Source: Auanema rhodensis (taxonomy: Eukaryota > Animalia > Nematoda). Taken from it: a stretch of 64,000 nt of DNA. The first letter of the stretch is position 1; each line of letters starts with the position of its first letter. The stretch spans positions 3,038,001-3,102,000 of the forward strand of contig OZ059895.1 in assembly GCA_964057225.1 (NCBI GenBank). The letters are read 5' to 3'. Below the pieces are notes generated by a model, which was not told where the DNA came from, searched no databases, and saw nothing but the letters and a program-made list of their open reading frames with translations. The position numbers and the translations under genes were made by a program. Below are positions 1 through 64,000 of this stretch, piece after piece.

Positions 1-3000
1 AAAATATACGCAGCACAGGTTACCCTTAAATAATGAACTGACTGTCTAATCAGACATGGATCTTCCCAAGTTCTGTTGCTTGAATGGATGTTTTCCTACG
101 TAGGCTAGTAAAACATGCCCTTCAAAGCATCAGAACATGTGATCACATTCCAATTTTTTTGTATCTATCTTGTAAAGATAGTAATATATCATATGTTGAA
201 CACTATGTTGGAAAGATTTTGATTCAGATTTTCGAACTTTTATTCAGTTTGTTTTTTAAACTTTGATTAAGAACTTTGATTTTTGTACACCCATAAATTA
301 TACGCAGCACAGGTTACCCTTAATTAATGAACTGACCGACTAATCAGACATGAATCTTTCCAAGTTCTGTTGCTTGAACGGATGTTTTCCTACGAAGGCT
401 AGTAAAACATGCCCTTCAAAGCATCAGAACATGTGATCACATTCCAATATTTTTGTATCTATCTTGTAAAGATAGTAATATATCATATGTTGAACACTAT
501 GTTGGAAAGATTTTAATTCGGTTTTTTTTCAACTTTCACTCAGTTTGTTTTCTTAACTTTGATTAAGAACCTTGAGTTTTGTACACCCATAAATTATACG
601 CAGCACAGGTTACCCTTAAATAATGAACTGACCGACTAATCAGACATGGATCTTTCCTAGTTCTGTTGCTTGAATGGATGTTTTCCTACGTAGGCTAGTA
701 AAACATGCCCTTCAAAGCATCAGAACATGTGATCACATTCCAATATTTTTGTATCTATCTTGTAAAGATAGTAATATATCATATGTTGAACACTATGTTG
801 GAAAGATTTTAATTCAGATTTTTTCAACTTTCACTCAGTTTGTTTTCTAAACTTTGATTAAGAACCTTGAGTTTTGTACACCCATAAATTATACGCAGCA
901 CAGGTTACCCTTAAATAATGAACTGACCGACTAATCAGACATGGATCTTTCCTAGTTCTGTTGCTTGAACGGATGTTTTCCTACGTAGGCTAGTAAAACA
1001 TGCCCTTCAAAGCATCAGAACATGTGATCACATTCCAATATTTTTGTATCTATCTTGTAAAGATAGTAATATATCATATGTTGAACACTATGTTGGAAAG
1101 ATTTTAAATCAAATTTTTTCAACTTTCACTCAGTTTGTTTTCTTAACTTTGATTAAGAACCTTGTTGTTCGTACACCCATAAAATATACGCAGCACAGGT
1201 TACCCTTAAATAATGAACTGACCGACTAATCAGACATGGATCTTTCCAAGTTCTGTTGCTTGAACGGATGTTTTCCTACGTAGGCTAGTAAAACATGCCC
1301 TTCAAAGCTTCAGAACATGTGATCAAATTCCAATTTTTTTGTATCTATCTTGTAAAGATAGTAATATATCATATGTTGAACACTATGTTGGAAAGATTTT
1401 CATTCAGATTTTTTAATTTTTATTCAGTTTGTTTTTTAAACTTTGATTAAGAACTTTGATTTTTGTTTACCCATAAATTATACGCAGCACAGGTTACCCT
1501 TAAATAATGAACTGACCGACTAATCAGACATGGATCTTTCCAAGTTCTGTTGCTTGAACGGATGTTTTCCTACGTAGGCTAGTAAAACATGCCCTTCAAA
1601 GCATCAGAACATGTGATCACATTCCAATTTTTTTGTATCTATCTTGTAAAGATAGTAATATATCATATGTTGAACACTATGTTGGAAAGATTTTAATTCA
1701 GATTTTTTCAACTTTCACTCAGTTTGTTTTCTAAACTTTGATTGAGAACCTTGAGTTTTGTACACCCATAAATTATACGCAGCACAGGTTACCCTTAAAT
1801 AATGAACTAACCGACTAATCAGACATGGATCTTTCCTAGTTCTGTTGCTTGAATGGATGTTTTCCTACGTAGGCTAGTAAAACATGCCCTTCAAAGCATC
1901 AGAACATGTGACCACATTCCAATTTTTTTGTATCTATCTTGTAAAGATAGTAATATATCATATGTTGAACACTATGTTGGAAAGATTTTAATTCAGATTT
2001 TTTCAACTTTCACTCAGTTTGTTTTCTAAACTTTGATTAAGAACCTTGAGTTTTGTACACCCATAAAATATACGCAGCACAGGTTACCCTTAAATAATGA
2101 ACTGACTGTCTAATCAGACATGGATCTTCCCAAGTTCTGTTGCTTGAATGGATGTTTTCCTACGTAGGCTAGTAAAACATGCCCTTCAAAGCATCAGAAC
2201 ATGTGATCACATTCCAATTTTTTTGTATCTATCTTGTAAAGATAGTAATATATCATATGTTGAACACTATGTTGGAAAGATTTTGATTCAGATTTTCGAA
2301 CTTTTATTCAGTTTGTTTTTTAAACTTTGATTAAGAACTTTGATTTTTGTACACCCATAAATTATACGCAGCACAGGTTACCCTTAATTAATGAACTGAC
2401 CGACTAATCAGACATGAATCTTTCCAAGTTCTGTTGCTTGAACGGATGTTTTCCTACGAAGGCTAGTAAAACATGCCCTTCAAAGCATCAGAACATGTGA
2501 TCACATTCCAATATTTTTGTATCTATCTTGTAAAGATAGTAATATATCATATGTTGATCACTATGTTGGAAAGATTTTAATTCGGTTTTTTTTCAACTTT
2601 CACTCAGTTTGTTTTCTAAACTTTGATTAAGAACCTTGAGTTTTGTACACCCATAAATTATACGCAGCACAGGTTACCCTTAAATAATGAACTGACCGAC
2701 TAATCAGACATGGATCTTTCCTAGTTCTGTTGCTTGAACGGATGTTTTCCTACGTAGGCTAGTAAAACATGCCCTTCAAAGCATCAGAACATGTGATCAC
2801 ATTCCAATATTTTTGTATCTATCTTGTAAAGATAGTAATATATCATATGTTGAACACTATGTTGGAAAGATTTTAAATCAGATTTTTTCAACTTTCACTC
2901 AGTTTGTTTTCTTAACTTTGATTAAGAACCTTGTTGTTCGTACACCCATAAAATATACGCAGCACAGGTTACCCTTAAATAATGAACTGACCGACTAATC

Positions 3001-6000
3001 AGACATGGATCTTTCCAAGTTCTGTTGCTTGAACGGATGTTTTCCTACGTAGGCTAGTAAAACATGCCCTTCAAAGCATCAGAACATGTGATCAAATTCC
3101 AATTTTTTTGTATCTATCTTGTAAAGATAGTAATATATCATATGTTGAACACTATGTTGGAAAGATTTTCATTCAGATTTTTTAATTTTTATTCAGTTTG
3201 TTTTTTAAACTTTGATTAAGAACTTTGATTTTTGTTTACCCATAAATTATACGCAGCACAGGTTACCCTTAAATAATGAACTGACCGACTAATCAGACAT
3301 GGATCTTTCCAAGTTCTGTTGCTTGAACGGATGTTTTCCTACGTAGGCTAGTAAAACATGCCCTTCAAAGCATCAGAACATGTGATCACATTCCAATTTT
3401 TTTGTATCTATCTTGTAAAGATAGTAATATATCATATGTTGAACACTTTGTTGGAAAGATTTTAATTCAGATTTTTTCAACTTTCACTCAGTTTGTTTTC
3501 TAAACTTTGATTAAGAACCTTGTTGTTTGTACACCCATAAAATATACGCAGCACAGGTTACCCTTAAATAATGAACTGACCGACTAATCAGACATGGATC
3601 TTTCCTAGTTCTGTTGCTTGAATGGATGTTTTCCTACGTAGGCTAGTAAAACATGCCCTTCAAAGCATCAGAACATGTGATCACATTCCAATTTTTTTGT
3701 ATCTATCTTGTAAAGATAGTAATATATCATATGTTGAACACTATGTTGGAAAGATTTTAATTCAGATTTTTTCAACTTTCACTCAGTTTGTTTTCTTAAC
3801 TTTGATTAAGAACCTTGAGTTTTGTACACCCATAAATTATACGCAGCACAGGTTACCCTTAAATAATGAACTGACCGACTAATCAGACATGGATCTTTCC
3901 TAGTTCTGTTGCTTGAATGGATGTTTTCCTACGTAGGCTAGTAAAACATGCCCTTCAAAGCATCAGAACATGTGATCACATTCCAATATTTTTGTATCTA
4001 TCTTGTAAAGATAGTAATATATCATATGTTGAACACTATGTTGGAAAGATTTTAATTCAGATTTTTTCAACTTTCACTCAGTTTGTTTTCTAAACTTTGA
4101 TTAAGAACCTTGAGTTTTGTACACCCATAAATTATACGCAGCACAGGTTACCCTTAAATAATGAACTGACCGACTAATCAGACATGGATCTTTCCTAGTT
4201 CTGTTGCTTGAATGGATGTTTTCCTACGTAGGCTAGTAAAACATGCCCTTCAAAGCATCAGAACATGTGATCACATTCCAATTTTTTTGTATCTATCTTG
4301 TAAAGATAGTAATATATCATATGTTGAACACTATGTTGGAAAAATTTTAATTCAGATTTTCGAACTTTTATTCAGTTTGTTTTTCAAACTTTGATTAAGA
4401 ACTTTGATTTTCGTACTCCCATAAATTATACGCAGCACAGGTTACCCTTAATTAATGAACTGACCGACTAATCAGACATGGATCTTTCCAAGTTCTGTTG
4501 CTTGAACGGATGTTTTCCTACGTAGGCTAGTAAAACATGCCCTTCAAAGCATCAGAACATGTGATCACATTCCAATTTTTTTGTATCTATCTTGTAAAGA
4601 TAGTAATATATCATATGTTGAACACTATGTTGGAAAGATTTTAATTCAGATTTTTTCAACTTTCACTCAGTTTGTTTTCTAAACTTTGATTAAGAACCTT
4701 GTTGTTTGTACACCCATAAAATATACGCAGCACAGGTTACCCTTAAATAATGAACTGACCGACTAATCAGACATGGATCTTTCCTAGTTCTGTTGCTTGA
4801 ATGGATGTTTTCCTACGTAGGCTAGTAAAACATGCCCTTCAAAGCATCAGAACATGTGATCACATTCCAATTTTTTTGTATCTATCTTGTAAAGATAGTA
4901 ATATATCATATGTTGAACACTATGTTGGAAAGATTTTAATTCAGATTTTCGAACTTTTATTCAGTTTGTTTTTCAAACTTTGATTAAGAACTTTGATTTT
5001 TGTACACCCATAAATTATACGCAGCACAGGTTACCCTTAATTAATGAACTGACCGACTTATCAGACATGGATCTTTCCAAGTTCTGTTGCTTGAACGGAT
5101 GTTTTCCTACGAAGGCTAGTAAAACATGCCCTTCAAAGCATCAGAACATGTGATCACATTCCAATATTTTTGTAACTATCTTGTAAAGATAGTAATATAT
5201 CATATGTTGAACACTATGTTGGAAAGATTTTAATTCAGATTTTTTCAACTTTCACTCAGTTTGTTTTCTTAACTTTGATTAAGAACCTTGAGTTTTGTAC
5301 ACCCATAAATTATACGCAGCACAGGTTACCCTTAAATAATGAACTGACCGACTAATCAGACATGGATCTTTCCAAGTTCTGTTGCTTGAACGGATGTTTT
5401 CCTACGTAGGCTAGTAAAACATGCCCTTCAAAGCATCAGAACATGTGATCACATTCCAATTTTTTTGTATCTATCTTGTAAAGATAGTAATATATCATAT
5501 GTTGAACACTATGTTGGAAAAATTTTAATTCAGATTTTCGAACTTTTATTCAGTTTGTTTTTCAAACTTTGATTAAGAACTTTGATTTTCGTACTCCCAT
5601 AAATTATACGCAGCACAGGTTACCCTTAATTAATGAACTGACCGACTAATCAGACATGGATCTTTCCAAGTTCTGTTGCTTGAACGGATGTTTTCCTACG
5701 CAGGCTAGTAAAACATGCCCTTCAAAGCATCAGAACATGTGACCACATTCCAATTTTTTTGTATCTATCTTGTAAAGATAGTAATAAACTTTGATTTTTG
5801 TACACCCATAAATTATACGCAGCACAGGTTACCCTTAAATAATGATTTGACCGACTAATCAGACATGGATCTTTCCAAGTTCTGTTGCTTGAACGGATGT
5901 TTTCCTACGTAGGCTAGTAAAACATGCCCTTCAAAGCATCAGAACATGTGATCAGATTCCAATTTTTTTGTATCTATCTTGTAAAGATAGTAATATATCA

Positions 6001-9000
6001 TATGTTGAACACTATGTTGGAAAGATTTTAATTCAGATTTTTTCAACTTTCACTCAGTTTGTTTTCTAAACTTTGATTAAGAACCTTGTTGTTTGCACAC
6101 CCATAAAATATACGCAGCGCAGGTTACCCTTAAATAATGAACTGACCGTCTAATCAGACATGGATCTTCCCAAGTTCTGTTGCTTGAATGGATGTTTTCC
6201 TACGTAGGCTAGTAAAACATGCCCTTCAAAGCATCAGAACATGTGACCACATTCCAATTTTTTTGTATCTATCTTGTAAAGATAGTAATATATCATATGT
6301 TGAACACTATGTTGGAAAGATTTTAATTCAGATTTTTTCAACTTTCACTCAGTTTGTTTTCTAAACTTTGATTAAGAACTTTGATTTTTGTACACCCATA
6401 AATTATACGCAGCACAGGTTACCCTTAATTAATGAACTGACCGACTTATCAGACATGGATCTTTCCAAGTTCTGTTGCTTGAACGGATGTTTTCCTACGA
6501 AGGCTAGTAAAACATGCCCTTCAAAGCATCAGAACATGTGATCACATTCCAATATTTTTGTAACTATCTTGTAAAGATAGTAATATATCATATGTTGAAC
6601 ACTATGTTGGAAAGATTTTAATTCAGATTTTTTCAACTTTCACTCAGTTTGTTTTCTTAACTTTGATTAAGAACCTTGAGTTTTGTACACCCATAAATTA
6701 TACGCAGCACAGGTTACCCTTAAATAATGAACTGACCGACTAATCAGACATGGATCTTTCCAAGTTCTGTTGCTTGAACGGATGTTTTCCTACGTAGGCT
6801 AGTAAAACATGCCCTTCAAAGCATCAGAACATGTGATCACATTCCAATTTTTTTGTATCTATCTTGTAAAGATAGTAATATATCATATGTTGAACACTAT
6901 GTTGGAAAAATTTTAATTCAGATTTTCGAACTTTTATTCAGTTTGTTTTTCAAACTTTGATTAAGAACTTTGATTTTCGTACTCCCATAAATTATACGCA
7001 GCACAGGTTACCCTTAATTAATGAACTGACCGACTAATCAGACATGGATCTTTCCAAGTTCTGTTGCTTGAACGGATGTTTTCCTACGTAGGCTAGTAAA
7101 ACATGCCCTTCAAAGCATCAGAACATGTGACCACATTCCAATTTTTTTGTATCTATCTTGTAAAGATAGTAATAAACTTTGATTTTTGTACACCCATAAA
7201 TTATACGCAGCACAGGTTACCCTTAAATAATGATTTGACCGACTAATCAGACATGGATCTTTCCAAGTTCTGTTGCTTGAACGGATGTTTTCCTACGTAG
7301 GCTAGTAAAACATGCCCTTCAAAGCATCAGAACATGTGATCACATTCCAATTTTTTTGTATCTATCTTGTAAAGATAGTAATATATCATATGTTGAACAC
7401 TATGTTGGAAAGATTTTAATTCAGATTTTTTCAACTTTCACTCAGTTTGTTTTCTAAACTTTGATTAAGAACCTTGTTGTTTGCACACCCATAAAATATA
7501 CGCAGCGCAGGTTACCCTTAAATAATGAACTGACCGTCTAATCAGACATGGATCTTCCCAAGTTCTGTTGCTTGAATGGATGTTTTCCTACGTAGGCTAG
7601 TAAAACATGCCCTTCAAAGCATCAGAACATGTGACCACATTCCAATTTTTTTGTATCTATCTTGTAAAGATAGTAATATATCATATGTTGATCACTATGT
7701 TGGAAAGATTTTAATTCGGTTTTTTTTCAACTTTCACTCAGTTTGTTTTCTAAACTTTGATTAAGAACCTTGAGTTTTGTACACCCATAAATTATACGCA
7801 GCACAGGTTACCCTTAAATAATGAACTGACCGACTAATCAGACATGGATCTTTCCTAGTTCTGTTGCTTGAACGGATGTTTTCCTACGTAGGCTAGTAAA
7901 ACATGCCCTTCAAAGCATCAGAACATGTGATCACATTCCAATACTTTTGTATCTATCTTGTAAAGATAGTAATATATCATATGTTGAACACTATGTTGGA
8001 AAGATTTTAAATCAGATTTTTTCAACTTTCACTCAGTTTGTTTTCTTAACTTTGATTAAGAACCTTGTTGTTCGTACACCCATAAAATATACGCAGCACA
8101 GGTTACCCTTAAATAATGAACTGACCGACTAATCAGACATGGATCTTTCCAAGTTCTGTTGCTTGAACGGATGTTTTCCTACGTAGGCTAGTAAAACATG
8201 CCCTTCAAAGCATCAGAACATGTGATCAAATTCCAATTTTTTTGTATCTATCTTGTAAAGATAGTAATATATCATATGTTGAACACTATGTTGGAAAGAT
8301 TTTCATTCAGATTTTTTAATTTTTATTCAGTTTGTTTTTTAAACTTTGATTAAGAACTTTGATTTTTGTTTACCCATAAATTATACGCAGCACAGGTTAC
8401 CCTTAAATAATGAACTGACCGACTAATCAGACATGGATCTTTCCAAGTTCTGTTGCTTGAACGGATGTTTTCCTACGTAGGCTAGTAAAACATGCCCTTC
8501 AAAGCATCAGAACATGTGATCACATTCCAATTTTTTTGTATCTATCTTGTAAAGATAGTAATATATCATATGTTGAACACTTTGTTGGAAAGATTTTAAT
8601 TCAGATTTTTTCAACTTTCACTCAGTTTGTTTTCTAAACTTTGATTAAGAACCTTGTTGTTTGTACACCCATAAAATATACGCAGCACAGGTTACCCTTA
8701 AATAATGAACTGACCGACTAATCAGACATGGATCTTTCCTAGTTCTGTTGCTTGAATGGATGTTTTCCTACGTAGGCTAGTAAAACATGCCCTTCAAAGC
8801 ATCAGAACATGTGATCACATTCCAATTTTTTTGTATCTATCTTGTAAAGATAGTAATATATCATATGTTGAACACTATGTTGGAAAGATTTTAATTCAGA
8901 TTTTTTCAACTTTCACTCAGTTTGTTTTCTTAACTTTGATTAAGAACCTTGAGTTTTGTACACCCATAAATTATACGCAGCACAGGTTACCCTTAAATAA

Positions 9001-12000
9001 TGAACTGACCGACTAATCAGACATGGATCTTTCCTAGTTCTGTTGCTTGAATGGATGTTTTCCTACGTAGGCTAGTAAAACATGCCCTTCAAAGCATCAG
9101 AACATGTGATCACATTCCAATATTTTTGTATCTATCTTGTAAAGATAGTAATATATCATATGTTGAACACTATGTTGGAAAGATTTTAATTCAGATTTTT
9201 TCAACTTTCACTCAGTTTGTTTTCTAAACTTTGATTAAGAACCTTGAGTTTTGTACACCCATAAATTATACGCAGCACAGGTTACCCTTAAATAATGAAC
9301 TGACCGACTAATCAGACATGGATCTTTCCTAGTTCTGTTGCTTGAATGGATGTTTTCCTACGTAGGCTAGTAAAACATGCCCTTCAAAGCATCAGAACAT
9401 GTGATCACATTCCAATTTTTTTGTATCTATCTTGTAAAGATAGTAATATATCATATGTTGAACACTATGTTGGAAAAATTTTAATTCAGATTTTCGAACT
9501 TTTATTCAGTTTGTTTTTCAAACTTTGATTAAGAACTTTGATTTTCGTACTCCCATAAATTATACGCAGCACAGGTTACCCTTAATTAATGAACTGACCG
9601 ACTAATCAGACATGGATCTTTCCAAGTTCTGTTGCTTGAACGGATGTTTTCCTACGTAGGCTAGTAAAACATGCCCTTCAAAGCATCAGAACATGTGATC
9701 ACATTCCAATTTTTTTGTATCTATCTTGTAAAGATAGTAATATATCATATGTTGAACACTATGTTGGAAAGATTTTAATTCAGATTTTTTCAACTTTCAC
9801 TCAGTTTGTTTTCTAAACTTTGATTAAGAACCTTGTTGTTTGTACACCCATAAAATATACGCAGCACAGGTTACCCTTAAATAATGAACTGACCGACTAA
9901 TCAGACATGGATCTTTCCTAGTTCTGTTGCTTGAATGGATGTTTTCCTACGTAGGCTAGTAAAACATGCCCTTCAAAGCATCAGAACATGTGATCACATT
10001 CCAATTTTTTTGTATCTATCTTGTAAAGATAGTAATATATCATATGTTGAACACTATGTTGGAAAGATTTTAATTCAGATTTTCGAACTTTTATTCAGTT
10101 TGTTTTTCAAACTTTGATTAAGAACTTTGATTTTTGTACACCCATAAATTATACGCAGCACAGGTTACCCTTAATTAATGAACTGACCGACTTATCAGAC
10201 ATGGATCTTTCCAAGTTCTGTTGCTTGAACGGATGTTTTCCTACGAAGGCTAGTAAAACATGCCCTTCAAAGCATCAGAACATGTGATCACATTCCAATA
10301 TTTTTGTAACTATCTTGTAAAGATAGTAATATATCATATGTTGAACACTATGTTGGAAAGATTTTAATTCAGATTTTTTCAACTTTCACTCAGTTTGTTT
10401 TCTTAACTTTGATTAAGAACCTTGAGTTTTGTACACCCATAAATTATACGCAGCACAGGTTACCCTTAAATAATGAACTGACCGACTAATCAGACATGGA
10501 TCTTTCCAAGTTCTGTTGCTTGAACGGATGTTTTCCTACGTAGGCTAGTAAAACATGCCCTTCAAAGCATCAGAACATGTGATCACATTCCAATTTTTTT
10601 GTATCTATCTTGTAAAGATAGTAATATATCATATGTTGAACACTATGTTGGAAAAATTTTAATTCAGATTTTCGAACTTTTATTCAGTTTGTTTTTCAAA
10701 CTTTGATTAAGAACTTTGATTTTCGTACTCCCATAAATTATACGCAGCACAGGTTACCCTTAAATAATGAACTGACCGACTAATCAGACATGGATCTTCC
10801 CAAGTTCTGTTGCTTGAATGGATGTTTTCCTTCGTAGGCTAGTAAAACATGCCCTTCAAAGCATCAGAACATGTGACCACATTCCAATTTTTTTGTATCT
10901 ATCTTGTAAAGATAGTAATATATCATATGTTGAACACTATGTTGGAAAGATTTTAATTCAGATTTTCTAACTTTTATTCAGTTTGTTTTTTAAACTTTGA
11001 TTAAGAACCTTGTTGTTTGTACACCCATAAAATATACGCAGCACAGGTTACCCTTAAATAATGAACTGACCGACTAATCAGACATGGATCTTCCCAAGTT
11101 CTGTTGCTTGAATGGATGTTTTCCTTCGTAGGCTAGTAAAACATGCCCTTCAAAGCATCAGAACATGTGATCACATTCCAATTTTTTTGTATCTATCTTG
11201 TAAAGATAGTAATATATCATATGTTGAACACTATGTTGGAAAGATTTTAATTCAGATTTTCTAACTTTTATTCAGTTTGTTTTTTAAACTTTGATTAAGA
11301 ACTTTGATTTTCGTACACCCATAAATTATACGCAGCACAGGTTACCCTTAATTAATGAACTGACCGACTAATCAGACATGGATCTTTCCAAGTACTGTTG
11401 CTTGAACGGATGTTTTCCTACGTAGGCTAGTAAAACATGCCCTTCAAAGCATCAGAACATGTGACCACATTCCAATTTTTTTGTATCTATCTTGTAAAGA
11501 TAGTAATATATCATATGTTGAACACTATGTTGGAAAGATTTTAATTCAGATTTTTTCAACTTTCACTCAGTTTGTTTTCTAAACTTTGATTAAGAACCTT
11601 GAGTTTTGTACACCCATAAATTATACGCAGCACAGGTTACCCTTAAATAATAAACTGACCGTCTAATCAGACATGGATCTTCCCAAGTTCTGTTGCTTGA
11701 ATGGATGTTTTCCTACGTAGGCTAGTAAAACATGCCCTTCAAAGCATCAGAACATGTGACCACATTCCAATTTTTTTGTATCTATCTTGTAAAGATAGTA
11801 ATATATCATATGTTGAACACTATGTTGGAAAGATTTTAATTCAGATTTTTTCAACTTTCACTCAGTTTGTTTTCTAAACTTTGATTAAGAACTTTGATTT
11901 TTGTACACCCATAAATTATACGCAGCACAGGTTACCCTTAAATAATGAACTGACCGACTAATCAGACATGGATCTTCCCAAGTTCTGTTGCTTGAATGGA

Positions 12001-15000
12001 TGTTTTCCTACGTAGGCTAGTAAAACATGCCCTTCAAAGCATCAGAACATGTGACCACATTCCAATTTTTTTGTATCTATCTTGTAAAGATAGTAATATA
12101 TCATATGTTGAACACTATGTTGGAAAGATTTTAATTCAGATTTTCTAACTTTTATTCAGTTTGTTTTTTAAACTTTGATTGAGAACTTTGATTTTTGTAC
12201 ACCCATAAATTATACGCAGCACAGGTTACCCTTAAATAATGAACTGACCGACTAATCAGACATGGATCTTTCCTAGTTCTGTTGCTTGAATGGATGTTTT
12301 CCTACGTAGGCTAGTAAAACATGCCCTTCAAAGCATCAGAACATGTGATCACATTCCAATTTTTTTGTATCTATCTTGTAAAGATAGTAATATATCATAT
12401 GTTGAACACTATGTTGGAAAGATTTTAATTCAGATTTTCTAACTTTTATTCAGTTTGTTTTTTAAACTTTGATTGAGAACTTTGATTTTTGTACACCCAT
12501 AAATTATACGCAGCACAGGTTACCCTTAAATAATGAACTGACCGACTAATCAGACATGGATCTTTCCTAGTTCTGTTGCTTGAATGGATGTTTTCCTACG
12601 TAGGCTAGTAAAACATGCCCTTCAAAGCATCAGAACATGTGATCAAATTCCAATATTTTTGTATCTATCTTGTAAAGATAGTAATATATCATATGTTGAA
12701 CACTATGTTGGAAAGATTTTAATTCAGATTTTCTAACTTTTATTCAGTTTGTTTTTTAAACTTTGATTAAGAACTTTGATTTTTGTACACCCATAAATTA
12801 TACGCAGCACAGGTTACCCTTGAATAATGAACTGACCGACTAATCAGACATGGATCTTTCCTAGTTCTGTTGCTTGAATGGATGTTTTCCTACGTAGGCT
12901 AGTAAAACATGCCCTTCAAAGCATCAGAACATGTGATCACATTCCAATTTTTTTGTATCTATCTTGTAAAGATAGTAATAAACTTTGATTTTTGTACACC
13001 CATAAATTATACGCAGCACAGGTTACCCTTAAATAATGAACTGACCGACTAATCAGACATGGATCTTTCCAAGTTCTGTTGCTTGAACGGATGTTTTCCT
13101 ACGTAGGCTAGTAAAACATTCCCTTCAAAGCATCAGAACATGTGATCACATTTCAATTTTTTTGTATCTATCTTGTAAAGATAGTAATATATCATATGTT
13201 GAACACTATGTTGGAAAGATTTTAATTCAGATTTTTTCAACTTTCACTCAGTTTGTTTTCTAAACTTTGATTAAGAACCTTGTTGTTTGTACACCCATAA
13301 AATATACGCAGCACAGGTTACCCTTAAATAATGAACTGACCGTCTAATCAGACATGGATCTTCCCAAGTTCTGTTGCTTGAATGGATGTTTTCCTACGTA
13401 GGCTAGTAAAACATGACCTTCAAAGCATCAGAACATGTGATCACATTCCAATATTTTTGTATCTATCTTGTAAAGATAGTAATATATCATATGTTGAACA
13501 CTATGTTGGAAAGATTTTAATTCAGATTTTCTAACTTTTATTCAGTTTGTTTTTTAAACTTTGATTAAGAACTTTGATTTTTGTACACCCATAAATTATA
13601 CGCAGCACAGGTTACCCTTGAATAATGAACTGACCGACTAATCAGACATGGATCTTTCCTAGTTCTGTTGCTTGAATGGATGTTTTCCTACGTAGGCTAG
13701 TAAAACATGCCCTTCAAAGCATCAGAACATGTGATCACATTCCAATTTTTTTGTATCTATCTTGTAAAGATAGTAATAAACTTTGATTTTTGTACACCCA
13801 TAAATTATACGCAGCACAGGTTACCCTTAAATAATGAACTGACCGACTAATCAGACATGGATCTTTCCAAGTTCTGTTGCTTGAACGGATGTTTTCCTAC
13901 GTAGGCTAGTAAAACATGCCCTTCAAAGCATCAGAACATGTGATCACATTTCAACTTTTTTGTATCTATCTTGTAAAGATAGTAATATATCATATGTTGA
14001 ACACTATGTTGGAAAGATTTTAATTCAGATTTTTTCAACTTTCACTCAGTTTGTTTTCTAAACTTTGATTAAGAACCTTGTTGTTTGTACACCCATAAAA
14101 TATACGCAGCACAGGTAACCCTTAAATAATGAACTGACCGTCTAATCAGACATGGATCTTCCCAAGTTCTGTTGCTTGAATGGATGTTTTCCTACGTAGG
14201 CTAGTAAAACATGCCCTTCAAAGCATCAGAACATGTGATCACATTCCAATTTTTTTGTATCTATCTTGTAAAGATAGTAATATATCATATGTTGAACACT
14301 ATGTTGGAAAGATTTTAATTCGGTTTTTTTAATTTTTATTCAGTTTGTTTTTTAAACTTTGATTAAGAACTTTGATTTTTGTACACCCATAAATTATACG
14401 CAGCACAGGTTACCCTTAAATAATGAACTGACCGACTAATCAGACATGAATCTTTCCAAGTTCTGTTGCTTGAATGGATGTTTTCCTACGTAGGCTAGTA
14501 AAACATGCCCTTCAAAGCATCAGAACATGTGATCAAATTCCAATTTTTTTGTATCTATCTTGTAAAGATAGTAATATATCATATGTTGAACACTATGTTG
14601 GAAAGATTTTAATTCGGTTATTTTAATTTTTATTCAGTTTGTTTTTTAAACTTTGATTAAGAACTTTGATTTTTGTACACCCATAAATTATACGCAGCAC
14701 AGGTTACCCTTAAATAATGAACTGACCGTCTAATCAGACATGGATCTTCCCAAGTTCTGTTGCTTGAATGGATGTTTTCCTACGTAGGCTAGTAAAACAT
14801 GCCCTTCAAAGCATCAGAACATGTGATCAAATTCCAATTTTTTTGTATCTATCTCGTAAAGATAGTAATATATCATATGTTGAACACTATGTTGGAAAGA
14901 TTTTCATTCAGATTTTTTAATTTTTATTCAGTTTGTTTTTTAAACTTTGATTAAGAACTTTGATTTTTGTACACCCATAAATTATACGCAGCACAGGTTA

Positions 15001-18000
15001 CCCTTAAATAATAAACTGACCGACTAATCAGACATGGATCTTTCCAAGTTCTGTTGCTTGAACGGATGTTTTCCTACGTAGGCTAGTAAAACATGCCCTT
15101 CAAAGCATCAGAACATGTGATCACATTCCAATATTTTTGTATCTATCTTGTAAAGATAGTAATATATCATATGTTGAACACTATGTTGGAAAGATTTTAA
15201 TTCAGATTTTCTAACTTTTATTCAGTTTGTTTTTTAAACTTTGATTAAGAACTTTGATTTTTGTACACCCATAAATTATACGCAGCACAGGTTACCCTTA
15301 AATAATGAACTGACCGACTAATCAGACATGGATCTTTCCAAGTTCTGTTGCTTGAACGGATGTTTTCCTACGTAGGCTAGTAAAACATGCCCTTCAAAGC
15401 ATCAGAACATGTGATCACATTCCAATATTTTTGTATCTATCTTGTAAAGATAGTAATATATCATATGTTGAACACTATGTTGGAAAGATTTTCATTCAGA
15501 TTTTTTAATTTTTATTCAGTTTGTTTTTTAAACTTTGATTAAGAACTTTGATTTTTGTACACCCATAAATTATACGCAGCACAGGTTACCCTTAAATAAT
15601 GAACTGACCGACTAATCAGACATGGATCTTTCCAAGTTCTGTTGCTTGAACGGATGTTTTCCTACGTAGGCTAGTAAAACATGCCCTTCAAAGCATCAGA
15701 ACATGTGATCACATTCCAATATTTTTGTATCTATCTTGTAAAGATAGTAATATATCATATGTTGAACAGTATGTTGGAAAGATTTTAATTCAGATTTTCT
15801 AACTTTTATTCAGTTTGTTTTTTAAACTTTGATTAAGAACTTTGATTTTTGTACACCCATAAATTATACGCAGCACAGGTTACCCTTAAATAATGAACTG
15901 ACCAACTAATCAGACATGGATCTTTCCTAGTTCTGTTGCTTGAATGGATGTTTTCCTACGTAGGCTAGTAAAACATGCCCTTCAAAGCATCAGAACATGT
16001 GATCAAATTCCAATTTTTTTGTATCTATCTTGTAAAGATAGTAATATATCATATGTTGAACACTATGTTGGAAAGATTTTAATTCAGATTTTCGAACTTT
16101 TATTCAGTTTGTTTTTTAAACTTTGATTAAGAACTTTGATTTTTGTACACCCATAAATTATACGCAGCACAGGTTACCCTTAATTAATGAACTGACCGAC
16201 TAATCAGACATGGATCTTTCCAAGTTCTGTTGCTTGAACGGATGTTTTCCTACGAAGGCTAGTAAAACATGCCCTTCAAAGCATCAGAACATGTGATCAC
16301 ATTCCAATATTTTTGTATCTATCTTGTAAAGATAGTAATAAACTTTGATTTTTGTACACCCATAAATTATACGCAGCACAGGTTACCCTTAAATAATGAA
16401 CTGACCGACTAATCAGACATGGATCTCTCCAAGTTCTGTTGCTTGAACGGATGTTTTCCTACGTAGGCTAGTAAAACATGCCCTTCAAAGCATCAGAACA
16501 TGTGATCACATTTCAATTTTTTTGTATCTATCTTGTAAAGATAGTAATATATCATATGTTGAACACTATGTTGGAAAGATTTTAATTCAGATTTTTTCAA
16601 CTTTCACTCAGTTTGTTTTCTAAACTTTGATTAAGAACCTTGTTGTTTGTACACCCATAAAATATACGCAGCACAGGTTACCCTTAAATAATGAACTGAC
16701 CGTCTAATCAGACATGGATCTTCCCAAGTTCTGTTGCTTGAATGGATGTTTTCCTACGTAGGCTAGTAAAACATGCCCTTCAAAGCATCAGAACATGTGA
16801 TCACATTCCAATTTTTTTGTATCTATCTTGTAAAGATAGTAATATATCATATGTTGAACACTATGTTGGAAAGATTTTAATTCAGATTTTCTAACTTTTA
16901 TTCAGTTTGTTTTTTAAACTTTGATTAAGAACTTTGATTTTTGTACACCCATAAATTATACGCAGCACAGGTTACCCTTAAATAATAAACTGACCGACTA
17001 ATCAGACATGGATCTTTCCAAGTTCTGTTGCTTGAACGGATGTTTTCCTACGTAGGCTAGTAAAACATGCCCTTCAAAGCATCAGAACATGTGACCACAT
17101 TCCAATTTTTTTGTATCTATCTTGTAAAGATAGTAATATATCATATGTTGAACACTATGTTGGATAGATTTTAATTCAGATTTTTTCAACTTTCACTCAG
17201 TTTGTTTTCTAAACTTTGATTAAGAACTTTGATTTTTGTACACCCATAAATTATACGCAGCACAGGTTACCCTTAAATAATGAACTGACCGACTAATCAG
17301 ACATGGATCTTTCCTAGTTCTGTTGCTTGAATGGATGTTTTCCTACGTAGGCTAGTAAAACATGACCTTCAAAGCATCAGAACATGTGATCACATTCCAA
17401 TATTTTTGTATCTATCTTGTAAAGATAGTAATATATCATATGTTGAACACTATGTTGGAAAGATTTTAATTCAGATTTTCTAACTTTTATTCAGTTTGTT
17501 TTTTAAACTTTGATTAAGAACTTTGATTTTTGTACACCCATAAATTATACGCAGCACAGGTTACCCTTAAATAATGAACTGACCGACTAATCAGACATGG
17601 ATCTTTCCAAGTTCTGTTGCTTGAACGGATGTTTTCCTACGTAGGCTAGTAAAACATGCCCTTCAAAGCATCAGAACATGTGATCACATTTCAATTTTTT
17701 TGTATCTATCTTGTAAAGATAGTAATATATCATATGTTGAACACTATGTTGGAAAGATTTTAATTCAGATTTTTTCAACTTTCACTCAGTTTGTTTTCTA
17801 AACTTTGATTAAGAACCTTGTTGTTTGTACACCCATAAAATATACGCAGCACAGGTTACCCTTAAATAATGAACTGACCGTCTAATCAGACATGGATCTT
17901 CCCAAGTTCTGTTGCTTGAATGGATGTTTTCCTACGTAGGCTAGTAAAACATGCCCTTCAAAGCATCAGAACATGTGATCACATTCCAATTTTTTTGTAT

Positions 18001-21000
18001 CTATCTTGTAAAGATAGTAATATATCATATGTTGAACACTATGTTGGAAAGATTTTCATTCAGATTTTTTAATTTTTATTCAGTTTGTTTTTTAAACTTT
18101 GATTAAGAACTTTGATTTTTGTACACCCATAAATTATACGCAGCACAGGTTACCCTTAAATAATGAACTGACCGACTAATCAGACATGGATCTTTCCAAG
18201 TTCTGTTGCTTGAACGGATGTTTTCCTACGTAGGCTAGTAAAACATGCCCTTCAAAGCATCAGAACATGTGATCACATTCCAATATTTTTGTATCTATCT
18301 TGTAAAGATAGTAATATATCATATGTTGAACAGTATGTTGGAAAGATTTTAATTCAGATTTTCTAACTTTTATTCAGTTTGTTTTTTAAACTTTGATTAA
18401 GAACTTTGATTTTTGTACACCCATAAATTATACGCAGCACAGGTTACCCTTAATTAATGAACTGACCGACTAATCAGACATGGATCTTTCCAAGTTCTGT
18501 TGCTTGAACGGATGTTTTCCTACGAAGGCTAGTAAAACATGCCCTTCAAAGCATCAGAACATGTGATCACATTCCAATATTTTTGTATCTATCTTGTAAA
18601 GATAGTAATAAACTTTGATTTTTGTACACCCATAAATTATACGCAGCACAGGTTACCCTTAAATAATGAACTGACCGACTAATCAGACATGGATCTCTCC
18701 AAGTTCTGTTGCTTGAACGGATGTTTTCCTACGTAGGCTAGTAAAACATGCCCTTCAAAGCATCAGAACATGTGATCACATTTCAATTTTTTTGTATCTA
18801 TCTTGTAAAGATAGTAATATATCATATGTTGAACACTATGTTGGAAAGATTTTAATTCAGATTTTTTCAACTTTCACTCAGTTTGTTTTCTAAACTTTGA
18901 TTAAGAACCTTGTTGTTTGTACACCCATAAAATATACGCAGCACAGGTTACCCTTAAATAATGAACTGACCGTCTAATCAGACATGGATCTTCCCAAGTT
19001 CTGTTGCTTGAATGGATGTTTTCCTACGTAGGCTAGTAAAACATGCCCTTCAAAGCATCAGAACATGTGATCACATTCCAATTTTTTTGTATCTATCTTG
19101 TAAAGATAGTAATATATCATATGTTGAACACTATGTTGGAAAGATTTTAATTCAGATTTTCTAACTTTTATTCAGTTTGTTTTTTAAACTTTGATTAAGA
19201 ACTTTGATTTTTGTACACCCATAAATTATACGCAGCACAGGTTACCCTTAAATAATAAACTGACCGACTAATCAGACATGGATCTTTCCAAGTTCTGTTG
19301 CTTGAACGGATGTTTTCCTACGTAGGCTAGTAAAACATGCCCTTCAAAGCATCAGAACATGTGACCACATTCCAATTTTTTTGTATCTATCTTGTAAAGA
19401 TAGTAATATATCATATGTTGAACACTATGTTGGATAGATTTTAATTCAGATTTTTTCAACTTTCACTCAGTTTGTTTTCTAAACTTTGATTAAGAACTTT
19501 GATTTTTGTACACCCATAAATTATACGCAGCACAGGTTACCCTTAAATAATGAACTGACCGACTAATCAGACATGGATCTTTCCTAGTTCTGTTGCTTGA
19601 ATGGATGTTTTCCTACGTAGGCTAGTAAAACATGACCTTCAAAGCATCAGAACATGTGATCACATTCCAATATTTTTGTATCTATCTTGTAAAGATAGTA
19701 ATATATCATATGTTGAACACTATGTTGGAAAGATTTTAATTCAGATTTTCTAACTTTTATTCAGTTTGTTTTTTAAACTTTGATTAAGAACTTTGATTTT
19801 TGTACACCCATAAATTATACGCAGCACAGGTTACCCTTAAATAATGAACTGACCGACTAATCAGACATGGATCTTTCCAAGTTCTGTTGCTTGAACGGAT
19901 GTTTTCCTACGTAGGCTAGTAAAACATGCCCTTCAAAGCATCAGAACATGTGATCACATTTCAATTTTTTTGTATCTATCTTGTAAAGATAGTAATATAT
20001 CATATGTTGAACACTATGTTGGAAAGATTTTAATTCAGATTTTTTCAACTTTCACTCAGTTTGTTTTCTAAACTTTGATTAAGAACCTTGTTGTTTGTAC
20101 ACCCATAAAATATACGCAGCACAGGTTACCCTTAAATAATGAACTGACCGTCTAATCAGACATGGATCTTCCCAAGTTCTGTTGCTTGAATGGATGTTTT
20201 CCTACGTAGGCTAGTAAAACATGCCCTTCAAAGCATCAGAACATGTGATCACATTCCAATTTTTTTGTATCTATCTTGTAAAGATAGTAATATATCATAT
20301 GTTGAACACTATGTTGGAAAGATTTTCATTCAGATTTTTTAATTTTTATTCAGTTTGTTTTTTAAACTTTGATTAAGAACTTTGATTTTTGTACACCCAT
20401 AAATTATACGCAGCACAGGTTACCCTTAAATAATGAACTGACCGACTAATCAGACATGGATCTTTCCAAGTTCTGTTGCTTGAACGGATGTTTTCCTACG
20501 TAGGCTAGTAAAACATGCCCTTCAAAGCATCAGAACATGTGATCACATTCCAATATTTTTGTATCTATCTTGTAAAGATAGTAATATATCATATGTTGAA
20601 CAGTATGTTGGAAAGATTTTAATTCAGATTTTCTAACTTTTATTCAGTTTGTTTTTTAAACTTTGATTAAGAACTTTGATTTTTGTACACCCATAAATTA
20701 TACGCAGCACAGGTTACCCTTAAATAATGAACTGACCAACTAATCAGACATGGATCTTTCCTAGTTCTGTTGCTTGAATGGATGTTTTCCTACGTAGGCT
20801 AGTAAAACATGCCCTTCAAAGCATCAGAACATGTGATCAAATTCCAATTTTTTTGTATCTATCTTGTAAAGATAGTAATATATGATATGTTGAACACTAT
20901 GTTGGAAAGATTTTAATTCAGATTTTCGAACTTTTATTCAGTTTGTTTTTTAAACTTTGATTAAGAACTTTGATTTTTGTACACCCATAAATTATACGCA

Positions 21001-24000
21001 GCACAGGTTACCCTTAATTAATGAACTGACCGACTAATCAGACATGGATCTTTCCAAGTTCTGTTGCTTGAACGGATGTTTTCCTACGAAGGCTAGTAAA
21101 ACATGCCCTTCAAAGCATCAGAACATGTGATCACATTCCAATATTTTTGTATCTATCTTGTAAAGATAGTAATAAACTTTGATTTTTGTACACCCATAAA
21201 TTATACGCAGCACAGGTTACCCTTAAATAATGAACTGACCGACTAATCAGACATGGATCTCTCCAAGTTCTGTTGCTTGAACGGATGTTTTCCTACGTAG
21301 GCTAGTAAAACATGCCCTTCAAAGCATCAGAACATGTGATCACATTTCAATTTTTTTGTATCTATCTTGTAAAGATAGTAATATATCATATGTTGAACAC
21401 TATGTTGGAAAGATTTTAATTCAGATTTTTTCAACTTTCACTCAGTTTGTTTTCTAAACTTTGATTAAGAACCTTGTTGTTTGTACACCCATAAAATATA
21501 CGCAGCACAGGTTACCCTTAAATAATGAACTGACCGTCTAATCAGGCATGGATCTTCCCAAGTTCTGTTGCTTGAATGGATGTTTTCCTACGTAGGCTAG
21601 TAAAACATGCCCTTCAAAGCATCAGAACATGTGATCACATTCCAATTTTTTTGTATCTATCTTGTAAAGATAGTAATATATCATATGTTGAACACTATGT
21701 TGGAAAGATTTTAATTCAGATTTTCTAACTTTTATTCAGTTTGTTTTTTAAACTTTGATTAAGAACTTTGATTTTTGTACACCCATAAATTATACGCAGC
21801 ACAGGTTACCCTTAAATAATAAACTGACCGACTAATCAGACATGGATCTTTCCAAGTTCTGTTGCTTGAACGGATGTTTTCCTACGTAGGCTAGTAAAAC
21901 ATGCCCTTCAAAGCATCAGAACATGTGACCACATTCCAATTTTTTTGTATCTATCTTGTAAAGATAGTAATATATCATATGTTGAACACTATGTTGGATA
22001 GATTTTAATTCAGATTTTTTCAACTTTCACTCAGTTTGTTTTCTAAACTTTGATTAAGAACTTTGATTTTTGTACACCCATAAATTATACGCAGCACAGG
22101 TTACCCTTAAATAATGAACTGACCGACTAATCAGACATGGATCTTTCCTAGTTCTGTTGCTTGAATGGATGTTTTCCTACGTAGGCTAGTAAAACATGAC
22201 CTTCAAAGCATCAGAACATGTGATCACATTCCAATATTTTTGTATCTATCTTGTAAAGATAGTAATATATCATATGTTGAACACTATGTTGGAAAGATTT
22301 TAATTCGGTTTTTTTAATTTTTATTCAGTTTGTTTTTTAAACTTTGATTAAGAACTTTGATTTTTGTACACCCATAAATTATACGCAGCACAGGTTACCC
22401 TTAAATAATGAACTGACCGACTAATCAGACATGAATCTTTCCAAGTTCTGTTGCTTGAATGGATGTTTTCCTACGTAGGCTAGTAAAACATGCCCTTCAA
22501 AGCATCAGAACATGTGATCAAATTCCAATTTTTTTGTATCTATCTTGTAAAGATAGTAATATATCATATGTTGAACACTATGTTGGAAAGATTTTAATTC
22601 GGTTTTTTTAATTTTTATTCAGTTTGTTTTTTAAACTTTGATTAAGAACTTTGATTTTTGTACACCCATAAATTATACGCAGCACAGGTTACCCTTAAAT
22701 AATGAACTGACCGTCTAATCAGACATGGATCTTCCCAAGTTCTGTTGCTTGAATGGATGTTTTCCTACGTAGGCTAGTAAAACATGCCCTTCAAAGCATC
22801 AGAACATGTGATCAAATTCCAATTTTTTTGTATCTATCTCGTAAAGATAGTAATATATCATATGTTGAACACTATGTTGGAAAGATTTTCATTCAGATTT
22901 TTTAATTTTTATTCAGTTTGTTTTTTAAACTTTGATTAAGAACTTTGATTTTTGTACACCCATAAATTATACGCAGCACAGGTTACCCTTAAATAATAAA
23001 CTGACCGACTAATCAGACATGGATCTTTCCAAGTTCTGTTGCTTGAACGGATGTTTTCCTACGTAGGCTAGTAAAACATGCCCTTCAAAGCATCAGAACA
23101 TGTGATCACATTCCAATATTTTTGTATCTATCTTGTAAAGATAGTAATATATCATATGTTGAACACTATGTTGGAAAGATTTTAATTCAGATTTTCTAAC
23201 TTTTATTCAGTTTGTTTTTTAAACTTTGATTAAGAACTTTGATTTTTGTACACCCATAAATTATACGCAGCACAGGTTACCCTTAAATAATCAACTGACC
23301 GACTAATCAGACATGGATCTTTCCTAGTTCTGTTGCTTGAATGGATGTTTTCCTACGTAGGCTAGTAAAACATGCCCTTCAAAGCATCAGAACATGTGAT
23401 CAAATTCCAATTTTTTTGTATCTATCTTGTAAAGATAGTAATATATCATATGTTGAACACTATGTTGGAAAGATTTTCATTCAGATTTTTTAATTTTTAT
23501 TCAGTTTGTTTTTTAAACTTTGATTAAGAACTTTGATTTTTGTACACCCATAAATTATACGCAGCACAGGTTACCCTTAAATAATGAACTGACCGACTAA
23601 TCAGACATGGATCTTTCCAAGTTCTGTTGCTTGAACGGATGTTTTCCTACGTAGGCTAGTAAAACATGCCCTTCAAAGCATCAGAACATGTGATCACATT
23701 CTAATATTTTTGTATCTATCTTGTAAAGATAGTAATATATCATATGTTGAACAGTATGTTGGAAAGATTTTAATTCAGATTTTCTAACTTTTATTCAGTT
23801 TGTTTTTTAAACTTTGATTAAGAACTTTGATTTTTGTACACCCATAAATTATACGCAGCACAGGTTACCCTTAAATAATGAACTGACCAACTAATCAGAC
23901 ATGGATCTTTCCTAGTTCTGTTGCTTGAATGGATGTTTTCCTACGTAGGCTAGTAAAACATGCCCTTCAAAGCATCAGAACATGTGATCAAATTCCAATT

Positions 24001-27000
24001 TTTTTGTATCTATCTTGTAAAGATAGTAATATATCATATGTTGAACACTATGTTGGAAAGATTTTAATTCAGATTTTCGAACTTTTATTCAGTTTGTTTT
24101 TTAAACTTTGATTAAGAACTTTGATTTTTGTACACCCATAAATTATACGCAGCACAGGTTACCCTTAATTAATGAACTGACCGACTAATCAGACATGGAT
24201 CTTTCCAAGTTCTGTTGCTTGAACGGATGTTTTCCTACGAAGGCTAGTAAAACATGCCCTTCAAAGCATCAGAACATGTGATCACATTCCAATATTTTTG
24301 TATCTATCTTGTAAAGATAGTAATAAACTTTGATTTTTGTACACCCATAAATTATACGCAGCACAGGTTACCCTTAAATAATGAACTGACCGACTAATCA
24401 GACATGGATCTCTCCAAGTTCTGTTGCTTGAACGGATGTTTTCCTACGTAGGCTAGTAAAACATGCCCTTCAAAGCATCAGAACATGTGATCACATTTCA
24501 ATTTTTTTGTATCTATCTTGTAAAGATAGTAATATATCATATGTTGAACACTATGTTGGAAAGATTTTAATTCAGATTTTTTCAGCTTTCACTCAGTTTG
24601 TTTTCTAAACTTTGATTAAGAACCTCGTTGTTTGTACACCCATAAAATATACGCAGCACAGGTTACCCTTAAATAATGAACTGACCGTCTAATCAGACAT
24701 GGATCTTCCCAAGTTCTGTTGCTTGAATGGATGTTTTCTTACGTAGGCTAGTAAAACATGCCCTTCAAAGCATCAGAACATGTGATCACATTCCAATTTT
24801 TTTGTATCTATCTTGTAAAGATAGTAATATATCATATGTTGAACACTATGTTGGAAAGATTTTAATTCAGATTTTCTAACTTTTATTCAGTTTGTTTTTT
24901 AAACTTTGATTAAGAACTTTGATTTTTGTACACCCATAAATTATACGCAGCACAGGTTACCCTTAAATAATAAACTGACCGACTAATCAGACATGGATCT
25001 TTCCAAGTTCTGTTGCTTGAACGGATGTTTTCCTACGTAGGCTAGTAAAACATGCCCTTCAAAGCATCAGAACATGTGACCACATTCCAATTTTTTTGTT
25101 ACTATCTTGTAAAGATAGTAATATATCATATGTTGAACACTATGTTGGATAGATTTTAATTCAGATTTTTTCAACTTTCACTCAGTTTGTTTTCTAAACT
25201 TTGATTAAGAACTTTGATTTTTGTACACCCATAAATTATACGCAGCACAGGTTACCCTTAAATAATGAACTGACCGACTAATCAGACATGGATCTTTCCT
25301 AGTTCTGTTGCTTGAATGGATGTTTTCCTACGTAGGCTAGTAAAACATGACCTTCAAAGCATCAGAACATGTGATCACATTCCAATATTTTTGTATCTAT
25401 CTTGTAAAGATAGTAATATATCATATGTTGAACACTATGTTGGAAAGATTTTAATTCAGATTTTCTAACTTTTATTCAGTTTGTTTTTTAAACTTTGATT
25501 AAGAACTTTGATTTTTGTACACCCATAAATTATACGCAGCACAGGTTACCCTTGAATAATGAACTGACCGACTAATCAGACATGGATCTTTCCTAGTTCT
25601 GTTGCTTGAATGGATGTTTTCCTACGTAGGCTAGTAAAACATGCCCTTCAAAGCATCAGAACATGTGATCACATTCCAATTTTTTTGTATCTATCTTGTA
25701 AAGATAGTAATAAACTTTGATTTTTGTACACCCATAAATTATACGCAGCACAGGTTACCCTTAAATAATGAACTGACCGACTAATCAGACATGGATCTTT
25801 CCAAGTTCTGTTGCTTGAACGGATGTTTTCCTACGTAGGCTAGTAAAACATGCCCTTCAAAGCATCAGAACATGTGATCACATTTCAATTTTTTTGTATC
25901 TATCTTGTAAAGATAGTAATATATCATATGTTGAACACTATGTTGGAAAGATTTTAATTCAGATTTTTTCAACTTTCACTCAGTTTGTTTTCTAAACTTT
26001 GATTAAGAACCTTGTTGTTTGTACACCCATAAAATATACGCAGCACAGGTTACCCTTAAATAATGAACTGACCGTCTAATCAGACATGGATCTTCCCAAG
26101 TTCTGTTGCTTGAATGGATGTTTTCCTACGTAGGCTAGTAAAACATGCCTTTCAAAGCATCAGAACATGTGATCACATTCCAATTTTTTTGTATCTATCT
26201 TGTAAAGATAGTAATATATCATATGTTGAACACTATGTTGGAAAGATTTTAATTCGGTTTTTTTAATTTTTATTCAGTTTGTTTTTTAAACTTTGATTAA
26301 GAACTTTGATTTTTGTACACCCATAAATTATACGCAGCACAGGTTACCCTTAAATAATGAACTGACCGACTAATCAGACATGAATCTTTCCAAGTTCTGT
26401 TGCTTGAATGGATGTTTTCCTACGTAGGCTAGTAAAACATGCCCTTCAAAGCATCAGAACATGTGATCAAATTCCAATTTTTTTGTATCTATCTTGTAAA
26501 GATAGTAATATATCATATGTTGAACACTATGTTGGAAAGATTTTAATTCGGTTTTTTTAATTTTTATTCAGTTTGTTTTTTAAACTTTGATTAAGAACTT
26601 TGATTTTTGTACACCCATAAATTATACGCAGCACAGGTTACCCTTAAATAATAAACTGACCGACTAATCAGACATGGATCTTTCCAAGTTCTGTTGCTTG
26701 AACGGATGTTTTCCTACGTAGGCTAGTAAAACATGCCCTTCAAAGCATCAGAACATGTGATCACATTCCAATATTTTTGTATCTATCTTGTAAAGATAGT
26801 AATATATCATATGTTGAACACTATGTTGGAAAGATTTTAATTCAGATTTTCTAACTTTTATTCAGTTTGTTTTTTAAACTTTGATTAAGAACTTTGATTT
26901 TTGTACACCCATAAATTATACGCAGCACAGGTTACCCTTAAATAATGAACTGACCGTCTAATCAGACATGGATCTTCCCAAGTTCTGTTGCTTGAATGGA

Positions 27001-30000
27001 TGTTTTCCTACGTAGGCTAGTAAAACATGCCCTTCAAAGCATCAGAACATGTGATCACATTCCAATTTTTTTGTATCTATCTTGTAAAGATAGTAATATA
27101 TCATATGTTGAACACTATGTTGGAAAGATTTTAATTCGGTTTTTTTAATTTTTATTCAGTTTGTTTTTTAAACTTTGATTAAGAACTTTGATTTTTGTAC
27201 ACCCATAAATTATACGCAGCACAGGTTACCCTTAAATAATGAACTGACCGACTAATCAGACATGAATCTTTCCAAGTTCTGTTGCTTGAATGGATGTTTT
27301 CCTACGTAGGCTAGTAAAACATGCCCTTCAAAGCATCAGAACATGTGATCAAATTCCAATTTTTTTGTATCTATCTTGTAAAGATAGTAATATATCATAT
27401 GTTGAACACTATGTTGGAAAGATTTTAATTCGGTTTTTTTAATTTTTATTCAGTTTGTTTTTTAAACTTTGATTAAGAACTTTGATTTTTGTACACCCAT
27501 AAATTATACGCAGCACAGGTTACCCTTAAATAATAAACTGACCGACTAATCAGACATGGATCTTTCCAAGTTCTGTTGCTTGAACGGATGTTTTCCTACG
27601 TAGGCTAGTAAAACATGCCCTTCAAAGCATCAGAACATGTGATCACATTCCAATATTTTTGTATCTATCTTGTAAAGATAGTAATATATCATATGTTGAA
27701 CACTATGTTGGAAAGATTTTAATTCAGATTTTCTAACTTTTATTCAGTTTGTTTTTTAAACTTTGATTAAGAACTTTGATTTTTGTACACCCATAAATTA
27801 TACGCAGCACAGGTTACCCTTAAATAATGAACTGACCGTCTAATCAGACATGGATCTTCCCAAGTTCTGTTGCTTGAATGGATGTTTTCCTACGTAGGCT
27901 AGTAAAACATGCCCTTCAAAGCATCAGAACATGTGATCACATTCCAATTTTTTTGTATCTATCTTGTAAAGATAGTAATATATCATATGTTGAACACTAT
28001 GTTGGAAAGATTTTAATTCAGATTTTTTCAACTTTCACTCAGTTTGTTTTCTAAACTTTGATTAAGAACCTTGTTGTTTGTACACCCATAAAATATACGC
28101 AGCACAGGTTACCCTTAAATAATGAACTGACCGTCTAATCAGACATGGATCTTCCCAAGTTCTGTTGCTTGAATGGATGTTTTCCTACGTAGGCTAGTAA
28201 AACATGCCCTTCAAAGCATCAGAACATGTGATCAAATTCCAATTTTTTTGTATCTATCTTGTAAAGATAGTAATATATCATATGTTGAACACTATGTTGG
28301 AAAGATTTTCATTCAGATTTTTTAATTTTTATTCAGTTTGTTTTTTAAACTTTGATTAAGAACTTTGATTTTTGTACACCCATAAATTATACGCAGCACA
28401 GGTTACCCTTAAATAATGAACTGACCGACTAATCAGACATGGATCTTTCCAAGTTCTGTTGCTTGAACGGATGTTTTCCTACGTAGGCTAGTAAAACATG
28501 CCCTTCAAAGCATCAGAACATGTGATCACATTCCAATATTTTTGTATCTATCTTGTAAAGATAGTAATATATCATATGTTGAACAGTATGTTGTAAAGAT
28601 TTTAATTCAGATTTTCTAACTTTTATTCAGTTTGTTTTTTAAACTTTGATTAAGAACTTTGATTTTTGTACACCCATAAATTTTACGCAGCACAGGTTAC
28701 CCTTAAATAATGAACTGACCAACTAATCAGACATGGATCTTTCCTAGTTCTGTTGCTTGAATGGATGTTTTCATACGTAGGCTAGTAAAACATGCCCTTC
28801 AAAGCATCAGAACATGTGATCAAATTCCAATTTTTTTGTATCTATCTTGTAAAGATAGTAATATATCATATGTTGAACACTATGTTGGAAAGATTTTAAT
28901 TCAGATTTTCGAACTTTTATTCAGTTTGTTTTTTAAACTTTGATTAAGAACTTTGATTTTTGTACACCCATAAATTATACGCAGCACAGGTTACCCTAAA
29001 TTAATGAACTGACCGACTAATCAGACATGGATCTTTCCAAGTTCTGTTGCTTGAACGGATGTTTTCCTACGTAGGCTAGTAAAACATGCCCTTCAAAGCA
29101 TCAGAACATGTGATCAAATTCCAATTTTTTTGTATCTATCTTGTAAAGATAGTAATATATCATATGTTGAACACTATGTTGGAAAGATTTTAATTCAGAT
29201 TTTTTCAGCTTTCACTCAGTTTGTTTTCTAAACTTTGATTAAGAACCTTGTTGTTTGTACACCCATAAAATATACGCAGCACAGGTTACCCTTAAATAAT
29301 GAACTGACCGTCTAATCAGACATGGATCTTCCCAAGTTCTGTTGCTTGAATGGATGTTTTCTTACGTAGGCTAGTAAAACATGCCCTTCAAAGCATCAGA
29401 ACATGTGATCACATTCCAATTTTTTTGTATCTATCTTGTAAAGATAGTAATATATCATATGTTGAACACTATGTTGGAAAGATTTTAATTCAGATTTTCT
29501 AACTTTTATTCAGTTTGTTTTCTAAACTTTGATTAAGAACTTTGATTTTTGTACACCCATAAATTATACGCAGCACAGGTTACCCTTAAATAATGAACTG
29601 ACCGACTAATCAGACATGGATCTTTCCTAGTTCTGTTGCTTGAATGGATGTTTTCCTACGTAGGCTAGTAAAACATGACCTTCAAAGCATCAGAACATGT
29701 GATCACATTCCAATATTTTTGTATCTATCTTGTAAAGATAGTAATATATCATATGTTGAACACTATGTTGGAAAGATTTTAATTCAGATTTTCTAACTTT
29801 TATTCAGTTTGTTTTTTAAACTTTGATTAAGAACTTTGATTTTTGTACACCCATAAATTATACGCAGCACAGGTTACCCTTGAATAATGAACTGACCGAC
29901 TAATCAGACATGGATCTTTCCTAGTTCTGTTGCTTGAATGGATGTTTTCCTACGTAGGCTAGTAAAACATGCCCTTCAAAGCATCAGAACATGTGATCAC

Positions 30001-33000
30001 ATTCCAATTTTTTTGTATCTATCTTGTAAAGATAGTAATAAACTTTGATTTTTGTACACCCATAAATTATACGCAGCACAGGTTACCCTTAAATAATGAA
30101 CTGACCGACTAATCAGACATGGATCTTTCCAAGTTCTGTTGCTTGAACGGATGTTTTCCTACGTAGGCTAGTAAAACATGCCCTTCAAAGCATCAGAACA
30201 TGTGATCACATTCCAATATTTTTGTATCTATCTTGTAAAGATAGTAATATATCATATGTTGAACACTATGTTGGAAAGATTTTAATTCAGATTTTCTAAC
30301 TTTTATTCAGTTTGTTTTTTAAACTTTGATTAAGAACTTTGATTTTTGTACACCCATAAATTATACGCAGCACAGGTTACCCTTAAATAATGAACTGACC
30401 GTCTAATCAGACATGGATCTTCCCAAGTTCTGTTGCTTGAATGGATGTTTTCCTACGTAGGCTAGTAAAACATGCCCTTCAAAGCATCAGAACATGTGAT
30501 CACATTCCAATTTTTTTGTATCTATCTTGTAAAGATAGTAATATATCATATGTTGAACACTATGTTGGAAAGATTTTAATTCAGATTTTTTCAACTTTCA
30601 CTCAGTTTGTTTTCTAAACTTTGATTAAGAACCTTGTTGTTTGTACACCCATAAAATATACGCAGCACAGGTTACCCTTAAATAATGAACTGACCGTCTA
30701 ATCAGACATGGATCTTCCCAAGTTCTGTTGCTTGAATGGATGTTTTCCTACGTAGGCTAGTAAAACATGCCCTTCAAAGCATCAGAACATGTGATCAAAT
30801 TCCAATTTTTTTGTATCTATCTTGTAAAGATAGTAATATATCATATGTTGAACACTATGTTGGAAAGATTTTCATTCAGATTTTTTAATTTTTATTCAGT
30901 TTGTTTTTTAAACTTTGATTAAGAACTTTGATTTTTGTACACCCATAAATTATACGCAGCACAGGTTACCCTTAAATAATAAACTGACCGACTAATCAGA
31001 CATGGATCTTTCCAAGTTCTGTTGCTTGAACGGATGTTTTCCTACGTAGGCTAGTAAAACATGCCCTTCAAAGCATCAGAACATGTGATCACATTCCAAT
31101 ATTTTTGTATCTATCTTGTAAAGATAGTAATATATCATATGTTGAACAGTATGTTGTAAAGATTTTAATTCAGATTTTCTAACTTTTATTCAGTTTGTTT
31201 TTTAAACTTTGATTAAGAACTTTGATTTTTGTACACCCATAAATTTTACGCAGCACAGGTTACCCTTAAATAATGAACTGACCAACTAATCAGACATGGA
31301 TCTTTCCTAGTTCTGTTGCTTGAATGGATGTTTTCATACGTAGGCTAGTAAAACATGCCCTTCAAAGCATCAGAACATGTGATCACATTCCAATTTTTTT
31401 GTATCTATCTTGTAAAGATAGTAATATATCATATGTTGAACACTATGTTGGAAAGATTTTAATTCAGATTTTCGAACTTTTATTCAGTTTGTTTTTTAAA
31501 CTTTGATTAAGAACTTTGATTTTTGTACACCCATAAATTATACGCAGCACAGGTTACCCTAAATTAATGAACTGACCGACTAATCAGACATGGATCTTTC
31601 CAAGTTCTGTTGCTTGAACGGATGTTTTCCTACGTAGGCTAGTAAAACATGCCCTTCAAAGCATCAGAACATGTGATCAAATTCCAATTTTTTTGTATCT
31701 ATCTTGTAAAGATAGTAATATATCATATGTTGAACACTATGTTGGAAAGATTTTCATTCAGATTTTTTAATTTTTATTCAGTTTGTTTTTTAAACTTTGA
31801 TTAAGAACTTTGATTTTTGTACACCCATAAATTATACGCAGCACAGGTTACCCTTAAATAATGAACTGACCGACTAATCAGACATGGATCTTTCCAAGTT
31901 CTGTTGCTTGAACGGATGTTTTCCTACGTAGGCTAGTAAAACATGCCCTTCAAAGCATCAGAACATGTGATCACATTCCAATTTTTTTGTATCTATCTTG
32001 TAAAGATAGTAATATATCATATGTTGAACACTATGTTGGAAAGATTTTAATTCAGATTTTCTAACTTTTATTCAGTTTGTTTTCTAAACTTTGATTAAGA
32101 ACTTTGATTTTTGTACACCCATAAATTATACGCAGCACAGGTTACCCTTAAATAATGAACTGACCGACTAATCAGACATGGATCTTTCCTAGTTCTGTTG
32201 CTTGAATGGATGTTTTCCTACGTAGGCTAGTAAAACATGACCTTCAAAGCATCAGAACATGTGATCACATTCCAATATTTTTGTATCTATCTTGTAAAGA
32301 TAGTAATATATCATATGTTGAACACTATGTTGGAAAGATTTTAATTCAGATTTTCTAACTTTTATTCAGTTTGTTTTTTAAACTTTGATTAAGAACTTTG
32401 ATTTTTGTACACCCATAAATTATACGCAGCACAGGTTACCCTTGAATAATGAACTGACCGACTAATCAGACATGGATCTTTCCTAGTTCTGTTGCTTGAA
32501 TGGATGTTTTCCTACGTAGGCTAGTAAAACATGCCCTTCAAAGCATCAGAACATGTGATCACATTCCAATTTTTTTGTATCTATCTTGTAAAGATAGTAA
32601 TAAACTTTGATTTTTGTACACCCATAAATTATACGCAGCACAGGTTACCCTTAAATAATGAACTGACCGACTAATCAGACATGGATCTTTCCAAGTTCTG
32701 TTGCTTGAACGGATGTTTTCCTACGTAGGCTAGTAAAACATGCCCTTCAAAGCATCAGAACATGTGATCACATTTCAATTTTTTTGTATCTATCTTGTAA
32801 AGATAGTAATATATCATATGTTGAACACTATGTTGGAAAGATTTTAATTCAGATTTTTTCAACTTTCACTCAGTTTGTTTTCTAAACTTTGATTAAGAAC
32901 CTTGTTGTTTGTACACCCATAAAATATACGCAGCACAGGTTACCCTTAAATAATGAACTGACCGTCTAATCAGACATGGATCTTCCCAAGTTCTGTTGCT

Positions 33001-34506
33001 TGAATGGATGTTTTCCTACGTAGGCTAGTAAAACATGCCCTTCAAAGCATCAGAACATGTGATCACATTCCAATTTTTTTGTATCTATCTTGTAAAGATA
33101 GTAATATATCATATGTTGAACACTATGTTGGAAAGATTTTAATTCGGTTTTTTTAATTTTTATTCAGTTTGTTTTTTAAACTTTGATTAAGAACTTTGAT
33201 TTTTGTACACCCATAAATTATACGCAGCACAGGTTACCCTTAAATAATGAACTGACCGACTAATCAGACATGAATCTTTCCAAGTTCTGTTGCTTGAATG
33301 GATGTTTTCCTACGTAGGCTAGTAAAGCATGCCCTTCAAAGCATCAGAACATGTGATCAAATTCCAATTTTTTTGTATCTATCTTGTAAAGATAGTAATA
33401 TATCATATGTTGAACACTATGTTGGAAAGATTTTAATTCGGTTTTTTTAATTTTTATTCAGTTTGTTTTTTAAACTTTGATTAAGAACTTTGATTTTTGT
33501 ACACCCATAAATTATACGCAGCACAGGTTACCCTTAAATAATAAACTGACCGACTAATCAGACATGGATCTTTCCAAGTTCTGTTGCTTGAACGGATGTT
33601 TTCCTACGTAGGCTAGTAAAACATGCCCTTCAAAGCATCAGAACATGTGATCACATTCCAATATTTTTGTATCTATCTTGTAAAGATAGTAATATATCAT
33701 ATGTTGAACACTATGTTGGAAAGATTTTAATTCAGATTTTCTAACTTTTATTCAGTTTGTTTTTTAAACTTTGATTAAGAACTTTGATTTTTGTACACCC
33801 ATAAATTATACGCAGCACAGGTTACCCTTAAATAATGAACTGACCGTCTAATCAGACATGGATCTTCCCAAGTTCTGTTGCTTGAATGGATGTTTTCCTA
33901 CGTAGGCTAGTAAAACATGCCCTTCAAAGCATCAGAACATGTGATCACATTCCAATTTTTTTGTATCTATCTTGTAAAGATAGTAATATATCATATGTTG
34001 AACACTATGTTGGAAAGATTTTAATTCAGATTTTTTCAACTTTCACTCAGTTTGTTTTCTAAACTTTGATTAAGAACCTTGTTGTTTGTACACCCATAAA
34101 ATATACGCAGCACAGGTTACCCTTAAATAATGAACTGACCGTCTAATCAGACATGGATCTTCCCAAGTTCTGTTGCTTGAATGGATGTTTTCCTACGTAG
34201 GCTAGTAAAACATGCCCTTCAAAGCATCAGAACATGTGATCAAATTCCAATTTTTTTGTATCTATCTTGTAAAGATAGTAATATATCATATGTTGAACAC
34301 TATGTTGGAAAGATTTTCATTCAGATTTTTTAATTTTTATTCAGTTTGTTTTTTAAACTTTGATTAAGAACTTTGATTTTTGTACACCCATAAATTATAC
34401 GCAGCACAGGTTACCCTTAAATAATGAACTGACCGACTAATCAGACATGGATCTTTCCAAGTTCTGTTGCTTGAACGGATGTTTTCCTACGTAGGCTAGT
34501 AAAACA
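1..34506. repeat. Satellite DNA array, 294-295 bp monomer, left segment (about 120 monomers, continues beyond window start)
   Basis: The same unit (...tacgcagcacaggttacccttaaataatgaactgaccgactaatcagacatggatc...cctacgtaggctagtaaaacatgcccttcaaagcatcagaacatgtgatcac...) recurs head-to-tail in one orientation with only a few variant positions per copy. Copy number is estimated from length. Confidence 0.99.
34503..34506 (+). repeat. Target-site duplication, left copy (AACA)
   Basis: Intact monomers read gctagtaaAACAtgccc. The junctions read gctagtaaAACA|cgttcc and ggaacg|AACAtgccc. Confidence 0.93.
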
Positions 34507-34842
34507 CGTTCCGTTATGCTCTCGCATCTATCCTATAGACCAATGTAGTCTATAAGATGTGCGATACAGTGTTCCAGATGTAGCGGTATTAATAGAGCAT
34601 AATGGATAACATAAGACTCATGAAAAGAAAGGTTTATTCTACATAATGATTACAATAAGTTACGATAAGAATTAAAGAGATATAAACTATAGGTGAGCTC
34701 TGAGGAGATGACAAGCCATCCTTAGTCATTCCATGAGACAGAACTAAAGTCTGAGTTCCGTATAAAGGGCGTGTCAGCTCCTCTCGTCTCTTGTCGTCTA
34801 GCTCTAACCCGCCTGCTACGTATTGATCATCCGAATGGAACG
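34507..34842 (-). repeat. 3' LTR (336 bp)
   Basis: Direct repeat of 37940-38275. Identity ends after ...atggaacg (next base t here, a in the other copy). Confidence 0.96.
34633..34638 (-). terminator. Putative polyadenylation signal AATAAA in 3' LTR (twin at 38066-38071)
   Basis: Plus strand tttatt. On the minus strand it is followed by a T-rich tract (CCTTTCTTTTCAT), consistent with the R/U5 region. Confidence 0.6.
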
Positions 34843-36513
34843 TATGGAGTTAACTCTTGAAGAGCTCCTATCTCTTCCTCTCGATTGGTTTCTTCGTTCT
34901 TTAAATTGTACTCGCCTTTGTCCATTTCTTCCTCCTTGATTGTTATATCGAGGATTATAATTATTTTGGTACCAATTAGTACCATTATTGCTGTTTTGAC
35001 GCTCGTTATTTCTTCCAAAATTATTTGGACGGCGATTATTTCCAAAATTATTATTACGTTGTTGGAAATTGTTATAATTTGAACGGTTTTTATTTGTTTG
35101 ATAATTTTGATAATTTTGATAATTTTGATTATTTTGATTACCGCGCTGGTAACTTCGGTCAAAAGTTCTGTTATCTCTTCTCTCTTTATTGCGCGTAAAG
35201 GGGGCTAGTGCTTGGTTAACTGCATTCACTAGCATCGCCTGAGTGTCTGCCGTCTGGTTCAATATTGATTCTTCCCAGCGAGCAGCCTCAATCGCCTCAG
35301 CAAAGGTTTTGGGCCTTGCTCGGATCACTCCTGCCTTCAGAGTATTTTTAAGTCCTCTCAGGAAGGTTGATCTTAGTATGTGATCCTTATGTGGGTCATC
35401 ACTGGCAAAAGCACTAAGGCTTATTGTTCGCAAAGCCTGAGCAAAGGCATCAATCGAAAGATCCCCTTGACTAGTGTTTTGAAGGCTGATCAGTGCTGGG
35501 TCCTGATTATATTCGGGACAGAGCTTTGATGTTAAAGCTGCTAACAAATCGTTCCATGAACCCGATGTTTTAAGGTGTTCAGGAGTTTGTTTGTATGCTT
35601 CTTCTGCCGCATCATTTTTAAGAAGCAACGGCAGAAGAGTCAACCTTTCAGGTATCACTAGGCCAAGTGCATTAGCGAAGACATTAAATTTAGCGGTAAA
35701 GTCGCGGAAATTGCGGCTACCGTCGTAAACAGGGCAGTAGGGTGATGTTAAAACTTGGGCAATTGTTGTTTTCCCCGCTCCGGGTAAATTGGTTGCGGGC
35801 TCAGTCATTTTTTTCGGAACAGCTATTACTGTATGTGCAGATCTTGAACTTCCTGACGTAGGAGTAATGTGCTCTGTTTGGTTATATTGGTTAGGTGTCG
35901 TCAATTCGTCTAATCTTGGACTATTGAGAATTGGGGTTGATGTTTGTGGGTTATTTTTCAAAAGTTTTCTCTGCTCCGGTGAGGTGATTGGAGATAACGT
36001 ATAGCGCGTGTATGTATTGGGTATTGTAGCAAGTCGCTGTGCTCGGCTAGATTTTGGGTTTGGGTCTTTGGGTGAGCGATTCAATAAATCAACGACTTTG
36101 TTTTTGAGAGATTGTAAGCCTGTTGTTGAAGGTGAATCAGTAGGTTCTTGACTTGAGAGAGAGAGAGAGATATCAGAATTATTTAGATTTTTATTATTTT
36201 TATTTTTATGTATATTGGAAGAGCGTACCTTTTCTTTCGTAGTGGTGTTCGGTGTCTGTTCGTCTATCACCAAGGGTCGCTCGTCGTCTCCAGATGGTAT
36301 GTAGTCCGGATCACTAGAACGTTCTGAAGGAGAAAACGTACCTGCACGGGGCGTGTAAAATTTTTCCACGTTAGGCTTCTCCTCTGCTGTGTCTTCGTTG
36401 ATGATGGCGACACTTTGCGCGCGAGTTCGGCTTCTGGTTACTGGAGCTGAGTCGCGGGGATGCGGGTTGGAGTGCGTACTGAGAGGTACTGCTGAGTTAT
36501 ACCTTCTCTCCAC
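34816..36513 (-). CDS. gag: Retrotransposon Gag-like protein (Ty3/gypsy capsid type), up to 565 aa; start uncertain (GTG at 36513, first in-frame ATG at 35808 gives 330 aa)
   Basis: Capsid-type motifs in the expected order across about 35733-35260: PVYDGS..F.DF..KF, SWNDL..AL, major-homology-region-like Q-GD-SIDAF...L, TFLRGL, PKTFAEAIEAAR..E. These are flanked by an S/T/P-rich N-terminal region and an N/Q/Y/R-rich tail. No CCHC knuckle. Stop TAG at 34816-34818 is inside the 3' LTR. Confidence 0.9.
   Translation of the reverse strand: MERRYNSAVPLSTHSNPHPRDSAPVTRSRTRAQSVAIINEDTAEEKPNVEKFYTPRAGTFSPSERSSDPDYIPSGDDERPLVIDEQTPNTTTKEKVRSSNIHKNKNNKNLNNSDISLSLSSQEPTDSPSTTGLQSLKNKVVDLLNRSPKDPNPKSSRAQRLATIPNTYTRYTLSPITSPEQRKLLKNNPQTSTPILNSPRLDELTTPNQYNQTEHITPTSGSSRSAHTVIAVPKKMTEPATNLPGAGKTTIAQVLTSPYCPVYDGSRNFRDFTAKFNVFANALGLVIPERLTLLPLLLKNDAAEEAYKQTPEHLKTSGSWNDLLAALTSKLCPEYNQDPALISLQNTSQGDLSIDAFAQALRTISLSAFASDDPHKDHILRSTFLRGLKNTLKAGVIRARPKTFAEAIEAARWEESILNQTADTQAMLVNAVNQALAPFTRNKERRDNRTFDRSYQRGNQNNQNYQNYQNYQTNKNRSNYNNFQQRNNNFGNNRRPNNFGRNNERQNSNNGTNWYQNNYNPRYNNQGGRNGQRRVQFKERRNQSRGRDRSSSRVNSIRSIRMINT
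34865..34882 (-). promoter_or_regulatory. Purine-rich tract GAGAGGAAGAGATAGGAG, candidate displaced polypurine tract
   Basis: 17 of 18 bases are purines on the minus strand, but the tract is 22 nt from the 3' LTR edge and lies inside gag coding sequence. Confidence 0.3.
35097..35140. repeat. 9-bp tandem repeat (tttgataat, about 5 copies) encoding NQN/YQN repeats in the Gag tail
   Basis: tttgataattttgataattttgataattttgattattttgatta; translates on the minus strand as NQNNQNYQNYQNYQ. Confidence 0.9.
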
Positions 36514-36603
36514 CTTGTTAGGACTCTTGGTTTGAAAAAACCTCGAGTGTCTGATTACGTGTGGGATGATGGAATTTGAACGTAATTGGGTGGGTATGTA
36601 CGT

Positions 36604-36807
36604 TTAGTTGTTGGTGGTAAGTTGGGAAAAGCTAGATTGAGACTGACAACTGGTTTGGTCAAGTCGGAAGGATAGGAATGAATCCAAGGTTCTGGCCATA
36701 ACTTTAGATCCGCCTTCTACCGTACTTTGAAATTGGACTTTGGTTATCTTGGTCTTTTGGGTCCAATTTGTATAGCATTTGCATTTTTCTTTTCTCTTTG
36801 CACGCAT
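36604..36807 (-). CDS. 67-aa upstream ORF in frame with gag (possible uORF or detached gag N-terminus)
   Basis: ATG at 36807, TAA at 36606-36604, then 30 sense codons to the gag GTG at 36513. No recognisable domain. Confidence 0.25.
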   Translation of the reverse strand: MRAKRKEKCKCYTNWTQKTKITKVQFQSTVEGGSKVMARTLDSFLSFRLDQTSCQSQSSFSQLTTNN

Positions 36808-37926
36808 TATGGATGATTGCCTGGTCTCAATGGGCTTATTCCCTTCTCTTTTTTATAGAATTTTTTGATTTTTAGTCGCAAACTCCCTTAGGCATTCCAA
36901 AAAGTTGCATTAAAATTAGACTTTGGTAATCCATCACTCTATCCAAGAAGAATTACTAGTCCCAATTGCATACTTAATTCGTTCGTTCATGGTTCAACGG
37001 GAAGTAAGGATCTTTTTTAAGAAATCTACCGTAGTCGTTTTGCAAACCAAAGATCTCGTTTTATAATATTGAAGTTACATAGCTGACTAAAATTTACAAG
37101 AACTATACGAAATTATAAAAAGAATAAGATGATTTGGAATTGAGTCTCATGTTTCTAAACAACAAAACGGTATGAGGAAGGTGACATATAGTATGGGGAG
37201 AAAATCCAACTAATATGCTTTAGCCAACTCGACCTGACGAATAAGTTTAAATTGGGAGATCAGTTTGTAAGAATATCGCAGGATTTTTCGGACTATAGCG
37301 AATGTAAGTTATTAAATTAAACATCCTCTCACTTGTTGTGAGGTTTCCCGTACGATTTTTAAGCGTTTTGTTATGTTTTTGGATGGTAAATGCTAAAAGT
37401 TGTCTGAACGATTTTAAACGCAAAATATAATAGTCCTTATCGCAAAATTATTTAAAATTCAAATTGGCATGCTTTTCATCCACAAAATTTAAGAAATAAC
37501 TGGAGTTATTCTTTCCTCAAAGCCGAAATCAATCCTTAAAAGGAGAATGGTGTGGGTAATAATCAAAATATATATAAAATCTTTAGGTGAATCTGTTCAC
37601 GAATTCAGCCTAAAGTCCTCATGTGGCTTCGAGGTCGGGTAACAGTATAATCAGATGTTAATAGCAAGGATATGTGACTTAGGTTCAGACATGACAAAAT
37701 TGTGAACAACGGGATCAAGTAAAATAAATTCTTCCCAAAATGTATAATTTTACTCTCTTATTATGAGAGTTCCTTGCATCTGTTCCCTATAACGATGTTG
37801 GCCCCTCCGTTTTGTGTTTTAGCGTGGAGAAGATGGCAATGGATAAGAGAAAGTTGAAAAGAAAATGAATATTGCAAGAGTGAATAAAATTTAAGAAAAT
37901 AAGAGAATAGTAAAAGAAACGTTCGA
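36808..37926 (-). other. AT-rich non-coding leader of the retroelement (about 1.1 kb)
   Basis: Lies between the PBS and the first ORF. No ORF of 60 aa or more in the track, and the parts I translated gave only short frames. Confidence 0.6.
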
Positions 37927-37939
37927 GGTGGAACCTCCA
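37927..37939 (-). promoter_or_regulatory. Primer-binding site, tRNA-Gln type (TGGAGGTTCCACC)
   Basis: The plus strand reads ggtggaacctcca, the 3' end of eukaryotic tRNA-Gln (...GGTGGAACCT plus CCA) as I recall it, and the start of the known retroviral PBS-Gln (TGGAGGTTCCACC...). It lies 0 nt from the LTR edge. Confidence 0.9.
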
Positions 37940-38275
37940 CGTTCCGTTATGCTCTCGCATCTATCCTATAGACCAATGTAGTCTATAAGATGTGCGATAC
38001 AGTGTTCCAGATGTAGCGGTATTAATAGAGCATAATGGATAACATAAGACTCATGAAAAGAAAGGTTTATTCTACATAATGATTACAATAAGTTACGATA
38101 AGAATTAAAGAGATATAAACTATAGGTGAGCTCTGAGGAGATGACAAGCCATCCTTAGTCATTCCATGAGACAGAACTAAAGTCTGAGTTCCGTATAAAG
38201 GGCGTGTCAGCTCCTCTCGTCTCTTGTCGTCTAGCTCTAACCCGCCTGCTACGTATTGATCATCCGAATGGAACG
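37940..38275 (-). repeat. 5' LTR (336 bp)
   Basis: Matches 34507-34842 at offset 3433 with no difference seen. Bounded by the inverted repeat CGTTCC...GGAACG and followed directly on the minus strand by the TGG of the PBS. Confidence 0.96.
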
Positions 38276-38279
38276 AACA
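38276..38279 (+). repeat. Target-site duplication, right copy (AACA)
   Basis: Removing 34507-38279 restores an ordinary monomer. Confidence 0.93.
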
Positions 38280-41200
38280 TGCCCTTCAAAGCATCAGAAC
38301 ATGTGATCACATTCCAATATTTTTGTATCTATCTTGTAAAGATAGTAATATATCATATGTTGAACAGTATGTTGTAAAGATTTTAATTCAGATTTTCTAA
38401 CTTTTATTCAGTTTGTTTTTTAAACTTTGATTAAGAACTTTGATTTTTGTACACCCATAAATTATACGCAGCACAGGTTACCCTTAATTAATGAACTGAC
38501 CAACTAATCAGACATGGATCTTTCCTAGTTCTGTTGCTTGAATGGATGTTTTCCTACGTAGGCTAGTAAAACATGCCCTTCAAAGCATCAGAACATGTGA
38601 TCAAATTCCAATTTTTTTGTATCTATCTTGTAAAGATAGTAATATATCATATGTTGAACACTATGTTGGAAAGATTTTAATTCAGATTTTCGAACTTTTA
38701 TTCAGTTTGTTTTTTAAACTTTGATTAAGAACTTTGATTTTTGTACACCCATAAATTATACGCAGCACAGGTTACCCTAAATTAATGAACTGACCGACTA
38801 ATCAGACATGGATCTTTCCAAGTTCTGTTGCTTGAACGGATGTTTTCCTACGAAGGCTAGTAAAACATGCCCTTCAAAGCATCAGAACATGTGATCAAAT
38901 TCCAATTTTTTTGTATCTATCTTGTAAAGATAGTAATATATCATATGTTGAACACTATGTTGGAAAGATTTTAATTCAGATTTTCGAACTTTTATTCAGT
39001 TTGTTTTTTAAACTTTGATTAAGAACTTTGATTTTTGTACACCCATAAATTATACGCAGCACAGGTTACCCTAAATTAATGAACTGACCGACTAATCAGA
39101 CATGGATCTTTCCAAGTTCTGTTGCTTGAACGGATGTTTTCCTACGAAGGCTAGTAAAACATGCCCTTCAAAGCATCAGAACATGTGATCACATTCCAAT
39201 ATTTTTGTATCTATCTTGTAAAGATAGTAATAAACTTTGATTTTTGTACACCCATAAATTATACGCAGCACAGGTTACCCTTAAATAATGAACTGACCGA
39301 CTAATCAGACATGGATCTCTCCAAGTTCTGTTGCTTGAACGGATGTTTTCCTACGTAGGCTAGTAAAACATGCCCTTCAAAGCATCAGAACATGTGATCA
39401 CATTCCAATATTTTTGTATCTATCTTGTAAAGATAGTAATATATCATATGTTGAACACTATGTTGGAAAGATTTTAATTCAGATTTTCTAACTTTTATTC
39501 AGTTTGTTTTTTAAACTTTGATTAAGAACTTTGATTTTTGTACACCCATAAATTATACGCAGCACAGGTTACCCTTAAATAATGAACTGACCGTTTAATC
39601 AGACATGGATCTTCCCAAGTTCTGTTGCTTGAATGGATGTTTTCCTACGTAGGCTAGTAAAACATGCCCTTCAAAGCATCAGAACATGTGATCAAATTCC
39701 AATTTTTTTGTATCTATCTTGTAAAGATAGTAATATATCATATGTTGAACACTATGTTGGAAAGATTTTCATTCAGATTTTTTAATTTTTATTCAGTTTG
39801 TTTTTTAAACTTTGATTAAGAACTTTGATTTTTGTACACCCATAAATTATACGCAGCACAGGTTACCCTTAAATAATGAACTGACCGACTAATCAGACAT
39901 GGATCTTTCCAAGTTCTGTTGCTTGAACGGATGTTTTCCTACGTAGGCTAGTAAAACATGCCCTTCAAAGCATCAGAACATGTGATCACATTCCAATATT
40001 TTTGTATCTATCTTGTAAAGATAGTAATATATCATATGTTGAACACTATGTTGGAAAGATTTTAATTCAGATTTTCGAACTTTTATTCAGTTTGTTTTTT
40101 AAACTTTGATTAAGAACTTTGATTTTTGTACACCCATAAATTATACGCAGCACAGGTTACCCTTAAATAATGAACTGACCAACTAATCAGACATGGATCT
40201 TTCCAAGTTCTGTTGCTTGAACGGATGTTTTCCTACGTAGGCTAGTAAAACATGCCCTTCAAACATCAGAACATGTGATCACATTCCAATATTTTTGTAT
40301 CTATCTTGTAAAGATAGTAATATATCATATGTTGAACACTATGTTGGAAAGATTTTAATTCAGATTTTCTAACTTTTATTCAGTTTGTTTTTTAAACTTT
40401 GATTAAGAACTTTGATTTTTGTACACCCATAAATTATACGCAGCACAGGTTACCCTTAAATAATGAACTGACCGTTTAATCAGACATGGATCTTCCCAAG
40501 TTCTGTTGCTTGAATGAATGTTTTCCTACGTAGGCTAGTAAAACATGCCCTTCAAAGCATCAGAACATGTGATCAAATTCCAATTTTTTTGTATCTATCT
40601 TGTAAAGATAGTAATATATCATATGTTGAACACTATGTTGGAAAGATTTTCATTCAGATTTTTTAATTTTTATTCAGTTTGTTTTTTAAACTTTGATTAA
40701 GAACTTTGATTTTTGTACACCCATAAATTATACGCAGCACAGGTTACCCTTAAATAATGAACTGACCGACTAATCAGACATGGATCTTTCCAAGTTCTGT
40801 TGCTTGAACGGATGTTTTCCTACGTAGGCTAGTAAAACATGCCCTTCAAAGCATCAGAACATGTGATCACATTCCAATATTTTTGTATCTATCTTGTAAA
40901 GATAGTAATATATCATATGTTGAACACTATGTTGGAAAGATTTTAATTCAGATTTTCGAACTTTTATTCAGTTTGTTTTTTAAACTTTGATTAAGAACTT
41001 TGATTTTTGTACACCCATAAATTATACGCAGCACAGGTTACCCTTAAATAATGAACTGACCAACTAATCAGACATGGATCTTTCCTAGTTCTGTTGCTTG
41101 AATGGATGTTTTCCTACGTAGGCTAGTAAAACATGCCCTTCAAAGCATCAGAACATGTGATCAAATTCCAATTTTTTTGTATCTATCTTGTAAAGATAGT

Positions 41201-44200
41201 AATATATCATATGTTGAACACTATGTTGGAAAGATTTTAATTCAGATTTTCGAACTTTTATTCAGTTTGTTTTTTAAACTTTGATTAAGAACTTTGATTT
41301 TTGTACACCCATAAATTATACGCAGCACAGGTTACCCTTAATTAATGAACTGACCGACTAATCAGACATGGATCTTTCCAAGTTCTGTTGCTTGAACGGA
41401 TGTTTTCCTACGAAGGCTAGTAAAACATGCCCTTCAAAGCATCAGAACATGTGATCACATTCCAATATTTTTGTATCTATCTTGTAAAGATAGTAATATA
41501 TCATATGTTGAACACTATGTTGGATAGATTTTAATTCAGATTTTTTCAACTTTCACTCAGTTTGTTTTCTAAACTTTGATTAAGAACTTTGATTTTTGTA
41601 CACCCATAAATTATACGCAGCACAGGTTACCCTTAAATAATGAACTGACCGACTAATCAGACATGGATCTTTCCTAGTTCTGTTGCTTGAATGGATGTTT
41701 TCCTACGTAGGCTAGTAAAACATGACCTTCAAAGCATCAGAACATGTGATCACATTCCAATATTTTTGTATCTATCTTGTAAAGATAGTAATATATCATA
41801 TGTTGAACACTATGTTGGAAATATTTTAATTCAGATTTTCTAACTTTTATTCAGTTTGTTTTTTAAACTTTGATTAAGAACTTTGATTTTTGTACACCCA
41901 TAAATTATACGCAGCACAGGTTACCCTTGAATAATGAACTGACCGACTAATCAGACATGGATCTTTCCTAGTTCTGTTGCTTGAATGGATGTTTTCCTAC
42001 GTAGGCTAGTAAAACATGCCCTTCAAAGCATCAGAACATGTGATCACATTCCAATTTTTTTGTATCTATCTTGTAAAGATAGTAATAAACTTTGATTTTT
42101 GTACACCCATAAATTATACGCAGCACAGGTTACCCTTAAATAATGAACTGACCGACTAATCAGACATGGATCTTTCCAAGTTCTGTTGCTTGAACGGATG
42201 TTTTCCTACGTAGGCTAGTAAAACATGCCCTTCAAAGCATCAGAACATGTGATCACATTTCAATTTTTTTGTATCTATCTTGTAAAGATAGTAATATATC
42301 ATATGTTGAACACTATGTTGGAAAGATTTTAATTCAGATTTTTTCAACTTTCACTCAGTTTGTTTTCTAAACTTTGATTAAGAACCTTGTTGTTTGTACA
42401 CCCATAAAATATACGCAGCACAGGTTACCCTTAAATAATGAACTGACCGTCTAATCAGACATGGATCTTCCCAAGTTCTGTTGCTTGAATGGATGTTTTC
42501 CTACGTAGGCTAGTAAAACATGCCCTTCAAAGCATCAGAACATGTGATCACATTCCAATATTTTTGTATCTATCTTGTAAAGATAGTAATATATCATATG
42601 TTGAACACTATGTTGGAAAGATTTTAATTCGGTTTTTTTAATTTTTATTCAGTTTGTTTTTTAAACTTTGATTAAGAACTTTGATTTTTGTACACCCATA
42701 AATTATACGCAGCACAGGTTACCCTTAAATAATGAACTGACCGACTAATCAGACATGAATCTTTCCAAGTTCTGTTGCTTGAATGGATGTTTTCCTACGT
42801 AGGCTAGTAAAACATGCCCTTCAAAGCATCAGAACATGTGATCAAATTCCAATTTTTTTGTATCTATCTTGTAAAGATAGTAATATATCATATGTTGAAC
42901 ACTATGTTGGAAAGATTTTAATTCGGTTTTTTTAATTTTTATTCAGTTTGTTTTTTAAACTTTGATTAAGAACTTTGATTTTTGTACACCCATAAATTAT
43001 ACGCAGCACAGGTTACCCTTAAATAATAAACTGACCGACTAATCAGACATGGATCTTTCCAAGTTCTGTTGCTTGAACGGATGTTTTCCTACGTAGGCTA
43101 GTAAAACATGCCCTTCAAAGCATCAGAACATGTGATCACATTCCAATATTTTTGTATCTATCTTGTAAAGATAGTAATATATCATATGTTGAACACTATG
43201 TTGGAAAGATTTTAATTCAGATTTTCTAACTTTTATTCAGTTTGTTTTTTAAACTTTGATTAAGAACTTTGATTTTTGTACACCCATAAATTATACGCAG
43301 CACAGATTACCCTTAAATAATGAACTGACCGTCTAATCAGACATGGATCTTCCCAAGTTCTGTTGCTTGAATGGATGTTTTCCTACGTAGGCTAGTAAAA
43401 CATGCCCTTCAAAGCATCAGAACATGTGATCACATTCCAATTTTTTTGTATCTATCTTGTAAAGATAGTAATATATCATATGTTGAACACTATGTTGGAA
43501 AGATTTTAATTCAGATTTTTTCAACTTTCACTCAGTTTGTTTTCTAAACTTTGATTAAGAACCTTGTTGTTTGTACACCCATAAAATATACGCAGCACAG
43601 GTTACCCTTAAATAATGAACTGACCGTCTAATCAGACATGGATCTTCCCAAGTTCTGTTGCTTGAATGGATGTTTTCCTACGTAGGCTAGTAAAACATGC
43701 CCTTCAAAGCATCAGAACATGTGATCAAATTCCAATTTTTTTGTATCTATCTTGTAAAGATAGTAATATATCATATGTTGAACACTATGTTGGAAAGATT
43801 TTCATTCAGATTTTTTAATTTTTATTCAGTTTGTTTTTTAAACTTTGATTAAGAACTTTGATTTTTGTACACCCATAAATTATACGTAGCACAGGTTACC
43901 CTTAAATAATGAACTGACCGACTAATCAGACATGGATCTTTCCAAGTTCTGTTGCTTGAACGGATGTTTTCCTACGTAGGCTAGTAAAACATGCCCTTCA
44001 AAGCATCAGAACATGTGATCACATTCCAATATTTTTGTATCTATCTTGTAAAGATAGTAATATATCATATGTTGAACAGTATGTTGGAAAGATTTTAATT
44101 CAGATTTTCTAACTTTTATTCAGTTTGTTTTTTAAACTTTGATTAAGAACTTTGATTTTTGTACACCCATAAATTATACGTAGCACAGGTTACCCTTAAA

Positions 44201-47200
44201 TAATGAACTGACCGACTAATCAGACATGGATCTTTCCAAGTTCTGTTGCTTGAACGGATGTTTTCCTACGTAGGCTAGTAAAACATGCCCTTCAAAGCAT
44301 CAGAACATGTGATCACATTCCAATATTTTTGTATCTATCTTGTAAAGATAGTAATATATCATATGTTGAACACTATGTTGGAAAGATTTTCATTCAGATT
44401 TTTTAATTTTTATTCAGTTTGTTTTTTAAACTTTGATTAAGAACTTTGATTTTTGTACACCCATAAATTATACGTAGCACAGGTTACCCTTAAATAATGA
44501 ACTGACCGACTAATCAGACATGGATCTTTCCAAGTTCTGTTGCTTGAACGGATGTTTTCCTACGTAGGCTAGTAAAACATGCCCTTCAAAGCATCAGAAC
44601 ATGTGATCACATTCCAATATTTTTGTATCTATCTTGTAAAGATAGTAATATATCATATGTTGAACAGTATGTTGGAAAGATTTTAATTCAGATTTTCTAA
44701 CTTTTATTCAGTTTGTTTTTTAAACTTTGATTAAGAACTTTGATTTTTGTACACCCATAAATTATACGTAGCACAGGTTACCCTTAAATAATGAACTGAC
44801 CGACTAATCAGACATGGATCTTCCCAAGTTCTGTTGCTTGAATGGATGTTTTCCTACGTAGGCTAGTAAAACATGCCCTTCAAAGCATCAGAACATGTGA
44901 TCAAATTCCAATTTTTTTGTATCTATCTTGTAAAGATAGTAATATATCATATGTTGAACACTATGTTGGAAAGATTTTCATTCAGATTTTTTAATTTTTA
45001 TTCAGTTTGTTTTTTAAACTTTGATTAAGAACTTTGATTTTTGTACACCCATAAATTATACGTAGCACAGGTTACCCTTAAATAATGAACTGACCGACTA
45101 ATCAGACATGGATCTTTCCAAGTTCTGTTGCTTGAACGGATGTTTTCCTACGTAGGCTAGTAAAACATGCCCTTCAAAGCATCAGAACATGTGATCACAT
45201 TCCAATATTTTTGTATCTATCTTGTAAAGATAGTAATATATCATATGTTGAACACTATGTTGGAAAGATTTTCATTCAGATTTTTTAATTTTTATTCAGT
45301 TTGTTTTTTAAACTTTGATTAAGAACTTTGATTTTTGTACACCCATAAATTATACGTAGCACAGGTTACCCTTAAATAATGAACTGACCGACTAATCAGA
45401 CATGGATCTTTCCAAGTTCTGTTGCTTGAACGGATGTTTTCCTACGTAGGCTAGTAAAACATGCCCTTCAAAGCATCAGAACATGTGATCACATTCCAAT
45501 ATTTTTGTATCTATCTTGTAAAGATAGTAATATATCATATGTTGAACAGTATGTTGGAAAGATTTTAATTCAGATTTTCTAACTTTTATTCAGTTTGTTT
45601 TTTAAACTTTGATTAAGAACTTTGATTTTTGTACACCCATAAATTATACGTAGCACAGGTTACCCTTAAATAATGAACTGACCGACTAATCAGACATGGA
45701 TCTTCCCAAGTTCTGTTGCTTGAATGGATGTTTTCCTACGTAGGCTAGTAAAACATGCCCTTCAAAGCATCAGAACATGTGATCAAATTCCAATTTTTTT
45801 GTATCTATCTTGTAAAGATAGTAATATATCATATGTTGAACACTATGTTGGAAAGATTTTAATTCAGATTTTCTAACTTTTATTCAGTTTGTTTTTTAAA
45901 CTTTGATTAAGAACTTTGATTTTTGTACACCCATAAATTATACGTAGCACAGGTTACCCTTAAATAATGAACTGACCGACTAATCAGACATGGATCTTTC
46001 CAAGTTCTGTTGCTTGAACGGATGTTTTCCTACGTAGGCTAGTAAAACATGCCCTTCAAAGCATCAGAACATGTGATCACATTCCAATATTTTTGTATCT
46101 ATCTTGTAAAGATAGTAATATATCATATGTTGAACAGTATGTTGGAAAGATTTTAATTCAGATTTTCTAACTTTTATTCAGTTTGTTTTTTAAACTTTGA
46201 TTAAGAACTTTGATTTTTGTACACCCATAAATTATACGCAGCACAGGTTACCCTTAAATAATGAACTGACCAACTAATCAGACATGGATCTTTCCTAGTT
46301 CTGTTGCTTGAATGGATGTTTTCCTACGTAGGCTAGTAAAACATGCCCTTCAAAGCATCAGAACATGTGATCAAATTCCAATTTTTTTGTATCTATCTTG
46401 TAAAGATAGTAATATATCATATGTTGAACACTATGTTGGAAAGATTTTAATTCAGATTTTCGAACTTTTATTCAGTTTGTTTTTTAAACTTTGATTAAGA
46501 ACTTTGATTTTTGTACACCCATAAATTATACGCAGCACAGGTTACCCTAAATTAATGAACTGACCGACTAATCAGACATGGATCTTTCCAAGTTCTGTTG
46601 CTTGAACGGATGTTTTCCTACGAAGGCTAGTAAAACATGCCCTTCAAAGCATCAGAACATGTGATCACATTCCAATATTTTTGTATCTATCTTGTAAAGA
46701 TAGTAATAAACTTTGATTTTTGTACACCCATAAATTATACGCAGCACAGGTTACCCTTAAATAATGAACTGACCGACTAATCAGACATGGATCTCTCCAA
46801 GTTCTGTTGCTTGAACGGATGTTTTCCTACGTAGGCTAGTAAAACATGCCCTTCAAAGCATCAGAACATGTGATCACATTTCAATTTTTTTGTATCTATC
46901 TTGTAAAGATAGTAATATATCATATGTTGAACACTATGTTGAAAAGATTTTAATTCAGATTTTTTCAACTTTCACTCAGTTTGTTTTCTAAACTTTGATT
47001 AAGAACCTTGTTGTTTGTACACCCATAAAATATACGCAGCACAGGTTACCCTTAAATAATGAACTGACCGTTTAATCAGACATGGATCTTCCCAAGTTCT
47101 GTTGCTTGAATGGATGTTTTCCTACGTAGGCTAGTAAAACATGCCCTTCAAAGCATCAGAACATGTGATCAAATTCCAATTTTTTTGTATCTATCTTGTA

Positions 47201-50200
47201 AAGATAGTAATATATCATATGTTGAACACTATGTTGGAAAGATTTTCATTCAGATTTTTTAATTTTTATTCAGTTTGTTTTTTAAACTTTGATTAAGAAC
47301 TTTGATTTTTGTACACCCATAAATTATACGCAGCACAGGTTACCCTTAAATAATGAACTGACCGACTAATCAGACATGGATCTTTCCTAGTTCTGTTGCT
47401 TGAATGGATGTTTTCCTACGTAGGCTAGTAAAACATGCCCTTCAAAGCATCAGAACATGTGATCAAATTCCAATTTTTTTGTATCTATCTTGTAAAGATA
47501 GTAATATATCATATGTTGAACACTATGTTGGAAAGATTTTAATTCAGATTTTCGAACTTTTATTCAGTTTGTTTTTTAAACTTTGATTAAGAACTTTGAT
47601 TTTTGTACACCCATAAATTATACGCAGCACAGGTTACCCTTAATTAATGAACTGACCGACTAATCAGACATGGATCTTTCCAAGTTCTGTTGCTTAAACG
47701 GATGTTTTCCTACGAAGGCTAGTAAAACATGCCCTTCAAAGCATCAGAACATGTGATCACATTCCAATATTTTTGTATCTATCTTGTAAAGATAGTAATA
47801 TATCATATGTTGAACACTAAGTTGGAAAGATTTTAATTCAGATTTTCTAACTTTTATTCAGTTTGTTTTTTAAACTTTGATTAAGAACTTTGATTTTTGT
47901 ACACCCATAAATTATACGTAGCACAGGTTACCCTTAAATAATGAACTGACCGACTAATCAGACATGGATCTTCCCAAGTTCTGTTGCTTGAATGGATGTT
48001 TTCCTACGTAGGCTAGTAAAACATGCCCTTCAAAGCATCAGAACATGTGATCAAATTCCAATTTTTTTGTATCTATCTTGTAAAGATAGTAATATATCAT
48101 ATGTTGAACACTATGTTGGAAAGATTTTCATTCAGATTTTTTAATTTTTATTCAGTTTGTTTTTTAAACTTTGATTAAGAACTTTGATTTTTGTACACCC
48201 ATAAATTATACGTAGCACAGGTTACCCTTAAATAATGAACTGACCGACTAATCAGACATGGATCTTTCCAAGTTCTGTTGCTTGAACGGATGTTTTCCTA
48301 CGTAGGCTAGTAAAACATGCCCTTCAAAGCATCAGAACATGTGATCACATTCCAATATTTTTGTATCTATCTTGTAAAGATAGTAATATATCATATGTTG
48401 AACACTATGTTGGAAAGATTTTCATTCAGATTTTTTAATTTTTATTCAGTTTGTTTTTTAAACTTTGATTAAGAACTTTGATTTTTGTACACCCATAAAT
48501 TATACGTAGCACAGGTTACCCTTAAATAATGAACTGACCGACTAATCAGACATGGATCTTTCCAAGTTCTGTTGCTTGAACGGATGTTTTCCTACGTAGG
48601 CTAGTAAAACATGCCCTTCAAAGCATCAGAACATGTGATCACATTCCAATATTTTTGTATCTATCTTGTAAAGATAGTAATATATCATATGTTGAACAGT
48701 ATGTTGGAAAGATTTTAATTCAGATTTTCTAACTTTTATTCAGTTTGTTTTTTAAACTTTGATTAAGAACTTTGATTTTTGTACACCCATAAATTATACG
48801 TAGCACAGGTTACCCTTAAATAATGAACTGACCGACTAATCAGACATGGATCTTCCCAAGTTCTGTTGCTTGAATGGATGTTTTCCTACGTAGGCTAGTA
48901 AAACATGCCCTTCAAAGCATCAGAACATGTGATCAAATTCCAATTTTTTTGTATCTATCTTGTAAAGATAGTAATATATCATATGTTGAACACTATGTTG
49001 GAAAGATTTTAATTCAGATTTTCTAACTTTTATTCAGTTTGTTTTTTAAACTTTGATTAAGAACTTTGATTTTTGTACACCCATAAATTATACGTAGCAC
49101 AGGTTACCCTTAAATAATGAACTGACCGACTAATCAGACATGGATCTTTCCAAGTTCTGTTGCTTGAACGGATGTTTTCCTACGTAGGCTAGTAAAACAT
49201 GCCCTTCAAAGCATCAGAACATGTGATCACATTCCAATATTTTTGTATCTATCTTGTAAAGATAGTAATATATCATATGTTGAACAGTATGTTGGAAAGA
49301 TTTTAATTCAGATTTTCTAACTTTTATTCAGTTTGTTTTTTAAACTTTGATTAAGAACTTTGATTTTTGTACACCCATAAATTATACGCAGCACAGGTTA
49401 CCCTTAAATAATGAACTGACCAACTAATCAGACATGGATCTTTCCTAGTTCTGTTGCTTGAATGGATGTTTTCCTACGTAGGCTAGTAAAACATGCCCTT
49501 CAAAGCATCAGAACATGTGATCAAATTCCAATTTTTTTGTATCTATCTTGTAAAGATAGTAATATATCATATGTTGAACACTATGTTGGAAAGATTTTAA
49601 TTCAGATTTTCGAACTTTTATTCAGTTTGTTTTTTAAACTTTGATTAAGAACTTTGATTTTTGTACACCCATAAATTATACGCAGCACAGGTTACCCTAA
49701 ATTAATGAACTGACCGACTAATCAGACATGGATCTTTCCAAGTTCTGTTGCTTGAACGGATGTTTTCCTACGAAGGCTAGTAAAACATGCCCTTCAAAGC
49801 ATCAGAACATGTGATCACATTCCAATATTTTTGTATCTATCTTGTAAAGATAGTAATAAACTTTGATTTTTGTACACCCATAAATTATACGCAGCACAGG
49901 TTACCCTTAAATAATGAACTGACCGACTAATCAGACATGGATCTCTCCAAGTTCTGTTGCTTGAACGGATGTTTTCCTACGTAGGCTAGTAAAACATGCC
50001 CTTCAAAGCATCAGAACATGTGATCACATTTCAATTTTTTTGTATCTATCTTGTAAAGATAGTAATATATCATATGTTGAACACTATGTTGAAAAGATTT
50101 TAATTCAGATTTTTTCAACTTTCACTCAGTTTGTTTTCTAAACTTTGATTAAGAACCTTGTTGTTTGTACACCCATAAAATATACGCAGCACAGGTTACC

Positions 50201-52640
50201 CTTAAATAATGAACTGACCGTTTAATCAGACATGGATCTTCCCAAGTTCTGTTGCTTGAATGGATGTTTTCCTACGTAGGCTAGTAAAACATGCCCTTCA
50301 AAGCATCAGAACATGTGATCAAATTCCAATTTTTTTGTATCTATCTTGTAAAGATAGTAATATATCATATGTTGAACACTATGTTGGAAAGATTTTCATT
50401 CAGATTTTTTAATTTTTATTCAGTTTGTTTTTTAAACTTTGATTAAGAACTTTGATTTTTGTACACCCATAAATTATACGCAGCACAGGTTACCCTTAAA
50501 TAATGAACTGACCGACTAATCAGACATGGATCTTTCCTAGTTCTGTTGCTTGAATGGATGTTTTCCTACGTAGGCTAGTAAAACATGCCCTTCAAAGCAT
50601 CAGAACATGTGATCAAATTCCAATTTTTTTGTATCTATCTTGTAAAGATAGTAATATATCATATGTTGAACACTATGTTGGAAAGATTTTAATTCAGATT
50701 TTCGAACTTTTATTCAGTTTGTTTTTTAAACTTTGATTAAGAACTTTGATTTTTGTACACCCATAAATTATACGCAGCACAGGTTACCCTTAATTAATGA
50801 ACTGACCGACTAATCAGACATGGATCTTTCCAAGTTCTGTTGCTTAAACGGATGTTTTCCTACGAAGGCTAGTAAAACATGCCCTTCAAAGCATCAGAAC
50901 ATGTGATCACATTCCAATATTTTTGTATCTATCTTGTAAAGATAGTAATATATCATATGTTGAACACTAAGTTGGAAAGATTTTAATTCAGATTTTCTAA
51001 CTTTTATTCAGTTTGTTTTTTAAACTTTGATTAAGAACTTTGATTTTTGTACACCCATAAATTATACGCAGCACAGGTTACCCTTGAATAATGAACTGAC
51101 CGACTAATCAGACATGGATCTTTCCTAGTTCTGTTGCTTGAATGGATGTTTTCCTACGTAGGCTAGTAAAACATGCCCTTCAAAGCATCAGAACATGTGA
51201 TCACATTTCAATTTTTTTGTATCTATCTTGTAAAGATAGTAATATATCATATGTTGAACACTATGTTGGAAAGATTTTAATTCAGATTTTTTCAACTTTC
51301 ACTCAGTTTGTTTTCTAAACTTTGATTAAGAACCTTGTTGTTTGTACACCCATAAATTATACGCAGCACAGGTTACCCTTAAATAATGAACTGACCGACT
51401 AATCAGACATGGATCTTTCCAAGTTCTGTTGCTTGAACGGATGTTTTCCTACGTAGGCTAGTAAAACATGCCCTTCAAAGCATCAGAACATGTGATCACA
51501 TTCCAATATTTTTGTATCTATCTTGTAAAGATAGTAATATATCATATGTTGAACACTATGTTGGAAAGATTTTAATTCAGATTTTCTAACTTTTATTCAG
51601 TTTGTTTTTTAAACTTTGATTAAGAACTTTGATTTTTGTACACCCATAAATTATACGCAGCACAGGTTACCCTTAAATAATGAACTGACCGACTAATCAG
51701 ACATGGATCTTTCCTAGTTCTGTTGCTTGAATGGATGTTTTCCTACGTAGGCTAGTAAAACATGCCCTTCAAAGCATCAGAACATGTGATCAAATTCCAA
51801 TTTTTTTGTATCTATCTTGTAAAGATAGTAATATATCATATGTTGAACACTATGTTGGAAAGATTTTAATTCAGATTTTCGAACTTTTATTCTGTTTGTT
51901 TTTTAAACTTTGATTAAGAACTTTGATTTTTGTACACCCATAAATTATACGCAGCACAGGTTACCCTTAAATAAAGAACTGACCGACTAATCAGACATGG
52001 ATCTTTCCAAGTTCTGTTGCTTGAATGGATGTTTTCCTACGTAGGCTAGTAAAACATGCCCTTCAAAGCATCAGAACATGTGATCAAATTCCAATTTTTT
52101 TGTATCTATCTTGTAAAGATAGTAATATATCATATGTTGAACACTATGTTGGAAAGATTTTAATTCGGTTTTTTTAATTTTTATTCAGTTTGTTTTTCAA
52201 ACTTTGATTAAGAACTTTGATTTTTGTACACCCATAAATTATACGCAGCACAGGTTACCCTTAAATAAAGAACTGACCGACTAATCAGACATGGATCTTT
52301 CCAAGTTCTGTTGCTTGAATGGATGTTTTCCTACGTAGGCTAGTAAAACATGCCCTTCAAAGCATCAGAACATGTGATCAAATTCCAATTTTTTTGTATC
52401 TATCTTGTAAAGATAGTAATATATCATATGTTGAACACTATGTTGGAAAGATTTTAATTCGGTTTTTTTAATTTTTATTCAGTTTGTTTTTTAAACTTTG
52501 ATTAAGAACTTTGATTTTTGTACACCCATAAATTATACGCAGCACAGGTTACCCTTAAATAATGAACTGACCGTCTAATCAGACATGGATCTTCCCAAGT
52601 TCTGTTGCTTGAATGGATGTTTTCCTACGTAGGCTAGTAA

Positions 52641-52684
52641 AACATGCCCTTCAAAGCATCAGAACATGCCCTTCAAAGCATCAG
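52641..52684 (+). repeat. 22-bp tandem duplication inside one satellite monomer
   Basis: aacatgcccttcaaagcatcag occurs twice, followed by aacatgtg. Confidence 0.95.
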
Positions 52685-55600
52685 AACATGTGATCAAATT
52701 CCAATTTTTTTGTATCTATCTTGTAAAGATAGTAATATATCATATGTTGAACACTATGTTGGAAAGATTTTCATTCAGATTTTTTAATTTTTATTCAGTT
52801 TGTTTTTTAAACTTTGATTAAGAACTTTGATTTTTGTACACCCATAAATTATACGCAGCACAGGTTACCCTTAAATAATGAACTGACCGACTAATTAGAC
52901 ATGGATCTTTCCAAGTTCTGTTGCTTGAACGGATGTTTTCCTACGTAGGCTAGTAAAACATGCCCTTCAAAGCATCAGAACATGTGATCACATTCCAATA
53001 TTTTTGTATCTATCTTGTAAAGATAGTAATATATCATATGTTGAACACTAAGTTGGAAAGATTTTAATTCAGATTTTCTAACTTTTATTCAGTTTGTTTT
53101 TTAAACTTTGATTAAGAACTTTGATTTTTGTACACCCATAAATTATACGCAGCACAGGTTACCCTTAAATAAAGAACTGACCGACTAATCAGACATGGAT
53201 CTTTCCAAGTTCTGTTGCTTGAATGGATGTTTTCCTACGTAGGCTAGTAAAACATGCCCTTCAAAGCATCAGAACATGTGATCAAATTCCAATTTTTTTG
53301 TATCTATCTTGTAAAGATAATAATATATCATATGTTGAACACTATGTTGGAAAGATTTTAATTCGGTTTTTTTAATTTTTATTCAGTTTGTTTTTCAAAC
53401 TTTGATTAAGAACTTTGATTTTTGTACACCCATAAATTATACGCAGCACAGGTTACCCTTAAATAAAGAACTGACCGACTAATCAGACATGGATCTTTCC
53501 AAGTTCTGTTGCTTGAATGGATGTTTTCCTACGTAGGCTAGTAAAACATGCCCTTCAAAGCATCAGAACATGTGATCAAATTCCAATTTTTTTGTATCTA
53601 TCTTGTAAAGATAGTAATATATCATATGTTGAACACTATGTTGGAAAGATTTTAATTCGGTTTTTTTAATTTTTATTCAGTTTGTTTTTTAAACTTTGAT
53701 TAAGAACTTTGATTTTTGTACACCCATAAATTATACGCAGCACAGGTTACCCTTAAATAAAGAACTGACCGACTAATCAGACATGGATCTTTCCAAGTTC
53801 TGTTGCTTGAATGGATGTTTTCCTACGTAGGCTAGTAAAACATGCCCTTCAAAGCATCAGAACATGTGATCAAATTCCAATTTTTTTGTATCTATCTTGT
53901 AAAGATAATAATATATCATATGTTGAACACTATGTTGGAAAGATTTTAATTCGGTTTTTTTAATTTTTATTCAGTTTGTTTTTTAAACTTTGATTAAGAA
54001 CTTTGATTTTTGTACACCCATAAATTATACGCAGCATAGGTTACCCTTAAATAATGAACTGACCGACTAATTAGACATGGATCTTTCCAAGTTCTGTTGC
54101 TTGAACGGATGTTTTCCTACGTAGGCTAGTAAAACATGCCCTTCAAAGCATCAGAACATGTGATCAAATTCCAATATTTTTGTATCTATCTTGTAAAGAT
54201 AGTAATATATCATATGTTGAACACTATGTTGGAAAGATTTTAATTCAGATTTTCTAACTTTTATTCAGTTTGTTTTTTAAACTTTGATTAAGAACTTTGA
54301 TTTTTGTACACCCATAAATTATACGCAGCACAGGTTACCCTTAAATAATGAACTGACCGACTAATCAGACATGGATCTTTCCTAGTTCTGTTGCTTGAAT
54401 GGATGTTTTCCTACGTAGGCTAGTAAAACATGCCCTTCAAAGCATCAGAACATGTGATCAAATTCCAATTTTTTTGTATCTATCTTGTGAAGATAGTAAT
54501 ATATCATATGTTGAACACTATGTTGGAAAGATTTTCATTCAGATTTTTTAATTTTTATTCAGTTTGTTTTTTAAACTTTGATTAAGAACTTTGATTTTTG
54601 TACACCCATAAATTATACGCAGCACAGGTTACCCTTAAATAATGAACTGACCGACTAATTAGACATGGATCTTTCCAAGTTCTGTTGCTTGAACGGATGT
54701 TTTCCTACGTAGGCTAGTAAAACATGCCCTTCAAAGCATCAGAACATGTGATCACATTCCAATATTTTTGTATCTATCTTGTAAAGATAGTAATATATCA
54801 TATGTTGAACACTATGTTGGAAAGATTTTAATTCAGATTTTCTAACTTTTATTCAGTTTGTTTTTTAAACTTTGATTAAGAACTTTGATTTTTGTACACC
54901 CATAAATTATACGCAGCACAGGTTACCCTTAAATAAAGAACTGACCGACTAATCAGACATGGATCTTTCCAAGTTCTGTTGCTTGAATGGATGTTTTCCT
55001 ACGTAGGCTAGTAAAACATGCCCTTCAAAGCATCAGAACATGTGATCAAATTCCAATTTTTTTGTATCTATCTTGTAAAGATAGTAATATATCATATGTT
55101 GAACACTATGTTGGAAAGATTTTAATTCGGTTTTTTTAATTTTTATTCAGTTTGTTTTTCAAACTTTGATTAAGAACTTTGATTTTTGTACACCCATAAA
55201 TTATACGCAGCACAGGTTACCCTTAAATAAAGAACTGACCGACTAATCAGACATGGATCTTTCCAAGTTCTGTTGCTTGAATGGATGTTTTCCTACGTAG
55301 GCTAGTAAAACATGCCCTTCAAAGCATCAGAACATGTGATCAAATTCCAATTTTTTTGTATCTATCTTGTAAAGATAGTAATATATCATATGTTGAACAC
55401 TATGTTGGAAAGATTTTAATTCGGTTTTTTTAATTTTTATTCAGTTTGTTTTTTAAACTTTGATTAAGAACTTTGATTTTTGTACACCCATAAATTATAC
55501 GCAGCACAGGTTACCCTTAAATAATGAACTGACCAACTAATCAGACATGGATCTTTCCTAGTTCTGTTGCTTGAATGGATGTTTTCCTACGTAGGCTAGT

Positions 55601-58600
55601 AAAACATGCCCTTCAAAGCATCAGAACTTGTGATCAAATTCCAATTTTTTTGTATCTATCTTGTAAAGATAGTAATATATCATATGTTGAACACTATGTT
55701 GGAAAGATTTTAATTCAGAATTTCGAACTTTTATTCAGTTTGTTTTTTAAACTTTGATTAAGAACTTTGATTTTTGTACACCCATAAATTATACGCAGCA
55801 CAGGTTACCCTTAATTAATGAACTGACCGACTAATCAGACATGGATCTTTCCAAGTTCTGTTGCTTGAACGGATGTTTTCCTACGAAGGCTAGTAAAACA
55901 TGCCCTTCAAAGCATCAGAACATGTGATCACATTCCAATATTTTTGTATCTATCTTGTAAAGATAGTAATATATCATATGTTGAACACTATGTTGGAAAG
56001 ATTTTAATTCAGATTTTCGAACTTTTATTCAGTTTGTTTTTTAAACTTTGATTAAGAACTTTGATTTTTGTACACCCATAAATTATACGCAGCACAGGTT
56101 ACCCTTAAATAATGAACTGACCGACTAATCAGACATGGATCTTTCCTAGTTCTGTTGCTTGAATGGATGTTTTCCTACGTAGGCTAGTAAAACATGCCCT
56201 TCAAAGCATCAGAACATGTGATCACATTCCAATTTTTTTGAAATCTATCTTGTAAAGATAGTAATAAACTTTGATTTTTGTACACCCATAAATTATACGC
56301 AGCACAGGTTACCCTTAAATAATGAACTGACCGACTAATCAGACATGGATCTTTCCTAGTTCTGTTGCTTGAATGGATGTTTTCCTACGTAGGCTAGTAA
56401 AACATGCCCTTCAAAGCATCAGAACATGTGATCACATTCCAATTTTTTTGTATCTTTCTTGTAAAGATAGTAATATATCATATGTTGAACACTATGTTGG
56501 AAAGATTTTAATTCAGATTTTCGAACTTTTATTCAGTTTGTTTTTTAAACTTTGATTAAGAACTTTGATTTTTGTACACCCATAAATTATACGCAGCACA
56601 GGTTACCCTTAATTAATGAACTGACCGACTAATCAGACATGGATCTTTCCAAGTTCTGTTGCTTGAACGGATGTTTTCCTACGAAGGCTAGTAAAACATG
56701 CCCTTCAAAGCATCAGAACATGTGATCACATTCCAATATTTTTGTATCTATCTTGTAAAGATAGTAATATATCATATGTTGAACACTATGTTGGAAAGAT
56801 TTTAATTCAGATTTTCTAACTTTTATTCAGTTTGTTTTTTAAACTTTGATTAAGAACTTTGATTTTTGTACACCCATAAATTATACGCAGCACAGGTTAC
56901 CCTTAAATAATGAACTGACCGACTAATCAGACATGGATCTTTCCTAGTTCTGTTGCTTGAATGGATGTTTTCCTACGTAGGCTAGTAAAACATGCCCTTC
57001 AAAGCATCAGAACATGTGATCACATTCCAATTTTTTTGAAATCTATCTTGTAAAGATAGTAATAAACTTTGATTTTTGTACACCCATAAATTATACGCAG
57101 CACAGGTTACCCTTAAATAATGAACTGACCGACTAATCAGACATGGATCTTTCCTAGTTCTGTTGCTTGAATGGATGTTTTCCTACGTAGGCTAGTAAAA
57201 CATGCCCTTCAAAGCATCAGAACATGTGATCACATTCCAATTTTTTTGTATCTTTCTTGTAAAGATAGTAATATATCATATGTTGAACACTATGTTGGAA
57301 AGATTTTAATTCAGATTTTCGAACTTTTATTCAGTTTGTTTTTTAAACTTTGATTAAGAACTTTGATTTTTGTACACCCATAAATTATACGCAGCACAGG
57401 TTACCCTTAATTAATAAACTGACCGACTAATCAGACATGGATCTTTCCAAGTTCTGTTGCTTGAACGGATGTTTTCCTACGAAGGCTAGTAAAACATGCC
57501 CTTCAAAGCATCAGAACATGTGATCACATTCCAATATTTTTGTATCTATCTTGTAAAGATAGTAATATATCATATGTTGAACACTATGTTGGAAAGATTT
57601 TAATTCAGATTTTCTAACTTTTATTCAGTTTGTTTTTTAAACTTTGATTAAGAACTTTGATTTTTGTACACCCATAAATTATACGCAGCACAGGTTACCC
57701 TTAAATAATGAACTGACCGACTAATCAGACATGGATCTTTCCTAGTTCTGTTGCTTGAATGGATGTTTTCCTACGTAGGCTAGTAAAACATGCCCTTCAA
57801 AGCATCAGAACATGTGATCACATTCCAATTTTTTTGAAATCTATCTTGTAAAGATAGTAATAAACTTTGATTTTTGTACACCCATAAATTATACGCAGCA
57901 CAGGTTACCCTTAAATAATGAACTGACCGACTAATCAGACATGGATCTTTCCTAGTTCTGTTGCTTGAATGGATGTTTTCCTACGTAGGCTAGTAAAACA
58001 TGCCCTTCAAAGCATCAGAACATGTGATCACATTCCAATTTTTTTGAAATCTATCTTGTAAAGATAGTAATAAACTTTGATTTTTGTACACCCATAAATT
58101 ATACGCAGCACAGGTTACCCTTAAATAATGAACTGACCGACTAATCAGACATGGATCTTTCCAAGTTCTGTTGCTTGAATGGATGTTTTCCTACGTAGGC
58201 TAGTAAAACATGCCCTTCAAAGCATCAGAACATGTGATCAAATTCCAATTTTTTTGTATCTATCTTGTAAAGATAGTAATATATCATATGTTGAACACTA
58301 TGTTGGAAAGATTTTAATTCGGTTTTTTTAATTTTTATTCAGTTTGTTTTTTAAACTTTGATTAAGAACTTTGATTTTTGTACACCCATAAATTATACGC
58401 AGCACAGGTTACCCTTAATTAATGAACTGACCGACTAATCAGACATGGATCTTTCCAAGTTCTGTTGCTTGAACGGATGTTTTCCTACGAAGGCTAGTAA
58501 AACATGCCCTTCAAAGCATCAGAACATGTGATCACATTCCAATATTTTTGTATCTATCTTGTAAAGATAGTAATATATCATATGTTGAACACTATGTTGG

Positions 58601-61600
58601 AAAGATTTTAATTCAGATTTTCTAACTTTTATTCAGTTTGTTTTTTAAACTTTGATTAAGAACTTTGATTTTTGTACACCCATAAATTATACGCAGCACA
58701 GGTTACCCTTAAATAATGAACTGACCGACTAATCAGACATGGATCTTTCCTAGTTCTGTTGCTTGAATGGATGTTTTCCTACGTAGGCTAGTAAAACATG
58801 CCCTTCAAAGCATCAGAACATGTGATCACATTCCAATTTTTTTGAAATCTATCTTGTAAAGATAGTAATAAACTTTGATTTTTGTACACCCATAAATTAT
58901 ACGCAGCACAGGTTACCCTTAAATAATGAACTGACCGACTAATCAGACATGGATCTTTCCTAGTTCTGTTGCTTGAATGGATGTTTTCCTACGTAGGCTA
59001 GTAAAACATGCCCTTCAAAGCATCAGAACATGTGATCACATTCCAATTTTTTTGTATCTTTCTTGTAAAGATAGTAATATATCATATGTTGAACACTATG
59101 TTGGAAAGATTTTAATTCAGATTTTCGAACTTTTATTCAGTTTGTTTTTTAAACTTTGATTAAGAACTTTGATTTTTGTACACCCATAAATTATACGCAG
59201 CACAGGTTACCCTTAATTAATGAACTGACCGACTAATCAGACATGGATCTTTCCAAGTTCTGTTGCTTGAATGGATGTTTTCCTACGTAGGCTAGTAAAA
59301 CATGCCCTTCAAAGCATCAGAACATGTGATCACATTCCAATTTTTTTGAAATCTATCTTGTAAAGATAGTAATAAACTTTGATTTTTGTACACCCATAAA
59401 TTATACGCAGCACAGGTTACCCTTAAATAATGAACTGACCGACTAATCAGACATGGATCTTTCCAAGTTCTGTTGCTTGAATGGATGTTTTCCTACGTAG
59501 GCTAGTAAAACATGCCCTTCAAAGCATCAGAACATGTGATCAAATTCCAATTTTTTTGTATCTATCTTGTAAAGATAGTAATATATCATATGTTGAACAC
59601 TATGTTGGAAAGATTTTAATTCGGTTTTTTTAATTTTTATTCAGTTTGTTTTTTAAACTTTGATTAAGAACTTTGATTTTTGTACACCCATAAATTATAC
59701 GCAGCACAGGTTACCCTTAAATAAAGAACTGACCGACTAATCAGACATGGATCTTTCCAAGTTCTGTTGCTTGAATGGATGTTTTCCTACGTAGGCTAGT
59801 AAAACATGCCCTTCAAAGCATCAGAACATGTGATCAAATTCCAATTTTTTTGTATCTATCTTGTAAAGATAATAATATATCATATGTTGAACACTATGTT
59901 GGAAAGATTTTAATTCGGTTTTTTTAATTTTTATTCAGTTTGTTTTTTAAACTTTGATTAAGAACTTTGATTTTTGTACACCCATAAATTATACGCAGCA
60001 TAGGTTACCCTTAAATAATGAACTGACCGACTAATTAGACATGGATCTTTCCAAGTTCTGTTGCTTGAACGGATGTTTTCCTACGTAGGCTAGTAAAACA
60101 TGCCCTTCAAAGCATCAGAACATGTGATCAAATTCCAATATTTTTGTATCTATCTTGTAAAGATAGTAATATATCATATGTTGAACACTATGTTGGAAAG
60201 ATTTTAATTCAGATTTTCTAACTTTTATTCAGTTTGTTTTTTAAACTTTGATTAAGAACTTTGATTTTTGTACACCCATAAATTATACGCAGCACAGGTT
60301 ACCCTTAAATAATGAACTGACCGACTAATCAGACATGGATCTTTCCTAGTTCTGTTGCTTGAATGGATGTTTTCCTACGTAGGCTAGTAAAACATGCCCT
60401 TCAAAGCATCAGAACATGTGATCAAATTCCAATTTTTTTGTATCTATCTTGTGAAGATAGTAATATATCATATGTTGAACACTATGTTGGAAAGATTTTC
60501 ATTCAGATTTTTTAATTTTTATTCAGTTTGTTTTTTAAACTTTGATTAAGAACTTTGATTTTTGTACACCCATAAATTATACGCAGCACAGGTTACCCTT
60601 AAATAATGAACTGACCGACTAATTAGACATGGATCTTTCCAAGTTCTGTTGCTTGAACGGATGTTTTCCTACGTAGGCTAGTAAAACATGCCCTTCAAAG
60701 CATCAGAACATGTGATCACATTCCAATATTTTTGTATCTATCTTGTAAAGATAGTAATATATCATATGTTGAACACTATGTTGGAAAGATTTTAATTCAG
60801 ATTTTCTAACTTTTATTCAGTTTGTTTTTTAAACTTTGATTAAGAACTTTGATTTTTGTACACCCATAAATTATACGCAGCACAGGTTACCCTTAAATAA
60901 AGAACTGACCGACTAATCAGACATGGATCTTTCCAAGTTCTGTTGCTTGAATGGATGTTTTCCTACGTAGGCTAGTAAAACATGCCCTTCAAAGCATCAG
61001 AACATGTGATCAAATTCCAATTTTTTTGTATCTATCTTGTAAAGATAGTAATATATCATATGTTGAACACTATGTTGGAAAGATTTTAATTCGGTTTTTT
61101 TAATTTTTATTCAGTTTGTTTTTCAAACTTTGATTAAGAACTTTGATTTTTGTACACCCATAAATTATACGCAGCACAGGTTACCCTTAAATAAAGAACT
61201 GACCGACTAATCAGACATGGATCTTTCCAAGTTCTGTTGCTTGAATGGATGTTTTCCTACGTAGGCTAGTAAAACATGCCCTTCAAAGCATCAGAACATG
61301 TGATCAAATTCCAATTTTTTTGTATCTATCTTGTAAAGATAGTAATATATCATATGTTGAACACTATGTTGGAAAGATTTTAATTCGGTTTTTTTAATTT
61401 TTATTCAGTTTGTTTTTTAAACTTTGATTAAGAACTTTGATTTTTGTACACCCATAAATTATACGCAGCACAGGTTACCCTTAAATAATGAACTGACCAA
61501 CTAATCAGACATGGATCTTTCCTAGTTCTGTTGCTTGAATGGATGTTTTCCTACGTAGGCTAGTAAAACATGCCCTTCAAAGCATCAGAACTTGTGATCA

Positions 61601-64000
61601 AATTCCAATTTTTTTGTATCTATCTTGTAAAGATAGTAATATATCATATGTTGAACACTATGTTGGAAAGATTTTAATTCAGAATTTCGAACTTTTATTC
61701 AGTTTGTTTTTTAAACTTTGATTAAGAACTTTGATTTTTGTACACCCATAAATTATACGCAGCACAGGTTACCCTTAATTAATGAACTGACCGACTAATC
61801 AGACATGGATCTTTCCAAGTTCTGTTGCTTGAACGGATGTTTTCCTACGAAGGCTAGTAAAACATGCCCTTCAAAGCATCAGAACATGTGATCACATTCC
61901 AATATTTTTGTATCTATCTTGTAAAGATAGTAATATATCATATGTTGAACACTATGTTGGAAAGATTTTAATTCAGATTTTCGAACTTTTATTCAGTTTG
62001 TTTTTTAAACTTTGATTAAGAACTTTGATTTTTGTACACCCATAAATTATACGCAGCACAGGTTACCCTTAAATAATGAACTGACCGACTAATCAGACAT
62101 GGATCTTTCCTAGTTCTGTTGCTTGAATGGATGTTTTCCTACGTAGGCTAGTAAAACATGCCCTTCAAAGCATCAGAACATGTGATCACATTCCAATTTT
62201 TTTGAAATCTATCTTGTAAAGATAGTAATAAACTTTGATTTTTGTACACCCATAAATTATACGCAGCACAGGTTACCCTTAAATAATGAACTGACCGACT
62301 AATCAGACATGGATCTTTCCTAGTTCTGTTGCTTGAATGGATGTTTTCCTACGTAGGCTAGTAAAACATGCCCTTCAAAGCATCAGAACATGTGATCACA
62401 TTCCAATTTTTTTGTATCTTTCTTGTAAAGATAGTAATATATCATATGTTGAACACTATGTTGGAAAGATTTTAATTCAGATTTTCGAACTTTTATTCAG
62501 TTTGTTTTTTAAACTTTGATTAAGAACTTTGATTTTTGTACACCCATAAATTATACGCAGCACAGGTTACCCTTAATTAATGAACTGACCGACTAATCAG
62601 ACATGGATCTTTCCAAGTTCTGTTGCTTGAACGGATGTTTTCCTACGAAGGCTAGTAAAACATGCCCTTCAAAGCATCAGAACATGTGATCACATTCCAA
62701 TATTTTTGTATCTATCTTGTAAAGATAGTAATATATCATATGTTGAACACTATGTTGGAAAGATTTTAATTCAGATTTTCTAACTTTTATTCAGTTTGTT
62801 TTTTAAACTTTGATTAAGAACTTTGATTTTTGTACACCCATAAATTATACGCAGCACAGGTTACCCTTAAATAATGAACTGACCGACTAATCAGACATGG
62901 ATCTTTCCTAGTTCTGTTGCTTGAATGGATGTTTTCCTACGTAGGCTAGTAAAACATGCCCTTCAAAGCATCAGAACATGTGATCACATTCCAATTTTTT
63001 TGAAATCTATCTTGTAAAGATAGTAATAAACTTTGATTTTTGTACACCCATAAATTATACGCAGCACAGGTTACCCTTAAATAATGAACTGACCGACTAA
63101 TCAGACATGGATCTTTCCTAGTTCTGTTGCTTGAATGGATGTTTTCCTACGTAGGCTAGTAAAACATGCCCTTCAAAGCATCAGAACATGTGATCACATT
63201 CCAATTTTTTTGTATCTTTCTTGTAAAGATAGTAATATATCATATGTTGAACACTATGTTGGAAAGATTTTAATTCAGATTTTCGAACTTTTATTCAGTT
63301 TGTTTTTTAAACTTTGATTAAGAACTTTGATTTTTGTACACCCATAAATTATACGCAGCACAGGTTACCCTTAATTAATAAACTGACCGACTAATCAGAC
63401 ATGGATCTTTCCAAGTTCTGTTGCTTGAACGGATGTTTTCCTACGAAGGCTAGTAAAACATGCCCTTCAAAGCATCAGAACATGTGATCACATTCCAATA
63501 TTTTTGTATCTATCTTGTAAAGATAGTAATATATCATATGTTGAACACTATGTTGGAAAGATTTTAATTCAGATTTTCTAACTTTTATTCAGTTTGTTTT
63601 TTAAACTTTGATTAAGAACTTTGATTTTTGTACACCCATAAATTATACGCAGCACAGGTTACCCTTAAATAATGAACTGACCGACTAATCAGACATGGAT
63701 CTTTCCTAGTTCTGTTGCTTGAATGGATGTTTTCCTACGTAGGCTAGTAAAACATGCCCTTCAAAGCATCAGAACATGTGATCACATTCCAATTTTTTTG
63801 AAATCTATCTTGTAAAGATAGTAATAAACTTTGATTTTTGTACACCCATAAATTATACGCAGCACAGGTTACCCTTAAATAATGAACTGACCGACTAATC
63901 AGACATGGATCTTTCCTAGTTCTGTTGCTTGAATGGATGTTTTCCTACGTAGGCTAGTAAAACATGCCCTTCAAAGCATCAGAACATGTGATCACATTCC

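What the first reader, a model, noticed from the sequence alone, without database searches (positions are those of the whole stretch)
34507..38275. Very young gag-only LTR retroelement embedded in a satellite array
Seen: intact LTR-PBS-leader-gag-LTR layout, LTRs with no visible difference, clean AACA duplication, open gag, and no room or motifs for pol. Known: gag-only non-autonomous LTR elements (TR-GAG) are described in plants and need pol in trans; some gypsy lineages favour centromeric satellites. Inference: this may be an active family that supplies its own capsid, borrows RT and integrase from an autonomous partner, and possibly targets this satellite. One copy cannot separate that from a full element that lost pol after inserting.
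Basis: partly seen in the sequence, partly recalled or inferred. Interest (0 to 1): 0.85.

Follow-up and report, generated by a model that had tools for sequence, protein, structure and literature searches.

The report
Gag-only remnant of nematode retrovirus-like element
A single, very recent insertion in a 294-bp satellite array is a nematode Ty3/gypsy "GAG-ENV-POL" retrovirus-like element that has kept its LTRs, primer site, leader and capsid gene but has lost env, pol and the plus-strand primer site. It is an ordinary kind of deletion derivative, more likely a dead end than an active gag-only family.

Summary
The window is 64 kb of one 294-bp satellite with a single 3,769-bp insertion at 34507-38275. 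The insertion has two 336-bp LTRs with 0 mismatches and a 4-bp AACA duplication. It has one long gag frame on the minus strand and no trace of env or pol.

The host is a nematode, not a plant. The gag core has a Ty3/Arc-type capsid fold. Its nearest relatives are Auanema and Caenorhabditis elements of the published GAG-ENV-POL errantivirus lineage with a herpesvirus-gB-type env. The primer site matches 13 nt of the tRNA-Gln 3' end.

Three points weaken the "active TR-GAG family" reading:
- The break lies inside the conserved gag/env junction motif (...RVNSI) and abuts the first base of the 3' LTR. No polypurine tract is left, and gag ends 8 codons inside the LTR.
- The long gag frame, whose N-terminal part is homologous to Auanema copies, carries an in-frame TAA at 36606-36604. 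Only a 330-aa core is open from an ATG.
- One of about 200 identical satellite target motifs is occupied, so there is no evidence of targeting.

No second copy could be reached with these tools, so a one-off deletion (favoured, about 0.6) and a replicating family (about 0.25) remain unseparated. Interest is modest.

The parts
1..34506 (+). 294/295-bp satellite array, left of the insertion (about 32% GC, one orientation, with recurrent 209/210-bp short monomers)
34503..34506 (.). Target-site duplication, left copy (AACA)
   Evidence: satellite consensus reads ...GTAAAACATGCCC..., so one AACA is duplicated
34507..34842 (-). 3' LTR of the element (336 bp). The ends are CGTTCC...GGAACG. AATAAA lies at 34638-34633.
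34816..34842 (-). Last 8 gag codons (RSIRMINT) plus the TAG stop, all encoded by LTR sequence
34843..34857 (-). Codons for RVNSI, the first half of the conserved gag/env junction motif R-[VI]-N-[AS]-[ILV]-[FYIV]-[DS]-P. The deletion breakpoint lies directly after it. No polypurine tract lies here.
34858..35163 (-). N/Q/R/G-rich gag tail with no zinc knuckle. It is predicted disordered and includes the purine run GAGAGGAAGAGATAGGAG, 22 nt from the LTR.
35164..35751 (-). Two-lobed capsid (CA) domain of Ty3/Arc type
   Evidence: Pfam Retrotrans_gag and Ty3_capsid, weak; profile against PDB: dArc2 1.6e-10, Ty3 Gag 1.7e-4; AlphaFold2 block-mean pLDDT 84-98 over about residues 21-210; fold matches to dArc, PEG10, Ty3 and retroviral CA
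34819..35808 (-). 330-aa gag core, open from ATG 35808. The Met aligns with the first residue of Auanema P0001 and lies near a Met in P0078.
35809..36603 (-). 265 open codons upstream, in the same frame: an S/T/P/N-rich N-terminal gag extension with weak homology to the N-terminal region of Auanema copies
   Evidence: (P of no stop about 2e-6)
36604..36606 (-). In-frame TAA that interrupts the long gag frame
   Evidence: no consensus-like intron spans it
36607..36807 (-). 67 codons from ATG 36807 in the gag frame, upstream of the TAA. Coding-like base composition begins near here.
36808..37926 (-). T-rich untranslated leader of about 1.1 kb, with no ORF that has a family and no similarity to relatives
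   Evidence: relatives also have leaders of about 1.4 kb or more
37927..37939 (-). Primer-binding site TGGAGGTTCCACC, flush with the 5' LTR. It equals the first 13 nt of a PBS designed against the tRNA-Gln1 3' end.
   Evidence: PMC1592299; similar PBS in relative L003
37940..38275 (-). 5' LTR (336 bp), with TATA-like TTTATA at 38199-38194 and AATAAA at 38071-38066
38276..38279 (.). Target-site duplication, right copy (AACA)
38276..64000 (+). Satellite array, right of the insertion

Best explanation
The insertion is an env- and pol-less deletion derivative of a nematode Ty3/gypsy errantivirus of the GAG-ENV-POL type with a herpesvirus-gB-like env. It sits on the minus strand.

Shown:
- An integrase-type insertion into one satellite monomer (4-bp duplication).
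- Identical LTRs, a tRNA-Gln-type PBS, a 1.1-kb leader and a gag with a Ty3/Arc capsid fold.
- Everything from the middle of the conserved gag/env junction motif to the base before the 3' LTR is missing, including the polypurine tract.

Inferred:
- The copy cannot move by itself. Lacking an LTR-adjacent plus-strand primer site and carrying an in-frame stop in its long gag frame, it is most likely a one-off dead end rather than a member of an adapted gag-only family.
- The breakpoint falls exactly on the first LTR base, so I favour an event anchored on an LTR end. The leading candidate is a same-family, same-orientation copy inserted at the gag/env boundary of a full element, followed by LTR-LTR recombination that removed env, pol, the PPT and one LTR.
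- A jump during plus-strand DNA synthesis in the cycle that made this insertion is the alternative one-off route.
For: - Structure.
- Capsid identity.
- Nematode relatives and their domain order (gag, then gB-like fusion domain, then PR-RT-RH-IN): and PMC13524379.
- Auanema copies with up to 58% gag identity (P0002 on L001, P0008, and L005, which carries P0001 at 38%) continue past gag into a signal peptide plus env, and L001 also into RT/RNase H.
- No env or pol remnant in the window.
- The junction motif is cut after RVNSI and the LTR starts at the next base; the upstream 16 nt are not a purine tract.
- A distant relative, L003, has a purine run (GGTAGGGGA) directly before its inferred TG...CA LTR.
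- In-frame TAA with no plausible intron.
- N-terminal region is homologous to Auanema, so the interrupted long frame is the family's normal gag.
- No second copy or solo LTR in 64 kb.
Against: - Only one copy could be examined.
- Both breakpoints fall on functional boundaries (gag/env junction and LTR edge). A random nested insertion predicts this only about 0.5% of the time, whereas selection on a replicating gag-only family would predict it.
- The 330-aa gag core is intact, with a Met conserved in relatives, so a capsid protein could still be made.
- A purine-rich run lies 22 nt upstream of the LTR. From memory, retroviruses with damaged PPTs keep low infectivity, so a missing adjacent PPT is not an absolute bar.
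- Identical LTRs leave little time for two insertions plus a recombination.
Confidence: 0.6

Rival explanations
1. A self-propagating gag-only non-autonomous family, like plant TR-GAG. The 3.8-kb RNA is packaged (perhaps by its own Gag) and is reverse-transcribed and integrated by RT and IN of an autonomous GAG-ENV-POL partner. Plus-strand priming would come from the purine run in the gag tail, with the extra 22 nt trimmed at integration.
For: - Clean LTRs and target-site duplication, with 0/336 LTR differences.
- PBS intact and flush with the LTR.
- gag core open, with a confidently folded capsid.
- The deletion removes exactly env plus pol and keeps all of gag up to the junction motif.
- The purine run GAGAGGAAGAGATAGGAG is 22 nt from the LTR.
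Against: - No PPT adjoins U3, and the 5' LTR shows no trace of the 22 nt that priming from the upstream run would add.
- The long gag frame is interrupted by TAA.
- gag has no stop of its own and terminates by running into the LTR.
- No second copy in the window, in metagenome scans or as an exact product on record.
- The relatives that could be inspected carry env and pol.
Confidence: 0.25
2. The deletion arose during reverse transcription in the same cycle that produced this insertion. Plus-strand strong-stop DNA was primed normally from the PPT of a full-length genome. The extending plus strand then jumped from the gag/env boundary to the U3 edge, where a natural nick lies. The mismatch was resolved after integration.
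For: This explains correct LTR ends and a target-site duplication despite the missing PPT, and why one endpoint is the first base of U3. There is a short imperfect direct repeat at the junction: TCCATACG then TCCATTCG, read.
Against: The observed junction is not the one a switch within that repeat would give. There is no independent evidence, and the model needs a heteroduplex to be resolved in favour of the deleted strand.
Confidence: 0.15
3. Assembly artefact: a collapsed or chimeric join inside a repetitive region produced a false gag|LTR junction.
For: The satellite context is hard to assemble. Collapsed LTRs do occur, for example the 141-nt terminal overlap of contig L003.
Against: Both LTRs are complete, flanked by a matching 4-bp duplication, and the satellite phase is restored to the base. 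A collapse would not create that.
Confidence: 0.03

Closest known systems
Nematode GAG-ENV-POL errantiviruses (Ty3/gypsy, Metaviridae) with HSV-gB-type env; Sacco et al. 2022, J Gen Virol 103:1739, as cited in PMC13524379 (eLife 2026, RP108449)
   Same: The gag core is homologous to gag of proteins that carry gag, a gB-like fusion domain and PR-RT-RH-IN in that order. It shares the gag/env junction motif, a long leader and a tRNA-Gln-like PBS. The hosts of the relatives are nematodes.
   Different: No env, pol or PPT. LTR ends are CG...CG instead of the TG...CA inferred for relative L003. Gag identity to the nearest available copies is only 38-58%, so it belongs to a family not present in the searched collections.
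TR-GAG non-autonomous LTR retrotransposons of plants (named from memory as Chaparro et al. 2015; the term is in use in plant papers)
   Same: An LTR-PBS-gag-LTR layout with no pol, dependent on trans RT and IN.
   Different: Animal host and a different lineage. No PPT, gag with no stop of its own, and multicopy status unknown. Here the structure looks like a truncation at the gag/env joint rather than an adapted design.
Internally deleted or recombinant LTR elements produced by nested insertion plus LTR-LTR recombination (general knowledge of LTR retrotransposon decay)
   Same: Internal sequence abuts the first base of an LTR without a PPT, and only the outer target-site duplication is retained.
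   Different: No intermediate or second target-site duplication is visible, and the position at the gag/env boundary is unexplained.
Ty3 Gag, and the domesticated capsids Arc/dArc, PNMA2 and PEG10
   Same: Two-lobed CA fold: profile E-value 1.6e-10 to dArc2 and 1.7e-4 to Ty3 Gag, with matching fold hits.
   Different: It sits between LTRs in a satellite array with no sign of domestication. It has a long disordered N-terminal extension and an N/Q/R-rich tail without a zinc knuckle.

Membership tests
Ty3/gypsy (Metaviridae) LTR retrotransposon | Direct LTRs flanked by a short (4-6 bp) target-site duplication | tested here: met
   336-bp LTRs with 0 mismatches, and AACA on both sides
Ty3/gypsy (Metaviridae) LTR retrotransposon | tRNA primer-binding site next to the 5' LTR | tested here: met
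   TGGAGGTTCCACC is flush with the LTR. It is identical to the first 13 nt of a PBS built against the human tRNA-Gln1 3' end. The nematode tRNA itself was not available.
Ty3/gypsy (Metaviridae) LTR retrotransposon | Polypurine tract directly upstream of the 3' LTR | tested here: not met
   The upstream 16 nt are AAGAGTTAACTCCATA. The nearest purine run is 22 nt away, inside gag coding sequence.
Ty3/gypsy (Metaviridae) LTR retrotransposon | Gag with a Ty3-type capsid | tested here: met
Ty3/gypsy (Metaviridae) LTR retrotransposon | Pol with PR-RT-RNase H-IN | tested here: not met
   No tblastn hit outside the capsid region and no room for pol: the internal region is 3,097 bp.
Ty3/gypsy (Metaviridae) LTR retrotransposon | TG...CA LTR termini | tested here: not met
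   Termini are CGTTCC...GGAACG, with an 8-of-9 terminal inverted repeat.
Nematode GAG-ENV-POL errantivirus (gB-type env) | Gag homologous to that of lineage members | tested here: met
   77 hits, all to the gag core. The long hits carry the gB-like domain and pol.
Nematode GAG-ENV-POL errantivirus (gB-type env) | gB-type env between gag and pol | tested here: not met
   Absent. The frame breaks inside the gag/env junction motif.
TR-GAG-type non-autonomous element | LTRs, PBS and a gag ORF as the only coding capacity | tested here: met
TR-GAG-type non-autonomous element | PPT retained, that is, cis signals complete for replication | tested here: not met
TR-GAG-type non-autonomous element | Several copies of the same deleted structure at different sites (evidence of mobilisation) | not testable with these tools
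   The host genome is not searchable here. None was found in the window, in metagenome scans or by exact-product look-ups.
Satellite- or centromere-targeting retroelement | Non-random association of copies with the satellite, or a targeting domain in the integrase | tested here: inconclusive
   n = 1. One of 200 exact target motifs is occupied, and the element has no integrase.

The most novel reading that the evidence does not exclude
This is one copy of a replicating gag-only family in a nematode, the first animal counterpart of plant TR-GAG elements. It would derive from a GAG-ENV-POL errantivirus by precise loss of env and pol, use a purine run in the gag tail as a surrogate plus-strand primer site, and integrate through non-canonical CG...CG LTR ends, possibly with a preference for this satellite.
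Probability: 0.2. Interest if true: 0.55.

Novelty: new member of a known kind. Interest (0 to 1): 0.3.

Why it matters
The finding places a recently active member of the nematode GAG-ENV-POL (gB-env) errantivirus lineage inside a long satellite array. It also gives a clean example of a derivative cut exactly at the gag/env joint and at the LTR edge.

If more copies with the same junction exist, it would be an animal example of a capsid-only parasite of an endogenous retrovirus. It would also be a natural test of how strictly an LTR-adjacent polypurine tract is needed. If the structure is unique, it is routine decay of an LTR element, useful mainly for annotation and as a dating marker for the satellite array.

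Tried and rejected
Searches that found nothing:
- The search for homologous proteins with the 565-aa ORF and with the gag core gave no hits. Low-complexity words probably dominated; the exhaustive HMMER search succeeded instead.
- Exact-product look-ups for the 565-aa, 330-aa and 67-aa ORFs: none on record.
- Metagenome scans with the gag protein and with the LTR/PBS junction: nothing.
- Rfam on the element: no family.
- tRNA scans of the window and of the fetched loci: none, so the nematode primer tRNA could not be checked directly.
- Leader and N-terminal region against the relatives' DNA: no tblastx hit and only one 23-nt blastn match.
- Literature search for the satellite sequence or a 294-bp nematode satellite: nothing. 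The species stays unidentified.
- Supplementary PBS tables of PMC13524379 are not held.

Readings considered and rejected:
- An intron that removes the TAA. No GT...AG pair spanning it resembles nematode splice consensus.
- A splice donor at the gag/env joint. The distant relatives L002 and L004 have no GT there; only the Auanema copy L005 has a weak one.
- Plus-strand orientation of the element. The PBS, TATA-to-AATAAA order and gag all agree on the minus strand.
- A 338-bp LTR with a 2-bp duplication. It would leave no TGG-initiated PBS.
Full report
**1. What is there**

The whole 64-kb window is a tandem array of one 294/295-bp satellite. It is about 32% GC and runs in a single orientation. 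One foreign block interrupts it at 34507-38275.
- The block is bounded by two 336-bp direct repeats, 34507-34842 and 37940-38275. They are identical at every base (BLASTN).
- AACA is present on both sides, at 34503-34506 and 38276-38279. The uninterrupted monomer reads ...GTAAAACATGCCC....
- Monomer spacing across the block is 4067 = 294 + 3769 + 4, so the satellite phase is restored to the base.
- The block is richer in G+C (38-39%) than the array.

**2. Orientation and cis elements**

The only long frame is on the minus strand.
- Read on that strand, the LTR has a TATA-like TTTATA at position 77 and AATAAA at position 205.
- The 5' LTR (38275 down to 37940) is followed at once by TGGAGGTTCCACC.
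- That 13-mer is identical to the first 13 nt of a primer-binding site built to match the 3' end of human tRNA-Gln1 (PMC1592299). That a nematode tRNA-Gln has the same 3' end is an inference; no tRNA gene was available to test it.
- A distant relative, L003, has TGGAGGTCCACGCC at the equivalent place.
- The LTR ends are CGTTCC...GGAACG, an 8-of-9 terminal inverted repeat, rather than TG...CA.
- Between the PBS and the first ATG of the gag frame lie about 1.1 kb of T-rich sequence with no family match and no similarity to relatives. Relatives also have about 1.4 kb or more before gag, so a long leader is a family trait.

**3. The protein**

Pfam gives only sub-threshold Retrotrans_gag and Ty3_capsid hits. 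An exhaustive HMMER search found 77 relatives, all matching residues 240-555 of the 565-aa ORF.
- A 46-sequence profile matches solved structures: dArc2 (1.6e-10), PNMA2, dArc1, Arc and Ty3 Gag (1.7e-4).
- An AlphaFold2 model has block-mean pLDDT of 84-98 over about residues 21-210 of the 330-aa core. It is all-helical and two-lobed.
- Its best fold matches are dArc, PEG10, Ty3 and retroviral capsids, with TM-score up to 0.68 on dArc2.
- The tail is N/Q/R/G-rich and predicted disordered, and it has no zinc knuckle.

Gag identity is therefore firm.

**4. Whose element it is**

The nearest proteins come from Auanema sp. JU1783 (38-58% identity), Caenorhabditis remanei and C. japonica. The host is a nematode, not a plant.
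- Long relatives carry, in order, gag, a herpesvirus-gB-like fusion domain, protease, RT, RNase H and integrase.
- One metagenome contig (L003) encodes all of this in a single 2,534-aa frame.
[quoted passage not shown] 2022).

**5. What is missing, and where the break is**

tblastn with eight long relatives hits only the capsid region of the window element. The same queries detect post-gag env-region and RT/RNase H sequence in the Auanema contig L001, which carries the closest gag.

In the alignment of gag tails, relatives share R-[VI]-N-[AS]-[ILV]-[FYIV]-[DS]-P. A hydrophobic signal-like segment follows, then the cysteine-framed start of env. Auanema P0008 and contig L005 show the same continuation.

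The window's gag reads ...SSRVNSI, and the next base (34842) is the first base of the 3' LTR. The last eight codons and the stop (34818-34816) are LTR sequence. The deletion therefore runs from the middle of the gag/env joint to the LTR edge, and three things follow:
- Gag is essentially complete.
- Env and pol are wholly gone.
- The polypurine tract is gone too. The 16 nt before the LTR are AAGAGTTAACTCCATA.

The only purine run, GAGAGGAAGAGATAGGAG, lies 22 nt away. It is ordinary coding sequence for the R/G-rich tail. In L003 a purine run (GGTAGGGGA) sits directly before the inferred TG...CA LTR.

**6. State of gag**

The frame is open for 595 codons (36603-34819). The longest open frame in 2000 shuffles was 218 codons.
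- The 265 codons upstream of ATG 35808 are S/T/P/N-rich. The chance of no stop over that stretch is about 2e-6.
- They show weak but position-consistent similarity to the N-terminal regions of Auanema copies. One of these, P0078, has a similarly long N-terminal region in frame with its capsid.
- The long form is therefore the family's normal gag. In the window that frame begins at ATG 36807 and is interrupted by TAA at 36606-36604.
- No GT...AG pair spanning the stop resembles a nematode intron.
- Downstream, the first ATG is 35808. It aligns with the first residue of Auanema P0001 and lies near a Met in P0078. A 330-aa capsid-plus-tail product remains possible.

"Open gag" is thus true for the core but not for the full-length frame.

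**7. Age**

The LTRs show 0 differences in 336 bp. By the rule of three, divergence is below about 0.9%.
- The insertion has not been duplicated with the surrounding repeat units, and there is no other copy or solo LTR in 64 kb.
- "Very young" is supported. I give no absolute date because the species and its mutation rate are unknown.
- LTR-LTR gene conversion cannot be excluded.

**8. Satellite targeting**

The 15-nt target motif occurs 200 times exactly in the window and is occupied once. The element encodes no integrase.
- From general knowledge, rhabditid nematodes are holocentric, so the centromeric-gypsy analogy does not transfer.
- With n = 1, nothing can be said for targeting.

**9. 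How it arose and whether it works**

The 4-bp duplication shows that a linear DNA with two LTR ends was inserted by an integrase. Either that DNA already lacked env and pol, or the loss came later.

For a replicating gag-only family:
- Both breakpoints sit on functional boundaries.
- The PBS and the gag core are intact.

Against it:
- There is no LTR-adjacent plus-strand primer site.
- The 5' LTR lacks the 22 extra bases that priming from the upstream purine run would add.
- The long gag frame has an in-frame stop, and gag has no stop of its own.
- All relatives that could be inspected carry env and pol.

For a one-off event, the exact coincidence with the first LTR base points to a process anchored on an LTR end:
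- A second same-family copy inserts at the gag/env joint, followed by LTR-LTR recombination. This naturally yields internal sequence abutting an LTR with no PPT and only the outer duplication.
- A plus-strand jump to the U3 edge occurs in the very cycle that made this insertion.
- An autointegration circle recombines with a solo LTR. This would also produce the junction but needs more steps.

None of these explains the gag/env position (roughly 0.5% by chance). I therefore put the one-off reading at about 0.6 and the family reading at about 0.25.

**10. Comparison and novelty**

- By gag homology the element belongs to the nematode GAG-ENV-POL errantivirus lineage, but it fails that lineage's env and pol criteria. 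It is a derivative, not a full member.
- It has the layout of plant TR-GAG elements but fails the PPT criterion, and multicopy status could not be tested.
- Deleted LTR elements are commonplace. The lineage and host are of recent interest, and the breakpoints are unusually tidy. I rate it a new member of a known kind, with modest interest.

**11. Limits**

- The host genome could not be searched.
- The protein collections hold no gag closer than 58% identity.
- Metagenome scans and exact look-ups were blank.
Breaks are described only.
- Nothing in the window looks human.

Noticed in passing
window 34507-34842 and 37940-38275: The LTR termini are CGTTCC...GGAACG (an 8-of-9 inverted repeat) instead of the usual TG...CA. 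The insertion still made a clean 4-bp duplication. A distant relative (L003) appears to have TG...CA ends.
   Followed up: partly
window 34843-34854 (plus strand) versus 37927-37939 (minus strand): Read outward from each LTR's inner edge, both junctions look alike: GGAACG-TA-TGGAGTT on one side and GGAACG-TGGAGGTT (the PBS) on the other. So a PBS-like TGGAG..TT lies in antisense next to the 3' LTR. This is possibly chance (roughly 0.5%).
   Followed up: no
window 1-64000; short monomers start at 5712, 7100, 13704, 16266 ... 63751: 23 monomers are 209/210 bp, with an 85-bp internal deletion covering monomer positions 76-160. They recur at regular spacings: 798 bp at 56-59 kb and 62-64 kb, and about 2562 bp at 13-21 kb. 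The array therefore has higher-order repeat blocks of different ages.
   Followed up: partly
window 52641-52690: A 22-bp unit (AACATGCCCTTCAAAGCATCAG) is tandemly duplicated. It starts at the same AACA of the monomer where the element inserted. It probably arose by slippage between the two AACATG words of the monomer.
   Followed up: partly
L003:1-9889 (JGI metagenome 3300015615): The contig has a 141-nt terminal overlap, that is, a collapsed LTR. It encodes gag, a gB-like env and PR-RT-RH-IN in one uninterrupted 2,534-aa frame, so env with its signal peptide sits in the middle of a polyprotein. How env and pol are expressed separately is not obvious.
   Followed up: no
window 36310-36340 (minus strand); L005:150-200: A short motif in the disordered gag N-terminus, S-S-D-x-(D/N)-Y-x-P-S, is shared between the window and an Auanema copy. 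It could be a late-domain-like or docking motif.
   Followed up: no
L005:1-1663 (Auanema sp. JU1783): The Auanema copy that encodes P0001 also has an in-frame stop between its N-terminal region and the capsid core, and a frameshift just before the gag/env joint. Degraded copies of this family are common in that assembly.
   Followed up: partly
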